A stretch of DNA of 64,000 nt from an uncultured delta proteobacterium (GTDB lineage: Bacteria; Myxococcota; Myxococcia; Myxococcales; Myxococcaceae), in the NCBI GenBank assembly GCA_963776345.1, contig CAVZMH010000002.1, forward strand, positions 1 to 64,000, read 5' to 3'. Made by a program: the position numbers and the translations under genes. Shown here piece by piece: positions 1-64,000 of this stretch. Under the pieces are notes generated by a model. That model made no database searches. It was not told where the DNA came from and worked only from the letters and a program-made list of their open reading frames with translations. Numbering within the stretch: the stretch's first letter is position 1; every line of letters starts with the position of its first letter.

Positions 1-28
1 CCATGTCGTTGAATCGGACGACGGGCCC

Positions 29-1832
29 GTGGAGCTACGGGCAGACCCGGCAGTGCTCGCCCTGATTGCCGGGAGCTCACTCTTGAGCCATGACGGCGTC
101 GGTACAGCTGTGGTCCCGTGGAAGGTCCGCCAGGCCCTGGTCGCGGAGCTGCCACGATTCGATCTACACGTTTCCGCACTGATCGCGCTGCCACCGGCGA
201 CGCGCACCGGGCCCGCAACGGTTCCGCTGGAAGTCGTCGTGTGGTCGCGGGAGCCGCGGAAGCTGGTCTTCGTCGGCCGGCTTGCCGCACAGGGTGGCAA
301 TGCTGCGCTCCTCGAGAACCTGGCGGCGCGCAGGTCTGGTGACGCACCTGAGATCGGCCGACTCGTTTCCCTTGAGGGCTACTCTTCCTTTGATCGTGTT
401 GTCCTCGATGAGGAGCTGCGCCGCAGCGCGGATGAGTCCGACGGCAAGATTGTTGGCCTGGGCGAAATCGCGGTCGAAGCGAACCTCGGCAAGCGATCCG
501 AAGACGGCGGCTTTGAGCCGTTGCCGAACGCGATCTACTTGCCGCTGATAGGCGAGGGTCCAGTTCTGACGTCCGTCTCGGACCTTCGTATCAAGCCGCA
601 GAACTACGTCCAAGTCGTGCTCGATCCAGAGCGCGCCCTCGCCGAATATGCGGCTGGCTGGCTGGACTCCGAGCTAGGTCGCGTCGTTCGTCGTGCGGCA
701 ACGAGTGGCTTCATTCCGAAGCTTTCGAAAGGCAGCTTGGGACACGTTCTGCTGGTGGTGCCCGCGCTGGATGTCCAGGCCGAGACAGTGCGGGCCCACC
801 GTATGATCCTTGAGGTGGAGCAGCGACTGCTCGATTTGCGGCACGGTTTGTGGGAGCGGCCGGGAGCTACCGACGCCGTCAGACAGGAGCTTCGCGATCA
901 AAGCGAGGCAAGCTTCGACAGCTGGGTTGAGTCGCTGCCGTTTCCTATCGCATCGATCCTCAGGCGCTATGAGATCGATCTCACGGCAGAGCACAAGGTC
1001 GAGTACCTCCGTCGATGCTTCGAGGCCACAGCTCAGTTCGCTGCCATAGTGCTCCTGAGCGGATTCCAAGCTGATCCCGACTATTTCTCCCTAAATCGAG
1101 CGGAACTGATAGGCGCAGGATACGAGGCGCCAATGGTCGGCACGTTCGGCAGCTGGCTGCTGCTCGTCGAGCGTCTGGCGAAGCGTGTGCGTCGAATGCT
1201 CGACGGAGAGGACGAAGAAGCCAGGGACCTGTGCCTCGAGTTGTTCAAGGCAGATCGGCGCGGCCTCCTCGAGGCTGTCTGCTCCAAAGACCTCTCGCAC
1301 GTTGAGCGTCGCAAAGGGATACCGAGACAGGTGGGAAGGGCACGGCGGTGCAGCGAGCGAGGAGGAATGCGCACGCCGCTTGGTGCCTCTTGAGGCCGAG
1401 CTCGTGCGACTACGACGGGCCCTCGCGGAAGCGTTTGATGGTTGGACACTCGTGCAGCCCGGTCGATTCGAGTTGGAGCATGGCGTCTACGTCGGCGAAG
1501 TCGAGTGTCTCACCGGCAGCAACATCATGTTCAATTCGCGCACGGTCCGACTGGTGAGCGCGATGGACAAGGCATACCTGTATCTGGTCGATCTGAAGGC
1601 GGACTGGCCGAGGCCAATTCCGCTTGCGCCCCTCGTGCGGATGACAGCCGTGCCTCGAGCAGAGGACCGAGCCTGCTACTTCTATAGCCGAGTCCTCAGC
1701 GCAAGGACGTCCGAGATTCGCTGGATCTCGCATCACTTCACGCCAAAGCCGGAAGACGACTCCACCGACCCCGAGGTGGTCGATCTGATCCTCAGCCTCG
1801 GCACTGCCGGTAAGCGCACGTTCGACAAATAA
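29..1832 (+). pseudogene. Restriction-modification-associated protein (HsdS/TRD-like domain plus C-terminal helical domain), frameshifted near 1300; may begin upstream of the window
   Basis: ORF 29..1393 has a TRD-like segment (NYVQVVLDPERALAEYAAGWLDSELGR..SGFIPKLSKGSL..LLVVPALDVQ) and 'ESLPFPIASILRRY'. Sensible sequence continues in the frame of ORF 1185..1832 (YRDRWEGHGG...CYFYSR). Confidence 0.5.
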
Positions 1833-2048
1833 GGCAGCGTGGCGGTCGGGCGTGACGTCGGCATTGCGTCGGAATGCTGGGCTAGCTGCCTGCTGCGGGC
1901 GGCTTTCTGAGCGTCCGTGACGTCTTCAAGACCTGTGCGCCCAACGGCATGTCAGACGACTCGGCAGGTGTCAGCCTCAAGCTCGGTGGATCTGTGGACG
2001 GAGGTGTTCGAATTGCAGCTACTCCGAGCTGTGCGAAACTGACAAGCG

Positions 2049-3378
2049 GTGCCCGTGGCAGAAGGGGCGTCTGACCACGGTGAGTGGTCGCAGGCATTGC
2101 TGACCGAAGGGAGCGGAGTGGGCGTTCTGCGGTTCTTCAAAGCACGAAAGCCGAATCCCGAAGAGACAACCCCGACGTCTGAGCTGCCTAAGGCCGCGGC
2201 GGGGCGCCATAGCGAAGAGTCCGTAGCTCCAGCGCGAGCAGCCGGTGCCAGCGCGGAGTCTACTTCAAGCACCGACTACAACCATCGACTAGCCACGGCT
2301 GAGCATGGCGGGCTTCGTACTCGGTCTGGAAGTGTCTATGACCAGCGAGACGAGCATCTTCACTACATTTACGCCAAGCCGCACTACGCGCAGAACCAGC
2401 AGATCCTTGGCTGGTGGACCGACGCACATGACGGACTGCTAGCTCGGCAGATCGCCAAGTGGCAGTGGTGCTGGCCCTACGACATTCGCACGGAGGTCGA
2501 GAAGATAACGCCGAAGGACGTGCTAGAGAGTTGGAAGAAGTCGGACTCAAGGTGCAAGCAACACGCCTGGTACAACGTCCTCATGTACTTCTGCGTTGCG
2601 CGAGCCGACGAGCTGCTGCTCACTGATGCCATCCGTGAGCCTCATGAGAAGAACTGCCTCGTGTGCGGCGAGCTCTTCCTGGAGGATTCGGTGCCATTTC
2701 CCTCTGGTGAAGCGCTTTGGCATTGACCATGTCGACTTCTGCGCGCCATGCGTCTCGAGTGCTCATCTCTTTCCGGGGCAAGGCAACAACGAGATGGCCG
2801 CCGAGGAGATACTTGAGTATCTTCGTGGCCTATCGGGTCTCCTCGGCGCGGTCCCTCCCCAGACCGCAGCCGACAATCTCGAGATTCTGGCGATTGCTGA
2901 GCCTGGTCGGCGGGTCGAGCTTCTTGAGCTGCTCAGGGAGTCGCCGAGCTCCGCAAGGGTCAAGTCCGTCTTTGGGACTTGGTTCGAAGCGCTACTCGCC
3001 GCTGGCTTGCTGGAGGACGGCACCCGACGGAATGCTCGCGGCATTCAGACCCTCGCCCGTGACGGCCATATGTGCTTCTCGCTCGGCGAGAAGACGATTG
3101 ACGACTGGCTATACGAAAACGGCATTCCCCACGAGAGGGAGCCCGCATACCCGGAGGGCAACTACCGTGCAGACTGGCTGGTCGGAGACGTATTCGTCGA
3201 GTACTTCGGCCTGACGGGAGACGCCGCATACGATGCGAAGGCCGAGGAGAAGAAGCGCATCTGCAAGCGACACAACGTCAAGCTGGTGGCGATCTTCCCG
3301 AAGGATCTTGCCAGTTGGTCGGCGCGAGGCCGGAAGCTGGAAGGGCTGCTCACGTATCGGGAGACGGAGTCGCGGTAG
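2049..3378 (+). pseudogene. Homing-endonuclease-associated-repeat + PD-(D/E)XK nuclease-like protein, frameshifted near 2700
   Basis: ORF 2049..2726 ends after CLVC and ORF 2596..3378 supplies the partner CAPC. It then has SSARVKSVFGTWFEALLAAGL (HNH-associated repeat-like) and SLGEKTIDDWLYENGIPHEREPAYP..YRADWLVGDVFVEYFG (PD-(D/E)XK-like). Confidence 0.55.
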
Positions 3379-4007
3379 CTCGCCCAGCGGCCGCCCAGCC
3401 AAAGAGCCTCTGGCCGCACCAACATCACCTCTCTTGGCCGCCGACTCCTTTGTCTCGGACAGCGCTTCTGAACCCGGTGCTTCGCCGAGCGCGCTCCTTG
3501 GCCCGTTCTCATGCGAGCGGCTACTCCCACTTGGCCCACGACCCACGTCACCCGGTTCCGCCTCGGTCGGCAGCGCTCCCACGCGGCGAACCCGCGAGAG
3601 GGGTTGACACGCCGCGGCATGGAGCAAGGGCGACGTTACCGAGACCCGCTGCATCGGCGTCGGCTGACCCCGGAGCTGTTCAAGGGCCGGCGGGCGCCGC
3701 ATGTGCTGAATGACACGCCCGTCGGTGCATTGGCGGCAGACGCTAGGACCACGCTGCACCTTGCGTGGTCTTCGGCGTCGCGCAGGTCTCCAAGACCTCC
3801 AGCGCCTCGACGATAGAGGATCTGCGCCGTGGTGCTTTTCTGTGACACCTCCTTAGCCGCGGCGACCTTTGTCCTCAAGGGCGATCTGCTATTGACCGAT
3901 GCTCGCTGATGGCAAGGTCGCCACGATTCCGAGAGAGAACCCGGGGCCTTGTCCCGGCGACCAGCCCGATGTTCGATTGACTCGCGAAGCGTCTGGAGGG
4001 GGCGACT

Positions 4008-4625
4008 TTGGCTGACTCATTCGCTCCTCCGTGCCTCGAAGAGAAGCTAACCCACATCGTTGTGGAGTGCGTCGCGGTGATGGACGACTCCGGAGTCTGC
4101 GTGGGCAAAGCGAAGATCGCTGACATTCTTCGCGGCAAGCCGTCTCGCTTTGTCTTGGAGAACGGCTACGACGTGAACCCGGCATTCGGACGCCTCAAGT
4201 TCATGCGCTCCCCCGACATTCGGTTCGTGATTGACGGACTGGTGGAGGATCGGCTGCTGGAGATCGCGTTCGTTGACGACAACCGCGAGCGGCCGGTGCT
4301 CAGAGTCGCGCCCAGTGGACGGCTGGAGTTGGCTGGCCGCAACCCGCATCGGGCACGGCTCCCCTGGAATATGGATCAGAGGGATTGCCCGGATACGACC
4401 AGGAGCTCCTTCGCGACCTCTGCGAGCTCAGACGGCGGTGGCCTCGAGGAGGGACTCAGGCCGTACCAGATCGCCTACGATTCCACGCTGTTCGCGACGG
4501 CTACAGCCCAGCCGCAGTCGATCGAAGAGCTGGAGGCCGTTCCCGGGTGGGGGCCTGTGAAGTGCGAACGCTACGGCGAGGCTTTCCTGGCGCTACTTCG
4601 CTCGTCGCGCAGTCGCCCAGAGTGA
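4008..4625 (+). pseudogene. RQC + HRDC domain protein (RecQ C-terminus-like, no helicase core), two compensating frameshifts at about 4380 and 4440
   Basis: GKAKIADILRG..FGRL..I..L...RPVLRV is RQC-like and PYQIAYDSTL..PQSIEELEAVPGWGPVKCERYGEAFL is HRDC-like. The first HRDC helix (YDQELLRDLCELRRR) is in another frame (ORF 4385). Confidence 0.6.
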
Positions 4626-4727
4626 ATGAGAGAGAGGCATTGCCGCGACCACGGCGGCATAGGGCTCGGATGGCGCCGTCACATCGTGCAAGCCTGCGTT
4701 GTGGCGGACCAATGACTAGGGGGGCGT

Positions 4728-5410
4728 GTGTCGAGACTACTGACGCAAGAGCAAGCGGCAAGGGCGATCTACTTCGACTTCGAGGGGTGCGTCGGAGAGG
4801 CACCGTCGTTGCTGGGCTGGTCATTCGAGCTCGACGACGGCGCTGAGCAGTTCTCTCAGTGGATCGTCGAGGGCGCCCTGCAAAGCGCCGCGCGGACGGT
4901 GCCGCACACCGGCGGCGCGGTGAGATGCGGACAGTGCACGTTGGACCAGGCGGTCGACTACTTGGTCACCTTCGCCGAGGGCTACGACCGACAGATCGTC
5001 TCCTGGGCGCGCTTCGACCTGAACCAGATCGAGAGCCACGTGGATGACCCCGCGCTGTTCGAGCGTGCGCAGGCGCGATTCATGAATGCCCTGCCGACCG
5101 CGAGGAAGTGGCAGCGGGACTCTATCCCGAGGAGGTTCTCGAGAGGACCTGGGGTGGGAAGCACAAGCTCGCCGCGTACTGCGAGCTCATGGATATCCAC
5201 GTGCCGGAGAAGTACGGACAGAACGTCGCGGCCAGGGGCATCAAGGCGATGCGCGAAGCCATTGAAGAGTACGGCAGCTACTCGGCGATTCCGGCCGAGG
5301 GCAAAGCGGCGAAGGAAGCCTGGAAGGCAGTCCTCGGTCACAACCGGCTCGACTGCAAGAACGCCCGAGAAGTGGTGACCCGCGCCGCCAGCGAGTGCTC
5401 GGCGACCTAG
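4728..5410 (+). pseudogene. RNase H-fold (DEDD-like) nuclease-like protein, frameshifted near 5115
   Basis: The AIYFDFEG motif is in ORF 4728. The C-terminal part (KHKLAAYCELM...VLGHNRLDC) is in ORF 5108..5410. Confidence 0.4.
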
Positions 5411-5680
5411 CCGAGAACCGCTAGGTCGCTCGTCATCGGATTCGGCCGCAAAGGCACACGCCGTCTGTCAGGTCGGGATTCTTTAGGAACGCAAGCCAGC
5501 GAGCCGATACAATCCGCAAGAGGGAGAGACGGGGTACGGGGGCGGCACACAGTGAGCGGCGTCGAGGGGAACAGGACTTGGGATCGCGCGTCGTGCGATG
5601 AGGCGGCGCAGCGGGCGAAGAGCCACGATCCCGGGGAGCGCTGGGCGGCGGTCTTGGCGCTCCGCGACATTGGCCGGCCC

Positions 5681-6115
5681 AGCGTGTTCGCCATTCACGT
5701 CCCGCCGCTGCGCGAGCGGGCGGAGGACGTCCTCCCACTGGCGGAGCAGCTGCTCTCGGAGCTGGGGCAGGAGCTGGGGCGCAAGGGGTTCCGGCTGGGC
5801 GAGCAGGCACGAGCCCGGCTCCAGAACTACCCCTTCCCGGGGAACGTGCGCGAGCTGCGGAACGTGCTCGAGCGGGCGCTGGTGCTGGAGCCGGGGCCGG
5901 AGCTGACGCTCTCGGTGCTCCAGACGCTGCGCGAGCCGGTGGAGGGCTCGGCGCCGGCGGGCAGCTTCGTGGTGACCGGGGACCCGCGGCCGCTGGAGGA
6001 GATCGAGAAGCGGTACGTCCGGCACGTCCTCGGCCAGCTCGGCGGGCGGCGGGTGGAGGCGGCGAAGGTGCTGGGGCTCAGCTACCCGACGTTCCTCAAG
6101 CGGCTCGAGGACTGA
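5681..6115 (+). pseudogene. C-terminal fragment of a sigma54-dependent (NtrC-family) activator
   Basis: SVFAIHVPPLRERAEDV..YPFPGNVRELRNVLERA..AAKVLGLSYPTFLKRL (AAA+ lid and Fis HTH). No Walker A, GAFTGA or Walker B motif is present upstream. Confidence 0.8.
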
Positions 6116-6128
6116 GCGGGCGCCCGGG

Positions 6129-9100
6129 TCAGTGCCCGGAACGCCGCCGCCGCAGCGAGAGCGCGAGCGCGGCCAGCACGAACGGCGCGAGCCCGGCGAC
6201 CGGAGCACCAGGCACCCCGCACCCGGCAGCGCCGGACCGCGTCGTCGTCGGCACGGAGAGCGCGCTGCTCCTCGTGGCGACGGCACGGGCGCTCGGGTCG
6301 CCCAGGAGATGGAAGGTCGCCCGGACGTCCGGGTCGGTGACGGCCTGCTTGGCGGCGAGGGTCGCGTCGCCCAGCGTCTTGCCGTCGTCGAGCGCGGCCG
6401 AGAGGAGCGCCCTGCTCAGCGTGGCGTGCTCGGTGGGCAGGGTCAGCGCCGAGGAGGCCCAAACGCCCCAGGCCCCGCCCTCGGGCGTGCGCAGCAGCGC
6501 CGCACCCAGGCTCTCTCTGCCGATGTCGATGAAGTAGGCGTTCAGGCAGGTCGCTGCGACGACGAGCGAGGCGCGGCCGGTGCCCGCGAGGGCATCCACG
6601 TCGGCCGTGGAGAGCATGCGCCCGTTCCAGAAATCCTCCGCCCCGTGCCCTTGGTAGTCGACGGCGATGGGTCCGGCGCGCAGCGCGTCGATCAGCGCGG
6701 CGTGGGTGACGGCATCGTCCATGCCCCGGACGAGCGCCTGCGTCGTCCAGCCGCTCAGCGCCGAGCGGACCTCGGCGGTCGCCGCCGAGAACTGGATGTT
6801 CCCGTCGCGGTCGCTGACCAGGAGAAGCCCGTCGTCGTGGCCCGGGAGGCGCCGTCCGAGGATCTTCGCCACCACCGCGTCCATCCGCTCCGGGGTCGAC
6901 ACGGGGAGGCGGCCGATGGCGACGCCGGGAAGGTCGACCAGGGCATCGTCGGAGGCGGTCTCGAGGTAGTGGGTCGGGACGAGGATGGTCGGCACCTGGT
7001 CGAGCTCCGGGTGGCCGAGCCAGCCGCGGGGGTCGTAGGTGGCCGCGCCGGCCAGCAGGACGAAGTGGGGCGTCGTGGACCAGCTGCGGACGGCGGCGGT
7101 GAGGAAGCTGCGGAGGGCCGTGGCGTCCTTCTCCCCGGCGGAGAACTCGTCGTAGACGTCCTCGATGTCGACCAGGGCCACGGTGAGCCCCTCGCGGGTG
7201 CGCTGGTCGGCCAGCGCGCGCAGGCTGGGGAGCAGCGCGCCGGTCCCGACGATGACTAGGTCAGCCCCTTGGGCCGAGTGCCAGCTGCTCGGGGCATTGG
7301 CGACGACGGTGGGCGCGAGCACGTCCTGGTCGCGGTAGGCGTAGAGGATGCGGGTCCCGCTCCCCGCGGCGGTCAGGCTCGCGCCACCGGGCGAGGCGGC
7401 GGTGACCACCGCGGCGGGGCTCAGGGCGCTGGTGATGTCGAGGACGTGCGCCCCCGGGGCGTCGGCGCCGGTCAGCTCGAGCTGTGCCCCGGCCGGGGCG
7501 GTGAAGCGGAGCGGTCCACCGAACGCGTACTGGCGGGGGTAGGTGAGTCGCTGCGAGAGCTCGAGGGCGATCTCGCTCGAGGTGCGCCCTACCAGCGACA
7601 CCGTGTTGTCCCCCGGGAGGAGCGTGCCGGGTGGAAGCGTGAAGCGCGCCGTGGCGACGTCCTGGTAGCTGCCCTCGACGGTGCCCACCCCGACGCCGTT
7701 GACCAGGACGTCCAGCGTGTGTGCGCCGGCGGTGAGACCCTGGATGCTCACCTCGAGCGTCGCGGCCTCCGGGGAGAGGAGGTCGAACGCCGGCGTGGAG
7801 AAGATGCGGTCCATCGGCTTGGTGCCGATAATCGGTGGACCGAAGAAGCCGTCCGTGTCGGGGTTGAAGAGCGCGGAGACGTGGAGCGTCCGGTCACGGA
7901 CCTCGAGCGTCTCTAGAAAGCTCGTGGCCGAGCTGGTGGCGTCCATGGCCGGTGCCGAGTGGATGAGGCTCGCGGCGCCGAGACCGTGCGTCACCCAGTA
8001 CGCCCGCGTGTCGGTGTAGCGGGTGTCGGCCGCCTGGCCGAAGAACTCGAGCGCGTCTCCGGGCTGTAGAGTGTTCCCTTCCGCCGAGAGCGCACGGAAG
8101 GCGATGGCACGGCCACCCGCCCAGAGCGCGAGCGAGGTGAGCGGCGTGCCCACCGGAAGCCCGGCCGCGAAGAGCTGGTCCGCAGGCACCCGGTACACCC
8201 CATCCTGCCGGACGAGGAGCTTGACCGCCCCGCTGCTGGCGGCGATCTCCCACTGCCGGACGAGGGTGGGGTCGCGCCACGCGCGGTCGAGCCCCGGGGG
8301 ATCTGCTGGATGGCCGGCGGAACCACCCTGGGCGACGAGGAGCGGGCTCGATCCGAGGGTGGCGACCAGCGCGGAGGACCGGAGACCCGAAAACGTGCCA
8401 CCGCGGGTCTGGACCGGACCGAACCACTGGCTCTGGCCCTTCAGGTCGATGGCCTCGATCCAGTAGCGCGCGCCGCTGCGCCGGCCCGGGTCGACGTAGG
8501 AGTAGTTCCGGCCGGCGACCGGGTCGAACCCGGCCCGGAGCGCCGAGCCGGCGATGAGGTCGCTCACCTCACGGCGCTGGCCGTTCTCCTCCCGGTAGAC
8601 GCGGTACCCCAGGTTCCGGATCTCCGTTCCGGCCTCCCAGGAGACCTCGGTGGCGCCGCCGCCGCTCACGGCGTCGAGCTTCACCAGCTCGACTGCGGTG
8701 GCGGGGGGGCCGACCTTGAGAAGCACGCTGCCGGCGCTCACTTGGTAGTCGTAGGAGAAGCCGGCGGGAGCGGTGCCCAGCGTCAGGGCGCTGTTGGTGA
8801 TGGCACCGGTGGCCGTGAACAGGGTGTACGTTCCCTGAGCAAACCCGGGACCGGCAGTGATGTTGAGGACGCCATTGAGCGTCAGTGCTCCGGTCACGGC
8901 ACCGCGGGTCGTGCTCGTCCCGACCGTGAAGTTCAGGACGGCGGTGTTGTTGAGATTGAGCGCGTTGGTGCTCAGGGTCCCGGTGCCGCCGGAGCCCGGG
9001 GTGTAGGAGGCGCCGGCGGCGACCGTGATCGACGCTGGGAGCGCGCCAGACCCGGAGAGCGTTCCTCCGTTGACCGCGACGGCAGCCTCCGTCGTCCCCG

Positions 9101-9686
9101 CCGCGTAGGTTCCGCGGAAGCTCAGCTGACCGGCGTTGATGGTGAACCCGCCGGTGTGCGTGCTCCCGGTTCCGGAGAAGGTGACATCGCCGGTGCCCGT
9201 CTTGGTCAACCGCCCGCCGAAGGCCATGGGCCGGGCGACCGTGTTCCCTGTCGAGCTGACCAGCCACGTTTGGTTGGCGCTGATCCGGAGCGTCCCGCCG
9301 GCGCCTCCGAAGCTGAACGTTCCATCCGCATTGACGCCATTGGTGATCCGGAAGTTGCCCGTCCCGGCGACACCGCTGATGGTCAGATTCACCCCAGCGA
9401 GTACGTAGATGGCACCAACGTTGGTGTTCCCGTTGGGGAGCACCGGCGTGGGATTCCCCGTGGTGAAGCACGCGTTGGCGAGGAAGCCCGGGGCTCCGGC
9501 GGGATTCCAGTTCGCGCCGCTGTTCCAGGCGCCGTTGACCGGCCCGATCCAAGTCTTCGCCCCACCGGGACACGTGACCTGCGCCGCCGCCGGAACGCCG
9601 GCGAGCAAGAGCACCAAAAGGCCGAGCCGCCTGAGCGTCGACGCGCTCGCGTTACGACTCCCGATCGCCAGCAGCACGTGGGTCAT
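6129..9686 (-). CDS. C25 (gingipain-family) cysteine peptidase with N-terminal autotransporter-like beta-strand passenger and C-terminal MYXO-CTERM-like anchor (copy B)
   Basis: Signal peptide and LTKTGTG repeat. C25 motifs: VDIEDVYDEFSAG, FVLLAG..YDP, IGRLPV, YQGHG (His), ATCLNAYF (Cys), FHLLGDP. Tail GCG..LAPFVLAALALSLRRRR. Its ATG overlaps the upstream stop (ATGA). Confidence 0.85.
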   Translation of the reverse strand: MTHVLLAIGSRNASASTLRRLGLLVLLLAGVPAAAQVTCPGGAKTWIGPVNGAWNSGANWNPAGAPGFLANACFTTGNPTPVLPNGNTNVGAIYVLAGVNLTISGVAGTGNFRITNGVNADGTFSFGGAGGTLRISANQTWLVSSTGNTVARPMAFGGRLTKTGTGDVTFSGTGSTHTGGFTINAGQLSFRGTYAAGTTEAAVAVNGGTLSGSGALPASITVAAGASYTPGSGGTGTLSTNALNLNNTAVLNFTVGTSTTRGAVTGALTLNGVLNITAGPGFAQGTYTLFTATGAITNSALTLGTAPAGFSYDYQVSAGSVLLKVGPPATAVELVKLDAVSGGGATEVSWEAGTEIRNLGYRVYREENGQRREVSDLIAGSALRAGFDPVAGRNYSYVDPGRRSGARYWIEAIDLKGQSQWFGPVQTRGGTFSGLRSSALVATLGSSPLLVAQGGSAGHPADPPGLDRAWRDPTLVRQWEIAASSGAVKLLVRQDGVYRVPADQLFAAGLPVGTPLTSLALWAGGRAIAFRALSAEGNTLQPGDALEFFGQAADTRYTDTRAYWVTHGLGAASLIHSAPAMDATSSATSFLETLEVRDRTLHVSALFNPDTDGFFGPPIIGTKPMDRIFSTPAFDLLSPEAATLEVSIQGLTAGAHTLDVLVNGVGVGTVEGSYQDVATARFTLPPGTLLPGDNTVSLVGRTSSEIALELSQRLTYPRQYAFGGPLRFTAPAGAQLELTGADAPGAHVLDITSALSPAAVVTAASPGGASLTAAGSGTRILYAYRDQDVLAPTVVANAPSSWHSAQGADLVIVGTGALLPSLRALADQRTREGLTVALVDIEDVYDEFSAGEKDATALRSFLTAAVRSWSTTPHFVLLAGAATYDPRGWLGHPELDQVPTILVPTHYLETASDDALVDLPGVAIGRLPVSTPERMDAVVAKILGRRLPGHDDGLLLVSDRDGNIQFSAATAEVRSALSGWTTQALVRGMDDAVTHAALIDALRAGPIAVDYQGHGAEDFWNGRMLSTADVDALAGTGRASLVVAATCLNAYFIDIGRESLGAALLRTPEGGAWGVWASSALTLPTEHATLSRALLSAALDDGKTLGDATLAAKQAVTDPDVRATFHLLGDPSARAVATRSSALSVPTTTRSGAAGCGVPGAPVAGLAPFVLAALALSLRRRRSGH

Positions 9687-10150
9687 CCGCAGGTCCCGCC
9701 GTTCTCGTTGCAGCTGCCCGCGCAGCACGGGTTCGTGGGCGAGCAGGCTGTGCCAGTTGGCAGCCCCACCGTGCAGGCCGACGCTGCCTCTGCGGCCCGC
9801 GGGACGGTGATCGCCAGGATCAGCGGGATCGCCACCAGGCCGGCACGGACCAGCCTCCTCCGCGACAGGTCGACGCCTCGCGGCAGGTCAACTGGGACGG
9901 CGTCCAGAAGCCCCGCTTCGCCCATCTCGCGAAGCGTTCCGTTCACCAGCTCCGCCTCGAGCGCCGCATGGCGCGCGATCGCCCTGACGTCACGCGTGCC
10001 GTCGATCGCTTCCCACACCCGCGCCGCCGCCGCGTTCAGACAGAACGCCCGGTGCGTCGCCTCGACGTAGAGCAGCGTCTCGCCGTCGAGCTCTTCGGAG
10101 ATGAGCCCATTCGCCCGGCGCCGGGGGACGAAGCCGCTGGAGTGAGCCAC
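9683..10150 (-). CDS. PqqD/RRE-domain protein fused to twin-Arg-like leader and Cys6 core peptide (copy B, 155 aa)
   Basis: EELDGETLLY..AFCLNAAAARVWEAIDG is RRE/PqqD-like. It is followed by SRRRLVRAGLVAIPLILAITVPRAAEAAS and the core ACTVGLPTGTACSPTNPCCAGSCNENGGTCG. The GTG start gives the same length as the paralog. Confidence 0.85.
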   Translation of the reverse strand: MAHSSGFVPRRRANGLISEELDGETLLYVEATHRAFCLNAAAARVWEAIDGTRDVRAIARHAALEAELVNGTLREMGEAGLLDAVPVDLPRGVDLSRRRLVRAGLVAIPLILAITVPRAAEAASACTVGLPTGTACSPTNPCCAGSCNENGGTCG

Positions 10151-10156
10151 ACCGAG

Positions 10157-10162
10157 AGGATA
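10157..10162 (-). promoter_or_regulatory. Putative -10 box (TGGTATCCT) 6 nt before the GTG start: leaderless promoter candidate
   Basis: TATCCT-ctcggt-GTG with no obvious Shine-Dalgarno; the same geometry occurs at the paralog. Confidence 0.4.
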
Positions 10163-10262
10163 CCACCGCTCTCCCACCCGTCCGCTTCTGCGACCAGCGC
10201 GGCAAGGGAGCGCCCCGCTCTGCCGATGTGGGAGAGCAGCGCGGGGCCGCTCACTCGGTAGG

Positions 10263-13200
10263 TCAGCTCGGTCGGGACCGTCGCGCGGCAAACGCCAGAA
10301 CGACGAGAACGATCGGGGCGAGCGCGGCAGCCGGTTCACCCGTGCTCCCGCATCCGGAAGCGCCGGACCGGGGCCGGGTCGGAACGGACAGCGCGCTGCT
10401 CCGGGCGAGGGTGGCCCGCGCACTCGGGTCGCCGAGCAGGTGGAACGTGGCGCGAACGTCCGGGTCGGTCACGGTCCGCTTCGCCTTGAGCGTGGCCTCT
10501 CCGAGCGTCAGCCCGTCGTTCAGCACCGCGGAGAGCAGCGTCTTGCTCAGCAGCGGGTGCTCGATGGGAATCGTCGGGGCGGAGGACGCCCAAACTCCCC
10601 AGGCGCCACCGTTCGAGGTGCGGAGCAGCGCGGAGCCCAGGCTCTCGCGCCCGATGTCGATGAAGTAGGCGTTCAGGCAGGTCGCGGCAACGAAGAGCGC
10701 GCTCTTGCCGGTGCCGGCAAGCGCATCGGCGTCTGTCGTGGCGAGGATCCGGCCTCCCGTCCAGAAGTCCTCCGCACCGTGCCCCTGGTAGTCGACGGCG
10801 ACGGGGCCGCCGCGGAGCGCGTCGAGGAGCGCCGCGTGGGTGGCCGCGTCGAGGGCCTTCTGTTCCGGGTCGGTGCCCGTCCCACGGGCAATCTCCTGGA
10901 TCGTCCAGCCCGAGAGGGCGGCCTGCACCTCGGCAGAGGCCGCGGAGAAGGAGCTGATGCCGTCATGGTCGTGGACCATGAGCAGCGCATCGCTCGGCAC
11001 CGCGAGCCGGCGGCCCACGATCTTCGCCACTGCCGTGTCCATCTCGGCAGCGGTGGGCATCGGGAGCCGGCCGACCGCCAGGGCCGGCTCGGTCGCGCCG
11101 TCGAAGGTGACCAGCGCGTCGTCCGATGCCGTCAACGTCTCGAACTGGGGCGTCTGCGCCCAGATGAACATCGTCGGGACCTGATCGAGCTCGGGGTGCC
11201 CGAGCCAGCCACGGGGGTCGTAGGTCGCGGCGCCCGCAAGCAGCACGAACTGCGGTGCGGTGGACCAGTTCTGTGCGGCGTTCGCGAGGAAGGCACGGAT
11301 CGCCGTCGCGTCCTTCAGCCCCGCCGAGAACTCGTCGTAGACGTCCGCGATGTCGACGAGCGCGACCCGGAGACCCTCGCGGGTCCGCGCATCGGCGAGC
11401 GGTTGGAGGCTGGGGAGGAGCGTCCTGGGGCCGATGATGACCAGGTCCGCGCCGGGCGCGCTGTGCCAGCTGCTCGGGGTGTTGGCCACGACCGCAGGCG
11501 CGAGCACGTCCTGATCGCGGTAGGCGTAGAGGATCCGCGAGCCGCTCCCCGGGGCAGTGAGGGTTGCGGCGGAGGCGCCGGCGGTGGTCGGCACAGTCGA
11601 TGGCCTGACCACACTGGTAACGTCGAGCACGTGCGCGCCCGCGGCAAGCGTGCCCAGGAGCTGTACCAGCGCTCCGCCGGGAGCAGTGAACCGCAGCGGT
11701 CCGCTCATCGAATAATGGCGTGGATAGGTGAGCCGCTGCGAGAGCTCGACCGCGATCTCAGTCCCGGCGCGGCCAACGAGCGTGACGGTGTTGTCTCCAG
11801 CGAGCAGCGCCCCCGCCGGAAGGGTGAAGGTCGCCTTCGCAACGTCCTGGAAGACGCTCTGCACCGTTCCGACGGTCGTGCCGTTCACCTTGACGTCCAC
11901 GGCATGCGCCCCGTTGGTGAGGCCCTGGAGGCTGATCTCGAGGAGGGCAGGCTCCGCCGAGGTCAGATCGATGGCAGGGGTGGAGAAGGTCCGGTCCATC
12001 GGCTGGGTGAAGATGATGAACTTACCGAAGAACCCGCCTGTCTCCGGATTCTTGAGAGCGGGGATGTGCAGCGTCCGATCGCGGATCTCGAGCGTCTCGA
12101 GGAAGCTGGTGGCGGTCGAGCTCGGCTGGGCCGCCGGGGCGACATCGATGAACGTCGGCGTGCCCAGCCCGGCGGAAACCCAGTAAACGCGGGTGTCGGT
12201 GTAGCGGGTGTCGGCTGCCTGGCCGAAGAACTCGATCGCGTCACCGGGCTGCAGGGTGGTGCCGTTCGCGGAGAGAACGCGGAAGGCGACCTGCCGCCCG
12301 CCGGCCCAGAGCTGGATGGAGGACAGGGGCGTTCCCACCTGCAGCCCCGCGGCGAAGAGGGCGTCGGCGCCGACGTGGTACACCCCATCCTGACGGACGA
12401 GGAGCTTCACCGCGGAACTCGCGGCAACGACCCACTGCGACGCGAGGTTCCGGTCGTTCCACGACCGGCTGTAACCGGGAGGATCCACCGGAGTCCCCAT
12501 CGGCCCACGATCGGCCTGCAGCAAGTTCGCACCGAGGTTGGCCACGAGCGTCGCGTCCTGGATCTGCTTCCCGGAGAGCGTGCCCGAGCGAGACTGGACC
12601 GGGCCGAACCACTGGCTCTGGCCCTTCATGTCGATCGCCTCGAGCCAGTACTGCGCACCCGCGTACCCGTTGGCGTCGGTGAAGGCGTAGTTCCGGCCAG
12701 CGAGCAGGTCGCTCCCAGCGCGAAGAGCCGATCCGGCAATCAGGCCCGGGTTGATCTGCACGCGCCGTCCGCCCTCGTCGCGGTACACGCGGAACCCCAG
12801 GTTCCGGATCTCCGTTCCGGCCTCCCAGCTGATCCGGGTCACGCCCCGGCTAGTGACCGCGTCGAAGCCCGCGAGCTCCACCGCTGTCGCCCCGGGACCG
12901 ACCTTGAGCAGGACCTGCGAGGCGGTCACCTGGTAGTCGTACGAGAAGCCCGCCGGGAGGGTCCCGGTGCGCAGGGCGTTGTTCGTCACCGCCCCGGAGA
13001 AGTTGAACAGCGTGAAGGTGCCCTGACCGAAGCCGGTGCCCGCAGTGACGTCGAGCACGCCATCGAGCGTGAGGGCGCCGACGGTCGCGCTGGTCGACGT
13101 GGTGCCGAGGGTGAAGTTCAGGTTGGTGGTGTCCGCAAGGACAAGACCTCCGGTCGTCAGTGTCCCCGCGCCGCCCGACCCGGGCGTGAGGGTCGCGCCG

Positions 13201-14789
13201 GCGGCGACATTCGCACCGCCATTGACGGTGCCCGCTCCCTGAAGGAGGCCTCCCGCCGCAACGGAGACACCGGACGTGTTGAGCGTTCCGTCAACGGTCA
13301 GCGTGCCATTCGCTCCGATCGAGACCGCGCCTTCGCCTGTCAGAGTCCCGGTCACCGCGAGCGTTCCGCCGTTCGCGGCCATGGTGATGCCACCGGTGTG
13401 GGCTCCGCCGGTCGAGATCGTGAGCGTCCCTGCGCCGATCTTGGTCAGCGCGCCTGCGCCGGTGACTGCTCCGAGCGTGAGGTTGGTCCCCGTGTCGAGC
13501 GTCGTCGCCCCATTGAAGGTCGCAGTGCCGGTCAGGGTCTGAGGGGCGGTCCGAACCGCCCAGGTTCCACTGGTGAAGATGACGTTCGCCGGGAGCGAAC
13601 TGGAGTTGGTTTCCCAGGTCACCCCGTCCACGGTCAGGTCCACCGCGGGGAACGTGAACGCCGAGTTCAGCCGCACCGTGCCGGTCCCGTCGCCGCGGAA
13701 GAGCATCGGCAACGCTGTGTTGACCGAGGATCCGGCGCCCATGATGATCACGCCGCTCGCCCGCGGAGTCAGGACGAGGGTGCCCAGCGCACCCATGTCG
13801 AGCGTGCTGGTGTACGTCAGCGTGGCCCCGCTGTCCGCGCCAAGGATGGTTCCGGTTCCGGAGACCGATCCGTTGGAGATTGGCAAGCCGACGGTGTTGG
13901 TCTGCGCCACATGGAGGCCCTGGTCGAGCCCGGAGCCGCTCGGGTTCGTTCCAAGCGTTCTCAGGACCACCGTTCCAGCGCCCGACACCGGGCCGGCGAC
14001 CCAGAGCGCGGAGCCGGCGCTCGTCTTGGTGAGGGCGCCATTCAGAGTCAGCCCGCGAACGGTTACCACCGTTCCCGCAGCGCCGGTGAGGCCCCCGAGG
14101 GCGAGGTTGGTGCCCGCGTTGACGGTCAACGTCCCAAGCGTGTAGCGGTTGCCGCTCGTCTGACCGTTGATGGTTCCAGCGGCACCGTCAGCGACGACGG
14201 ACGTCGCGTAATCGGTGTTGTTGGGGGCGTTGAGATTGAGCGTTCCACTCGTGAGAGTGAACGCGCTCGACATCGCACCCGCGCTGTTCGCAAAGAGCGT
14301 CCCTCCGTTCCAGTCGATCGCGCTGAGCTGGGTATTGTCGCCCGAGAACGTGAAGGAGCCAGCGCCGGTCTTCGTGAGCGTGAATCCCGTGCCGACCAGG
14401 TTTCCGGCCATCGAATTCGCCCCACCTCCGATGCTCCAGGTCTGGCTGGCGGTCAGGATGATGGCCATCGTCGAGTCGAAGGTCAGGTTGCCGACGTTGC
14501 GGGTGAGTCCCCCCACGCCGATCCCGAGGACGCCACCGACGCTTGTGAAATTGGAGGTCGAGTTGACCGTCAACGAAAGCAGATCCCCGTCGATATCCAT
14601 GACGATCGTCGGGAGGCCGCTGAGCGTCACCAAGTCGCCCGGATTCGGAGGACCCGGAGGCGTCCAGTTGCTGGGGGTGCTCCAGTTGCTGTCCGTGGCC
14701 CCCGTCCACGTGAACGAACTCTGCGCCTGGGAGAACCCCCCAACCAGCAGGACCGTGACCAGCGCGGAACGAACGACGTGGCTTCTCAC
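10263..14789 (-). CDS. C25 (gingipain-family) cysteine peptidase with long beta-strand-repeat passenger and MYXO-CTERM-like anchor (copy A, ~1508 aa)
   Basis: The GTG start overlaps the NTase stop (GTGA). Signal peptide, LTKTGAG/LTKIGAGTL repeats, YQGHG and ATCLNAYF dyad, and tail GCGS..LAPIVLVVLAFAARRSR. Confidence 0.85.
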   Translation of the reverse strand: MRSHVVRSALVTVLLVGGFSQAQSSFTWTGATDSNWSTPSNWTPPGPPNPGDLVTLSGLPTIVMDIDGDLLSLTVNSTSNFTSVGGVLGIGVGGLTRNVGNLTFDSTMAIILTASQTWSIGGGANSMAGNLVGTGFTLTKTGAGSFTFSGDNTQLSAIDWNGGTLFANSAGAMSSAFTLTSGTLNLNAPNNTDYATSVVADGAAGTINGQTSGNRYTLGTLTVNAGTNLALGGLTGAAGTVVTVRGLTLNGALTKTSAGSALWVAGPVSGAGTVVLRTLGTNPSGSGLDQGLHVAQTNTVGLPISNGSVSGTGTILGADSGATLTYTSTLDMGALGTLVLTPRASGVIIMGAGSSVNTALPMLFRGDGTGTVRLNSAFTFPAVDLTVDGVTWETNSSSLPANVIFTSGTWAVRTAPQTLTGTATFNGATTLDTGTNLTLGAVTGAGALTKIGAGTLTISTGGAHTGGITMAANGGTLAVTGTLTGEGAVSIGANGTLTVDGTLNTSGVSVAAGGLLQGAGTVNGGANVAAGATLTPGSGGAGTLTTGGLVLADTTNLNFTLGTTSTSATVGALTLDGVLDVTAGTGFGQGTFTLFNFSGAVTNNALRTGTLPAGFSYDYQVTASQVLLKVGPGATAVELAGFDAVTSRGVTRISWEAGTEIRNLGFRVYRDEGGRRVQINPGLIAGSALRAGSDLLAGRNYAFTDANGYAGAQYWLEAIDMKGQSQWFGPVQSRSGTLSGKQIQDATLVANLGANLLQADRGPMGTPVDPPGYSRSWNDRNLASQWVVAASSAVKLLVRQDGVYHVGADALFAAGLQVGTPLSSIQLWAGGRQVAFRVLSANGTTLQPGDAIEFFGQAADTRYTDTRVYWVSAGLGTPTFIDVAPAAQPSSTATSFLETLEIRDRTLHIPALKNPETGGFFGKFIIFTQPMDRTFSTPAIDLTSAEPALLEISLQGLTNGAHAVDVKVNGTTVGTVQSVFQDVAKATFTLPAGALLAGDNTVTLVGRAGTEIAVELSQRLTYPRHYSMSGPLRFTAPGGALVQLLGTLAAGAHVLDVTSVVRPSTVPTTAGASAATLTAPGSGSRILYAYRDQDVLAPAVVANTPSSWHSAPGADLVIIGPRTLLPSLQPLADARTREGLRVALVDIADVYDEFSAGLKDATAIRAFLANAAQNWSTAPQFVLLAGAATYDPRGWLGHPELDQVPTMFIWAQTPQFETLTASDDALVTFDGATEPALAVGRLPMPTAAEMDTAVAKIVGRRLAVPSDALLMVHDHDGISSFSAASAEVQAALSGWTIQEIARGTGTDPEQKALDAATHAALLDALRGGPVAVDYQGHGAEDFWTGGRILATTDADALAGTGKSALFVAATCLNAYFIDIGRESLGSALLRTSNGGAWGVWASSAPTIPIEHPLLSKTLLSAVLNDGLTLGEATLKAKRTVTDPDVRATFHLLGDPSARATLARSSALSVPTRPRSGASGCGSTGEPAAALAPIVLVVLAFAARRSRPS

Positions 14790-15883
14790 GGCACAACCCC
14801 CTTGCCGACCGTCGCGAGCTGCGAGTCCAGGCCCACCCGCCAGCGAAGGTCTCGACGCGCGAAGTCCGCCGCACGGCGCAAGCACTCGGCCAGCTGCACG
14901 GCGACCCGTGGAACTGCGCGGAACGGCGCGCGTAGGTGGACGGTCGCGCTCACCGGATCCGGCCAGCGGTCGCGGAGCGCCCGGAGCGCGCCAGCCCAGC
15001 CCAGCTTTCTCAGCTCGTAGAGCGAGGGAGGCATGCTCTCGTACCCGTGAACCCAGCCGTGGAGAACCGCGCCGCGCAACCATCCGGGCACCGCCACCCT
15101 CGGTGTCCCCGTGGGAGGGCTTGCGCCGAGCAGTTCCTCTGCAAGCGCGACGGTCGCGAGCACGCCCTCGCTGAGGTGCGCGTCGCCAGCCAGGCATGTC
15201 TCCCAGGAGAAGTCCGGCGGGAGCGCCGCGAGCAGTACCGCGATGTCACAGAGCCACAGCGGTCGCCAGCCGCCATGGTGCAGCTGGTGGATGGCGACCA
15301 GCCGGAGGTGGTCCTCCCAGGACAGAACCCGAAACCTCGCCCGACCGAGTGACTCCGGGCGCGAACGCCCGAACAGCTCGGACTCGGTCCGATCCGGCAG
15401 ATAGCGGGCCAGCGTCTCGGGCGTGTCCACATCCGCGCGCGACTGGAGGTCCGAGCCAAGCGCGCGGAGGACGGCGCGGGCCCGCTCGGCCTCATCCACA
15501 CGAACGAGCAGGTCGAAGTCGCCGAACGGACGAAGCGCGCGGTGGGGGTAGAGCCGGGCGAGGCTCCACCCCTTGAAGAGGATGGGCTCGATCCCTGCCG
15601 CATTGAAATGAGCGAGGAGGTGGGGAAGGTCGCGTTCCTGTCTCGCCGCCGTGAGCGCGTGATGCTGGAAGGCAGCGCGGAGCGCCGCGAGCTCGGGAAC
15701 CGTTGCCAGCTCGGTCTCCCTGAGCCGCCACCAGGCGAGCCCACCGACACCCCCTGCGATCAGCCGCTCGATCCAACGCTGGAGGTCGACCTCCGGTCTC
15801 GCCACGGGCGGTGCGTCGGCTGCCCACGACCTCCAAAGCACGCCGGCGATGGCCAGCGCGAGCCGCTGCTCCGACTTCGTCAT
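14786..15883 (-). CDS. Nucleotidyltransferase family protein (NTP_transf_5-like)
   Basis: AGIEPILFKGWSLARLYP..LRPFGDFDLLV motif, plus EDHL..H..H and WLCD. Its ATG overlaps the upstream TGA. Confidence 0.85.
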   Translation of the reverse strand: MTKSEQRLALAIAGVLWRSWAADAPPVARPEVDLQRWIERLIAGGVGGLAWWRLRETELATVPELAALRAAFQHHALTAARQERDLPHLLAHFNAAGIEPILFKGWSLARLYPHRALRPFGDFDLLVRVDEAERARAVLRALGSDLQSRADVDTPETLARYLPDRTESELFGRSRPESLGRARFRVLSWEDHLRLVAIHQLHHGGWRPLWLCDIAVLLAALPPDFSWETCLAGDAHLSEGVLATVALAEELLGASPPTGTPRVAVPGWLRGAVLHGWVHGYESMPPSLYELRKLGWAGALRALRDRWPDPVSATVHLRAPFRAVPRVAVQLAECLRRAADFARRDLRWRVGLDSQLATVGKGVVP

Positions 15884-16347
15884 CCGCAAGTCCCGCCGTT
15901 CTCGTTGCAGCTGCCCGAGCAGCACGGCGTCGTGGGTGAACAGGCCGGCCCACCCGGCAGGCCCACCGTGCAGGCCGACGCCGCCTCCGCTGCCCGCGGG
16001 ACGGTGATCGCCAGGATCAGCGGGATCGCCACCAGGCCGGCACGAACCAGCCTGCGCCGCGACAGGTCGACGCCGGGCGACAGATCCTCCGGAACCGCCT
16101 CCAGCAGCCCCGCCTCGCCCATCTCGCGAAGCGTTCCGTTCACCAGCTCCGCCTCCAGCGCTGCATGGCGCGCGATCGCCGTGACGTCACGCGCGCCGTC
16201 GATCGACTCCCAGACGCGCGCTGCGGAAGGATTGAGGCAGAACGCCTTGTGCGTCGCCTCGACGTAGAGCAGGACTTCACCGTCGAGATGCTCGGTGACG
16301 AGCCCGCTCGGCTGGCGCCGCGGGACGAAGCCACTGGATGAGGCCAT
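15880..16347 (-). CDS. PqqD/RRE-domain protein fused to twin-Arg-like leader and Cys6 core peptide (copy A, 155 aa)
   Basis: Paralog of 9683..10150 with core ACTVGLPGGPACSPTTPCCSGSCNENGGTCG. Confidence 0.88.
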   Translation of the reverse strand: MASSSGFVPRRQPSGLVTEHLDGEVLLYVEATHKAFCLNPSAARVWESIDGARDVTAIARHAALEAELVNGTLREMGEAGLLEAVPEDLSPGVDLSRRRLVRAGLVAIPLILAITVPRAAEAASACTVGLPGGPACSPTTPCCSGSCNENGGTCG

Positions 16348-16353
16348 GCGCCG

Positions 16354-16359
16354 AGAGTA
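16354..16359 (-). promoter_or_regulatory. Putative -10 box (TACTCT) 6 nt before the ATG: leaderless promoter candidate
   Basis: TACTCT-cggcgc-ATG on the minus strand. Confidence 0.4.
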
Positions 16360-16653
16360 CCCCCCTCGTCAGCCGGGCAGCCAGCGGAACGAGGCCCCGA
16401 GAACTGGTCGTTGAGAGACCTGGCTCGCCGCCGCGGACACCCCGGTGCACCGGCACGGAGACAGGAACCGACACCTCTCGCCGTCCAGGACCCCAGACCA
16501 GCGCGGCGCGGTGCGCACGACCCTCGGCAACGACCTGCCCTGGGCGTGAAACGCTCCTTCAGCCGCGTTTGCAAACAACTGGCATTCTCCCTCCCCAGGG
16601 GGTCGTAAGCCCGCGATCTTCCAGGTGGCAGAGTCCTTGCTTCGTTCAGTGCA

Positions 16654-17952
16654 GTGCTTCTCTGCGCACCCTGGGTCCTGACCTCGCTTCTCGCCGCCAC
16701 CGCGGCGAGTCCGGAGTCACTCGACCTTTCCAGCTCCCCTTCAGACCTCGAGCTCGTCGCGGTGCTCTGGTCTCGTTCGCCGGACCTGGTCGCCGCCCGC
16801 GCGCGGCTCGGCCAGGCCGAGGCCGACGTCACCCGCTCCGAGGTCCTCCCCAATCCGGGCTTCGACTTCCAGTGGGGCACCCTCGCGCTCGGCCCCACCA
16901 ACCCGCCCGGCCTCGACAAGCTCGCCGACGTCCCCAACTACGCCTTCACCCTCAGCCAGCCGGTGGAGATCGGCAAGCGCGGACCCCGCAAGGCCGCCAG
17001 CCGCGCCAGCCGTGACGCCGCGGCGTTCGACGCGCTGGAGATGCTTCGCCAGCGCTGGTTCGACCTGCTGGAGCGCATCTCCGAGGTCGCCACCGCGGAG
17101 ATCCGCGTCGGGGCGCTCGACGAGACGGTGAGGGACGCGCAGCGCCTCGCTGATCTCCAGCTCGAGCGCCAGAAGCGCGGCGACATCGCCGGCCTCGACG
17201 TCGACCGGGCGGTGCTCGAGGCAGAGAAGTACGCCTCGAACCTCGGACAGGAGCGGGAGAGGCTCGCCACCGCGCTCCTCCTCTGCGCCCAGACCGTGGG
17301 CCTCCCCTGCCGCCCCTTCGGGAGCCCCGACGTGGCGCGCGCCTTCCTCGGCGCCCGGCTCGCCGCGAGCCCTCCGGCGCCGAACCTCGATCAGCGCCCC
17401 GACCTCCGCTCGCTCCAGGCGCAGGAGGCGGCCGCCCGGTCGAGCCTCACCCTCGCCGAGCGCCGCTGGATCCCCGACCCCACCTTCCGGCTGGGGTACG
17501 TGCTCGATCAGTTCGTCATCGCGGGCAACCAGCACCAGAGCCTGATGGTCGGGGTGAGCATCCCCCTGCCCTTCTTCGACCACGGCCAGGCCGACGCCAA
17601 GGCCGCAACGGCGATCGCCGAGGCCGCGGGCCAGGCGCGGCTCCTGCTCCAGGCGGCCAGCATCCGGGACCTCACCTCGCTCGAGCAACAGCGCATCAAC
17701 GCGCTCGCCCGACGCGCCCGGCTCCAGGACCGCACGCTGCCCCTCGCCCGCGACGTGGTGCAACGCCTGGAGAGCGCCGTGACCCGGGGCGGCGCACCGC
17801 TGCCGGACCTCCTGCTCGCGCGGCGGACGCTGGGAGACCTCCAGCTCGACGCCGCCGATCTGGATCTCTTCGCCTTCCACCTCACGGTGGCGCACGCCCG
17901 CGCCGCCGGGGAGCTGCCCCCCTTGCCGGAGAACGTTCCACATGTCCCTTGA
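16654..17952 (+). CDS. TolC/CzcC-family outer membrane efflux protein
   Basis: LPNP..SQPVEIGKRGPR, RPDLRSL, VGVSIPLPFFD; first gene of the RND triad. Confidence 0.85.
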   Translation: MLLCAPWVLTSLLAATAASPESLDLSSSPSDLELVAVLWSRSPDLVAARARLGQAEADVTRSEVLPNPGFDFQWGTLALGPTNPPGLDKLADVPNYAFTLSQPVEIGKRGPRKAASRASRDAAAFDALEMLRQRWFDLLERISEVATAEIRVGALDETVRDAQRLADLQLERQKRGDIAGLDVDRAVLEAEKYASNLGQERERLATALLLCAQTVGLPCRPFGSPDVARAFLGARLAASPPAPNLDQRPDLRSLQAQEAAARSSLTLAERRWIPDPTFRLGYVLDQFVIAGNQHQSLMVGVSIPLPFFDHGQADAKAATAIAEAAGQARLLLQAASIRDLTSLEQQRINALARRARLQDRTLPLARDVVQRLESAVTRGGAPLPDLLLARRTLGDLQLDAADLDLFAFHLTVAHARAAGELPPLPENVPHVP

Positions 17953-19120
17953 AGTCGGCTCCGCCATCCAGGGCTTCCGCCGGACCCGCCCCTCGCTGCT
18001 GGTGGGCGGCGGCGTCGCGCTGGTCGCTCTGATCTTCGCCAGCTGGCTCCTGCTCCGCACCCGCGAGACCGCCCCCGAGACCATCCATCGGCTCAGCGTG
18101 CAGGGGAACACCATCCACATTCCCGACCAGGCGCCGCAGTGGCGCTACGTGGAGCTCTCCGTCGCCAGCGAGGCCCCCCCGCTCCCGCCGCCACCGGTGC
18201 CCGGACGGGTGGGCTTCGACGAGAAGCGCACCGCCTCGCTCAGCGCCCCGCTCCCGGGCCGTGTGGAGCGGGTGCTGGTCCGGACCGGAGATCGGGTCCA
18301 GGAGGGCGACCGGATGTTCAACGTCCGCTCCGCTGCGTGGGCCGATCTGGAAAGGGAGATGGCGTCGGCCCGGGCCAACGTCGAGGTGAAGAAGCGCATC
18401 GCCGCGCGCACCCGCGAGCTGGTGGCCATCCGGGCAGCCCCGGAGAAGGACGCGCTCGCCGCGGAGGCGGACCTGCACGAGGCCGAGCTGGCCGCGCGCG
18501 CCTCGGCGGCCAAGCGGTCCTCGCTGCGCATCGCCCCCGAGGGAGACAACCTCTTCTGGGTCATCGCCCCGCGCTCCGGCACGGTGGTGGACCTGGACGT
18601 GGTGGCGAGCCAGGAGGTCCAGCCCTCGGGAGAACATCCGCTGGTGCGCATCTCCGAGCTGTCCGAGGTGCTGGTGCTGGCCGACGTCCAGGAGAGCGAC
18701 GCCTATGACCTCCACGTCGGCGGAGAGGTGACCATCCGCACCCGCGCGGGGAGCGTGACCCGGACGGGCACCATCGAGCGGATCTCCGAGGTGGTCGACC
18801 CGAAGCGGCGCACCGTCGAGCTGCGGATCCGCGCCGCCAACCAGGACCGCGCGCTCCGGCCCAACTCCTTCGTCGACGTCGAGCTCCAGTCCGACCCGTC
18901 GCAGAAGCGCATCCGCGTCCCCGCCGAGGCGGTGGTCACCGACGGCCAGAGCTCGGTGGTCTTCGTCTCTCGCGGCGAGGGGCAGCTGGAGCGAGTCGCC
19001 GTCACGCCCGGGCGACAGCGCGGCGGGGAGATCGAGCTGCGCTCCGGGCTGCAGCCCGGGAGCCGCTTCGTGAGCAAGGGTGCCATCCTGCTCTTGAACC
19101 AGCTCGAGCTGGAGCACTGA
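17942..19120 (+). CDS. RND efflux periplasmic adaptor (CzcB-like)
   Basis: N-terminal TM, PGRVERVLVRTGDRVQEG, APRSGTVV, VDPKRRTV, LRPNSFV. Confidence 0.9.
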   Translation: MSLEVGSAIQGFRRTRPSLLVGGGVALVALIFASWLLLRTRETAPETIHRLSVQGNTIHIPDQAPQWRYVELSVASEAPPLPPPPVPGRVGFDEKRTASLSAPLPGRVERVLVRTGDRVQEGDRMFNVRSAAWADLEREMASARANVEVKKRIAARTRELVAIRAAPEKDALAAEADLHEAELAARASAAKRSSLRIAPEGDNLFWVIAPRSGTVVDLDVVASQEVQPSGEHPLVRISELSEVLVLADVQESDAYDLHVGGEVTIRTRAGSVTRTGTIERISEVVDPKRRTVELRIRAANQDRALRPNSFVDVELQSDPSQKRIRVPAEAVVTDGQSSVVFVSRGEGQLERVAVTPGRQRGGEIELRSGLQPGSRFVSKGAILLLNQLELEH

Positions 19121-19122
19121 CC

Positions 19123-22100
19123 TTGTTCCAGGGCCTGGTCGACTTCTCGCTCCGGAACAAGCCCGCGGTCCTGGCGCTCACCGCGGTGGTCGCGGTCTGG
19201 GGCTGGCTCTCGTTCCGCGATCTGACCGTCGAGGCGTTCCCCGACCCGACCGAGACGCAGGTCCAGGTCATCACCCTCTATCCGGGGCAGCCGTCCGAGG
19301 AGGTGGAGCGGCAGCTGGGCCTCCCGCTCGAGCGGGCGCTGAACGGCATCCCGCAGCTGTCTCACCTGAGAAACCTCTCCCTGTTCGGGCTCTCCTTCGT
19401 CACCCTCACCTTCAACGACGGCGTCGACGGGCTGTGGGCGCGCTCTCAGGTCCTGGAGCGGCTCCGCGAGGCCGACCTCCCCGACGGCATCGTCCCGCAG
19501 CTCGGTCCCTACGCCACGCCGATCGGCGAGGTGTACCGCTACACGCTGGCGGGCGCGGGCGGTGACCCGATGAAGCTCCGCACGCTTCAAGACTGGGTGG
19601 TGCGCCCCGCGTTCCTCCGGGTGAACGGCGTGGCGGACGTGGTGAGCATCGGCGGGCTCCAGCGGGAGATCCACGTGCAGCCCGACCCCTCGCGCCTGGC
19701 GGCCCACGGACTGACGCTGGCCTCGCTCGAGCAAGGCATCAAGGGCGGCAGCGTGAACGCCTCGGGCGGCGTGCTCGAGCGCGGCGCGGAGCAGCTGGTC
19801 ATCCGCAGCGAGGGCCTCTTCACCACGGTGGAGGACCTCAAGGCGGTCCGTCTGGCCACCGAGGAGGGGACGCCGGTCTTCCTCAAGGACGTGGCCACGG
19901 TGACCGAGGGTTGGTCTCCGCGCCAGGGGGTGGTCAGCCGCAACGAGTCGATGGACACCGTGCAGGGCGTGGTGCTGATGCGCCGGGGCGAGAACCCCTC
20001 GCAGGTGCTGGCGCGGATCCGCACCGCGGTGAAGGGCATCGACCGCCGGCTCGCGGTGGACGGCGTGAAGCTGGACCCGTTCTACGACCGGACCGACCTG
20101 GTCGGGACCACGCTCCGTACCGTCGGACGCAACCTGCTCGAGGGCGCGGTGCTGGTGACCCTGGTCCTCTTCGTCTTCCTGCTGGACCTGCGCGCGGCGC
20201 TGGTGGTCGGCACGCTCATCCCGCTCTCGCTGCTCACCTCGTTCATCTACCTGCACCTGCGCGGGATGAGCGCCAACCTCCTCTCGATGGGGGCGGTGGA
20301 CTTCGGGGTCATCGTCGACGGCGGGGTGGTCATCGTCGAGGCCATCCTCGCCCGCATGGCGGTGTCGCGGAGCACGGCGGAGACGGTGGAGCAGAAGATC
20401 CGCGAGGCGACCACCGCGGTGGTCCGGCCCACGGTGTTCGCGCTGCTGATCATCATCGCCGCCTACCTCCCCATCTTCCTCCTGCAGCGGGTGGAGGGGC
20501 GCATCTTCTCCCCGATGGCCAACACGGTGGTCTCGGCGCTGGCCGGGGCGCTGTTCTTCTCGGTCACCCTGGTCCCGGTGCTCGCCGCGCTGGTGTGGCG
20601 GAAGCCGGTGACCCACGGCGAGTCGCCGCTCCTCTCCTGGGTCGCCGCGCGCTACGAGCCCTCGCTTCGCTACTGCCTGAAGCATCCGGCGCTGCTGCTC
20701 GGCTCGGTGGCGCTCCTGCTCACCGGCGCGGCGCTGGTCATGCCCCGGCTGGGGAGCGAGTTCCTCCCCGAGCTCAACGAGGGCGCGCTGTACATGACCT
20801 TCACCCTCCCGGCGAACAGCTCGCTCACCGAGGGACGGAAGCTGGTGCCGCGCATCACTCAGCTGCTCCAGGGCGCGCCCCAGGTCGAGTCGGTGCTCTC
20901 GCAGCTCGGCCGCCCCGAGGACGGCACCGACGCGAAGCTGGCCAATAATCTGGAGTTCTTCGTCAAGCTGACCCCGCCGGACCGCTGGCCGCGCGAGACC
21001 CCCACGCTGGGGAGCGTGCTGGACGTGCTGCAGCAGCGCATCGCGGAGATCCCGGGCATCGAGGTGAACTTCAGCCAGCCCATCCGTGACAACGTCAACG
21101 AGAGCATCAGCGGCCAGCAGGGGCAGATCGCGGTGAAGCTCTACGGCGACGACCTGGCGGCGCTGCAGGCGCAGGCCGAGAAGGTGAAGGCGGCCATCTC
21201 CCGCGTGCCCGGGGCCGCGGACCTGGCGCTGGTGAAGAGCGCCTCGGTGCTTCAAGTGAGGGTCAAGCCGAACCGGGTGGCGCTGGCGCGCTACGGCATG
21301 GACCTCGGCGACTTCCAGCACGTCTTCCAGACCGCGCTCGGCGGCCGCCCGGTGGCGGACTTCTGGGAGGGAGAGCGCAAGTTCGACGTGGTGCTCCGCC
21401 TCCCCCCGGCCGATCGCGACGACGTGGAGAAGATCCGCTCGCTCCGGGTGCCGGTGGACGGAGGCCTGACCATCCCGCTCTCGGCGCTGGCCGACGTGGA
21501 GACCGGCGTGGGGCGGGCGAGCATCAACCGGGAGAACGGCCGGCGGTACATCGGCATCCGGATGAACGTGCGCGGCCGGGACATGGGCGGCTTCGTCAAC
21601 GAGGCGCGGGAACGGGTGGAGGCCGAGGCGCCGCTGGGCAAGGGCATGTCCATCGAGTGGGGCGGGGAGTTCGAGAACAAGGAGCGGGCGATGGCCCGGC
21701 TGGCGACGGTGGTGCCGGTGGCGCTGCTGATCACCCTGGTGCTCCTGTTCAAGGCCTTCGACTCGCTGTCCCTGGCCTTCCTCACCCTGCTCAACGTGCC
21801 CTTCGCGCTCCTGGGCGGGGTGTTCGGCCTTTGGGCGTTCGGGTTCCCGCTCAGCGTCTCGGCGGCGGTGGGATTCATCGCCCTCATCGGGCAGGCGTCG
21901 CTCAACGGGGTGCTGGTGCTCTCGGCGATCGCCGGGAGGCGGGAGGCCGGCGAGCCGCTGGACCAGGCGATCATGGCCGGCGCCCGGGAACGCCTGCGGC
22001 CGGTGCTGATGACCGCCAGCCTGGCGGCGCTGGGCCTGGTGCCGGCGGCGCTCTCGCGGGGGATCGGCAGCGAGACCCAGCGACCGCTGGCGGTGGTCAT

Positions 22101-22314
22101 CGTGGCCGGGACGCTGTCCGCCTGCGCCCTGACGCTCCTGCTGCTCCCGGTGATGTACCGGATCTGGGAACGGTTGCTGGAGCGTTCGCGACCCTCCCCC
22201 GGTCACGCACTGCCCCTGAGCCCGCGGTCGGACCTGTTTGACACTCCGAGTGCGGTTGTCAGATCCACTGGCGGAAGTTTGATTGACGCTGATCGCCGCG
22301 AGCGCTCAGCCTGA
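19123..22314 (+). CDS. czcA: CusA/CzcA-family heavy-metal RND transporter
   Basis: EAFPDPT, ANLLSMGAVDFGVIVDGGVVIVE, EFLPELNEG, RLRPVLMTA; 1063 aa. Confidence 0.9.
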   Translation: MFQGLVDFSLRNKPAVLALTAVVAVWGWLSFRDLTVEAFPDPTETQVQVITLYPGQPSEEVERQLGLPLERALNGIPQLSHLRNLSLFGLSFVTLTFNDGVDGLWARSQVLERLREADLPDGIVPQLGPYATPIGEVYRYTLAGAGGDPMKLRTLQDWVVRPAFLRVNGVADVVSIGGLQREIHVQPDPSRLAAHGLTLASLEQGIKGGSVNASGGVLERGAEQLVIRSEGLFTTVEDLKAVRLATEEGTPVFLKDVATVTEGWSPRQGVVSRNESMDTVQGVVLMRRGENPSQVLARIRTAVKGIDRRLAVDGVKLDPFYDRTDLVGTTLRTVGRNLLEGAVLVTLVLFVFLLDLRAALVVGTLIPLSLLTSFIYLHLRGMSANLLSMGAVDFGVIVDGGVVIVEAILARMAVSRSTAETVEQKIREATTAVVRPTVFALLIIIAAYLPIFLLQRVEGRIFSPMANTVVSALAGALFFSVTLVPVLAALVWRKPVTHGESPLLSWVAARYEPSLRYCLKHPALLLGSVALLLTGAALVMPRLGSEFLPELNEGALYMTFTLPANSSLTEGRKLVPRITQLLQGAPQVESVLSQLGRPEDGTDAKLANNLEFFVKLTPPDRWPRETPTLGSVLDVLQQRIAEIPGIEVNFSQPIRDNVNESISGQQGQIAVKLYGDDLAALQAQAEKVKAAISRVPGAADLALVKSASVLQVRVKPNRVALARYGMDLGDFQHVFQTALGGRPVADFWEGERKFDVVLRLPPADRDDVEKIRSLRVPVDGGLTIPLSALADVETGVGRASINRENGRRYIGIRMNVRGRDMGGFVNEARERVEAEAPLGKGMSIEWGGEFENKERAMARLATVVPVALLITLVLLFKAFDSLSLAFLTLLNVPFALLGGVFGLWAFGFPLSVSAAVGFIALIGQASLNGVLVLSAIAGRREAGEPLDQAIMAGARERLRPVLMTASLAALGLVPAALSRGIGSETQRPLAVVIVAGTLSACALTLLLLPVMYRIWERLLERSRPSPGHALPLSPRSDLFDTPSAVVRSTGGSLIDADRRERSA

Positions 22315-22323
22315 GCGCCGCAC

Positions 22324-22690
22324 ATGGTTGAGGTTCGAGCGCTTCCCGGACGCGAGCGGTTGACGATCGTCTTCCGGGGGACAAGTGGTCGCGGCGGAGC
22401 TGGTGGAGGCGGAGCGGCAGCTCCGGGGCGCCCTCGCGCGCCTGGCGCCCGCCTTCGACGTGATCTCCGACGTCTCCGGGGCCGAGCCTCTCTGTCCCGA
22501 GGCGGTCGACGCGGTGACCCGGATGGCGCAGCTGATGGTCCTGGCCGGCCTCCGGACACACGTCCGGGTGGTGGGCCGGAGCGGCCAGGCGGCGCTGCAG
22601 TTCCAGCGCATCAGCCGGTCGGTGGGCTACGACTCGCGGCTGGCCTTCTCGCTCGACGAGGCGGAGGGCCTGCTCGACCCGCCGTCCTGA
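22324..22690 (+). CDS. Small STAS/SpoIIAA-like hypothetical protein, frameshifted in the G-run near 22378
   Basis: MVEVRALPGRERLTIVFRG joins QVVAAELVEAE..FDVISDVSG..AFSLDEAEGLLD across cggggg. Confidence 0.5.
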
Positions 22691-22747
22691 GCGCGGGGGC
22701 AGCTTGGGGCTGTTGGGCCGTGCGGAAGCTGTGGGAAGGTGCCGCCG

Positions 22748-24376
22748 ATGACCGGGTCGGCGCCTACCAGGTTTTGGCGCGGCGTGCGCGAGCCCTGGGA
22801 GCTGCTGGGGCGCATGCGCGAGGACCGCCGCCTGTGGTCGCGCTACTGGCGCACGGTGCTGGTCCAGGCCGGGCTGACCCTCGTCGCCGGTCTGGCGGTC
22901 TTCTGGGTCGGAAAGCAGGGTGCGGAGGCCTGGAACGACGCCTTCGGGCCGGAGGAGCCAGCCGCGACGAGCACCGCGCCGGCGCCACGCCCTCCGGTCG
23001 TTTCGAAGCCTTCCGGACCCGCGCCCTCTCCGCCGGCCCGCCCGGCTCCCCCTCCTCCCGCGGTCCAGCCGCACGGGGCAGCGGCCACCCCGGCCACGGC
23101 AGGCGAGCAGCGCCCCGCCCCCGAGCAGGCCGCGGCCGACGACGAGGACGCCGAGGAGACCGAGGACGCCGCGGACACCGGGCTGGAGGCGCAGATCGAC
23201 GCCCTCAAGAACGCGACCCCGGAGGAGCGCGGCAAGCGGACCGCCGAGCTGGTCGCCGCGGCCGTGGCCCGGGCGCAGAAGGAGGCAGGCCGCGCGGGGC
23301 AGCGCAAGGGCAAGGCGAACGACGCGGCCTCGGAGCTTGCCGACGACCGCGAGGCGGTGAAGGACACCCTCGAGGAGCTTGCCCTGGCCGCCGAGGTCCT
23401 GGCGCGAGAGCCTCCCCGGAGCGCGGGCGCGTCACGCAAGGCCCGACGACACCTCGAGCGCAAGCTGGACCAGGTGGAGAAGGAGGCCGCGACGCTGGAA
23501 CGCAAGGGCGCGCCCCCGCTCTCCGAAGCGGAGCGGGCGCAGCTGGAGCGCGCGCGGGCGGCCCTCATGGTCGTCCACCGGCACGAGCGGGGACTGGCCG
23601 GACGCCTCGGCGCGGTGCTCGCGCTGCTGGCGGCGATCTACGCCTCGCTCAGCATCGCCCAGACCGGCGTGCTCGCGCTCTCCCGCGACTTCCACGACGC
23701 GCTGTCGCGTGAGCTGTCGCTGCTGGTCCAGCTGGCGCCGGAGGATCCGCCGATGCGGCCGAAGATCCGGCTCGACCTGCCGTGGGTTCGGCGGAAGGCG
23801 AACCGCCGCGCGCAGTTCTTCCTCGGGTTCCTGCCCGGCCAGGCGCTGATCTCGGTGCTGGGCTGGCTCGTGCCTCCGCACCGCACGCTGACCACCGTGC
23901 TCACCACGATCTGGGCGGCGTACTGGTGGATGGTGATGACCGCCGGACAGAGCGCGCGCGCCTGGAGCCCTCCCGAGCGCACGCCCCGGCCCTGGTACCT
24001 GAGGGGCTGGTTCGCGCTCACCGAGCGGTTCTTCCTCTTCCGCTGGGCGCTCCCGCGCATGTTGGGGCGCATCTGGGAGCGGATGGCGAGGCGGTTCTAC
24101 GGGCCGTCGGAGCGGGTGGAGGAACAGCCATTCGAGTTCGCCGGCCTCGCGCTCAGCCGCGCACTGACCCTGGTGCCGGTGGTGAAGCTGCTGCTCCGCC
24201 CGGTGTTCCCGGTCTCCGCGGCCCACCTGCTCGTGGAGCATGCAGCGACTGCTCGGTTGCCGGTCGCGGTCACCGCCGCCGAGGTGGCGGACGCCGCGGC
24301 CCACGCGCCGGACCCCGAGGCCCGCGCCCACTCGGGAGCTGTCGCGCCTGGGCAAGGTCCCGCGCCAGCGCGATGA
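22748..24376 (+). CDS. Hypothetical membrane protein with Pro-rich and coiled-coil region
   Basis: Several TM segments and a long helical insert; coding-like sequence. Confidence 0.6.
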   Translation: MTGSAPTRFWRGVREPWELLGRMREDRRLWSRYWRTVLVQAGLTLVAGLAVFWVGKQGAEAWNDAFGPEEPAATSTAPAPRPPVVSKPSGPAPSPPARPAPPPPAVQPHGAAATPATAGEQRPAPEQAAADDEDAEETEDAADTGLEAQIDALKNATPEERGKRTAELVAAAVARAQKEAGRAGQRKGKANDAASELADDREAVKDTLEELALAAEVLAREPPRSAGASRKARRHLERKLDQVEKEAATLERKGAPPLSEAERAQLERARAALMVVHRHERGLAGRLGAVLALLAAIYASLSIAQTGVLALSRDFHDALSRELSLLVQLAPEDPPMRPKIRLDLPWVRRKANRRAQFFLGFLPGQALISVLGWLVPPHRTLTTVLTTIWAAYWWMVMTAGQSARAWSPPERTPRPWYLRGWFALTERFFLFRWALPRMLGRIWERMARRFYGPSERVEEQPFEFAGLALSRALTLVPVVKLLLRPVFPVSAAHLLVEHAATARLPVAVTAAEVADAAAHAPDPEARAHSGAVAPGQGPAPAR

Positions 24377-25217
24377 GCGCGCGCGCCGTCTGCCCCGCCG
24401 GTCCACGGTCGCCACGGAATCCGCGGGCGCCGGCCGTGGCGCGAGCCAGCGCCGCCAGCACCTCGCCCGGACGGTCGCGTGCCGGGACGGTGTTCGCCAG
24501 GAGCGCGAGCACGCATTCGCCAGCCGAGAGCGGGGCGAGCTCCCACCGGGCGCCCTTCCGGTAGCGGGTGTGGACGATGAGGCCGACGGGGACCGGTGTC
24601 CGGCCGCGGACGCGGGGGACCGGATGCCGCTCCTTTCGCCCTCCCCGGACCCGGACGCTGGGACGGCGCGGGTACGGGTGGACACGGCCAGCGGTGTCGA
24701 GCACGGCGTACTCGTCCGAGTAGTAGGTGGCACCCGCCTCGACGAGCGCGCGGACGAGCGTGGTCTTCCCGGCGCCGGATCGGCCCGGCACGAGGATCGC
24801 GCGGCCTCCGACGGCGACCACCCCGGCGTGGACGAACACCTCGGGCCGTGCGAGCCGGGCGACCGAGAGCTGCAGCTCGCTCTCCAGGACGTCGAGGGCC
24901 TGTGCGTGGCTCAGCCCCCGCGCGACTGGCTGTCCGTCCAGGCGAACGGACAACCCGTACACCGGCCTGGACCTCGCGCCTGGCCCGCCCGTCCGTCCCG
25001 CGGCACCCACCGTCCCGCTCGAGGTGTCGTTCGAGGTGTCAGACACCTCGTGGACCAGGGAGAGGACGACGGCAGGCGCCTGGCGGGCCACGGTCCAGCC
25101 AGGAGGGAAGCGGGCGCGCACGGCGGGGAGCAGGCGGCGGTCATCGACCCGGGCCTCGAACGGGACTCCGAACGCGACGCCGCGCAGCACTCCGGCTCTC
25201 ACCGCACGTTGACGCAT
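24270..25217 (-). CDS. HPr kinase-related P-loop kinase
   Basis: FVHAGVV..GRAILVPGRSGAGKTT..GATYYSDE (HprK-like His, Walker A and SD(D/E) signature). The 3' end overlaps the convergent gene. Confidence 0.8.
   Translation of the reverse strand: MRQRAVRAGVLRGVAFGVPFEARVDDRRLLPAVRARFPPGWTVARQAPAVVLSLVHEVSDTSNDTSSGTVGAAGRTGGPGARSRPVYGLSVRLDGQPVARGLSHAQALDVLESELQLSVARLARPEVFVHAGVVAVGGRAILVPGRSGAGKTTLVRALVEAGATYYSDEYAVLDTAGRVHPYPRRPSVRVRGGRKERHPVPRVRGRTPVPVGLIVHTRYRKGARWELAPLSAGECVLALLANTVPARDRPGEVLAALARATAGARGFRGDRGPAGQTARALIALARDLAQARQLPSGRGPRGPARGPRRPPPRRR
25021..25050. repeat. GAGGTGTCAGACACCTC palindrome (25033-25049) plus an extra half-site, inside the kinase CDS
   Basis: Read directly from the sequence. 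Confidence 0.75.
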
Positions 25218-25382
25218 CTGGACGGGGCGGGACCATACAGCCACCGGGCAAGAACCACGGCCACCCCCACTGACACCGGCCGACACCTGCGTGCAGCGGG
25301 GCTGATCCGCTCACCGTGACAGGGCCAACCCCCGGACCCAAGATTCTGACGACTCGACTGGGCCCGAACGAAGGCGGGTGGC

Positions 25383-25787
25383 ATGCGCGGAACGGTGGTG
25401 GTGGCGGAGGACGACCCCGGTCTCCGGGAAGTGCTCCTGCACGTCCTCCATGAGGCCGGCTACCAGGTCCTGCTGGTTTCTCGCGAGGCAGACACCCTCG
25501 CGGCGCTGCGGCGACTTGCCTCGGGGTGCCTGCTGGTCCTCGAGGCCAAGCTCCCCGATGGAGCGAGCGAGGCCATTCTCCACGCGCTGTCCTCCGGGCC
25601 CGTTCCCATCGCCTGCCCCGTCGTCTTGCTGAGCGGGCCCGCGGTCGAGACCCGGTCTCCCCACGTGGTGGGCGTGCTGCGCAAGCCCTTCGAGCTCACC
25701 CGCATGCTCGCGGTGGTGAAGGCGTTCTGCCCCAGCCCGGCGCCGCCTTCCTCGCCTGCCCGGGGTTCCGCTCCCGCCGCGGCGTGA
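25383..25787 (+). CDS. Single-domain response regulator receiver (atypical: Glu at the phospho-Asp position)
   Basis: VVVAEDDPGLR..AGY..LLVLEAKLPDG..VVLLSG..LRKPF. Confidence 0.75.
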   Translation: MRGTVVVAEDDPGLREVLLHVLHEAGYQVLLVSREADTLAALRRLASGCLLVLEAKLPDGASEAILHALSSGPVPIACPVVLLSGPAVETRSPHVVGVLRKPFELTRMLAVVKAFCPSPAPPSSPARGSAPAAA

Positions 25788-25818
25788 CCTGGGCGAGCGC
25801 CCGGCGGCCGCTGGTCGG

Positions 25819-26997
25819 TCAGGGGCCGCCGAAGAGGCGGCCGAGCGTGCGAGCCATCCGCTCGACGCCCTCGGCGAAGCGGGCCGGCGCGGGCAGCAGT
25901 GACAGCACCAGCCACCGGCCACGGGGAAAGTCGTAGAAGTGCCCGGGTTGCACCTGGACGCCGGACTCGAGCAGCGCGAGGCAGACCTCGGTCTCGTCGG
26001 CGGTGTGCGGCAGCCGGACGACTGCCGACCACCCACCGGCGGAGGGCATCACGTCCCAGGCTGCTTCCGGTGGACGGGACTCCTGGAGGAGGCGCGCGTT
26101 CTGATCGAGCCGCGCCGCGACGCGGCTCCTCCAGGCCGGCGCTCCGGTGAGCACCGCCGGAAGGGCCTGCTGTGCCGGGGCCGATGAGGACAGATGCGCG
26201 TCGGCGACGAGCTCCAGGCGGGCGAGCGCCTCGTCGCGCTGGGGCGCGGCCCCGAGCACCGCCGTCCACGCCAGCTTCCATCCGGGGAGCCCCGCCGACT
26301 TGGAGAGTCCCTGGAGCGCGAAGGTGAGCGCCTCGCCGGGCCGCGCGGCCACCGACCGGGGCCGACGCCCGCGCCGCGGGAACTCGACGAAGACCTCATC
26401 GACGATGAGCGCCCAGTCTCGTCGTGCGCAGAGGTGGTCGAGCCGGGCCTGGTCCGCCTCGCCGAGGACCCAGCCGGTCGGGTTCGCCGGGCTGACCAGC
26501 ACCACCGCGCGCGTGCTCTCGTCAGCGACGGCCTCCATCGCCTCGAGGTCGAGCGCGCCCAGCGGATCCTCCGGCAGGGGAAAGGTGCGGAGCTCCACCG
26601 AGGACAGCTCGGCCAGGTACGGGAGGAGCGGGTAGCTCGGGGCCGGGACGAGCACCGAGTCACCCGGATCGCACAGCAGCGCGAACAGCCAGCCGTACGC
26701 CTCGCTGGTCGATGCCGAGAGGAAGAGCTGTCCGGGCTCGACGTGGGCTCCGAGCCGGGTCAGGTCTTGCGCCAGGGCCTGCCGGGCCGCGAGCCGTCCC
26801 AGGGGCTCGGGGGCGTAGGCGGCGAGCGGCTGCGAGGCGACGACGGCGCGGAGCCAGCCCTCGTCCGGACCGAGGCCGCAGTCGGCGGGGTTGGTCACGG
26901 TCAGGTCGAGCGGCGGCGTGCCGCGACGACCGAGCATCTCCAGACGCGCGGAGAGGAGATTCGGCGTCCGGTCCCAGGCTGTTCGGGCGGAGAACAC
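25819..26997 (-). CDS. PLP-dependent aminotransferase class I/II
   Basis: VSPANPTG, LIVDEVF, GLSKSAGLPGWKLAW. Confidence 0.9.
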   Translation of the reverse strand: MFSARTAWDRTPNLLSARLEMLGRRGTPPLDLTVTNPADCGLGPDEGWLRAVVASQPLAAYAPEPLGRLAARQALAQDLTRLGAHVEPGQLFLSASTSEAYGWLFALLCDPGDSVLVPAPSYPLLPYLAELSSVELRTFPLPEDPLGALDLEAMEAVADESTRAVVLVSPANPTGWVLGEADQARLDHLCARRDWALIVDEVFVEFPRRGRRPRSVAARPGEALTFALQGLSKSAGLPGWKLAWTAVLGAAPQRDEALARLELVADAHLSSSAPAQQALPAVLTGAPAWRSRVAARLDQNARLLQESRPPEAAWDVMPSAGGWSAVVRLPHTADETEVCLALLESGVQVQPGHFYDFPRGRWLVLSLLPAPARFAEGVERMARTLGRLFGGP

Positions 26998-27051
26998 GAG
27001 CGGCCGCGAACCCTACCCCAGGCAGCACGCCTGAAGGAGCGGCGCAGGGGC

Positions 27052-27330
27052 TCAGAGACCGGTCTGCAGCATCGCCTCCACCACCCGGCGGATCAGCTCG
27101 CGGCGGATCTCCTTCCGGCAGTGGTCCACCGCGTGCTGCGGAGGCCGGGGGAGGTGCGAGGGCCGGTTGCGGGCAGCGGTGCGGACGATCATCTCGACCT
27201 TGCTCTGCTCGATCTGGAAGAGGCGTCCGCCGTCCTGGCGGAGGAAGTAGTTGAGGCCACGGGTGTCGAGGAGCTTCTGGAAGTAACGCCGGGAATCGCT
27301 CACCAGCGTCAGGTCGATGACGTCTCCCAT
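27052..27330 (-). CDS. Hypothetical protein (92 aa)
   Basis: MGDVIDLTLVSDSRRYFQKLL..EIRRELIRRVVEAMLQTGL, with typical GC3-rich codons. Confidence 0.7.
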   Translation of the reverse strand: MGDVIDLTLVSDSRRYFQKLLDTRGLNYFLRQDGGRLFQIEQSKVEMIVRTAARNRPSHLPRPPQHAVDHCRKEIRRELIRRVVEAMLQTGL

Positions 27331-27461
27331 GTGTCGAAGCTCTTGTCGCTTGGAACACTTCACCCGTCCAATTCGGTGCCGAGCGGCCGAGCGGGACGCG
27401 CTACAGCTCCGTGCGGCAGGTGGTGAGAACTTGCGCGCGGGCTCCGGAGCGTGTTGTCCGG

Positions 27462-28259
27462 TCAGTCCTGCGCGAGGGAGCCGAGCAGCGGCCGGAGGAC
27501 CTTCCGGAACGCACGCCGACGACGTGCGGCGTTCTCGAGGTAGGGCACCGGGCCGAGCACCGGCACCCCGTGCCGCTCGGACAGCCACGCGGCGTTGTCC
27601 TCGATGGAGGGGTCGTGCGCCGGCGAGCCGCGGGAGAGCACGACCGCGCGCACGGGAATCCCACGCGCCTCGAGCAGACGGAGCGACAGCCCGGTGTGGT
27701 TCAGCGTCCCGAGCCCGGCGCGGGCCACGAGCACCACCGGGAGCCGGAGCGCCTCGATGAGGTCGATGACGTCTCGCCGTGGATCGAGCGGGACGAGGAG
27801 GCCGCCTGCTCCCTCGGCGACGAGCGCGCGATCTCCGAAGCTCCTGAACGCGGCCAGGACGGGGCGGAAGTCCGGCGCCCGGCCCAGGCGTGCGGCGGCG
27901 ATGCCAGGTGCCAGCGGCGCACGGAACCGGTGGACACAGACCCGGTCCAGCGCATCGGTGCTCCGCGCGGCGGCCCGGAGCTCGAGCGCGTCGGCCGGCC
28001 GCGACAGCCGGGCACATCCGCTCTCGTACGGCTTGAACGGCGCCGGGGACAGCCCGGCGTCCGCCAGGAGCGAGAGCAGCGCGGAGGCGACCTGCGTCTT
28101 CCCCACCCCGGTGTCGGTGGCGGTCACGAACACGCGAAAGGGAGCATCCGGCGCGGCGACTCCTCGGCCGCGCCCGGGACCCCGAGCGCCACGAGGCGGC
28201 GAGCGTCCTGCCGCCGCGCCCGTCACTCGCCGGTGGCCTGCACCTTCGCGGGGGCTCAC
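27462..28259 (-). CDS. bioD: Dethiobiotin synthase
   Basis: FVTATDTGVGKT, FKPYESG, AEGAGGLLVP, GLGTLNHT. Confidence 0.95.
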   Translation of the reverse strand: MSPREGAGHRRVTGAAAGRSPPRGARGPGRGRGVAAPDAPFRVFVTATDTGVGKTQVASALLSLLADAGLSPAPFKPYESGCARLSRPADALELRAAARSTDALDRVCVHRFRAPLAPGIAAARLGRAPDFRPVLAAFRSFGDRALVAEGAGGLLVPLDPRRDVIDLIEALRLPVVLVARAGLGTLNHTGLSLRLLEARGIPVRAVVLSRGSPAHDPSIEDNAAWLSERHGVPVLGPVPYLENAARRRRAFRKVLRPLLGSLAQD

Positions 28260-29605
28260 GCCCCGGTCACCTCGACGATCGCCTCTCGCACCGCATCGCC
28301 GAGCCGCACCGCCTCGGCCTCGGTGAGCGAGAGCGGGGGCATCATCACCACCACCGGTCCGAGCGGCCGGAGCAGGATTCCTCGCTTCCGGAGCGCGAGG
28401 CAGACCCGGTGGCCGATCCGCTCGGCGTACTCGTAGGGCTGCTTCGTCCGGCGGTCGCGCACCAGCTCGATGCCCACCATCAGCCCGCGCTGGCGGACGT
28501 CGCCCACGTGCTCCAGCTCGGCGATGGCGGCGAGCTTCGGCCGCAGGACCTCGGCCGTCCGCCGCACCCGCTCCAGGACCCGCTCGGTCTCGAACAGCCG
28601 CAAGGACGCCAGGGCCGCGGCGCAGGCCAGCGGGTTTCCGGTGAAGGTGTGGCCGTGGAAGAAGGTGCGCCCCGAGGCGAACTCGCCGAGGAACGCCTCG
28701 TACACCCGCTCGGTGGTGAGCGTCGCCGCCAGCGGGAGGTACCCGCCCGAGAGCCCCTTGGCGAGACAGAGGAAGTCCGGGCGGACGTCCTCCTGCTCCA
28801 CCGCGAACATCGTCCCGGTGCGGCCGAAGCCGGTCGCCACCTCGTCGCAGACCAGGAGCACGTCGTGCTTCCGGCACAGCTCGGCCATCGCCTTCAGATA
28901 TCCGGGCGGATGCATCCACATCCCCGCCGCGCCCTGGACCAGCGGCTCGAGCACCACCGCGGCCAGGGTCGACCCCTTCTCCGCCAGGAGTTGCTCGGCC
29001 GCGCGCAGCGCTCCGGCGAGCGGGTCGCCCCCGCCGGTCCAGTGGAACGGGCTCGGGCTCGGCAGACGCTCCACGTCGAACAGGAGCCCCCGGAAGACGC
29101 CGTGGAACAGCTCCATCCCGCCGACGGAGACCGAGCCCACCGTGTCGCCGTGGTACGCCTCGGCCAGCGCGGCGAAGCGCGTCTTCTCCGGCCGTCCGCG
29201 CTGCTGCCAGTACTGGTACGCCATCTTCAGCGCGACCTCGACCGCGGTGCTCCCCGAGTCCGAGTAGAAGACGCGGGTCAGCCCCTCCGGGGCGAGGCGG
29301 ACCAGCGCCTCGGCCAGCTCGATCGACGGGACGGAGGCCAGCCCCAGCAGCGTCGAGTGCGCCACCCGGTCCAGCTGCGCCCGGACCGCCTCGTCGATCT
29401 CGCGCTTTCGGTGCCCGTGCACGTTGCACCAGAGCGAGCTGACCCCGTCGAGGTAGCGGCGTCCGAGGTCGTCGACGAGCTCGTTGCCCTCGGCGCGCTC
29501 GATGATCAGCGGGTCGTCCGAGGGCCAGACCGCCATCTGGGTGAACGGATGCCAGACGTGGGCCCGGTCCAGGGCCAGCAGCCGCTCATGCCGCGACGAG
29601 TCCAT
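28256..29605 (-). CDS. bioA: Adenosylmethionine-8-amino-7-oxononanoate transaminase
   Basis: [40 protein letters not shown]. Confidence 0.97.
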
Positions 29606-30758
29606 GCGCGCGTGCCTCCTCGAGTGCCTGGAGCGCGCGGTCGATCTGCGCCTCCGTGTGTGCGGCGGAGAGGGCGAACCGGAGCCGGCTCGTGCCCTCG
29701 GGGACGGTGGGGGGGCGGATGGGCTTTGCCAGGAGGCCGCGCTCGCGGAGGAACGCCGAGGCCCGGAGCGCCCGCTCGGGCGTCCCGAGGACCACCGGGA
29801 CGATGGCGCTCCTCGACTCGGCCTCGAGCCCCAGGCAGCGAAGGCCCTCCACGAACCGGCGGATGTTGCGCCAGAGCCGCGGGCGCAGCTCCGGGTCCTG
29901 CTCGAGGAGATCCACGGCGACCACCAGCGCCTCGCAGAGCGCGGGCGGCAAGGTGGTGGAGAAGACCACCGAGCGCGCGCGGTTCACCAGCAGATCCGCC
30001 ACGGCCCGGCTGGTCGCCGCGTACGCGCCGAATCCCCCCAGCGCCTTGCCCAGGGTGCCCATCCGGACATCGGGTCGAACGCCGGTGGCCTCGCACAGAC
30101 CCGAGCCGCGCGCGCCGAGCACTCCCGTCGCGTGCGCCTCGTCCACCAGCAGGGCCGCCCCCGCGTGGGCACAGACCTCGGCGAGCGCGGGGAGCGGGGC
30201 CAGGTCCCCGTCCATCGAGAACACCGCGTCGGTCACCACGAGCTTGCGGCGGAAGCCGTCCCCGGCGAGGGCGCGGGCGAACGCGTCGACGTCGGCGTGC
30301 GGGACGACGGCGACCTCGGCGCGGCTCAGCCGGCAGCCGTCGACGAGGCTGGCGTGGTCGAGCGCGTCGGAGACCACCAGATCGCCCCGGCCGACCAGCG
30401 CCTGGACCAGCCCGAGGTTCGCCGGGTAGCCGCCGTTGAAGAGCAGCACCGCCTCGGTGCCCTCGAAGGCGGCCAGCCGCGCCTCGAGCCGCCGGTGCGC
30501 CTCGGTGTCGCCGACCACCAGGCGCGAGGCGCCGGCGCCCACGCCCCAGCGCTCGAGCCCGACGGCGAACGCGCGGGCGATGCGCGGGTCGGCGGCGAGC
30601 CCCAGGTAGTCGTTGGAGGAGAAGTTGACCAGCGACTGCCCGCCGATGCGGATCACCGGCCCCTGCGGAGAGGCGAGCGGCTCGAGGCTGCGGAGGAGCC
30701 CGCGGCGGCCCAGCTCGGCCAGCTCCTCGTGGGCCCAGGCGTCGGCGACGGAGCTCAC
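29586..30758 (-). CDS. bioF: 8-amino-7-oxononanoate synthase
   Basis: [39 protein letters not shown]. The GTG start overlaps the bioB stop. Confidence 0.95.
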
Positions 30759-31757
30759 GGTCCGCTGGGGGTGTCGGCCCTGGGCTCGAGCGGCTTCAGG
30801 CCCGCGCCCTCGAGCAGCGCCATGTCCGAGGCGTACTCGGGGTTGCCGGTGGTGAGCAGCTTCTCGCCGAAGAAGAGCGAGTTCGCCCCGGCCATCATGC
30901 ACAAGAGCTGGGCCTCCTGGCTCATCTGCATCCGGCCCGCGGAGAGGCGCACCATCGCCTGCGGCATCAGGATGCGGGCGGTGGCGATGGCGCGCACCAT
31001 CTCCACCGGGGACACCGGGGTCTGCTTCTCCAGCGGGGTCCCGGGCACGGCGACCAGCGCGTTGATCGGCACCGACTCGGGGTGGACCTCCTGGTTGGCG
31101 AGCGTCCGGAGCAGCTCGCACCGGTCGTCCAGCGACTCGCCGAGCCCGAGGATTCCGCCCGAGCACACGCCGATGCCCGCCTGCGCGCACCGCGGCCAGC
31201 GTGCGGAGCCGGTCCTGGTAGTCGCGGGTGCTGATGATCTCCCCGTAGAACTCGGGGCTGGTGTCCAGGTTGTGGTTGTAGGCCGAGAGCCCGGCCTCCT
31301 TGAGCCGGCGCGCCTGCTCGGGCGTGAGCATCCCCAGCGTCACGCAGGCCTCCATCCCCAGCCCGCGCACCCCGCGCACCATCGCCAGGACGCGGTCGAA
31401 CTGGGGGCCGTCCTTCACCTCGCGCCAGGCGGCGCCCATGCAGAACCGGGTCGCTCCGGCCGCGCGCGCCTGGCGGGCCGCCTCCAGCACGTCCCCGGTC
31501 TCCATCAGCCGCTCGGCCTTGACCCCGGTGTCGTACCGCGCCGACTGCGGGCAGTACGCGCAGTCCTCGGGGCAGCCGCCGGTCTTGATGGAGAGCAGGC
31601 TGCAGAGCTGCACCTTCGGGTCGCCGAAGATGGCCCGGTGCACGGTCTGGGCGCGGTAGACGAGCTCCAGCAGCGGGAGGTCGTGGATGGTCCGCACCTC
31701 GGGGAGGGTCCAGTCGTGACGGACCACCACCTCGGGGATGGACGAGACGCTCGGCAC
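30755..31757 (-). CDS. bioB: Biotin synthase (single-base frameshift near 31185)
   Basis: [15 protein letters not shown] and YNHNLDTS. It continues in another frame as [35 protein letters not shown] precedes the GTG. Confidence 0.93.
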
Positions 31758-31811
31758 GAATGAACCTCCTGGCTCCTGGTGTCGAGGGGCACGCTCGACG
31801 GGCTGGGCGGC

Positions 31812-31845
31812 ATTGTCAACCTGGAAGCGGCGGCGGGTTGACGAT
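31812..31845. promoter_or_regulatory. BirA (biotin repressor) operator
   Basis: ATTGTCAACC-N14-GGTTGACGAT inverted repeat (1 mismatch) 55 nt upstream of bioB, matching the BirA palindrome architecture. Confidence 0.85.
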
Positions 31846-31944
31846 GTGTTCCGTCGAGCGGGGCTCCCGGTTGTGCTCCCGCCAGGGCCCGCCGGGGCGT
31901 TAGAGCAGCGGGCGGCTTGGGAACGCCGTTCCGGAGGCTCCGTG

Positions 31945-33453
31945 ATGATCGCTGCCCTCGTCGCCCTGTCGCTCGCTGCCACGCCAGGCGGGACGGTGTG
32001 GTCCGAGCTGCAGTCTCGCTGGCGGCCCCGGCTCGAGCCGCTGCTCTCCGAGGTGCTGCGGTTCCCCACGGTGCACGGGAGCCAGGAGGCGCTCGCGGCG
32101 CAGCGGGCCTGGCTCGCGCGGGTGGCCCCGGAGCTGGGGCTGGTGGTTCATGACCGCGAGACGATGACCGAGATCGATCTCCCCGGTCCCGAGGGTGCCC
32201 CGGTGCTGGGGCTGGTGGTCCATGGAGACCTGCAGCCGGTGAACGCCTCCGAGTGGACCGTCCCGCCCTTCTCCGGGACGGTGAAGGACGGCGTGGTGTG
32301 GGGCCGCGGCGCCGCGGACGACAAGGGGCCGCTGGTGCAGGCGCTGCTGGCGATGGCGGCGCTGAAGAGCTCGGGGCTGGCGCGGACCTACACCGTGCGG
32401 CTCCTGGTGGGCACCGACGAGGAGGGAGGCGCCTCCGACCTGGAGGAGTACAAGAAGCGCTACCCGCTGCCGGACGTGAGCCTGGTGCTGGACAGCGACT
32501 TCCCGGTGGTGGCGGGGGAGAAGGCTTGGGCGGAGTGGATCGTCACCGCGGACGAGCGGCCCGCGGCGGCGGAGGGGCCGGTGGAGGTGGTCGACCTCGC
32601 GGCGGGGCAGGCGGTGAGCATCGTTCCGGACCGGGCCACGCTCACCCTCCGGTGGCGCTCGGGCACGCCGGACTGGGAGCGCTGGCTCGCCCCGGTGCGC
32701 GCGGCGCGGTTGCCGCGGGACACGTCGCTGGAGATCTCCGGTACGGGCGCCGAGCGGACCCTGGTCGCGCACGGCCGGGCGGCGCACGCCGGGGTGGGGC
32801 TGGTGCGGGGGCGCAACGCGCTGGTCGCCCTGGGGGTGGCGGTGCACGGGCGGCTTCCCCCGAGCGCGGCGGCAGATCTCCTGGAGTACACCCGGGTGGC
32901 CGGCGCGGACACGCGGGGGCGCGGGCTGGGGCTGACCTTGAACGATCCGCTCTGGGGAGCGGTGGACACCAACTTCGGGATGATCCAGCGCGACGAGAAG
33001 GGCGGGCTCGCGCTGCACGTGAACCTGCGCTCCCCGCCGGCGCTCTGGGGTGAGGCCTTGAAGGCGCGGGTGGACGCGCACGCCCAGGCGTTCGCGACGC
33101 GGAGGGGCGCGCGGTTCGAGACCGGAGGTGAGTTCGGGTACGAGCCGTTCGTCGTCCCGGCGAGCGCGCCGCTGGTGCAGCGGCTGCTCGGGGCGTACGC
33201 GCGCGGCGCCGGCCGGCCGGGGAAGCCGGTGGTGAGCGCGGGCGGGACGTACGCGCGGCGGATGACGAACGCCATCGCCTTCGGGATGTGGTTCCGGGAG
33301 GACGGCGTGTACCCGGGCCACAACTCGGACGAGCGCGTGGAGATCCGCTCGCTCGAGCGCGGGCTCCACGTCCTGGCCGAGGCCCTGGGCGACCTGGCCA
33401 CCGGTCCAAGGCTGGAGCACCCCCTCGAGGCAGCCGCGCCCGCTCGACCCTGA
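31945..33453 (+). CDS. M20 family dipeptidase (PepV/Sapep-like), signal peptide
   Basis: [36 protein letters not shown]. Confidence 0.88.
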
Positions 33454-33480
33454 ACGCACGGGTCCAGAGGACGGCACGCC

Positions 33481-33972
33481 TCACTCGCAGGTGAGCTTCG
33501 TCCGTGCGTTCACCTCCGCCCCCCAGCGGATGCAGGTCCGGACGCCGCTCTGGCTCCCCTCGAACTCCCGGCAGGGCCGGAGCCGGTAGACGAGAAGCGT
33601 CGGCTTTCCGTTGCTACCGATCACCTGCACCGGTGGCGGCGTGCCGGTCGCGTCCAGCCGCACGAAGGCACCTCCGGCATCCGGGGAGAAGACGCCGCGG
33701 AACGTCCAGGGCACTCCCCCCGTGGTTCCCTCGAACAGCCAGGCGCCTCGATCGGGGCGCACGTGCGTCCACGCCGGATCCGTCGGCCAGACGAACTCGC
33801 GCCAGGTGTACCGGCTGGGCTTCTCGTCGACGGTGCCGTCGGGGTTCATGGCCACGAACGGCACCGGCGCCGCGCCGATGTTCGTGCCGTCGAAGATGCA
33901 GTACTGCGGTCCGCGCTGGCAGGCAGTGAGGAGCTGAGCGAGGGAGATCGCGGCGAGCAAGGAACGGCGCAC
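33481..33972 (-). CDS. Hypothetical lipoprotein
   Basis: MRRSLLAAISLAQLLTAC lipobox. Confidence 0.6.
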   Translation of the reverse strand: MRRSLLAAISLAQLLTACQRGPQYCIFDGTNIGAAPVPFVAMNPDGTVDEKPSRYTWREFVWPTDPAWTHVRPDRGAWLFEGTTGGVPWTFRGVFSPDAGGAFVRLDATGTPPPVQVIGSNGKPTLLVYRLRPCREFEGSQSGVRTCIRWGAEVNARTKLTCE

Positions 33973-34090
33973 GGACGCCGGTCTCGCAGCCGGGCGCCGC
34001 GCCGGTCAAGCGTTCAGGACCTGGCGGCCGCGCCTCGAGGTGGGATGAGGCGGTCGAGGTCGCGGCAGTCGCGGCGATGGGGAAGGGCAC

Positions 34091-34942
34091 CTACGTCGCC
34101 GCGCGGCGACTGCCGTGGCGCATCGAGTATACGTGGGTGAACTCCGCCCCGAGGTACAGGAGCATCGCGGAGTAGTGGACCCAGAGCAGCAGGATCACGA
34201 CCGAGCCTGCCGCTCCGTAGCTCGACGCCACGCTCACCTTCCCCAGATAGAAGCCGATCGCCAGCTTTCCGATGGTGAAGAGCAGGGAGGTGACCAGCGC
34301 GCCGAGCCACACGTCCCGCCAGGCCACCTCGGTGTCGGGGAGGACCTTGTAGATCATCGCGAACAGCCCGGTGGCCACCACCAGGCTCACCAGGGTGTTG
34401 AGGGCCTCGCCCACCGCGGCGCCGCCCGGGAGAAGGGCGCTCAGGTACCCGCCCAGCGCCGCGAGGATCAGCGCGACCAGCAGGAGGAACCCGATCCCCA
34501 GCACCATGCTGAAGGAGAGGAAGCGCACCCGGAGGAAGTCGACGATGCCTTTCGTGGTCGGCGGCTTCGCCTCCCAGATGATGTTCATCGCGCCCTGCAG
34601 CTGGGCGAAGACGCCGCTCGCCGCGAAGAGCAAGGTGGCCAGGCCCACGATGGTGGCGACGATGCCTCTGGACCTCTGCTGGTTCAGGTTGGCGACCAGC
34701 CGCTGGACCGCCCTGGCGCTCGCCTCGCCCATCATGCCCGCGAGGTGCGTGTAGAGCAGGCCTTCCGCCGCCTGCCGGCCGAAGACCAGGCCGGCGACGG
34801 CGGCGGCGATGAGCACCAGCGGCGCGAGCGAGAACAGCGCGTAGTACGCCAGCGCCGCGGCGAGCGTGCTGGCCCTGTTCTCGGTCCAGCGCTTCAACGT
34901 CTCCTTGCCCAGCGTGACCAACGTTCCGAGCGCGCCTGCCAT
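34091..34942 (-). CDS. YihY/virulence factor BrkB family membrane protein
   Basis: AAALAYYALFSLAPL, SSYGAAGSVVILLLWV..GAE. Confidence 0.9.
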   Translation of the reverse strand: MAGALGTLVTLGKETLKRWTENRASTLAAALAYYALFSLAPLVLIAAAVAGLVFGRQAAEGLLYTHLAGMMGEASARAVQRLVANLNQQRSRGIVATIVGLATLLFAASGVFAQLQGAMNIIWEAKPPTTKGIVDFLRVRFLSFSMVLGIGFLLLVALILAALGGYLSALLPGGAAVGEALNTLVSLVVATGLFAMIYKVLPDTEVAWRDVWLGALVTSLLFTIGKLAIGFYLGKVSVASSYGAAGSVVILLLWVHYSAMLLYLGAEFTHVYSMRHGSRRAAT

Positions 34943-35077
34943 CGCGCGAATGCTACTCGAAGGCCTGGAGGGCGCACCGGCACTCGTCCATCGAGCGAAT
35001 CGTGCGCGGACGGCCCGCCGCTTGCTTCGTCCGGTCCGTCCGGCTGTCAGCAGCACCGGGCATTGTGGGGGACTTCC

Positions 35078-36439
35078 ATGGCCAAGCCGCGCACCCATTT
35101 CACCTGTCAGGCCTGCGGGTTCCAGGCCGCGAAGTGGCTGGGCCGCTGCCCGGATTGCAGCGGCTGGAACACGCTGGTCGAGGAGGCGGCGCCGGCGGAG
35201 GACCGCCGGCCGGCGTGGGGTGCCTCGGGTGGATCGGCCCGGCCGGTGAAGCTGGTCGACGTCGAGGGCGAGGCGGAGGAGCGACGGCGCACCGGCATCG
35301 GCGAGCTGGACCGCGTGCTCGGAGGCGGCGTGGTCCCGGGGTCGCTGGTGCTCCTGGGCGGCGACCCGGGAATCGGGAAGTCCACGCTCCTCCTCTCGGC
35401 GGTCGAGCGGCTGGCGGCCTCGGGTCCGGTGCTCTACGTGTCGGGCGAGGAGTCGCTGCGGCAGACGAAGATGCGGGCGGACCGGCTCGGCGTCCGCTCG
35501 AGCGCAGTGCACCTGTTCGCCGAGACGGACGCCGAGAAGGTCCTCGTCGCGGCCGAGTCGCTCCGCCCCGTGGCTCTGGTGGTCGACTCGATCCAGACCA
35601 TGTTCCTCGCCGAGCTGGGGAGCGCGCCCGGCACGCTCAGCCAGGTGCGCGAGGTGGCGGGCCGGCTGATGGCGCACGCCAAGCGCTCGGGCGTGCCGAC
35701 GTTCCTCGTGGGGCACGTGACGAAGGACGGGAGCATCGCGGGCCCCCGGGTCCTCGAGCACATGGTGGACACCGTCCTCTACTTCGAAGGCGAGCGCGGG
35801 CACCCGTTCCGCATCCTCCGGGCGCACAAGAACCGGTTCGGATCGACCAACGAGATCGGCGTGTTCGAGATGAAGGGCTCGGGTCTGGAGGAGGTCTCGG
35901 ACCCCTCGGCCCTGTTCCTGGCCGAGCGCCCCGCGGGGAAGCCCGGCTCGGCGGTGACGGCCACGCTCTCCGGCACCCGACCGCTCCTGGTGGAGGTGCA
36001 GGCGCTGGTCGCGCCGACGGGGTACGGGACGGCGAGGCGCACGGCGATCGGCGTCGACGGGAACCGGGTGGCGCTGCTCGCGGCGGTGCTGGAAAAGAAG
36101 GAGGACGTCCAGCTCACGGGCTGCGACACCTTCGTGAACGTCGCGGGCGGAATGACGCTCTCCGAGCCGGCGTCGGACCTGGCGGTGTGCGCGGCGCTGG
36201 TCTCGTCTCTCCGCAACGTCGCCATGCCGCAGGACGTCCTGGTCCTCGGCGAGGTCGGGCTGGCGGGCGAGGTGCGGGCGGTCGCGCAGATCGAGCCGCG
36301 GCTCGCCGAGGCCGGGAAGATGGGCTTCGGCCGCGCGGTGCTGCCGAAGGGGAGCGCACGGCGGGTGGAGTCGCGCGGTGTGAAGCTGCTCCCGGTCGAG
36401 ACGCTCGGCGAGGCGCTCGAGGTCCTGTTCCCGCGCTGA
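35078..36439 (+). CDS. radA: DNA repair protein RadA/Sms
   Basis: CQACG..KWLGRCPDC zinc finger, GGDPGIGKST, KNRFG. Confidence 0.97.
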   Translation: MAKPRTHFTCQACGFQAAKWLGRCPDCSGWNTLVEEAAPAEDRRPAWGASGGSARPVKLVDVEGEAEERRRTGIGELDRVLGGGVVPGSLVLLGGDPGIGKSTLLLSAVERLAASGPVLYVSGEESLRQTKMRADRLGVRSSAVHLFAETDAEKVLVAAESLRPVALVVDSIQTMFLAELGSAPGTLSQVREVAGRLMAHAKRSGVPTFLVGHVTKDGSIAGPRVLEHMVDTVLYFEGERGHPFRILRAHKNRFGSTNEIGVFEMKGSGLEEVSDPSALFLAERPAGKPGSAVTATLSGTRPLLVEVQALVAPTGYGTARRTAIGVDGNRVALLAAVLEKKEDVQLTGCDTFVNVAGGMTLSEPASDLAVCAALVSSLRNVAMPQDVLVLGEVGLAGEVRAVAQIEPRLAEAGKMGFGRAVLPKGSARRVESRGVKLLPVETLGEALEVLFPR

Positions 36440-36454
36440 GCCGGCAGGCCTCGG

Positions 36455-36817
36455 CTAGGCCGACGGGTCCGGGATGGCGCGGCGGATGGCGTCGGCGAGC
36501 GCGTCGGTCTCGCTGAAGGGCATCCCGAAGAAGCGCTCGAAGAGCTCGGCCTCGAGGTCCTCTCGCCAGGTGGGCTCGGCCGGGTCAATCTCGATCCCGA
36601 CCATCGAGGCGGCCCGGACCGCGAGCTCGGGGCGCCGGCGCTGTGCGAGGACCTGGATCATGGCGCGCGGATACTGCGTCGCTCGCCAGGCGGTGCGGAC
36701 GTCGTGCACGTCCACCGGCTTCCCGTCACGGAGCTTCCGCTCGAGCTGGACGAGCGGGTCCTCCGCCTCGCGCTCGGCTGCGGCATCGGCCCGGTCCTGT
36801 GGGTCACGGCGTGACAC
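36455..36817 (-). CDS. Hypothetical protein
   Basis: Compact helical ORF with coding-like codons; the start is uncertain (36829 or 36817). Confidence 0.55.
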   Translation of the reverse strand: MSRRDPQDRADAAAEREAEDPLVQLERKLRDGKPVDVHDVRTAWRATQYPRAMIQVLAQRRRPELAVRAASMVGIEIDPAEPTWREDLEAELFERFFGMPFSETDALADAIRRAIPDPSA

Positions 36818-36980
36818 GTCGGGGAGCATACCGGGAGCCCGGGTGGCTCCTGGGAGGGGTCATCACGGCCTGACGGGTCAAGTCAGGGAGGCGACCGTCC
36901 CGGGGCTCGGTCGCACTGTCCACTACGCCGGACGCATGCCCCGCTTGCCGAACTCGAGCTCGGCTCAGTGGAGGCGTCCA

Positions 36981-37172
36981 GCGGAGGTGTCCTCCCGGCG
37001 GGAGGTGTCCCCGGCGGGAGGTGTCCCCGGCGGGAGGTGTCCCCGGCGGGAGGTGTCCCGGCGGGAGGTGTCAGACACCTCGTAATGGACACCTCCTCAG
37101 GGGCGGAGGTGTCCCCCCGCGGGAGGTGTCAGACACCTCGTCGAGGGACACCTCGTCAGGGGACACCTCGTC
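36981..37172. repeat. Array of GAGGTGTC half-sites: tandem 16-bp unit GGCGGGAGGTGTCCCC, two full palindromes, then inverted GGACACCTC units
   Basis: Perfect units at 36997, 37013 and 37029, and a 15-bp unit at 37045. GAGGTGTCAGACACCTC at 37065-37081 and 37123-37139. GGACACCTC at about 37087, 37146 and 37161. Confidence 0.9.
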
Positions 37173-37887
37173 AGGCGCCCGTCTCGGCCCCCTCGGCCTC
37201 CGGAACCTCGGCGCGGAGCCGCCGGCTGGCCGTCCGCAGCCCCCGGGCGGCCAGCCCGCTCGCCAGGGCCCAGGCGAGCCCGACCGACCAGCCGCCCAGC
37301 ACGTCCGTCGGGTAGTGCACCCCGAGGTACAGCCGCGTCAGGCCGATGACGACGGTCAGGATGCCGGCGACCGTGAAGACGTAGACCCGCTCGCGCCACC
37401 GCGTGCAGAGCTGGGCGAGAAGCGTCCCGAGCGTCAGGTAGACGACCGCCGACATCATCGCGTGCCCGCTCGGGAAGCTGGCCGAAGTCTCCAGCAACAG
37501 CGGAGGCACCACGGTCGGCCGCGGACGCTCGAAGGCTCGCTTGAGCGTGAGCATCAGGAGCAGGCCGCCCCCCGAGGCTCCGAGCACCAGCAGCAGATTC
37601 CGCCACAGCCGGGCGAGCGCCAGGAACCCCGCCACGGCCAGCACGACCAGGAGGAGCACCGGGAGGCTCCCCAGGGAGGTCAGATTCCTCGTCGCGCCGG
37701 GCAGCCACGCCGGCCCGACGGGCACCGCCAGGTTGCCTGGAGTCCGGAGCGAGCGCAGCACCCACTCGTCCATCCGCTGCGTCTCGCCCTCCCGCACCTC
37801 GTCCCCGAGCTTCAGGAAGACGAACGCCGCGCCGCACAGCACGAGCAGCACCGCCAGGGGTCGAAGCAGGGTGCGGGTGCGGCCCAT
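37171..37887 (-). CDS. PAP2 family phosphatase
   Basis: K..ERPRP, SFPSGH, TRLYLGVHYPTDVLGG. Confidence 0.92.
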   Translation of the reverse strand: MGRTRTLLRPLAVLLVLCGAAFVFLKLGDEVREGETQRMDEWVLRSLRTPGNLAVPVGPAWLPGATRNLTSLGSLPVLLLVVLAVAGFLALARLWRNLLLVLGASGGGLLLMLTLKRAFERPRPTVVPPLLLETSASFPSGHAMMSAVVYLTLGTLLAQLCTRWRERVYVFTVAGILTVVIGLTRLYLGVHYPTDVLGGWSVGLAWALASGLAARGLRTASRRLRAEVPEAEGAETGA

Positions 37888-37937
37888 GCACCACAGCGTT
37901 CGTCACCGGGCAACGCACGGCAAGGGGAACCGGCGTT

Positions 37938-38744
37938 ATGCCTTCATCGATCATGGACGCACCGGCGCTGTTCATCTCCCACGGCTCTCCCCAGATCGCC
38001 CTCGATCCGGGCGACTTCGGTCCGGCGCTGCACGGCTGGGCATCGGGGGCCCCCAGGCCGCGGGCGCTGCTCGTTGTCTCGGCGCACTTCCAGACCGGCG
38101 GCGGCGCAGCCGTGACCGGGGCCGAGCACCCCGAGACGGTGCACGACTTCAGCGGCTTCGACCCGGCGCTGTACCGGCTCCGCTACCCCGCGCCGGGCAA
38201 CCCGGGGCTGGCCGCGCGCGTCGTGGAGCTCGTCCGGGCCGGCGGCCGCCCGGCGACAGTCGACCCCACCCGAGGGCTCGACCACGGTGCGTGGATTCCC
38301 CTGCGCTTCCTGTTCCCCGAGGCGGACATCCCCGTGGTGCAGCTCTCGCTCCCGGCGGAGGCGGGCTGGGAGGACCTGGTCCAGCTGGGTGCGCAGCTGC
38401 GCCCGCTCCGGGCCGAGGGCGTCTGGGTCGTCGGCAGCGGCGGGCTGGTGCACAACTTCCGGAAGCTCGCGTGGAACGACGCGGACGCCCCCGTGGCGCC
38501 CTGGGCCACGGAGGCAGAGTCACGCTTCGTGGAGCGGGTCCGCACGCGGGACGTGGCCGGCGCGGTGCAGCTGGCCAGCGAGGACGCCGGGATGCGCCTG
38601 GCCGCGCCCACGCCCGAGCACCTCGCCCCCGCCTTCGTCACCCTCGGGGCGTCGACCGACCGGGACGCATTCCAGGACGTCTACCTCGGCTTCCGGCATG
38701 CGACGCTGTCGATGCGGACGTTCGCGTTCACCGCGGCAGCCTGA
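37938..38744 (+). CDS. LigB/DODA-type extradiol dioxygenase (YgiD-like)
   Basis: ISHGSP, VSAH, HDFSGF, RGLDHGAWIPL, GSGGLVHN, PTPEHLAP. Confidence 0.9.
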   Translation: MPSSIMDAPALFISHGSPQIALDPGDFGPALHGWASGAPRPRALLVVSAHFQTGGGAAVTGAEHPETVHDFSGFDPALYRLRYPAPGNPGLAARVVELVRAGGRPATVDPTRGLDHGAWIPLRFLFPEADIPVVQLSLPAEAGWEDLVQLGAQLRPLRAEGVWVVGSGGLVHNFRKLAWNDADAPVAPWATEAESRFVERVRTRDVAGAVQLASEDAGMRLAAPTPEHLAPAFVTLGASTDRDAFQDVYLGFRHATLSMRTFAFTAAA

Positions 38745-38867
38745 GCGGCCCGGCGCACCCGGCGAGGCAGGACGAGGCGCGATGGCCTGTCGCTCGGGGG
38801 GCCAGGGGGTTCCACGACGAGGCGAGGCGGCACGGGCAGCGAAGCTCCGCCCGTCCGCGCCGGAGCC

Positions 38868-39416
38868 TCAGACGCCGAGCACGGCGCGCGCCTTCGACAG
38901 CAGCCGCTTCATCTCCGGCGTCCCGGCCCCGTGGAGCGCCTCGTCGAACTCGAACCACCGCACGCCGCGGCTCTCCGCCGGGTCGACCCGCAGCGCTTCC
39001 GGCTGCTCGGTCAGCACGAGGAACCGGACGTCGAGGTGCAGGTGCGCGGGCTCCGTCCCCTGGCTCGGGATGGGGTGCACGTCCACGTCGAGCGGCCGCG
39101 GCGCCGCCGGGTGGGGAACGACCGGGCACCCGGTCTCCTCCTCCGCCTCCCGCAGCGCGGTGGCGAGCAGGTCCTGCCCGTCGCCCGGCTCGACGTGGCC
39201 ACCGGGCTGGAGCCAGCGCCCCAGCTTCCGGTGATGCACCAGCGCCACCCGCGTCCCGTCGGTCACCACGGCGCTCCCGGTGAAGTGCGCTGCCGGCTGG
39301 CTCCGGGAGAGCGGAGCCGGGAGCAGCCCGAGCTGCGCCTTCATCAGGGCGAGATCGGCCTGCTCCTTGTCATCCGTCGGCACCACGGCGGCGAGCAGCG
39401 CGTCCAGTCGGTCCAT
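38868..39416 (-). CDS. NUDIX hydrolase
   Basis: WLQPGGHVE..ALREAEEETG. Confidence 0.9.
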   Translation of the reverse strand: MDRLDALLAAVVPTDDKEQADLALMKAQLGLLPAPLSRSQPAAHFTGSAVVTDGTRVALVHHRKLGRWLQPGGHVEPGDGQDLLATALREAEEETGCPVVPHPAAPRPLDVDVHPIPSQGTEPAHLHLDVRFLVLTEQPEALRVDPAESRGVRWFEFDEALHGAGTPEMKRLLSKARAVLGV

Positions 39417-39548
39417 GGCGGCGGGCCGATGCTCCCACGGTTCACGCCACCGCGCATGGGCCCCGTGGCGCGGACATCGGTCCTGGTCCCGGCAGGGTGC
39501 CGGGCGACGAGCTCCGCCGGGGCCTTCACCCGGAGCCGGGCCGCGTTC

Positions 39549-41885
39549 CTAGTAGGGGTACAGGGATGACCAGTCCGAGAAGCCGCCCGCGAGCACCTCG
39601 GCCGGGCTGAAGAAGCGGCCCATCCGGTTCTCGTCGATGACCATCGTGGCCCCGCCGGGCGCAGCGCCGAACCGGCCGACGAACGCGCGGAAGACCGACT
39701 CGGTCTCCGCGTCCAGCGGATACTCGAAGGCATAGGTCTTCCAGCGCTGCCACGGCTCGATCCCGTTCCTGGAGCGCCACCAGGTGAGATCGACGTGCTC
39801 GTAGCTGACGCCGGCCACGCTGTAGGTGGAGACGTGACGCTCGAGGCTGAGCAGGTCGTCGATGTTGTCGTCGGGATCCATGTTCGCGATGTAGAGGTCC
39901 TTGACCGGATCGCCCAGTGTCGCGTTGAGCCGTTGCCAGGGCCCGATCGCCGACTCGGAGATCGCCCAGTGCCCGTCCACCACCGCCAGCACGTCGGTGA
40001 CGCCGTCGCCGGTGAAGTCCCCGAAGCGGAGCTCGCTCATCGGGAAGCTGGAACTCGCGACGGGGCTCCAGGCCGCTCCCGAGAGCGGGGTCACGTACCA
40101 CTGGCCGACGGGACTGCGGAAGAAGGCGTGCGTCGTCTGCAGCGTCACGCCGGGCCGGTGGTCCCTCACGGATGGATCGAACCGGCCGAGCTGGACCTCG
40201 GCGAGCGGAACACCGAACGCGCCGAGCGACCTCCACGGTCCGGTACCGCCGCTGGAGACGAGCCACTGTCCGTCCCGCTCGGTCAGCACGTCGCAGCGCT
40301 GGTCCCCGTCGAAGTAGCCGAGCCTGACCTGCTCCAGCCGCTCCGTCCTGGCGGCGAGAAAGGACCACTGGAGCTCGCCGTAGCTCGAGAACCACCAGGT
40401 CCTCCCGGTGGCGAGGAAGAGGTCGTCCACCCCATCCCCATCGAAGTCGCAGACGCCATACTGCCCGAAGGTGTCGACATCGTAAGTGTTGTGCGGGCCC
40501 ACCGTGACGTTGTCGTTCGTGTAGAGGTCGATCGCGTCGTCCTGTCCGTAGGGGAAGACGTTGCCGTCGATGAGCGCTCCGATCGCCGGCTTCCCGCGGA
40601 GGTGAATGTCGGTGTCCTTCCGGTACTGAAAGGCGTTGGAGAGGATCCAGAACTGGATCCCGGCGTCGCCACATTGATCGTGGCTCCACCAGCAGCCGCT
40701 CCCATGGGCGTCGAAGATGTGGGTGTACGAGTTGAAGAAGTCCCCCTGGTACCCGCCGCCCCTGAGCACCAGGTTCTGCTCCGCCCAGTACCCTCCGGTC
40801 GGGGCGCCCGCCGCGATCGCGTGCCGGTTGAAGTCGAAGACGTTCCTGGAGATCCGCGCCCAGGCTCCGTTGTCGGTGTTCACACCGTAGCCCAGGGCGT
40901 GCCCAAGCCCGATGATGGGATAACCGCCCTCATCGGGGTGCTGATTGTGGTGGATGAAGTTGTCGTGGATGCGGACCTGGTCCGGGTTCATGATTCGACC
41001 GCCGGGGGCGTTGCTCTCCGAGGCGTGGTCGGGACCGACCTCGTCGACCACCTCGATTCCGACCCCACCCCAGCCGGCGATCTCCATGTTGGAGATCTCC
41101 ACGTCGATGCACCGGAAGACCCGGATGCCCTTCTCGGAGGTCTTCTGGAATCCGAGGTACGGGCCGAAGAGCCGGAAGCCCGAGATCCGGGCCCCGTCAC
41201 CCTCGAATACCGGCGCACCGTCATTGCCCTGGGCGCAGGCGATGTGCAGGAAGATGCCGGGGCCCTTGTCGCGCGCCTTTCCGTACCGCAGCACGGGCCC
41301 GAGCGAATGCGGCGTCCGGCCCGGCCCCGCGGGCGTCGGGAGCCCCGCGCCGACAGGCGGCGGTGGCCCAGCGCCGACAGGCGTCGGGGCGTCGAACGAG
41401 GCCACGCTGGTCAGGGTGACGCATCGGCCGAAGATCAGCGGAAACCAATCGCCCGGAAGATCCGAGAAATCCAGGTCCACACCCGGTCCGAGTCGGACCA
41501 GCATGTTGTCCATCGCCAGCGAGTCCTTGAGCTGCTGGCGCTGGCTCCTCCGGACCGCGGGATCCTCGCTCGCCACGATGTCCACCACCTGGCGATGGGA
41601 GGGGCACTGCGGCTGTCGATGCCCCAGCTCGGGAACGTGAGGCGAGCCCACATCCCGGGCCGGCGGGTCGCGGTCGCGCCCGTTCCACGACCGGTGGCCG
41701 GGCCGGAAGCCTCGTCCCTCCGCGGCTTCCTCGGAGCGCGGGTCGACAGGTCCATCTCGCCGGGCGTGCGAACGCTCGCCGGCGTTCTCCGCCGCCTCGG
41801 AGCGGCTCCTCTCCTCGTGCTCGGCGCGAGCGCCTCCGCTGGCGATCAGCAGCGCGGCCGCCATGACGCAGGCTCTGGCAGGCAT
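39549..41885 (-). CDS. Secreted protein: right-handed beta-helix domain plus C-terminal FG-GAP/VCBS-like repeats
   Basis: Signal peptide; IHDNFIHHN, ISRNVFDFNRHAI; DFDGDGVDDL, FDGDQRCDV, DFTGDGVTDV. Confidence 0.75.
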   Translation of the reverse strand: MPARACVMAAALLIASGGARAEHEERSRSEAAENAGERSHARRDGPVDPRSEEAAEGRGFRPGHRSWNGRDRDPPARDVGSPHVPELGHRQPQCPSHRQVVDIVASEDPAVRRSQRQQLKDSLAMDNMLVRLGPGVDLDFSDLPGDWFPLIFGRCVTLTSVASFDAPTPVGAGPPPPVGAGLPTPAGPGRTPHSLGPVLRYGKARDKGPGIFLHIACAQGNDGAPVFEGDGARISGFRLFGPYLGFQKTSEKGIRVFRCIDVEISNMEIAGWGGVGIEVVDEVGPDHASESNAPGGRIMNPDQVRIHDNFIHHNQHPDEGGYPIIGLGHALGYGVNTDNGAWARISRNVFDFNRHAIAAGAPTGGYWAEQNLVLRGGGYQGDFFNSYTHIFDAHGSGCWWSHDQCGDAGIQFWILSNAFQYRKDTDIHLRGKPAIGALIDGNVFPYGQDDAIDLYTNDNVTVGPHNTYDVDTFGQYGVCDFDGDGVDDLFLATGRTWWFSSYGELQWSFLAARTERLEQVRLGYFDGDQRCDVLTERDGQWLVSSGGTGPWRSLGAFGVPLAEVQLGRFDPSVRDHRPGVTLQTTHAFFRSPVGQWYVTPLSGAAWSPVASSSFPMSELRFGDFTGDGVTDVLAVVDGHWAISESAIGPWQRLNATLGDPVKDLYIANMDPDDNIDDLLSLERHVSTYSVAGVSYEHVDLTWWRSRNGIEPWQRWKTYAFEYPLDAETESVFRAFVGRFGAAPGGATMVIDENRMGRFFSPAEVLAGGFSDWSSLYPY

Positions 41886-42019
41886 CTGGATTCCCCGTGA
41901 GAGGGGTGGCTCAGGCGCCGCCCCACCCAGTGACACGAAATCGCCCGCCGAAAGCGGACACCGGCACACGAAGGCCTGGCGTTCTCGCACCGGGTGTCCT
42001 ACCAACGCCGGTTCGGCGC

Positions 42020-42676
42020 ATGCCCGTCTCGCTGGAAGCCCGCCATCTCCGGAAGACCTACGAGGGTCGCGTGCTGCTCGACGGCGTCGACCTCCGGCTC
42101 GGGGGCGGGAGCATCACCACCCTCAGCGGGCCGTCGGGCGGCGGGAAGACGACGCTGCTCAGGATCCTCGGCCTCCTCGCCGAGCCGGACGACGGACAGA
42201 TGCTGCTCGACGGCGCGGACGTCCGCACGCTCTCGCCCCGCGCCACCCGGCGGCGCGTCGCGCTCGTGGCCCAGGCGCCGGCCATGTTCCAGGGCACGGT
42301 GCTGGACAACGTGCGGACGGGCCCACGGCTCGCGGGGGAGGAACTCGCGGAAGCCACCGCGCGCGAGCTGATCGTCCGCGCCGGCCTCGAGCCGCAGTTC
42401 CTCACCCAGGACGCGCGGGCGCTCTCGGGTGGCGAGAAGCTTCGAGTCGCCGTCGCACGGGCGCTGGCCCTGCGTCCGGAGGTGTGGCTCCTCGACGAGC
42501 CCACCGCGGCGCTCGACGTCGAGCGGGCGGATCTCCTGGTGGGCCTGCTCCGCGAGCTCGCGACGGCGGGCGCGGCGATCCTGGTCGTCACCCACGACGC
42601 ACGCGCGCTCGAGCAACTCGGCGGAAGACACCTCCTGCTCGCCGCCGGGCGACTGGCGGAGGAGGCAGCGGCATGA
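42020..42676 (+). CDS. ABC transporter ATP-binding protein (FetA/YbbL-like)
   Basis: GPSGGGKTT, LSGGE, LLDEPTAALD, VTHD. Confidence 0.9.
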   Translation: MPVSLEARHLRKTYEGRVLLDGVDLRLGGGSITTLSGPSGGGKTTLLRILGLLAEPDDGQMLLDGADVRTLSPRATRRRVALVAQAPAMFQGTVLDNVRTGPRLAGEELAEATARELIVRAGLEPQFLTQDARALSGGEKLRVAVARALALRPEVWLLDEPTAALDVERADLLVGLLRELATAGAAILVVTHDARALEQLGGRHLLLAAGRLAEEAAA

Positions 42677-42857
42677 GCGCTCTCTCCGTTTCGCCGCCGG
42701 CCGCCGGTGCGCTCCTGCCGGTCGCTCCTGCGCCCCGGCGCATGGACTCGCCGCGGACGTCGAGCCGCGAGCGACCGAGGCGGCTCGCTCCTGGAGCTCT
42801 CGACGCCGGCGCCTCGTGGTCGCGCCTCGCGCCTGCCGAGAAGGAGAAGGTGGCGCC

Positions 42858-43658
42858 TTGAGCTACGTCAGCGTCTCGCTCCCGCAGCTCGTGCTCTCGC
42901 TGGGCCTGATGGCGCTGGCGATCGCCGTCTCCTCGCAGAACCGGCTCGGGCTGGAGAAGGACCTCCTGGTCGGCACCGTCCGGGCCGCGGTGCAGCTGTT
43001 CGCGGTCGGGCTGCTCCTGAGCCTCATCTTCCAGAACGAGCACCCGGCCGGTGTCCTCGGCCTGATCGGGATCATGGTCGTGGTCGCCGGCTGGACCGCG
43101 GCGCGGCGCATCGCCCACGGGCCCGGCACGGGCGTGCTGTTCCGCCACGCCACCCTGGCGGTCCTCGCCGCCGGCATGGTGGTCCTGGTCCCGGTGTTCG
43201 CCTTCGTCATCCGGCCGGCGCGCTGGTACGAGGCGCGGCTCTTGATCCCCATCTCGGGGATGATCCTCAGCAACGCGATGAACGGCGTGGCGCTGGTCTT
43301 CGAGCGGGTGTTCGCCTCGGTCCACGACGACGCCGCGGGGGTGGAGCAGCTCCTCTCGCTCGGAGCGAGCCCGAAGCAGGCGGTGGAGCGGCACGTCCGG
43401 GCGGCGATGAACGCGGCGCTCCGGCCCACCATCAACGGCCTGCTCACGGTGGGGCTGGTGGCGCTCCCGGGGATGATGACCGGCCAGATCGTCAGCGGCA
43501 CCGCGCCGGACCAGGCGGTGCGGTACCAGCTGGTCATCATGTACCAGCTGGTCGCGGTGGCCGCGGTGGCGGGCGCCCTCGCCGCCCGCTTTGCCCGCGC
43601 GCTGTCGTTCACGGACAGGGAGCAGCTCCGCACGTTCGCCGATCGCCGGGTGGGGTAG
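42858..43658 (+). CDS. ABC permease UPF0014 (FetB/YbbM-like)
   Basis: GTVRAAVQL, IPISGMILSNAMN, GLVALPGMMTGQI..AVRYQ; TTG start after AAGGAG. Confidence 0.9.
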   Translation: MSYVSVSLPQLVLSLGLMALAIAVSSQNRLGLEKDLLVGTVRAAVQLFAVGLLLSLIFQNEHPAGVLGLIGIMVVVAGWTAARRIAHGPGTGVLFRHATLAVLAAGMVVLVPVFAFVIRPARWYEARLLIPISGMILSNAMNGVALVFERVFASVHDDAAGVEQLLSLGASPKQAVERHVRAAMNAALRPTINGLLTVGLVALPGMMTGQIVSGTAPDQAVRYQLVIMYQLVAVAAVAGALAARFARALSFTDREQLRTFADRRVG

Positions 43659-43670
43659 TCTCCCGGCCCG

Positions 43671-44771
43671 GTGAGGGTGCCCGCGACAGTCCTGGTCTCG
43701 CTGGCGCTCGCCTGCGCCACGCCGACGGAGCGTCCGCCGCCAGCGAGTGGCGAGCCCCCGGCGGCCACCCCTGGCCCGGGAGCCATCGCGGCGGACGGCG
43801 GATCGGCCGTGATCGGCCCCGCGACCCCCGCCGGGTTCTCCGAGGTGGACGCGCTCCTCGCGGAGTCACTGCCCGCGTGGGGCGGCGGCGTCCTCCGCGT
43901 GGAGCAGGGCGACGCGGTCATCTTCGAGCGGGCCTACGGCGGCTACACCGTTGCCGACGCCGTGCCCATCGCCTCGGCGACGAAGGTCCTCAGCACCCTG
44001 GTCATCCTCTCGCTGGTGAAGGATGGGAGGCTCGCGCTCGAGACCCCGGTCCGCTCGCTGGTCCCCGACTGGCCGAAGGACAAGGCGGCCGTCACGCTGC
44101 GGATGCTGCTGGCCCAGACCTCGGGGCTGCCGGCCCGCTCGCCGTGCCTCGAGACGCGCTCGACGACGCTCCCCGCCTGCACCCAGGAGATCGCCAGGAC
44201 GCCGCTCCGGGCGCCGCCGGGCACGGCCTTCATCGACGGCGGGGCGGGGTTCCAGGTGGCCGGGCGGATGGCCGAGCTCGCCTCGGGCCAGCCGTGGGCG
44301 CTGCTCATCCAGACCCGGCTGATGGATCCGCTCGGGTTCCGGAGCACCGGGTTCGGCCGGACCGACAACCCGCGCATCGCCGGCGGCGCCCAGGCCAGCG
44401 CGGCCGAGTACGCCCGCGCGCTGCGCCAGCTCCTCCCGGGCCCGAGCCCCGACCTCCTCGGGCCCGCGCTCCGGGAAGCGGTGCTCGCCGACCAGACCGG
44501 AGGCCTGCCGCTGGCCCAGTCGGCGTACTCGCTCGCCCCGGGACGCGAGTCGCTGCGGGCCGGGCTCGGCGTCTACCGGGATCGCTCCGCGCCCGACGGA
44601 CGGGCGCTCGAGGTCGTGGCCCAGGGCGTGTTCGGCTTCACCGGCTGGGTGGACACCGAGCGGCGACTGGTCGGCGTCCTGGTGGTCCGGGGAAAGGTCT
44701 CCGAGGTGTGGCCGGTGGAGCAGCGCGTCCGGGAGCTCGTCCGAAAGGCGGTGCCGGTGGCTGCTCGATGA
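43671..44771 (+). CDS. Serine hydrolase (beta-lactamase family) lipoprotein
   Basis: LALAC lipobox, SATK (SxxK), LLAQTSGL. Confidence 0.8.
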   Translation: MRVPATVLVSLALACATPTERPPPASGEPPAATPGPGAIAADGGSAVIGPATPAGFSEVDALLAESLPAWGGGVLRVEQGDAVIFERAYGGYTVADAVPIASATKVLSTLVILSLVKDGRLALETPVRSLVPDWPKDKAAVTLRMLLAQTSGLPARSPCLETRSTTLPACTQEIARTPLRAPPGTAFIDGGAGFQVAGRMAELASGQPWALLIQTRLMDPLGFRSTGFGRTDNPRIAGGAQASAAEYARALRQLLPGPSPDLLGPALREAVLADQTGGLPLAQSAYSLAPGRESLRAGLGVYRDRSAPDGRALEVVAQGVFGFTGWVDTERRLVGVLVVRGKVSEVWPVEQRVRELVRKAVPVAAR

Positions 44772-45733
44772 GGGCACCCCTCTGCCTTCTCCTCCTCGCG
44801 GTCTCCGCCTGCGCGGCCGCGCCCCCCACGTCGCCCGCCAGCGCCGGGGCGCTGCGGGTCGCGGTCACCGTCGACGACCTCCCGCGCCACGGGCCCGAGG
44901 CTCCGGGGCAGGATCGGCTGGCGCTGCACCGCGCGCTGCTCGAGGCGCTGGCTCGCCACCACGTTCCGCGGGTCTACGGGTTCGTCAATTCCGGCCGCGC
45001 GCATCCGGGGGATCGGGCCGCGCTCGAGGCGTGGGTGGCCGCCGGGAACCCGCTGGGGAACCACACCGCGCACCACCCGGACCTCGGAAGCGTCGGCATC
45101 GACGCCTACCTCGCCGACGTCGACGCCGGCGAGCCCCTGCTGGCCGAGCTCCTCGGCCCGGGACAGGACCGGGTCTGGAAGGTGTTCCGCTACCCGTACC
45201 TCCGGCAGGGGACGGACGTGCCCTCGCGGCTGGCGCTCCGGCGGGCGCTCGTCGAGCGCCACTACCGCATCGCCGAGGTGACCATCGACTTCGATGACTG
45301 GGCGTACAACGGGCCCTACGTCCGGTGCCTGGAGCGTGGAGACACGGCCAGCGTCGAGGCGCTCGAGTCGATGTTCCTCGACTCGGCCATCTCGCAGCTC
45401 CGCTGGGCGGACGACACCCTGCGCCGGCTCGTCGGCCGGCCCGTGCCCCACGTGCTGCTGCTGCACGCGGGCGCCTTCGACGCGCACATCCTGGACCGGC
45501 TCCTCGCCGCATACGAGACGGCGGGAGCGCGCTGGGTCCCGCTCGACGAGGTGTTCGAGGACCCCGTGTACCAGCGCGAGCCCGAGCCGCCGCGGTCCTG
45601 GCGTGCCGAGCTCCCCGTCCAGATGGTCCGGGCGCGGCAGATCCAGGGGTTCGCCTTCCCCTCCTCCCCGGAACCGCTCCTGGAGCGACTCTGCCGCCGG
45701 GACGGGGAACGCGCCGAGCGACCCGATCCATGA
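44768..45733 (+). CDS. Polysaccharide deacetylase (NodB-like) lipoprotein
   Basis: VTVDDLP, GNHTAHH, FRYPY, VLLLH. Confidence 0.85.
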   Translation: MRAPLCLLLLAVSACAAAPPTSPASAGALRVAVTVDDLPRHGPEAPGQDRLALHRALLEALARHHVPRVYGFVNSGRAHPGDRAALEAWVAAGNPLGNHTAHHPDLGSVGIDAYLADVDAGEPLLAELLGPGQDRVWKVFRYPYLRQGTDVPSRLALRRALVERHYRIAEVTIDFDDWAYNGPYVRCLERGDTASVEALESMFLDSAISQLRWADDTLRRLVGRPVPHVLLLHAGAFDAHILDRLLAAYETAGARWVPLDEVFEDPVYQREPEPPRSWRAELPVQMVRARQIQGFAFPSSPEPLLERLCRRDGERAERPDP

Positions 45734-45786
45734 CCCTGCGCCGACCCCGTCGTCGGCTCCCGGCGCCCCGGGGCGAGCGCCGCGCT

Positions 45787-46098
45787 TCAGAGGTCGGCGA
45801 GCCGCTCGTCGATCTCCTCGGCGAGCGACGGATGGTTCTGGGCCAGGGCCCGCTCCCGGGCGCCCTCCAGCACGCTCCGCGCCTCGTCCCGGCGGCCTGC
45901 GCCGGCGAGCGCGTCGCCCAGGGAGACCAGCGCCGCCGCGTAGTCCGGCTGGAGCGACACCGCCGTCTTCAGGCTCTCCACCGCCTCGGCGTACCGGCGC
46001 TCCTCGAGCAGGAGCTTGCCCAGGGAGAGGTGCACCATCGGCGAGCCCGGATGATCGGCAGCCAGCTTCCGGAACTGCGCCTCGCGTTCGCTGCCCAT
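45787..46098 (-). CDS. TPR protein
   Basis: [31 protein letters not shown]. Confidence 0.8.
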
Positions 46099-46157
46099 CG
46101 CGATCGCCCTCGTACCACTCGCAGGGAGCAAGCGCTCTGTCTTATGGTGCGCCGCCG

Positions 46158-46616
46158 TTGAGCCCCGCCAAGAGCAAGTCCAAGCGCCCCCGCCCGGCCG
46201 CCGGCCGCGCCGGTCCCAGGAAGCGCCCTGCCCGCCGTCCGGCCGCGCCTGCCGCCCAGCCGCGGCGCGAGAACCCCGAGGCGCTGGCCCTCTCCCGGCG
46301 TGCGGCGCAGCTCCTGGTCGACCGCAAGGCGACCGACGTGGTGCTGCTCGACGTCCGGGGGATGAGCAGCTACGCGGACTACTTCGTCCTCGCCTCCGGC
46401 GACTCGGAGCGAGGGGTCGTCGCCACCGCCGAGCACGTGCGCGAGACGCTGAAGGCCGCCGGCCACCGGACCATCGGCACCGAGGGGTTCGACACCGGCC
46501 ACTGGGTGCTGCTCGACTTCGGCGAGGTGGTGGTCCACGTCTTCTTCACCGAGGTGCGCGCCTTCTACGACCTCGATGGCCTCTGGGCCGACGCACCCAA
46601 GGAGAAGGTGGTCTGA
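46158..46616 (+). CDS. rsfS: Ribosome silencing factor
   Basis: [45 protein letters not shown]. Confidence 0.93.
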
Positions 46617-47074
46617 AGCTGCGCGTCCTCTCCGTGGGGCGCGATCGGTCCGGTTGGTTCGAGCCCGGGGTCCAGGGCTACGCGGAGCGGCTCCGGCGGC
46701 ACCTCCAGCTCGAGCTGGTCGAGCTCCCCGCGGCGAAGGGCGCTCTCCCCCCTGCGGACGCACGCCGGCGCGAGGGCGAGGCGCTGCTCGCGAAGCTCGG
46801 TCCGGACAGCTGGCTGGTGGCGCTGGACGAGCGCGGCACGCTGCTCGACTCGGTGGAGCTCTCACGGCTGGTGGCCACCGCCCGGGACGCCGGCCGCGAG
46901 CTGGTCTTCTGCATCGGCGGCGACGAGGGCCTCGACCCTTCGGTGCGCGAGCGAGCGTGGAAGGTGGTCGCGCTGTCGCGGATGACGCTTCCCCACCGCC
47001 TGGCCCGACTGGTGCTGATGGAGCAGCTCTACCGCGCCTTCTCGCTGCTGCGTGGCGAGCCGTACCACAAGTAG
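46613..47074 (+). CDS. rlmH: 23S rRNA pseudouridine1915 N3-methyltransferase, probable CTG start
   Basis: (M)[47 protein letters not shown]. Confidence 0.93.
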
Positions 47075-47117
47075 GCGCTGGCGCCGTGGCGGTCCCGGCA
47101 TTATCCATGCGCCGCGC

Positions 47118-47342
47118 ATGATCACCATCACCTACTGCAACGTCTGAGGTTACCTGCCGAGGGCCACCCGTGCGGCGGCCGAGCTGAAGAAGGCGCTGGG
47201 CGTGGAGGCGGAGCTGGTTCCCGGAAGCGGCGGCATCTTCGAGGTCGCGGTGGACGGGAAGGTGGTGGCGAAGAAGGGCCTGGGCGGCTTCCCGGACGAG
47301 CAGGCGGTGGTCAAGGCCGTGGGCGCCGCGCTCAAGCGCTGA
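47118..47342 (+). CDS. Rdx (SelW/SelT/SelH) family selenoprotein, CxxU; in-frame TGA 47145-47147 read as Sec
   Basis: MITITYCNV-U-GYLPRATRAAAELKKALGVEAELVPGSGGIFEVAVDGKVVAKKGLGGFPDEQAVV..; not in the ORF track. Confidence 0.9.
47162..47180 (+). promoter_or_regulatory. Putative bacterial SECIS hairpin
   Basis: GGCC-A-CC-(CGTGC)-GG-C-GGCC starting 14 nt after the UGA. Confidence 0.6.
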
Positions 47343-48435
47343 CCGGGCCGGCGGCGGACATCCGCCGCGGGGCGCTGCGCCGATCGAGACGCCGGTAGAT
47401 CTTGTCCGTCACCCAGGCGAGCGCGGCGGTCGCGGCGATGACGAGTGCGGTGAGTCCGGCGAAGCCCGCCCAGCCGCACCGGCCGCCGGCGACGCCGGCG
47501 AGCGAGACGCCACGGACCTCGTAGTAGATGAGCATCTCGTGGAAGAAGTACGCCGCGAGCGACGAGGTGCCGAAGAGCTCGAGGAGCCACACCGACGGTG
47601 AGCGCCGCGCGCCAGCGGGAGCGCGGGCCTCGATCGCCAGCAGCGCCAGGAGCACTGCCATCACCATCATGCCCCGGGCGCCCGAGTTCGCGGGGTCGGT
47701 GACCCAGAACGCGTGCGGCGGGTAGAGGGCGAGCCAGACTGGCCTGAGGAACCATGCCGCGGCCGAGCCGAGGGCGATGCCCAGCGCGAGCCGGCGCACC
47801 TGTGCCGCGCTCCCCTTCGCCGCGGTCGCTCCCGCCGCCCCGCCGAGGAACGCCCAGCCCGCCCAGGGGAGGAGGGGAAACACCGACCGGTGCGGGCCGT
47901 CCTTGTTGAACAGGTCCTGCAGCGGTCCGGTCACCCCGTCGGCGAACGGGGCCGCCAGGAAGAGCGCCACGCCGACCAGCAGCGAGGCGATGGCGAGCGT
48001 GCGCGGGCGCGGGGCGAGCGCCACGTCCAGCGGCAGGGCGGCGAGCAGCGTGAGCCCGATGCACTGGAGGATGTCCACCCGGAGGAGCCAGGCCGGCTCG
48101 ACGGAGATCGGGAACCACACCCAGTTGATCAGCGTGCCGACCGCGAGCACCTCGCCGATGCGCCGGAGCGAACGGAGCACGCGCGGGCTGCGCGCTCCGC
48201 CGGCCGACGCGGCACGCACCTGGACCAGAGCCAGCGAGAACCCGGCGGCGAAGATGAAGGACGGCGCCACCAGCCCGTTCACCCAGTCGAGCGCCCCGGC
48301 CGTCCAGGTGGCGAGCAGCTCCTTGCGCAGCAGGACCATCGCGTGGGTCTCGACCATGACCAGCACCGCGAGGCCACGGAGCCAGTCGAAGGCCCGGACG
48401 CGTGCCAGGGCGGAGGGCTGGGGCGGGCTGGACAC
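47332..48435 (-). CDS. DUF1624/HGSNAT-like membrane acyltransferase
   Basis: FDWLRGLAVLVMVETH, PSFIFAAG, VDILQCIG, FPLLPW. Confidence 0.8.
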   Translation of the reverse strand: MSSPPQPSALARVRAFDWLRGLAVLVMVETHAMVLLRKELLATWTAGALDWVNGLVAPSFIFAAGFSLALVQVRAASAGGARSPRVLRSLRRIGEVLAVGTLINWVWFPISVEPAWLLRVDILQCIGLTLLAALPLDVALAPRPRTLAIASLLVGVALFLAAPFADGVTGPLQDLFNKDGPHRSVFPLLPWAGWAFLGGAAGATAAKGSAAQVRRLALGIALGSAAAWFLRPVWLALYPPHAFWVTDPANSGARGMMVMAVLLALLAIEARAPAGARRSPSVWLLELFGTSSLAAYFFHEMLIYYEVRGVSLAGVAGGRCGWAGFAGLTALVIAATAALAWVTDKIYRRLDRRSAPRRMSAAGPVSA

Positions 48436-48489
48436 GGGCCGGTTGTACCAGGGAGGGAGCACGCGGGACGTCGAATCCCCCCGCGACCT

Positions 48490-48523
48490 GGGGTGCCAGA
48501 CACCTCATGGCCTCGACACCTCG
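48490..48523. repeat. Degenerate copy of the palindrome (GGGGTGCCAGACACCTC) plus a half-site
   Basis: In the divergent intergenic region before gpmI. Confidence 0.6.
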
Positions 48524-48578
48524 CTCCCTCGACCTGTCCGTGGTCGACGCTGGCCGGGGCGCTGGCTAGATAGGGCCC

Positions 48579-50120
48579 ATGCGACCGAAACACCGGGTGC
48601 TCCTGGCCATCCTCGACGGATGGGGCGTGCGCGCGGCGCGCGAGGACAACGCGATCCTGCTCGCCGGCACCCCCAACCTCGACCGCTTCGCCGGGAAGAT
48701 GCCTCGCACCGAGCTGCTGAGCTCCGGGCTGGCGGTGGGTCTCCCCGAGGGCCAGATGGGGAACTCGGAGGTGGGGCACACCAACATCGGCGCCGGGCGG
48801 ATCGTCTACCAGGACCTGGTGCGCATCAACCGCGCGGTCGAGCGGGGAGAGCTGGGCCACAACCCGGCCCTGGTCGCGGCGATGGACACTGCACGCTCCG
48901 GGGGGACGGCGCTACATCTGATGGGGCTCATCGGCCCCGGCGGGGTGCACGCCTCGCAGGCGCATCTGCTGGGGCTCCTGCGCGCGGCGAAGACCCGGGG
49001 CGTGGCGCGCGTCTTCGTCCACGCCTTCCTCGACGGCCGGGACACGCCGCCGATGAGCGCGCTGGGCTACCTCGAGGAGCTGGAGCGGTTCCTCCGCGAG
49101 ACCGGCACCGGGCGCATCGCGACCGTCATCGGCCGCTTCTACGCCATGGACCGAGACAAGCGCTGGGACCGCGTGCAGCAGGCGTACGAGGCGCTGGTAC
49201 GCGGCGTCGGCCGGCGGGCGCCGGGCGCGCTGGAGGCGGTGCGCGCGTCCTACGCCGAGAAGGTGGGCGACGAGTTCGTCCCGCCGACGGTGCTGGTGGA
49301 CGGCGACGCCCCGGTGGCCACCGTCCGCGATGGCGACGCGGTCATCTTCTTCAACTTCCGCGCGGACCGGGCGCGGGAGCTGACCCGCGCGCTGGCCGTC
49401 CCCGGCTTTCACGAGTTCGACCGGGGCGGGCTGCAGCTCGGCCGGATGGTCTGCATGACCCAGTACGACGAGACCCTCAATCTGCCACTGGCGTTCCCGC
49501 CCGAGCAGCCGCGGGAGATCTTCCCCGAGGTGCTGGCCGAGCAGGGCCTGACGCAGTTCCGCACCGCCGAGACCGAGAAGTACGCGCACGTCACCTTCTT
49601 CTTCAACGGCGGCCGGGAGGTGGTGTTTCCCGGCGAGGAGCGGGTCCTCATCCCCAGCCCGCGCGAGGTGAAGACGTACGACCAGAAGCCGCAGATGTCC
49701 GCGCCGGAGGTGACGTCGCGGCTGGTCCAGGCGGTGGGCTCGGGGAAGTACGACTTCCTCCTGGTCAACTACGCCAACCCGGACATGGTCGGGCACACCG
49801 GCAACCTGGACGCGGCGATCGAGGCGGTCCGGGTTGTCGACACCTGCCTCGGCCAGGTCGCGGACGCGTGCGCCCGGGCCAACATCGTGCTGGTCATCAC
49901 CGCCGACCACGGGAACTGCGAGCAGATGCGCGACCCGGTGACGGGGCAGCCGCACACCGCGCACACCACGAACCCGGTGCCGTTCCATCTGGTGCATCCG
50001 GACTTCGCCGGGGCGAAGCTGCGGAGCGGGGGAATCCTCGCGGACGTGGCGCCCACGCTGCTGCAGATCATGGGGCTTCCGCAGCCGAAGGAGATGGACC
50101 GGAACAGCCTGCTCGTCTGA
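48579..50120 (+). CDS. gpmI: 2,3-bisphosphoglycerate-independent phosphoglycerate mutase
   Basis: ILDGWG, GQMGNSEVGH, DGRD, AETEKYAHVTFFFNGG, NPDMVGHTG, TADHGN. Confidence 0.98.
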   Translation: MRPKHRVLLAILDGWGVRAAREDNAILLAGTPNLDRFAGKMPRTELLSSGLAVGLPEGQMGNSEVGHTNIGAGRIVYQDLVRINRAVERGELGHNPALVAAMDTARSGGTALHLMGLIGPGGVHASQAHLLGLLRAAKTRGVARVFVHAFLDGRDTPPMSALGYLEELERFLRETGTGRIATVIGRFYAMDRDKRWDRVQQAYEALVRGVGRRAPGALEAVRASYAEKVGDEFVPPTVLVDGDAPVATVRDGDAVIFFNFRADRARELTRALAVPGFHEFDRGGLQLGRMVCMTQYDETLNLPLAFPPEQPREIFPEVLAEQGLTQFRTAETEKYAHVTFFFNGGREVVFPGEERVLIPSPREVKTYDQKPQMSAPEVTSRLVQAVGSGKYDFLLVNYANPDMVGHTGNLDAAIEAVRVVDTCLGQVADACARANIVLVITADHGNCEQMRDPVTGQPHTAHTTNPVPFHLVHPDFAGAKLRSGGILADVAPTLLQIMGLPQPKEMDRNSLLV

Positions 50121-50361
50121 GCGGGACATCGACGTGGGCGCCCCGACAGCGGCCGGAGGTGTCCCTGGGCATCCTGCTCGGCGGACCCTTCAGTCTCGGC
50201 GGACGGTGCCTCCGACCGCTCCTACCGGGGCGCACCGGGAACCTGGGCGCACGCCACCGTTCGTGACCCTTCCCCGCCCGAAGTCGGCCGGCAGGCCACC
50301 GGCCTGGAACGCAGGCATCGACCGCTGACTGTCATATCTATCCGGACTTACACTAGTTTTT

Positions 50362-50460
50362 GAGGTGTCAAACACCTCGTTACCGAGTTACCGGTTACCG
50401 ACCGTGACCAGCTGACCACGAGGTACCAAACACCTCGTGACCGACCTCGTGACCGGACCT
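50362..50460. repeat. Two variant palindromes (GAGGTGTCAAACACCTC 50362-50378; GAGGTACCAAACACCTC 50420-50436) with GTTACCG/GTGACC short repeats
   Basis: Read directly from the sequence. Confidence 0.7.
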
Positions 50461-50538
50461 CGGCGCCCTGGCCCGAGGTCTCGTCGGGCCCCGAGCATCC
50501 GCCGGAGCGGGGTCCGGGCCTTGCTGTGGCGGGACCGG

Positions 50539-51276
50539 ATGTCCCTCGTGGCCGAGCTGCTCGCGCTGGTCTTCCCTCCGGCCTGCGCCGCCTGTGGCGA
50601 GGTCCTGGAGCAGGAGGCGCCCCTCTGTCCGCTGTGCACGCTGGCGACCGAGCCCGTGCCGCTCCCGGGGTGCCCGCGGTGCGGGGAACCCGTCGAGCGT
50701 CCCGGCGCGTGCGTCCGCTGCCGCCGCGCGCCGCCGCGGTTCGTCTCGGCCCACGCGCCCTTCGTGCATACCGGTCCGCTCGCCCGCGCCATCCACCGGT
50801 TCAAGTACGAGGGGCACAGCGCGCTCGCGCTCCCCCTGGCGCGGGCGCTCGCCGCCGGGTCCGGGCCCTGGCTCGGTCTGCTGCAGCGCCTCGGCCCCCC
50901 GCCCACGCTCGTTCCCATCCCGCTCCATCGCGGTCGGCTGCTAGGTCGCGGGTACGACCAGGCGGCCCTCCTCACCCGCGCGCTGGCCCGCGCCACCGGC
51001 CTCCCGCTGTGCTCGACCCTGCTCCGGCGCATCCGCGCCACCCGGCGGCAAGTGGGGCTCACCGAGGCCGAGCGCACCGAGAACGTGCACGGCGCCTTCG
51101 CGGTCACCGGGCCGCTCCCCGGAGGGCCGGTGGTGCTGGTCGACGACGTCTTCACCACCGGCGCCACCGCCCGGGCCGCGACCGCCGTTCTCCGCGAGGC
51201 CGGAGCCCGAGGGGTGTACGTCCTCACCCTGGCCCGGGCGGTCGGGGAAGCGAACCCCGGGCGCTTCGGGTTATGA
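50539..51276 (+). CDS. comF: ComF family protein (double zinc ribbon + PRTase)
   Basis: FPPACAAC, CPRC, PIPLH..RGYDQ, LVDDVFTTGAT. Confidence 0.9.
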   Translation: MSLVAELLALVFPPACAACGEVLEQEAPLCPLCTLATEPVPLPGCPRCGEPVERPGACVRCRRAPPRFVSAHAPFVHTGPLARAIHRFKYEGHSALALPLARALAAGSGPWLGLLQRLGPPPTLVPIPLHRGRLLGRGYDQAALLTRALARATGLPLCSTLLRRIRATRRQVGLTEAERTENVHGAFAVTGPLPGGPVVLVDDVFTTGATARAATAVLREAGARGVYVLTLARAVGEANPGRFGL

Positions 51277-51336
51277 CGGGGGAACGCGGCCCCGGACCAG
51301 CGCACTGGCTCCCGCACCCGCATCAGACGAGCCACC

Positions 51337-54300
51337 GTGGTCTCCAGCCTCCTTCTCTCGGCCTTCCTCGCCGCAGCGTCCGCTCCGCCTCCCGTCGCCG
51401 ACCCGCTCCCCGCCGAGGCCCAGCGCCGCGCAAACGAGGCGCTCGCCCAGTCCCGCTCGGTGCGCGGCGCCGCCGCGCTGATCCGGCTTCGCGGGCTCCG
51501 GGACGACCTCGCCGACCCGCGCCCGGTCGACACCACGCTCGCCCGCATCGCCGCCGACGGCCGCGCCGAGCCCTTCACCCGCACCCTGGCCCGTCAGCTC
51601 CTGGCGGACATCGACGTCTTGCAGGGTCGGGTGGACGCGGCAGAGCGCCGCCTGCACGCGCTCGGGTACCTGCAGGACGTCTACGTCCTCGGCGGCTTCG
51701 AGAACGAGGGCAAGACGGGCTGCGACACCGACTTCGGGCCGGAGGCGACGCTCGACCTGGACGCCTCGCTCCAGGCCAAGGGCCACCTCGCCCGCTGGCG
51801 GAAGGCGCCGGCGCGCTCGCTCGACGGCGGGATCGACCTCGGCGCCATGGTTCGCCCCTCCCGGGGCGTCGTGGCCTACGTGCTCGCGCTGCTGGACGAG
51901 CCGGCGCCCCGCCGCACCGTCCTCGCGCTCGGCACCTCCGGCGGGTTCCGCCTCTGGGTGAACGGCGAGAAGGCGGCCAGCGGCGACGCCTACCACCCCG
52001 CCCGGCCGGACCAGGACCGCGTCTCGGTGCAGCTCCGTGCCGGGGTGAACCGAGTGCTGCTCAAGGTCTGTCACGAGGACAGCGGCGTGCTCGGCGCCTA
52101 CCTCCGCGACGAGTCCGCGCGCGCCCGGGCGGTGACTCCCGGAACGCTCCCCGCGCTCCCCTCCGGCCCGGCGGTCTCGGTCAGCAAGCTCCCGACGCTG
52201 AGAAGCGCGCTGGAGGCCGAGGTGGCCCGGCGTCCGGACGATGGCCGGCTACGGGCCGACCTCGGCCAGGTGCTGGAGGCGACGCAGTCCTTCGAGGCGC
52301 GCGACCACGCCGACACCGTGGCCGCAGACCGGGCCGCGGCGGATGCCGCACGCCACGGCCATCCGGACCCGCGCATCGAGCTGCTCGCCGCCCGGCTCCA
52401 GCACGACGACAACCTCCGCCGCCGGCATCTCGAGACGGCGCTCGCCGCAGCCCCGGATCTGCTCGAGGCGCGGCTGATGCTCGCCCGCGCCGAGCTCGCC
52501 CAGGGGCACCCGGAGCGGGTGCTCACCCTGCTCCAGCCGGTGGTGCAGCGGTGGAAGGCCTTCGTCCCCGCGCAGGTCCTCCTCGCGCGCGCCGAGGACG
52601 ACCTCGGCGACGGCGTCTCCGCCACCCGGCGCATCGAGGCCCTTCCGGCCTCGGCCTGGCGCGTCCCGGAGGCGGGCCGGGAGCGAGTGCGCAGCGCGCG
52701 GCGCCTCGACCGATCCGACGAGGCCCTGGGGCGACTCCGCAGCGTGCTCGAGGCGCGTCCGGGAGACGGCGCGAGCCTCTCGCTCCTCGCGGAGATGCTG
52801 GCCGATCGCGGGGACGTGGCCGGCGCCGCCGACGCGCTCCGGAAGGCGCTCCGGCTGTCGCCCACCAGCAACGACGTCCGCCTGCGCCTCGCCGAGCTCC
52901 TCGCCTCCAACGGACGGCTGGACGAGGGGCTGGCGCTGTTCTCCGAGGCCGAGACGCTCTGCCCCGACGAGCCCGAGGTGTTCGAGCGCAAGGGCCGCGC
53001 CCTGCTCTACGCCGGCCGGAAGGCCGCCGCGCTCGAGGCGCTGGAGCGCTCGCTGGTGCTCCGTCCCCAGAACCCCGGGCTCCGCGATGCGGTCCGGGCG
53101 CTCCGGGGGAGCGAGACCTCCGCCGCGACCACCGACGCCATCGACGTCCGGCCGCTGGTCGCGGAGGCGGACAGCTACGCCGAGGACGCGGTGACGCTCG
53201 CCGACGTCACCCGGGTGCGCGTGCAGCGGAGCGGGCTCTCCAGCCGCTTCCACCAGCTGGCGGTGAAGGTCTACACCCGCCGCGGGGTGGACGCGTTCCG
53301 GAGCTACCCCATCACCTACAGCCCGAGCCGCGAGGAGGTGCGCATCCTCCGCGCGCGCATCACCAAGCCGGACGGCTCGCTGGTGGAGAGCTTCGGGGAC
53401 ACCAACCGCAGCCTGAACGAGCCCTGGTCCGGGATGTACTACGACGCGCAGGCCAAGATGCTCACCTTCCCGGGACTCGCCCCAGGGGACCTGCTCGAGC
53501 TGCAGTACCGGGTCGAGGACACCGCGAGCGACAACCTCCTCTCCGACTACTGGGGGGACCTCGCGTACGTGCAGGGCATCACTCCGAAGCTCCGCTGGGA
53601 GTACGTGGTCGACATGCCGGCAGGGCGCGCCCTGTACTGGAACGAGAAGACGCTGGGCGCCGGAGTCAGCGCCCGCCGCGAGCCCGCCACCGACGGCCGG
53701 GTGCTCTACCGCTTCGAGGCCAAACGCGTCTCACGGGTCACGCCCGAGCCGGGCATGCCGGGGTGGTCCGAGGTCGCCGCCACGCTCCACGTCTCGACCT
53801 ACCGGACGTGGGAGGAGGTGGGGCGGTACTACTGGAGCCTGATCCGCGACCAGCTGGTGCCCGACGACAGCATCCGCCGCGCCGCCGAGGGCGCGCTGGG
53901 GGGCGTGGACCGGAAGGACACCCGGGCGGTGGTGCGCGCGCTCTACGAGTACGTGGTGAAGAACACCCGCTACGTGGCGCTGGAGTTCGGGATCCACGGA
54001 TACAAGCCATACCGCGTGGACCGGGTGCTGGCGCGGCGCTTCGGCGACTGCAAGGACAAGGCGTCGCTCCTGCACGCGCTCCTCGAGGTCTCCGGGGTGG
54101 ACAGCCGCATCGTCCTGCTCCGGATGCGCCAGCTCGGCGCCGTCCCGCCCGAGCCCGCCTCGCTCGCCGTCTTCAACCACGCCATCGTCTACGTGCCGTC
54201 GCTCGACTGGTACCTGGACGGCACCGCCGAGTTCCACGGCGCGACCGAGCTGCCCATCCCCGACCGCCGGGCGAGCGTGCTGATCGTCGAGCCCGACGGG

Positions 54301-55047
54301 AAGAGCCGCTTCACCGTCACCCCCGAGGCCCGGCCGGAGGACAACGTCACCGACGTGCAGCTCGACCTGGCGCTCCGGCCCGGCGGCGCCGCCGAGGTGA
54401 AGGGCGAGAGCCGGGTGCGCGGGAGCGCCGCCCCCGAGTACCGCCGCAGCTACCAGTCCGCAGCCACGCGCCGCACCACCTTCGAGCAGGGCTGGGCCCA
54501 GACCTTTCCGGGCCTGAGCGTGGACAAGGTGTCGATCAGCGACCTGAACCGGCTCGACCAGGACGTGGCGCTCGACTACGAGCTGAGCATCCCGCGCTAC
54601 GCCGAGGCGGGCGGGGATACGCTGCGCTTCCTGCCCTTCGGCAGCCGCCGCGGCTACGTCGAGACGTACGCCGGGCTCACCGAGCGCCGGGGCGACCTGG
54701 TCCTCGACGGACCCAGCGTGAGCCGCTTCACCTTCCGCTACCGGCTTCCGCCGGGGTGGAGCGTGGACGCCCTGCCGCCCGACGTCACCACCACCACCGG
54801 CTTCGGGCGCCTGTCGCTGGTCTACGTCGTGGAGCAGGGCCTGCTGGTCTGCCGGGGCGAGCTGGTGTTCACCCGGGACCGCGTCTCGGCCAGCGAGTAT
54901 CCGGCGTTTCGCGCCTTCGTCGCCCAGGTGGACCAGGCGTTCGCCCGGAAGGTGCTGGTCCGGGGCCCGAGGAAGTCCATCCAGCCGCAGCGGGCCACGC
55001 GCCCGTCCGCCGGCGGCGCGCCGCTCGCCCTCGCGGCCACCCCATGA
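51337..55047 (+). CDS. TPR + DUF3857 + transglutaminase-like domain secreted protein
   Basis: TPR block, RYVALEFG..RRFGDCKDKA, FNHAI, YLDGT. Confidence 0.85.
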   Translation: MVSSLLLSAFLAAASAPPPVADPLPAEAQRRANEALAQSRSVRGAAALIRLRGLRDDLADPRPVDTTLARIAADGRAEPFTRTLARQLLADIDVLQGRVDAAERRLHALGYLQDVYVLGGFENEGKTGCDTDFGPEATLDLDASLQAKGHLARWRKAPARSLDGGIDLGAMVRPSRGVVAYVLALLDEPAPRRTVLALGTSGGFRLWVNGEKAASGDAYHPARPDQDRVSVQLRAGVNRVLLKVCHEDSGVLGAYLRDESARARAVTPGTLPALPSGPAVSVSKLPTLRSALEAEVARRPDDGRLRADLGQVLEATQSFEARDHADTVAADRAAADAARHGHPDPRIELLAARLQHDDNLRRRHLETALAAAPDLLEARLMLARAELAQGHPERVLTLLQPVVQRWKAFVPAQVLLARAEDDLGDGVSATRRIEALPASAWRVPEAGRERVRSARRLDRSDEALGRLRSVLEARPGDGASLSLLAEMLADRGDVAGAADALRKALRLSPTSNDVRLRLAELLASNGRLDEGLALFSEAETLCPDEPEVFERKGRALLYAGRKAAALEALERSLVLRPQNPGLRDAVRALRGSETSAATTDAIDVRPLVAEADSYAEDAVTLADVTRVRVQRSGLSSRFHQLAVKVYTRRGVDAFRSYPITYSPSREEVRILRARITKPDGSLVESFGDTNRSLNEPWSGMYYDAQAKMLTFPGLAPGDLLELQYRVEDTASDNLLSDYWGDLAYVQGITPKLRWEYVVDMPAGRALYWNEKTLGAGVSARREPATDGRVLYRFEAKRVSRVTPEPGMPGWSEVAATLHVSTYRTWEEVGRYYWSLIRDQLVPDDSIRRAAEGALGGVDRKDTRAVVRALYEYVVKNTRYVALEFGIHGYKPYRVDRVLARRFGDCKDKASLLHALLEVSGVDSRIVLLRMRQLGAVPPEPASLAVFNHAIVYVPSLDWYLDGTAEFHGATELPIPDRRASVLIVEPDGKSRFTVTPEARPEDNVTDVQLDLALRPGGAAEVKGESRVRGSAAPEYRRSYQSAATRRTTFEQGWAQTFPGLSVDKVSISDLNRLDQDVALDYELSIPRYAEAGGDTLRFLPFGSRRGYVETYAGLTERRGDLVLDGPSVSRFTFRYRLPPGWSVDALPPDVTTTTGFGRLSLVYVVEQGLLVCRGELVFTRDRVSASEYPAFRAFVAQVDQAFARKVLVRGPRKSIQPQRATRPSAGGAPLALAATP

Positions 55048-55790
55048 GCCAAGTCTCCCAGCCACCGCTCCAGCTGACCGTCGCCATCTGCGCCTACGTG
55101 CTGCTCGTGGTCTGGGCCACCTTGCGCGGGCTGGACACGGGTCTGCGGCGGTCCGGCTGCGCGGGGCCGATTCGCCGGAGCCTCCTGGCGCGCCTCGGCG
55201 CGTTGCTCGGGACGTGGTTCCTGGCGATCACCGCGGCGGCGGTCTCCGGCGCGTGGCTCGATCCGGGAGTCCCCCGGGCGCTCGGGTATCTGGTACCAGC
55301 CCTCCTCCTCTCGCTGGTGCTCTGGCGGGCGGGCTGGCTCCAGGCCGCGGTCCAGACGCTGTCACCGGCCGCGATTCCCTGGCTGCAGACGATGCGCATC
55401 GGCGGCGGGCTCACCCTGTTCGCGGCCTGGGCCTCGGGCCTCGCGCCCTGGGGCTGGGTGGCGACGGCGGGGACCGGAGACATCCTGGTGGGGCTCGGCG
55501 CGGTGGCGGTCGCCCTGCTGCTCGGCACCGGCCTCGCCTGGTCCCGGACCGCGGCCCAGGTGTGGAACGTGTTCGGGCTGGTGGACATGGCCCACACCAT
55601 GGTCCGCGGGCTGCTCTCGGCGCCGGGGCCGCAGCAGCGCTTCTTCGAGAACCCGCCCAACCTCGTGCCGGCGATCTTCCCGTTCATCTACCTGCCGGCG
55701 TTCATCGTCCCGCTCACCATCCTGCTGCACATCCTGTCGCTGCAGCAGCTCGCACGGATGGGCCGGCTCACCCCGGCCTCTACCCGGTGA
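55044..55790 (+). CDS. Hypothetical membrane protein
   Basis: Multiple TMs, Q..RI..GDILVG..WNVFGLVD..P.FIVPL..H; ATGA overlap with the upstream gene. Confidence 0.7.
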   Translation: MSQVSQPPLQLTVAICAYVLLVVWATLRGLDTGLRRSGCAGPIRRSLLARLGALLGTWFLAITAAAVSGAWLDPGVPRALGYLVPALLLSLVLWRAGWLQAAVQTLSPAAIPWLQTMRIGGGLTLFAAWASGLAPWGWVATAGTGDILVGLGAVAVALLLGTGLAWSRTAAQVWNVFGLVDMAHTMVRGLLSAPGPQQRFFENPPNLVPAIFPFIYLPAFIVPLTILLHILSLQQLARMGRLTPASTR

Positions 55791-56196
55791 AGAGCAGGCG
55801 GGCCTCGCCGCCGACCTCGCCCTGGACCACCGCCACCTGACCGAAGCGGCGGGCGAGCGCACGGGCCTCCTCCGGATCGAGATCGAGGACGCAGAGGCTC
55901 TCCTCGACCCAGTCGCGTCCGGGTGACTCGCCGCGGGCCGGCCAGGCGACCCGTCCGGGGCGGTCGAGCGCGGCGGTGAGCGCCCGCTGGGCGGCGGCGT
56001 TCTCCGGCTCGCTCCGGGGCACGCTGCCCGGATTCCACGCGGTCAGCACCACCCAGGAACGGCGGGAGGACCCGGTGAGCCGCGCGTCGAGCTCCGGGTG
56101 GCGCTGGCCGATGCGGAGCACGAGCTCGGGCGAGCCGGGCGGGAACACCCGGTAGAGGCTCTCGAGATAGGCCTGCACGAGCGTCGGGTCGACCAT
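55780..56196 (-). CDS. DUF3293 domain protein
   Basis: AYLES.Y, LTAWNPGS..EN, WVEES, ARRFGQ. Confidence 0.8.
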   Translation of the reverse strand: MVDPTLVQAYLESLYRVFPPGSPELVLRIGQRHPELDARLTGSSRRSWVVLTAWNPGSVPRSEPENAAAQRALTAALDRPGRVAWPARGESPGRDWVEESLCVLDLDPEEARALARRFGQVAVVQGEVGGEARLLFTG

Positions 56197-56245
56197 GCGG
56201 CCTGGCGAGGATGCTCCGGGCGCGCGGCCGACGGAAGCGCTCGAG

Positions 56246-57508
56246 CTACTCGGTGCGCATGGCCTCGACGGGGTCCAGCCGCGCCGCCCGGGCCGCCGGG
56301 TAGATGCCGAACAGGAGCCCCACGCCAGAGCTCATCACCAGCGCGAGCATCACCGCCCAGGTCGGGACGGAGGTGGGAAAGCTGAACGCCCAGCGGGCGA
56401 GGAAGGCCACCAGGCCGCCTCCCAGCACGCCCAGCACCCCCCCCACCAGCGAGAGCATGATCGCCTCGGTCGCAAACTGGCCGAGGATGCGGTGCCGCCG
56501 CGCCCCGAGCGCCTTCCGGACCCCGATCTCCTGGGTCCGCTCGGTGACCGAGACCAGCATGATGTTGAGGATGCCGATCCCGCCCACGATGAGCGACAGG
56601 AGGCACACCCCGAAGCTCGCCGCGGTCACCACCGAGGAGATCTGGTTGAAGGCCTGGGTGGCCGACTCGTTGGAGAAGATGAAGAAGTCGTCCTCCTGCT
56701 CGGGCTTGAGGTTGTGGCGCCGGCGCATGAGCTGCCGCACCTCCTCCATCGCCCGGGGCAGGAGCTCGGTCGAGACCGCCTGCATGCTGATGTTCAGCGA
56801 CCGGTTCTTCCCCCACAGCTGGAAGAAGGCGTTGACCGGGATCACCACCACGTCGTCCTGCTGGAAGCCGCCGACGAAGGCTCCCTTGCGCTTGATGAGG
56901 CCGATGACCCGGAAGGGTCGGGTGCGGATCCGGACCTCCTGACCGATGGGATCCACCTGGGGGAAGAGCACCTCGGCCACGTTCGACCCGAGCACGACCA
57001 GGCGCTCTCCGTCGGCGACCTCCTTCACGTTGAAGGAGCGCCCGGAGGCGATGTCCATGGCGTTGGTGAGGAAGAAGTCGGCGGTGCCGCCGGCGATCTG
57101 GATGTTGGGCCGCGTCTCGTAGCGGTCGGTGGAGACCTTCACCCCGAAGTCCCAGGCCTCGCCGGTGGTGGCGATGACGTCCGGGAGCCGGCGCTCGATG
57201 TCGTCCCGGTCCTCGATGGTGAGGTTGGGCCTCTTCGAGAGGCGATCGAAGTCGAAGTTACCGAAACCATTGGGGAACTTCTGGATCTGGAACCCGTTGG
57301 ACCCGAGGCCGGTCAGGTCCTCGTCGACCTTGTTCCGCAGCCCCTCGAGCAGGGCCATCATCGAGACCACGGTGGCCGCCCCGATGACGATGCCCAGCAA
57401 GGTCAGCAGCGAGCGGAGCCGGTGTCCCCAGAACGTGGAGAACGCCAGCCGGAAGTTGTCGATCAGCGCGCGCACCCACAGTGCCTGACGGCCCGTCATG
57501 TCCCCCAT
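56246..57508 (-). CDS. MacB/FtsX-type ABC permease
   Basis: RSLLTLLGIVIG, VGGIGILNIMLVSVTERTQEIGVRKALGA, YPAARAARLDPVEAMR. Confidence 0.9.
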   Translation of the reverse strand: MGDMTGRQALWVRALIDNFRLAFSTFWGHRLRSLLTLLGIVIGAATVVSMMALLEGLRNKVDEDLTGLGSNGFQIQKFPNGFGNFDFDRLSKRPNLTIEDRDDIERRLPDVIATTGEAWDFGVKVSTDRYETRPNIQIAGGTADFFLTNAMDIASGRSFNVKEVADGERLVVLGSNVAEVLFPQVDPIGQEVRIRTRPFRVIGLIKRKGAFVGGFQQDDVVVIPVNAFFQLWGKNRSLNISMQAVSTELLPRAMEEVRQLMRRRHNLKPEQEDDFFIFSNESATQAFNQISSVVTAASFGVCLLSLIVGGIGILNIMLVSVTERTQEIGVRKALGARRHRILGQFATEAIMLSLVGGVLGVLGGGLVAFLARWAFSFPTSVPTWAVMLALVMSSGVGLLFGIYPAARAARLDPVEAMRTE

Positions 57509-57567
57509 TGCAGCAGATCCCTGCACCGGGCGCGCGGCTGGCCGGGCGGGAGAGCCCGGAGGGCGCC

Positions 57568-58542
57568 CTACCTCCCGAAGGCGAGCGAGGCGCTGGTCCT
57601 CTCGGCCGGCACCCAGCGCTGCAGCGGATAGCCCTCGGACACCCACGCGGCGTAGCCGCCCTCCAGGGGCCGGACCCGGTCGATGCCTCGTCGCTTCAGC
57701 CGGAGCGCCACCCGGGCGCTCGTCCACTCATCGGGTCAACTGCAGAAGAGGACCACCGGGCGGCTGCGGGCAATCTCCCCGTGCCGCCGGTCCAGCTCGT
57801 CCGGCGAGATGTGGAGCGCACCCGGCAGCGTGCTGCCCGACTCCTCCAGCTCGCGCCGGTGCCGCAGGTCCACCAGCACCAGGTCCTCGCCCCCGTCGAG
57901 CAGCCGCTTCAGCTCGACGGGCGACAGCCGCGCCACCCGGAGCGCGGTCCGGAAGCGCAACCGCTGGAGGAACTTCCACCCGAGGTACAGGGCGAACCCC
58001 GCGGCGAGGACGCCCGCCGCCGAGCCCGCGTAGGCCATCGCCAGCTCGAGCGCGCGGAAGAACGGGCCACCCGCGAGCCAGCCCAGGCCCACGAACGTCG
58101 TCGCCCAGAAGAAGTCCCCCATCGCGTCCAGCCCCAGGAAGCGCCGGAGCCGCATCCCCGACATCCCGGCCAGCGGCGGCGCGAGGGTGGTCAGCCCCGG
58201 GATGAAGGGGGCGATCACCAGCGCCCGCGCGCCGTAGCGGGTGAACGCGTTCTCGGTCCGCTGCACGCAGCTGTCGGGCTCGAGCGAGACGCGGCAGATC
58301 AGCCGCAGCACGCGGTTGCCCCAGCGACGGCCGGCGAGGAACCAGGCCGAGTGCCCCAGCGACGCCGCCACCGTGGCGAGGACGATCGGCACCGCGAGCG
58401 TCCCCTGACCGAGCCGCGCCAGGGCCCCCGAGGCGATGAGCCAGGGCGTGCACGGGATGGGCACCCCGCCCTGCTCGAGGAGCACGCTCGCGAAGACCAG
58501 CAGCGGTCCGTACGTCTGGAGGAACTCGATGCTGGCGTTCAC
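57568..58542 (-). CDS. DedA/VTT-rhodanese fusion selenoprotein; in-frame TGA 57736-57738 read as Sec (FCS-U-P)
   Basis: DedA domain (EQGGVPIP, RLICRVSLEPDSCV). The rhodanese domain continues past TGA as PDEWTSARVALRLKRRGIDRVRPLEGGYAAW..GYP to TAG at 57568-57570. Confidence 0.88.
57703..57721 (-). promoter_or_regulatory. Putative bacterial SECIS hairpin
   Basis: GAGCGCC-(CGGGT)-GGCGCTC perfect 7-bp stem starting 14 nt after the UGA. Confidence 0.75.
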
Positions 58543-58665
58543 GGCGGGTGGAACCTCCGGCGGCACCCGCGGGCGGGTGCAGAGCGGCGTGTGTAGCCGG
58601 ACCGGCGCCCCACCGCCACCGTGTCACCCTCGGGGGGTGGCCGTTGCAGACCGCCCGCGTCGGGG

Positions 58666-58893
58666 CTAGTTGGGGCGGGCCGACGGAGGCTGCCCGATCA
58701 GGTGGACCACCTCGTCCACCCGGACCGGCAGCTTTCCGCCCTTCCGCTCCAGGGCGAGCGAGAGCTTCCGGTGGTCGGACCGCGTCAGCCGCCGGTCGAG
58801 CACCACGTCCACCATGTACTCGAGCGAGTCGACGCCGAGCACCATCCCCACGCTGAACAGCATCAGCTCATCCGGGTCCACGTAGGCCGACAT
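58666..58893 (-). CDS. Small hypothetical protein
   Basis: MSAYVDPDELMLFSVGMVLG..; coding-like codons. Confidence 0.55.
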   Translation of the reverse strand: MSAYVDPDELMLFSVGMVLGVDSLEYMVDVVLDRRLTRSDHRKLSLALERKGGKLPVRVDEVVHLIGQPPSARPN

Positions 58894-58980
58894 GGCACCT
58901 GGAAGCCTTTGCAAGGAAGGATCCGACGGGACGCCGCCCCGGGAAGCGGGGGGCGGCCAGACCTGTTAGGGGTCCCAACC

Positions 58981-61116
58981 GTGCTTCCTGGCTTGCTCCT
59001 TTCCGTGCTCGTGGCCGCTGGCCCGGCACCCTCTCCGACCGCGAGCGGGGCCGTCCACGAGGGCAAGCCGAGGGTGCATGCGACCCTGGTCTCCGAGCTG
59101 ACCCAGGTGGAGCCGGGCGGCGCGTTCCGGCTCGGGGTGCAGCTCCGGATGGCGCCCGGGTGGTACGTCTACTGGAAGAATCCGGGCGAGGCGGGACTCC
59201 CGAGCGAGGTGGTCTGGGACGCGCCCCGCGTCACGGTGGGGCCACTCACCTGGCCTGCGCCGGAGGTGCACCGGAGCCCCGACGGCACCATCACCAGCTA
59301 CGGCTATGGCGGGGAGGTGGTGCTCTTCGCCACCGCCCGCGCGCAGCCCGAGGTGCAGCCGCCGCTGACGGTGGTGGCCACCGCCGAGGTGCTGGTCTGC
59401 CAGGTGCAGTGCATCCCGGCCCGCTTCGAGCTCACCCGCGTGCTCGGGGTCGGTCCCCGGCAGGCCGATGCGGCGGGCGCGGCGCTCCTCGAGGCCGCGG
59501 CGGCTCGCGTGCCCCGCCCCCCGGCCGCCGCGGGGCTGCGGGTGGCCATCCGGCGGACCACCGCCTTCGTGCCCGGCCAGCCGTTCGAGGGCGAGCTGAC
59601 GGTGGAGCGCGCCGACGGAAGCCCCGAGCCGCTCGCCGACGCCGACGCCTTCGTCCCGGAGCGGCTCCCCGGAGTCGTCTCGGTCACGGGCATCGCCGAG
59701 GGGCCCGGCCGGCTCCGGCTGTGGGGGAAGGCCGCCGCCGACGCGCCGGCCCCGCCGTCGCGGATGGCCGGGGTGGTCACCCTCGCCGGCGGCGGCGCCA
59801 TCGAGGTGAGCGGGCCGTTCGAGCTCCCGCCCGGCCTCGCTCCCCGGCCCGCCGCCGCGACGCCGCCGGTCGCGGCGCGGACGCCGGGGTTGCCGTGGGT
59901 GCTGCTGCTCGCCTTCCTCGGCGGCGTGCTCCTCAACGCCATGCCCTGCGTCTTCCCGGTGCTGGCGCTGAAGGCGTACGGGTTCGCGCGCACCGTCCAA
60001 GCCGACCACGGCTCGGTGCGAAGGCACGCGCTGGCGTACACCGGAGGAATCCTCGCCTCGCTGCTGGTCCTCGCCGTGGCGGTGCTGGGCCTCCGCGCCG
60101 CGGGCCACGCCGTCGGCTGGGGCTTTCAGTTCCAGGAGCCGCTCTTCGTCGCCGTCCTCTCCGGGGTGGTGCTCCTGTTCGCCCTCAACCTGCTCGGGGT
60201 GTTCGAGCTCACGCCGCCGAGCCACGGCACCGGGTCTCTGGTGGCGGCGGTGGATCACTCCCACGGCCCGCTCCGGAGCGCGGGCGAGGGCGTGCTCGCG
60301 GTGGTGCTCGCCACGCCCTGCTCCGCGCCGCTGCTCGGGACGGCGGTGGGCTTCGCCTTCGCGGCCAGCGCGCCGGTGGTCCTCGCCGTCTTCGCCGCGG
60401 TGGGCCTCGGCCTCGCCGCGCCCTTCTGCGCGCTGGTGCTGGTGCCGGGGCTCCGGACCCGGCTGCCGCGGCCGGGCGCATGGATGGAGCGCGGCAAGCA
60501 GCTCCTCGGCTTCGCGCTGCTCGGCACCGGGGTGTGGCTCGCGGGCATCCTCGGGGCGCTCGCCGGGGTGGACGGGGTGGTGCGGCTGCTCGCCTTCCTG
60601 GTGGTGGTCGCGCTCGCCGCCTGGGCCTGGGGCGCGTGGCGCCGCGGGCCGGTGCTCGCCGCGGGGCTGGCCCTGGTGCTGGTGACCGGCTTCCTGGCGC
60701 TGCGCTTCGGCGCGGGGCCGGCGTCGGCGGTCGGGCGCGAGGCCTGGAGCGACGAGGCCGTGGCCAGGAGCCTCGCCCAGGGCCGGCCGGTGCTGGTCGA
60801 CTTCACCGCGGAGTGGTGCCTGAGCTGCAAGTTCAACGAGCGCACCGTGCTCGCCTCCGAGCCGGTGCGGTCGGCGCTGGCCCGCACCCGGACCCAGCTG
60901 CTGGTGGCCGACTGGACGCGCCGCGACGCCGGCATCGCCCGCCGTCTTGCCGCGCACGGGCGGGCCGGCGTCCCGATGTACCTGGTCTACTCGCCGGCGC
61001 ACCCCGACCAGCCCGAGGTGCTGCCCGAGCTCCTCACCGTGGACCTGGTGGTCTCCGCGCTGGAGCGGGCCTCAACCGGACAGGGCGCGCTCGGGCTCTC
61101 CTCGTCCCCGAGGTGA
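58981..61116 (+). CDS. dsbD: Thiol:disulfide interchange protein DsbD family
   Basis: GWYVYWKNPG, LVCQVQCIP, LNAMPCVFPVL, ATPCSAP, DFTAEWCLSCK. Confidence 0.9.
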   Translation: MLPGLLLSVLVAAGPAPSPTASGAVHEGKPRVHATLVSELTQVEPGGAFRLGVQLRMAPGWYVYWKNPGEAGLPSEVVWDAPRVTVGPLTWPAPEVHRSPDGTITSYGYGGEVVLFATARAQPEVQPPLTVVATAEVLVCQVQCIPARFELTRVLGVGPRQADAAGAALLEAAAARVPRPPAAAGLRVAIRRTTAFVPGQPFEGELTVERADGSPEPLADADAFVPERLPGVVSVTGIAEGPGRLRLWGKAAADAPAPPSRMAGVVTLAGGGAIEVSGPFELPPGLAPRPAAATPPVAARTPGLPWVLLLAFLGGVLLNAMPCVFPVLALKAYGFARTVQADHGSVRRHALAYTGGILASLLVLAVAVLGLRAAGHAVGWGFQFQEPLFVAVLSGVVLLFALNLLGVFELTPPSHGTGSLVAAVDHSHGPLRSAGEGVLAVVLATPCSAPLLGTAVGFAFAASAPVVLAVFAAVGLGLAAPFCALVLVPGLRTRLPRPGAWMERGKQLLGFALLGTGVWLAGILGALAGVDGVVRLLAFLVVVALAAWAWGAWRRGPVLAAGLALVLVTGFLALRFGAGPASAVGREAWSDEAVARSLAQGRPVLVDFTAEWCLSCKFNERTVLASEPVRSALARTRTQLLVADWTRRDAGIARRLAAHGRAGVPMYLVYSPAHPDQPEVLPELLTVDLVVSALERASTGQGALGLSSSPR

Positions 61117-61302
61117 GCGTCGGCAGCTCCGGCGCCGGCGGCGGCGGTCGGGCGCGCCGGGCGCACTGTCCGGTACGCCGAGACCGCGCCCGGGGGCGCT
61201 CGCCGGGGGCCGCACTCCGGCTAGAGTCCGGCACCGGCCGGTGGGATGGAGGGCGGCAGGTCCGGCTGTCGCCCGGGGCTGGCCTGAGGGGACGTCATTC
61301 CG

Positions 61303-61974
61303 ATGAGGATCGGCCTTGCCCGGGCGCCGCTGCTCGCGCTGTGCTTCGCCGCGACGGGGGTGAGCGCCGAGGAGCTGCCCACCCACTTCGAGGCGGCGGC
61401 GCGGGTGGGGATGGGCATTCCCATCGGCAACGCCGTGGGCTCTACCCAGAACACGCCGAACGGAACGAGCCTCGGGGACCTGGTGGCCTGGACGGTGCCG
61501 CTCCAGCTCGACATCGGGGCCCGCATCGGCCCGGCGTTCGTCGGCGGCTACCTGGCCTACGCCTTCGGCAAGACGGGCAGCGCGCTGGACACCGGGACCG
61601 CGCGCTCGGCGAGCGACGTCCGGGTCGGCTTCGAGGTGCTCTGGCATCTCGGGCCCGACCGCAAGGTGGACCCCTGGGTCGGCCTGGGGGTGGGCTACGA
61701 GTGGCTCAACCTCAGCGTCACCGGCAACGGCGGGAAGGTGTACGCCAGCGCCCGCGGCTTCGAGTGGACGAACCTGCAGCTCGGCATCGACTTCGTCCTC
61801 GGCCGGAACTTCCGGCTCGGCCCGTTCGTCATGGCCAACATCGCCGAGTACGACGTCGGGAGCCTGGGCCTGATCAACGGGCAGGGCACCGACGTCGGGG
61901 GCAGCAGCGATCTGCAGAGCAAGGCGGTGCACGCCTGGATCGACATCGGGCTGCGTTTTGCGTTCTTGCTGTGA
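61303..61974 (+). CDS. Outer membrane beta-barrel protein
   Basis: Signal peptide, amphipathic strands, DPWVGLGVGYEW, C-terminal aromatic-rich strand. Confidence 0.75.
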   Translation: MRIGLARAPLLALCFAATGVSAEELPTHFEAAARVGMGIPIGNAVGSTQNTPNGTSLGDLVAWTVPLQLDIGARIGPAFVGGYLAYAFGKTGSALDTGTARSASDVRVGFEVLWHLGPDRKVDPWVGLGVGYEWLNLSVTGNGGKVYASARGFEWTNLQLGIDFVLGRNFRLGPFVMANIAEYDVGSLGLINGQGTDVGGSSDLQSKAVHAWIDIGLRFAFLL

Positions 61975-62126
61975 CAAGCGTTGACGGCTGTGCGCCCGGG
62001 TACGTGGGTCGCGACGCACGCCCTGGACCGCGAAGGTCGTCCACGACCCGGCCGGACCCGAGGCGAAGTGCCTGGATTCCCGCGGTTCCTCCTCTGGCGT
62101 GACAGCTGCAAACAGAGAGCCCAGCG

Positions 62127-62408
62127 ATGGCCAGCTCTGCACAGCGAACGAGGTGTCAGGTCCCCCAGTGCGGACGGCCGGTCCACAGCCGCGGCTACTG
62201 CGCCAGCCACTACCGGCAGCTGCTCCGTGGACGCGTGCCCAGCCGCCCCATCCGTCCCCGAGGGCGCGGCGAGAAGCCGGTGCTCGCGGTGCGGCTCCCG
62301 GCGCCGCTCATCTCGGCCATGGACCGCCAGCTGCGCCGCGCGGGCCTGAGCCGCGCCGAGCTGCTCGAGCAGCTGGTGCACCGCTGGGTGCGGCGGAACG
62401 GACGCTGA
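62127..62408 (+). CDS. Zn-finger (C-x4-C-x9-C-x2-H) + ribbon-helix-helix small DNA-binding protein
   Basis: CQVPQCGRPVHSRGYCASHY; LAVRLP..AMD..RAGLSRAELL. Confidence 0.65.
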   Translation: MASSAQRTRCQVPQCGRPVHSRGYCASHYRQLLRGRVPSRPIRPRGRGEKPVLAVRLPAPLISAMDRQLRRAGLSRAELLEQLVHRWVRRNGR

Positions 62409-62420
62409 GGCGCCGGGCGG

Positions 62421-63080
62421 CTACCGCTTCTTCCTGGCGAGGGTCAGGCCGTCGCCCACCGAGAGGACCACCGCGTCCACCCGCGCGTCGTCGCGCACCT
62501 TGAGGTTCAGGGCGCGGAGGGCCGCGGTGTCCGCGTCGTTCACCGCGGGATCCGCCACCCGGCCGTACCAGAGCACGTTGTCGATGGCGATGAGCCCGCC
62601 GGCCCGCACCAGCGCGAGGCACGCCTCGTAGTACCCGTCGTAGCCGGTCTTGTCGGCGTCGATGAACGCCAGGTCCTGGCTCCCCGGCCCCTCGGCGGCG
62701 AGCAGCGCCGCCAGCGTCTCGCTGGCCGGGGCGAGCCGCAGGTCGATGCGGTCCTCCACCCCGGCCTCGCTCCAGTAGCGCCGGGCGACGGAGGTGTACT
62801 CCTCGCTCACGTCGCAGCAGACGACGCGTCCCCCGGGGGGGAGCGCCATCGCCATCGCCAGCGCGCTGTAGCCGGTGAAGGTGCCCACCTCCACCACCCG
62901 CCGCGCGTCGAGCAGGCGGACCAGGAGCCCGAGGAGGAGGCCCTGGTCCGGGCCGATCTGCATCGAGGCCCGCGGATGGCCTCGCGTCTCCTGCCGCAGC
63001 CGCTCCTGGACGTCGGTGCGCGGCGAGAGCACGTCGAAGAGGTACCGCTCCAGGGGCTCGGGGAGGAAGCTGCGGGCCAT
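62421..63080 (-). CDS. O-methyltransferase (CCoAOMT/COMT family)
   Basis: MQIGPDQG, VEVGTFTGYSA, FIDADK, DNVLWYG. Confidence 0.92.
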   Translation of the reverse strand: MARSFLPEPLERYLFDVLSPRTDVQERLRQETRGHPRASMQIGPDQGLLLGLLVRLLDARRVVEVGTFTGYSALAMAMALPPGGRVVCCDVSEEYTSVARRYWSEAGVEDRIDLRLAPASETLAALLAAEGPGSQDLAFIDADKTGYDGYYEACLALVRAGGLIAIDNVLWYGRVADPAVNDADTAALRALNLKVRDDARVDAVVLSVGDGLTLARKKR

Positions 63081-63136
63081 CGCCACCGAACCTTGCGCGA
63101 GGTCGGCGCCCGGGGACAAGCTGCCCCCCGGCCCAG

Positions 63137-64000
63137 GTGACCAAGACGCCCTCCTCCGACGTGGACCTCAACCGGGTGGCGGTCTTCCTCCGGGTGGTGG
63201 AGCTCCGGAGCTTCACCGCCGCGGCCGAGGCGCTGGGCCTGCCCAAGTCCAGCGTCAGCCGGAGCGTGGCGCGGCTCGAGGAGTCGCTCGGGGTGCAGCT
63301 GCTCCAGCGCACCACCCGCAGCGTGCAGCTCACCGAGGCGGGCCGGGTGTACTTCGAGGAGGCCTCGCGGGCGCTGTCCACGCTCGAGCAGGCGCACCAG
63401 ACGCTGTCCCAGCTCGAGGGCCGTCCGCAGGGCGCGGTGCGCATCACCGCCCCGGTGGACCTCGGGGCGCGGGTGCTGGCGCAGCTCGCCGCGCGCTTCA
63501 CCCGCCGCACGCCGGGCATCACCCTGGAGTTCATCCTCACCGGCCGCCTGGTGAACCTGGTGGACGAGGGCGTGGACCTGGCGGTGCGCGCCGGAACGCT
63601 CCGGGACAGCTCGCTCATCTCGCGGCGGGTGAACCGGCTCGAGCCCTGGCTCTTTGCCAGCCCGGGCTACCTGGACGCCCGCGGGACGCCCACCGCGGTG
63701 GAGCAGCTCGCCGAGCACGACTGCGTGCTCTTCCGCCCCAGGCGTGGCCACGTCGAGTGGACGCTGACCGGCCCGGGAGGAACCGCCCGGGTCACCGTGC
63801 GCGGCCCCGTGGCCGGTGACGACTTCACCTTCCTCCGCGAGGCGGTGCTGGCAGGCGCGGGCATCGGGCTATTGCCTGCGCTGCACTGCGAACAGGACCT
63901 GGCCCGGGGCAGGCTGGTGCGTCTCCTCTCGCCCTACACCGGCGTCGCGGCCCCGCTCCACGTGGTCTGGCCGGCGTCGCGGCACGTGCCGAAGCGGGTG
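63137..64000 (+). CDS. LysR family transcriptional regulator (runs off the window end)
   Basis: DLNRVAVFLRVVELRSFTAAAEALGLPKSSVSRSVARLEESLGVQLLQRTTRSVQLTEAG. Confidence 0.92.
   Translation, partial: MTKTPSSDVDLNRVAVFLRVVELRSFTAAAEALGLPKSSVSRSVARLEESLGVQLLQRTTRSVQLTEAGRVYFEEASRALSTLEQAHQTLSQLEGRPQGAVRITAPVDLGARVLAQLAARFTRRTPGITLEFILTGRLVNLVDEGVDLAVRAGTLRDSSLISRRVNRLEPWLFASPGYLDARGTPTAVEQLAEHDCVLFRPRRGHVEWTLTGPGGTARVTVRGPVAGDDFTFLREAVLAGAGIGLLPALHCEQDLARGRLVRLLSPYTGVAAPLHVVWPASRHVPKRV

Follow-up and report, generated by a model that had tools for sequence, protein, structure and literature searches.

A candidate RiPP-like locus from a soil myxobacterium-like genome encoding an RRE fused to its own cysteine-rich precursor, beside PorU-like C25 proteases

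The closest described relatives of the locus reported here are the linear polyphosphorylated peptide (LPP) pathway of Bacillota (lppA-K-B-S-D-N), which has a discrete RRE, a separate precursor, an HprK-like kinase and an uncharacterised NTP transferase but no lasso cyclase (PMC13381572), and the phospho- and phosphoglycosyl-lasso systems (PadeK, BsfK/BsfB1, PsmK/PsmN; PMC10368454, PMC6993621, PMC9266682), in which an HprK-like kinase and an NTP-transferase are found by a lasso-type RRE. Core Ser3 is reported to be phosphorylated by LppK (PMC13381572) and by BsfK, the latter with help from the RRE (PMC10368454). PsmN is described as required for hexosylation of the lasso phosphate (PMC6993621); deletion of lppN is reported to have no effect in LPP, and the same account states the roles of LPPs, of paeninodins and of the NTP transferase as open (PMC13381572). 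RREs have been described as discrete proteins or as fusions to biosynthetic proteins (PMC7470986). PorU, the T9SS sortase and nearest relative of the proteases discussed below, is reported to recognise the consensus X/(GSA)(VLI), to cut after Asp, Asn or Thr and to take peptide N-termini (PMC4560394), and to join its cargo to N-seryl or N-glycyl sugars (PMC7468200).

The window analysed here, a stretch of 64,000 nucleotides, comes from a soil myxobacterium-like genome of 5.1 Mb that is 98% complete. Five intact, co-oriented genes lie on its minus strand at 6129-16347, in the order precursor A (15880-16347, 155 aa), NTP_transf_5 nucleotidyltransferase (14786-15883, 365 aa), C25 A (10263-14789, 1,508 aa), precursor B (9683-10150, 155 aa) and C25 B (6129-9686, 1,185 aa). 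Their junctions are, in order, ATGA, GTGA, a 112-nt gap and ATGA, which bears out the initial annotation of five co-oriented genes with overlaps at three of four junctions, and the HMM searches that it proposed placed PqqD, NTP_transf_5 and Peptidase_C25 above their Pfam cut-offs in the window genes. Precursors A and B share 86% identity and keep all six Cys, and C25 A and C25 B have 65% identity across 1,068 aa; the two precursor-C25 pairs are a local duplication. In the whole genome, C25 matches (four) and NTP_transf_5 genes (two) occur only in this locus or in a second copy on contig C12. The gene association is far beyond chance. We rejected an assembly artefact, as G004 has the same five-gene order (frameshifted) and G005 has the C25-precursor-C25 part; the C25 A/precursor B and precursor B/C25 B junctions are each spanned by independent soil contigs. 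A single low-depth contig fuses precursor B to precursor A via a shared 41-nt stretch, representing either a repeat collapse or a deletion variant.

In precursor A, the RRE (approximately aa 7-85) is followed by a twin-Arg leader at aa 96-122 (15982-16062, minus strand) with S-R-R-R, a hydrophobic stretch containing P109-x7-P117 and an A-E-A site, predicted to act both as RRE-bound strand and as Tat/SPase I signal; the predicted mature core at aa 123-155 (15883-15981, minus strand) has the pattern C-C-CC-C-C with knottin-type spacing and Ser124 at core position 2. The window RREs exceed the PF05402 (PqqD) cut-off, and their model has three strands and three helices, as in leader-binding RREs, with a fold nearest to leader-bound lasso RREs (Foldseek E 7e-4; VIA Z 9.1, rmsd 1.7 over 75 aa), TbiB1 being the closest. 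The structure model of the precursor has a strand at leader residues 111-114, with a pairing partner deduced from DSSP, not coordinates, and the top covariation pair among 6,786 connects F36 in beta3 to A113 in the leader; when phylogeny was taken into account, covariation between beta3 and leader was not upheld, with 3 supported pairs, too few to decide, and a median p of 1. Together, the structure model and covariation suggest that the RRE grips its own leader. PqqD equivalog scores of 19 bits (cut-off 101) and 17 bits (cut-off 46) led us to reject a PQQ pathway. The HPr-rel-A system (TIGR04352 kinase, TIGR04353 PqqD chaperone) has a related kinase and RRE, but TIGR04353 describes a stand-alone chaperone; it was matched by 41/124 family members at E<=0.01 and not by the window's precursors.

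The precursor family comprises 2,472 clusters at E<=1e-10. The RR..P-x7-P leader motif is present in 234 of 244 members and Ala at +5, the AxA site, in 91%; position +7 is Ser or Thr in 90%, and the predicted mature core begins with a small residue (Ala in 62%). Cys counts are even and non-zero in 226/234 members. C-C-CC-C-C spacing was found in 156/234, a count that runs high since a six-Cys profile served to select members. This spacing, and sporadic weak Pfam matches, are shared with inhibitor cystine knot peptides of the conotoxin and spider type; unlike those, the present cores are bacterial and follow an RRE and twin-Arg leader. The twin-Arg motif is kept but the usual Phe is missing, the signal is internal, and TIGR01409 was matched by 13/124 members; no precedent is known of a Tat signal working downstream of a folded domain of 90 aa. 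The host genome encodes TatC and a VKOR. Neither Pfam nor NCBIfam has a model dedicated to the family. Atlas searches with the whole protein returned hypothetical or PqqD clusters only, and with leader and core alone a best score of 0.77, which is a lead only; a taxon look-up of the clusters of 10 distant members gave one label, Pseudomonadota. We found no description of an RRE-precursor fusion, or of its link to C25, in the literature searched, outside which lie supplements and most subscription journals (proteins of this kind could be listed in the supplements of PMC13381572, PMC7470986 and PMC10036551). The original proposal of a RiPP-like system, conserved and seemingly undescribed, with a disulfide-rich core that is predicted to be exported is supported.

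The initial annotation omitted an HprK-like kinase encoded inside the window at 24270-25217 (minus strand; start codon inferred from sequence), the sole match in the genome (local profile, E 6e-66). Against TIGR04352 it scored 67.8 bits (E 8e-19), under the cut-off of 200. It has the His, Walker A and SDE motifs that are kept in 41/43 homologues, with D-E where lasso kinases have D-D. In the window it lies approximately 8 kb from precursor A, with an efflux operon and two further genes in between; in six related genomes (G003, G091, G153, G175, G190 and G196) it is directly upstream of the precursor. The nucleotidyltransferase is PsmN/LppN-like by family (PF14907, E 2e-32) and has a DxD motif, present in 58/61 homologues. 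Across 120 family genes, the kinase adjoins the upstream side of 46, the nucleotidyltransferase the downstream side of 55, and a C25 gene is adjacent upstream of 15; the linkage in other genomes that the first reading had proposed to check is real. Twenty evenly drawn Acidobacteriota loci contained the kinase in 13 cases, the nucleotidyltransferase in 12, a WecA-like gene in 8 and C25 in 4. In a set of 78 GTDB loci, Wzy-like genes occurred in 20, Wzc in 12, Wza in 11 and C25 in 42; the last count was made with a C25-only profile, since the first de novo cluster (60 loci) mixed C25 with DUF4214 proteins. The host genome's own Wzc, WecA and Wza matches are on contigs other than that of the window. 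The conserved core is kinase, precursor and nucleotidyltransferase, often within polysaccharide loci, and the kinase is the most constant partner of the precursor.

This arrangement resembles LPP in combining an RRE, an HprK-like kinase and an NTP transferase without a lasso cyclase, in having a phospho-Ser near the core N-terminus (shown in LPP, predicted here), in signal-peptidase-type leader removal, likewise predicted here, and in its tie to polysaccharide loci (PMC13381572). It differs in that RRE and precursor form one protein, in a leader of the form RR..P-x7-P..AxA instead of YxxPxVLxHQ, in its disulfide-rich core and in phylum; C25 has no occurrence in the main text describing LPP. 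LPP is also reported to have a dedicated SpI and an MsbA-like exporter, whereas none was found among the neighbours here, where loci were Pfam-scanned in part. Neither a dedicated leader peptidase nor an ABC exporter was recognised in the window operon, in the annotated recurring neighbour clusters or among 32 unassigned immediate neighbours, which fits the use of Tat and SPase I. Unlike the lasso systems, the RRE is in cis, the core has no lasso ring and the locus no cyclase; a lasso pathway was rejected, as a search of the genome (98% complete) for the B2 peptidase PF13471 came back empty although the controls gave matches, and Asn_synthase matches are on other contigs. The architecture does not coincide outright with any characterised family.

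The proteases had been labelled gingipains; we rejected this label in favour of PorU-like, since PorU is the nearest relative in sequence and structure across approximately 800 columns (best structural match E 1e-29 over 808 columns, against only 364 for RgpB). Their NF033707 (PorU) scores are 175.4 and 151.2 bits, under the cut-off of 420, and unlike PorU they carry their own N-terminal passenger, occur as several paralogues per genome and have a MYXO-CTERM-like tail in myxobacteria. C25 A consists of a signal peptide, a Gly/Thr-rich passenger, a junction, a beta domain, a PorU-like core with the dyad H1337/C1371 and a MYXO-CTERM-like tail; C25 B has a signal peptide, a passenger with a PATR repeat, a junction, a PorU-like core with H1014/C1047 and a candidate MYXO-CTERM. 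The catalytic His and Cys are invariant in 53/53 homologues. An A-T-A-V junction resembling X/(GSA)(VLI) lies at aa 634-637 of C25 A (12879-12890, minus strand), with predicted self-cleavage after Thr, and at aa 329-332 of C25 B (8691-8702, minus strand), likewise a predicted self-cleavage site, with pLDDT < 50 in the structure model. A T-A-V junction motif was found in 46/57 passenger-bearing and 0/11 passenger-less C25s, with a background of 7%; the window's own junctions are without the Pro of the counted motif. The motif is tied to having a passenger. The claim that the proteases are cell-anchored held in part: C25 B reached 22.9 bits for MYXO-CTERM (TIGR03901), over the cut-off, in one search and 15.9 bits, under it, in another, and C25 A had no model match but a visible Gly-Cys-Gly, hydrophobic and Arg-rich tail; anchoring is lineage-specific, with 50/54 C25s from the 78 loci ending <=4 residues past the catalytic domain. 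The T9SS markers SprA_N and Por_Secre_tail had no match in the genome, but controls were equally silent.

We favour, with a probability of roughly 0.58, an LPP-like pathway in which a Tat-exported disulfide mini-protein is phosphorylated and then glycosylated beside self-cleaving surface transpeptidases. The precursor's RRE would bind its own leader, and with the leader held in this way the kinase would phosphorylate the Ser/Thr near the core start; the nucleotidyltransferase may then extend this phosphate with a sugar or nucleotide. Predicted Tat export followed by a signal-peptidase cut would free the disulfide-bonded mini-protein, which is probably tied to cell-surface polysaccharide. The C25s, as putative PorU-like cysteine transpeptidases, would probably cleave themselves at the T-A-V junction, with a cell-surface amine receiving the adhesin-like passenger; they would belong to the same surface-assembly module, yet be optional for the peptide pathway. 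Weighing against this reading are the outcome of the tree-aware covariation test, the atypical internal Tat signal, family genes with Asn at the presumed phospho-site, the D-E of the kinase, the reported lack of an lppN deletion effect, the distance of the kinase and of the polysaccharide genes from the locus in this genome, and the missing Pro in the window's junctions.

How the proteases relate to the peptide separates several further readings. A dedicated one-to-one pairing, as initially proposed, was rejected: two relatives (L020 and L022) have one precursor to two C25s, and many loci are C25-free, including 16 of the 20 evenly drawn Acidobacteriota loci and G091, G175 and G196, which have the fusion. 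C25 is instead a frequent but optional partner. These observations weigh against a knottin-type core that holds its C25 partner latent as a dedicated inhibitor; knottins are often protease inhibitors and a precursor gene lies upstream of each window C25, but the kinase and nucleotidyltransferase would be left unexplained, and we consider this very unlikely. The C25-free loci similarly count against C25 being the leader peptidase or a cyclase, cutting after the conserved Ser/Thr/Asn before the first Cys. In its favour, that residue is present at +7 in 97% of members, PorU is reported to cut after Asp, Asn or Thr (PMC4560394), and the 15 genes in which Asn replaces the presumed phospho-site are all in C25 loci (10/15 are beside a kinase); these 15 are probably one clade, however, and a standard AxA site lies just upstream, so that this reading, too, is very unlikely. 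The same Asn variants, without the presumed phospho-acceptor, are accommodated if the protein is a membrane-anchored RRE adaptor, its hydrophobic stretch a TM helix and its tail a periplasmic disulfide tag, with the kinase and nucleotidyltransferase acting on a different substrate, for example a polysaccharide-pathway sugar or lipid. The frequent polysaccharide loci and the Cys-poor or very short tails of L128, L130, L132 and L109 are consistent with this; the conserved AxA site, the two prolines that interrupt the hydrophobic stretch and the strand, not helix, modelled at 111-114 argue against it, as does a non-systematic look in which no separate small precursor gene was noticed, and we regard it as quite improbable.

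More ambitious, and on present evidence unlikely, is that the modified peptide is itself the amine acceptor of C25. The fused RRE would mask the Tat signal until phosphorylation and phosphoglycosylation, the exported knottin would be a ribosome-made linker, and C25 would ligate adhesin passengers to its N-terminus, tying them through mini-protein and phospho-sugar to surface polysaccharide: T9SS-independent protein anchoring built from a RiPP. The reported use by PorU of N-seryl and N-glycyl sugars (PMC7468200) and of peptide N-termini (PMC4560394) fits, as do the small first core residue and the upstream-adjacent C25 genes. In the window's family, C25 occurs in 7/10 other genomes with the fusion against 4/130 without, and in Acidobacteriota in 11/16 against 77/185, where C25 is common without the fusion; these counts include kin and are not independent. 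Core position 2 is Ser/Thr, whereas PorU prefers Val/Leu/Ile, and the C25-free loci again argue against it. If true, it would give HprK/NTP_transf_5 peptide pathways a biological role.

A substrate that carries its own RRE, and whose RRE-bound leader also directs export, would represent a new design of RiPP maturation. In this family, Myxococcota and Acidobacteriota from soil would possess an extensive natural library of cystine-knot-like peptides. The locus is compact and needs no RRE in trans, so the question of the NTP-transferase role posed by LPP is directly testable in it. The passenger-linked junction motif predicts self-processing of PorU-like C25 proteins outside Bacteroidota.

Contrary to the initial annotation, the window does contain a radical SAM gene (31170-31589); its neighbours are biotin genes, and it seems to have no relation to the peptide locus. 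Both precursor genes are preceded, 6 nt before the start, by a box on the minus strand: TAnnnT for precursor A (16354-16359) and TG-n-TAnnnT for precursor B (10157-10162), likely the -10 element of a leaderless transcript. The TAnnnT box precedes 13 of the 14 precursor genes from myxococci whose start could be called (9 further genes had no callable start) against a background of 6/3,182; outside myxococci it preceded 2/88 precursor genes with a callable start and is thus not general.

The five minus-strand genes are arranged as the initial annotation had described: start and stop codons overlap by 4 nt at three junctions, and a 112-nt gap lies at the fourth. Pfam bears out its domain calls: PqqD in both 155-aa genes (precursor A, 15880-16347; precursor B, 9683-10150), NTP_transf_5 in the 365-aa nucleotidyltransferase gene (NTase; 14786-15883), and Peptidase_C25 in the 1,508-aa and 1,185-aa proteins (C25 A, 10263-14789; C25 B, 6129-9686). 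Each precursor joins an RRE to a twin-Arg/AxA leader (residues 96-122) and a six-Cys core (residues 123-155), an architecture we call the fusion. The genome (5.1 Mb, 98% complete), in which the window forms the start of contig C2, holds a second copy of the locus at the end of another contig, C12 (C25 fragment, precursor, NTase, C25), and every C25 and NTP_transf_5 match in the genome is confined to these two loci. A TAnnnT box lies 6 nt 5' of the start of each window precursor gene and is found in 13/14 myxococcal precursor genes whose start can be called, versus 6/3,182 in the background, which suggests that the window precursors have leaderless transcripts of their own.

The earlier gene list lacked a kinase, and an HprK-like kinase (TIGR04352, E = 8e-19) is encoded at 24270-25217 on the same strand as the five genes; it is the only one that a profile of genes neighbouring distant homologues picked out in the genome. 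Its reading frame is open, with no selenocysteine stop. It is separated from precursor A, as also in the related genomes G004 and G007, by an RND efflux operon plus two further genes. Because the kinase directly adjoins the precursor gene in G003, G091, G153, G175, G190, and G196, the order kinase-precursor-NTase is probably ancestral. The intervening operon is of the TolC/HlyD/AcrB type (16654-22314, plus strand); it is inserted likewise in G004 and G007 and is absent from this position in G003.

A word-indexed search returned 84 close relatives of the precursor; one close homologue carries the label Myxococcaceae, and the nearest Atlas clusters are assigned to Myxococcota. When 1.84 billion representatives were searched with a profile, there were 2,472 matches at E ≤ 1e-10 and 5,364 at E ≤ 0.001, of which the best 150 were inspected and some of the lower ones will be RRE-only. 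Scans of 124 members against Pfam and NCBIfam brought up no dedicated family, the hits being to PqqD-type and, sporadically, Tat models. Twin arginines followed by P-x7-P occur in 234/244 family sequences; position +5 after the second proline is Ala in 91%, and position +7 is Ser (53%), Thr (37%), or Asn (7%). Cysteines are even and non-zero in number in 226 members, and 156 members start with a C-C-CC-C-C pattern, in a set chosen with six-Cys profiles from a family that also has members with Cys-poor tails. At one locus (L106, 11081-13105, genome G190) a transposase-like ORF splits a precursor gene, and at another (L013, 12877-15609, genome G007) a third precursor directly follows a C25 gene, with no kinase or NTase match in the 20 kb retrieved.

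When GTDB was scanned with a narrower alignment, 475 stretches matched, and the best 78 loci, a biased set drawn mostly from Blastocatellia, carried within at most 10 kb per side an NTase in 44, C25 in 42, kinase in 32, a Wzy-like protein in 20, DUF4214 proteins in 18, a WecA-like protein in 15, Wzc in 12, and Wza in 11. In the 38 of these loci spanning at least 20 kb, C25 and NTase were each present in 27 and kinase in 20. An even draw of Acidobacteriota placed the fusion in 16/201 genomes; the 20 loci fetched from its 27 matches (14 of the 16 genomes) contained kinase in 13, NTase in 12, a WecA-like protein in 8, and C25 in just 4. Among 120 family genes, the NTase lies directly downstream of 55 and C25 of 5; the genes found directly upstream are kinase (46), C25 (15), and DUF4214 (14). 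At genome level, C25 is present in 9/12 genomes with a full-length fusion among 301 from the window's phylum versus 48/289 others, and in 11/16 versus 77/185 in the Acidobacteriota draw, kin not being independent in either comparison. Judged from these neighbourhoods and co-occurrences, the conserved core is kinase, precursor, and NTase, often inside polysaccharide loci, and C25 frequently accompanies it. The gene set is real and conserved, and it apparently has no published description, none having been found in the literature searched.

In the window genome, polysaccharide-gene matches sit on contigs other than C2. The large, S-layer-like DUF4214 proteins that flank the precursor in 18/78 loci (e.g., L049, L064, and L081), often where C25 is absent, may be alternative surface partners. 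A recurrent Blastocatellia operon (L034, L036, L044, L050, and similar loci) runs WecA-like, Wzy-like, TPR, an unannotated 226-aa secreted protein, TPR-CBM, (kinase), precursor, NTase, and passenger-less C25. Directly 3' of Asn-variant precursors lies a 490-aa multi-pass membrane protein (L028, 3224-4693; L029, 10647-12116; L032, 10634-12097) with no Pfam or NCBIfam match, which we take, from a motif, to resemble GT-C glycosyltransferases. A Cys-rich 400-aa protein of no matching family sits between precursor and NTase in L031 (15718-16893) and L040 (10636-11844).

The C25 proteins had been labeled gingipains, but they are closer to the type IX secretion sortase PorU, which is their best PDB sequence match (E = 1.5e-12) and aligns with a model (pLDDT 88.4) of the conserved 833-aa portion over 808 columns (E = 1e-29, TM 0.48, rmsd 10.2), versus only ~360-390 columns for gingipains. 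All 53 aligned sequences retain the catalytic His and Cys, and a beta domain is conserved upstream of the catalytic core in 61/61 sufficiently long proteins. Ahead of this domain, P-[TSND]-x-[AVI] occurs in 46/57 passenger-bearing proteins (a set that includes some cut by a contig end) and 0/11 passenger-less ones, against a 7% background; the two window proteins are outside this count, their junctions reading A-T-A-V. Cell anchoring, as proposed earlier, would apply to the myxobacterial proteins, the only ones with an apparent C-terminal anchor; in the 78 GTDB loci, 50/54 C25s end at the catalytic domain. Since PorU is described as cutting at X/(GSA)(VLI) and ligating to amines that include peptide N-termini (passages in PMC4560394), and as having N-seryl or N-glycyl sugars for natural acceptors (PMC7468200), we infer that the C25s may self-cleave after Thr and transfer the passenger to a surface amine. 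They are predicted to work like PorU, yet they score under its cut-off.

In an AlphaFold2 model of the precursor (pLDDT 85.8), the RRE fold is most like that of lasso RREs with a bound leader, and an extra strand (residues 111-114) lies inside the hydrophobic leader. The pair F36 (beta3)-A113 ranks top of 6,786 in a mean-field covariation analysis of 315 sequences, and the His/Ser association at these positions persists among representatives of 50% clusters (54/16/21/28, p = 2e-4). Taken together, these features make it likely that the RRE binds its own leader in cis, although a tree-aware covariation test had just 3 supported pairs to work with.

The most likely pathway, to which we give a probability of about 0.58 as a whole, would begin with this predicted cis grip. 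The kinase would then phosphorylate Ser/Thr near core position 2, by analogy with BsfK and LppK, which are described as phosphorylating Ser3 of the core (passages in PMC10368454 and PMC13381572), and the NTase would decorate that phosphate, as is described for PsmN (passages in PMC6993621). Tat and SPase I are predicted to export the peptide and free a 33-aa core forming three disulfides; TatC and VKOR are both encoded in the window genome. The calculated masses of the unmodified, oxidised cores are 2952.09 Da for A (residues 123-155) and 2997.11 Da for B. The C25s would be optional members of the same surface module, processing themselves and displaying their passengers. Against this pathway stand the Asn-variant precursors, a Tat motif that is internal to the protein, and the failure of the tree-aware test, with its few pairs.

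Other readings give the peptide a different part. It could serve as acceptor or linker for the C25s, which we regard as unlikely. That the precursor is an uncleaved membrane adaptor is quite improbable. More doubtful still is a peptide that inhibits the protease, and a C25 that acts as leader peptidase is the least probable of all. Under the preferred pathway, the locus would work like the linear polyphosphorylated peptide (LPP) systems of Bacillota and the phospho-lasso tailoring module. It does not qualify as LPP, having a fused RRE and a different leader, and a dedicated SpI or exporter was not found among the neighbours annotated. It does not qualify as a lasso peptide locus either, with no B2 peptidase match in the genome and no cyclase at the locus.

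Beside C25 B, a sigma-54 response regulator gene (5552-6115, plus strand) is represented by its 3' end only; this is 88% identical to the intact gene on C12, with similarity ending at 5674. Because an intact regulator adjoins C25 in G004 and G005 and independent contigs run on into intact-type sequence at 5674, this point is either an island insertion or an assembly join of two pieces. Positions 1-5400 have lower GC (~63%) and mostly unannotated ORFs; 2596-3378 matches PADLOC PDC-S69 (E = 4.5e-12) and 4008-4625 has RQC and HRDC domains, and the stretch is possibly a defence island. On the minus strand, ~27460-32070 holds a biotin-type gene run, which we take to be bioB, bioF, bioA, and bioD. 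The window had been said to show no radical SAM gene, and one match lies within this run at 31170-31589; the gene appears divided over two frames, perhaps by a sequencing frameshift.

Follow-up and report, generated by a model that had tools for sequence, protein, structure and literature searches.

A small gene in the window (the whole stretch of 64,000 nucleotides analyzed here) encodes a protein in which an RRE domain, an internal twin-arginine leader, and a Cys-rich core follow one another in a single chain. This is a real, conserved precursor architecture, and apparently an undescribed one: no description of an RRE-twin-arginine-Cys fusion was found in the literature searched, which was mostly non-subscription, with the caveat that the LPP Supplementary Data could list fused cases. 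The available text of the RRE-Finder paper mentions other RRE fusions only. With moderate confidence, we read this protein, called copy A, as a RiPP precursor resembling those of the linear polyphosphorylated peptides (LPPs; lppA/K/B/S/D/N, Popov et al. 2026, PMC13381572); it would combine chaperone, leader, and cargo in one chain, be exported by the Tat route, and have its product released by a signal peptidase. The features discussed are collected in Table 1.

Table 1. Copy A, its parts, and associated genes in the window (residue numbers are those of copy A)
Feature	Positions	Strand	Remarks
Copy A gene	15880..16347	minus	RRE, internal RR leader, and Cys core; 155 aa
PqqD/RRE domain	16096..16347	minus	Residues 1-84; three strands and three helices; F36, L38, and N39 of strand 3 face the leader
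Internal twin-arginine leader	15982..16062	minus	Residues 96-122; SRRRLV, h-region, P109-x-I111, P117, AEA
Predicted RRE-binding strand	16006..16023	minus	P109-I114; PxV/I motif, with Val rather than Tyr/Trp at P-3
Ser124 (P+15)	15976..15978	minus	Candidate phosphorylation site
Predicted mature core	15883..15981	minus	Residues 123-155; six Cys; 2952 Da monoisotopic with three disulfides
Nucleotidyltransferase (NTP_transf_5)	14786..15883	minus	ATG overlaps copy A stop (ATGA); G-D-x-D motif intact
Large secreted passenger + C25 (PorU-like) peptidase	10263..14789	minus	MYXO-CTERM-like tail; GTGA overlap with nucleotidyltransferase stop
Copy B (paralogue)	9683..10150	minus	132/155 residues identical to copy A
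Second passenger + C25 protein	6129..9686	minus	GHG and TCLN motifs intact; weak MYXO-CTERM match (E 0.012); ATGA overlap with copy B stop
HprK-related kinase	24270..25217	minus	His, Walker A, SDE; start codon estimated

The preliminary description of this DNA had placed all three parts in one chain, and they do lie in one intact reading frame, with a GC3 of 0.85 and a purine-rich run 5' of its ATG. The twin-arginine motif occupies residues 96 to 101 and is followed by an uncharged run of 15 residues (the family median is 22) and by AEA at 120 to 122. Is the signal truly internal, as had also been claimed, or could a downstream start codon turn it into an ordinary N-terminal Tat signal? Met76 is the sole in-frame start codon in residues 71 to 100 of both window copies, and column 76 is Leu in 86% of the family. 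The signal is therefore internal, and the internal-start alternative was rejected for copy A; elsewhere, an in-frame ATG, GTG, or TTG occurs somewhere in the linker in 31 of 48 related loci. A lipoprotein reading was rejected by inspection, there being no lipobox and Cys I co-varying with Cys IV.

A leader motif scan of the organism's own genome returned three paralogues only: copies A and B, and a third on contig C12. Between copies A and B, leader residues 96 to 124 carry five synonymous codon differences and no nonsynonymous ones; the RRE carries 18 and 16, respectively. At 5552-6392, a cassette end and the truncated tail of a regulator, judged by eye to be of sigma54 type, share 87% identity with the third cassette's end (contig C12, 181547-182272), where the regulator is whole. 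That identity suggests a duplication that carried a fragment of the regulator along.

How widespread is the architecture? A phmmer search with the whole protein returned 513 clusters (50% identity) at E ≤ 1e-10 and 3480 at E ≤ 0.001, the weaker of which may include plain RREs. Among 147 aligned relatives, of which 145 represent separate 50%-identity clusters, conservation reaches 99% for R97 and R98, 96% for P109 and P117, and 83 to 100% for the six Cys residues. Conservation of this kind across the family argues that the architecture is not due to chance. Since phmmer had used the whole protein, an independent set of 50 genome loci was retrieved with an RRE-only pattern. The twin arginine is present in all 50 (43 by regular expression and 7 by eye; one locus is cut by a contig end), and so is the fusion of RRE to leader. 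Their hosts are mostly Acidobacteriota, with single records from Methylomirabilota, Nitrospinota, Armatimonadota, and Binatia. Within the organism's own phylum, the distribution is patchy as judged by sequence matches, near-full-length ones occurring in at least 15 of 401 genomes. The closest named homologues, from Myxococcaceae and Vicinamibacteria, are called "PqqD family protein"; others are "hypothetical."

Does the RRE ever part from its precursor? No natural split form was found among matches to tail and leader profiles. All 10 matches to a leader-only profile in five other genomes are RRE fusions, one of them frameshifted, and the 21 viewed of 41 tail-only-profile matches proved to be N-terminally truncated fusions or mis-called starts. 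An apparent split in one genome (G205, L040:11144-13108) reflects a transposase gene inserted between the RRE and the leader of one copy. Kinase-RRE fusions, which made up five of seven long matches, were set aside as probable frameshift artifacts because they are single-member clusters with garbled junctions. Behind the leader, the cargo is variable: mostly Cys-rich, in some members built of tandem repeats, collagen-like, or Thr/Pro-rich, and in some followed by what looks by eye like a Hint domain. In family member P0181, for example, a Hint/intein-like domain (by eye) comes after the Cys core. A different RRE fusion (L041:1182-1802, plus strand; G073:C140) has short C-terminal Pro/Ser/Thr repeats in place of the RR leader and Cys core, and the next gene encodes a 187-residue protein without a Pfam match.

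The N-terminal domain had been described as a PqqD/RRE fold of about 85 residues, and residues 25 to 65 indeed match Pfam PqqD (PF05402) above its gathering score (E 6.4e-6; 26.9 bits against a cut-off of 23.4); 112 of 113 family members match it at E ≤ 0.05. A full-length AF2 model built on a 113-sequence alignment (mean pLDDT 84.8, pTM 0.70) superposes best, over residues 7 to 85 or so, on the lasso RREs TfuB1 and TbiB1 (6jx3 and 5v1u; Z 9.1, rmsd 1.8-2.0 Å, 75-77 residues aligned). Regulators also match this winged-helix fold, at Z 4-5. The modeled strands are 16-21, 24-29, and 34-38, plus an extra one at 111-114 in the leader. As all other strands of three or more residues lie in the RRE, one of these has to be the partner of the extra strand. 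It is absent from a tail-only model, which is of low confidence (pLDDT 65) and rests on a shallower alignment (29 sequences).

Coevolution points to the same contact. Mean-field DCA on 207 sequences (Neff 184; 9076 pairs) ranks C126-C143 first (z 11.4) and F36-A113 second (z 9.6), the latter being the top RRE-leader pair; N39-P109, F36-I114, and G71-I108 are also among the top 22. His36 is paired with Ser or Thr at 113 in 86 of 87 de-replicated sequences. On a FastTree tree, 26 phylogenetically independent pairs differ at position 36, and column 113 is concordant in 12 of them, discordant in none, and tied in 14; other leader columns are weaker against column 36. This antiparallel register matches that of the LppB-LppA crystal structure, in which N33 holds P-13 in place and L32 forms part of the wall of the V-11 pocket, according to the available text (PMC13381572). 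In the same source, the aromatic residue of [Y/W]xxP matters for leader binding in LPP; the copy A family has Val, Ile, or Ala instead, and tethering in cis may compensate for the missing aromatic. On this modeling and covariation, the RRE likely binds its own leader as a fourth strand, and the earlier idea of a self-chaperoning precursor gains computational support from the AF2 strand, with its tail-only control, and from coevolution. The leader may also be bound in a swapped dimer rather than within its own chain.

The leader that carries this strand also looks like an export signal. Its SRRRLV fits the Tat consensus Z-R-R-x-hydrophobic-hydrophobic (available text of PMC13673990), and the family profile agrees. 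The consensus Phe is mostly replaced (Phe in 3% of members at that position), and the Tat-signal model TIGR01409 does not match copy A and matches 10 of 113 members at E ≤ 0.01. The host genome encodes TatA/B and TatC. Downstream of the arginines, Ala is conserved at P+11 (68%) and P+13 (82%), which makes a signal-peptidase cut after A122, by the -1/-3 rule, the likeliest. It would release a core of 2952 Da when oxidized. The core had been put at 31 residues; its six Cys stand, and the likeliest cut gives 33 residues with Ala-Ser at the N terminus. Tat-type export of a disulfide-bearing core is favored by the conserved RR motif, the presence of TatA and TatC, even Cys counts, and the precedent of FecR, whose Tat signal comes after a folded domain in the cytoplasm. 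In the available text (PMC13673990), that signal is said not to be cleaved, so that the cleavage proposed for copy A is without direct precedent there.

What kind of cargo would be exported? Of 133 parsed cores, a set biased towards the Cys pattern of the query, 118 have an even number of Cys, 10 an odd number, and 5 none; in the RRE-pattern loci (n = 50), the corresponding figures are 46, 2, and 2. CxxC occurs in 24 of the 133. The spacing in copy A is the one first described, C-x9-C-x5-CC-x3-C-x6-C (C126, C136, C142, C143, C147, and C154), and its C-C-CC-C-C order is found in 56 of 68 six-Cys cores. The nine-residue first loop is present as well, but it is a local expansion: columns 127 to 129 are absent in most of the 147 aligned sequences. 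Of the connectivity proposed (I-IV, II-V, III-VI), the I-IV bond is supported by sequence covariation, since Cys I and Cys IV disappear together in 14 of 18 cases (p 2e-10, uncorrected for kinship) and C126-C143 is the top DCA coupling; II-V and III-VI are inseparable from other Cys pairs. A cystine knot is likely for the predicted core. Matches of the core to Pfam and PDB entries of ICK families are weak, and fold searches with the tail model gave no match at Z ≥ 2 and one spider venom peptide at E 9.7. Fusions of MauE to a double thioredoxin adjoin the cassette in 2 of 50 loci (L086:14097-15650 and L089:9821-11374), where they are possible dedicated disulfide-forming helpers; no homologue was found in the window's own genome.

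One residue of the cargo is held more firmly than its surroundings. Position P+15, Ser124 in copy A, is Ser or Thr in 113 of 119 anchored representatives (of 151) and in 41 of 46 anchored loci (of 50). Eight of nine Cys-poor cargos keep it, and it does not change although its neighbors and the cargo as a whole do. The LPP consensus YxxPxV...S places the phosphorylated Ser 15 residues past the Pro (P-13 to S3 of LppA; available text of PMC13381572). Given this register, and given that an HprK-like kinase and an NTP transferase are encoded nearby, a combination also known from LPP and pseudomycoidin, Ser124 would be the best candidate phosphorylation site. Its conservation could also reflect a signal-peptidase preference or ancestry. 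Thr replaces Ser in 19 to 37% of members; LppK did not accept Thr, and deletion of lppN had no visible effect, as far as the available text goes (PMC13381572). For pseudomycoidin, PsmN is described as required for the hexose on phospho-Ser (available texts of PMC6993621 and PMC8498205). The window kinase is the sole homologue in its genome and lies 8 kb upstream of copy A, past an RND efflux operon. TIGR04352 is the best NCBIfam match in 31 of 31 kinases of the family, the window kinase scoring 68.5 bits, below the cut-off of 200; TIGR04353 is weakly matched by 38 of 113 RREs. PDB sequence searches with kinase and nucleotidyltransferase profiles returned nothing informative.

The genes around copy A lie in the order copy A, NTP_transf_5, passenger-C25, copy B, passenger-C25, with stop/start overlaps at three junctions. 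The preliminary description had passed over the co-encoded kinase, nucleotidyltransferase, and C25 genes as well as the conserved Ser124, which together give the locus the look of an LPP-type pathway for a modified peptide. In the 50 RRE-pattern loci, several of which have short or truncated flanks, same-strand neighbors include a nucleotidyltransferase in 39, a kinase in 32, and a GHG-bearing C25 protein in 18 (clustering counted 20, in two of which no C25 motif is visible). Genes of the O-antigen-ligase, Wza-type, and sugar-dehydratase kinds are repeated neighbors, found in 8 to 11 loci. In both giant passenger proteins of the window, the PorU-like C25 domain retains its His/Cys motifs and a MYXO-CTERM-like tail follows; the Acidobacteriota homologues stop after the C25 domain and lack an anchor. 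Among 46 further same-strand neighbors (heuristic ORF caller), one of which is a full asparagine synthase in a sugar-gene context, no signal peptidase, B2, or ABC exporter turned up. Nor did the recurrent-cluster representatives and the further neighbors scanned include a SipW-like peptidase or an MsbA-like exporter, and lasso B2 (PF13471) was not found in the 98%-complete genome. The RND operon (OEP, HlyD/CusB, and AcrB-type; 16654-22314, plus strand) sits between kinase and copy A, an arrangement repeated in one other genome (G080, L034), and is absent from the clusters that recur across the family's loci. A conserved protein of about 435 residues without a Pfam match adjoins the cassette in six loci (e.g., L061:5532-6845).

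How might these components work together? To begin, the RRE would very probably take up the leader strand P109-I114 of its own chain along strand 3, in the way lasso and LPP RREs bind their leaders; model and covariation both point this way, and binding would mask the h-region of the export signal. An HprK-like kinase would then, with somewhat more confidence than doubt on our part, phosphorylate Ser124, after which NTP_transf_5 may decorate the phosphate by analogy with PsmN. Once released, SRRxLV would probably engage Tat, the C-terminal part crossing the membrane and the RRE staying inside in a FecR-type topology. Finally, a housekeeping signal peptidase would, fairly probably, cut after AEA, and the peptide of about 3 kDa would form three disulfides. 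The cell surface, speculatively, would be the destination of the product, as hinted at by the neighboring PorU-like C25 proteins and polysaccharide genes. A broader proposal, which we regard as doubtful in its entirety, is that one leader serves as both RRE-binding strand and Tat signal, that the fused RRE is a modification-dependent export gate, that the products are phospho(glyco)sylated cystine-knot mini-proteins, that PorU-like C25 transpeptidases attach these to surface glycans or giant proteins, and that all this constitutes a widespread RiPP class.

Could the same features be explained without any peptide chemistry? The RRE would then only proofread its own Tat signal, the peptide would leave unmodified, and the kinase and nucleotidyltransferase would serve a glycan precursor or the C25 proteins. 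Such a reading accommodates the 18 of 50 loci with no kinase within their flanks and the 11 with no nucleotidyltransferase (some flanks are truncated), the frequent setting among polysaccharide genes, and the silent lppN deletion. It is unlikely all the same: Ser/Thr at P+15 is fixed, the nucleotidyltransferase gene is translationally coupled to copy A, and the leader had no carriers other than RRE fusions in the organism's own genome and the five others.

Two further readings dispute the fate of the core. Copy A might be a FecR-like transmembrane signaler, with an uncleaved, Tat-inserted anchor and a periplasmic Cys sensor, its winged-helix RRE relaying to the kinase or nucleotidyltransferase; the topology does match the Class V Tat substrates (available text of PMC13673990), and the regulator matches to the RRE model would suit. 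The conserved AxA, an uncharged run of just 15 residues in copy A, the hypervariable cargo, and best structural matches that are peptide-binding RREs make this quite unlikely. Very unlikely, in turn, is that copy A is not a Tat substrate, the RR helix instead docking a RiPP enzyme and the Cys core staying in the cytoplasm, binding metal, or leaving by another way. The weak HMM support for a Tat signal, an AF2 model in which 97-102 form a short helix, and the adjoining RND efflux operon speak for it. Set against it are a twin Arg that is 99% invariant in a Tat-like context, even counts in 118 of the 128 Cys-bearing cores with CxxC in few, the co-loss of Cys I and IV, and the MauE-thioredoxin fusions at two loci, and the efflux operon is not among the recurring clusters.

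If the preferred reading of an LPP-like, Tat-exported precursor is true, it would matter in several ways. (i) A RiPP leader would double as a Tat signal, with the RRE as its built-in proofreading chaperone, joining two fields and adding a cleaved example of FecR-type Tat topology, which is rare. (ii) Ser124 would be a precise substrate residue for an orphan pair of HprK-like kinase and NTP_transf_5, a pairing met in LPP and pseudomycoidin too. (iii) Behind annotations as mere "PqqD family" or "hypothetical" proteins would lie natural disulfide-rich scaffolds of bacteria, numbering in the hundreds to thousands and coming largely from uncultured Acidobacteriota and Myxococcota. (iv) There would be a handle on the role of PorU-like C25 proteins outside Bacteroidota.

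Which known systems does the family resemble? With the inhibitor cystine knots (conotoxin framework VI/VII and spider ICKs) it shares the C-C-CC-C-C order and the supported I-IV pairing; its cores, in contrast, come from bacteria, abound in Gly, Ser, and Thr, and have few charged or aromatic residues, with nothing pointing to toxin activity. The HPr-rel-A cassette (TIGR04352 kinase, TIGR04353 PqqD-family chaperone) supplies the best match to the kinase and a weak one to the RREs, yet the window kinase falls far under the TIGR04352 cut-off. The PqqD protein of that cassette is a discrete domain that is not known to carry a leader or cargo. The Class V Tat substrates represented by FecR have the same succession of folded cytoplasmic domain, internal RR signal, and extracytoplasmic domain; they differ in their uncleaved signal, whereas copy A has the conserved AxA and an N-terminal RRE predicted to bind the signal itself (available text of PMC13673990). 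The phosphorylated and glycosylated lasso peptides, paeninodin (PadeK) and pseudomycoidin (PsmK/PsmN), offer a B1-type RRE fold, an HprK kinase, and a nucleotidyltransferase (available texts of PMC8498205 and PMC6993621), but copy A has a fused RRE, a Cys core, and no C-terminal Ser, and neither a B2 in its genome nor a recurrent lasso cyclase was found.

The closest likeness is to LPP, as described in the available text (PMC13381572). Shared are the set of RRE, HprK-like kinase (compared by class), and uncharacterized NTP transferase; the PxV leader motif with a Ser exactly 15 residues past the Pro; a conserved leader before a variable core; and frequent placement among polysaccharide genes. 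There are also differences. The RRE is fused in cis in the copy A family and discrete in LPP; the leader has RR, an h-region, and AxA, and no Tyr at P-3; the SipW-like peptidase and MsbA exporter of LPP were not found near the family's genes; the core is disulfide-rich, with C25 neighbors; and the family has its hosts in Acidobacteriota, Myxococcota, and other groups instead of Bacillota. The fused RRE and the lack of a dedicated peptidase or exporter place the family outside LPP proper. It is best classed as a putative RRE-dependent phosphorylated-RiPP variant, one that has an LPP-like tailoring set and the same Ser register.
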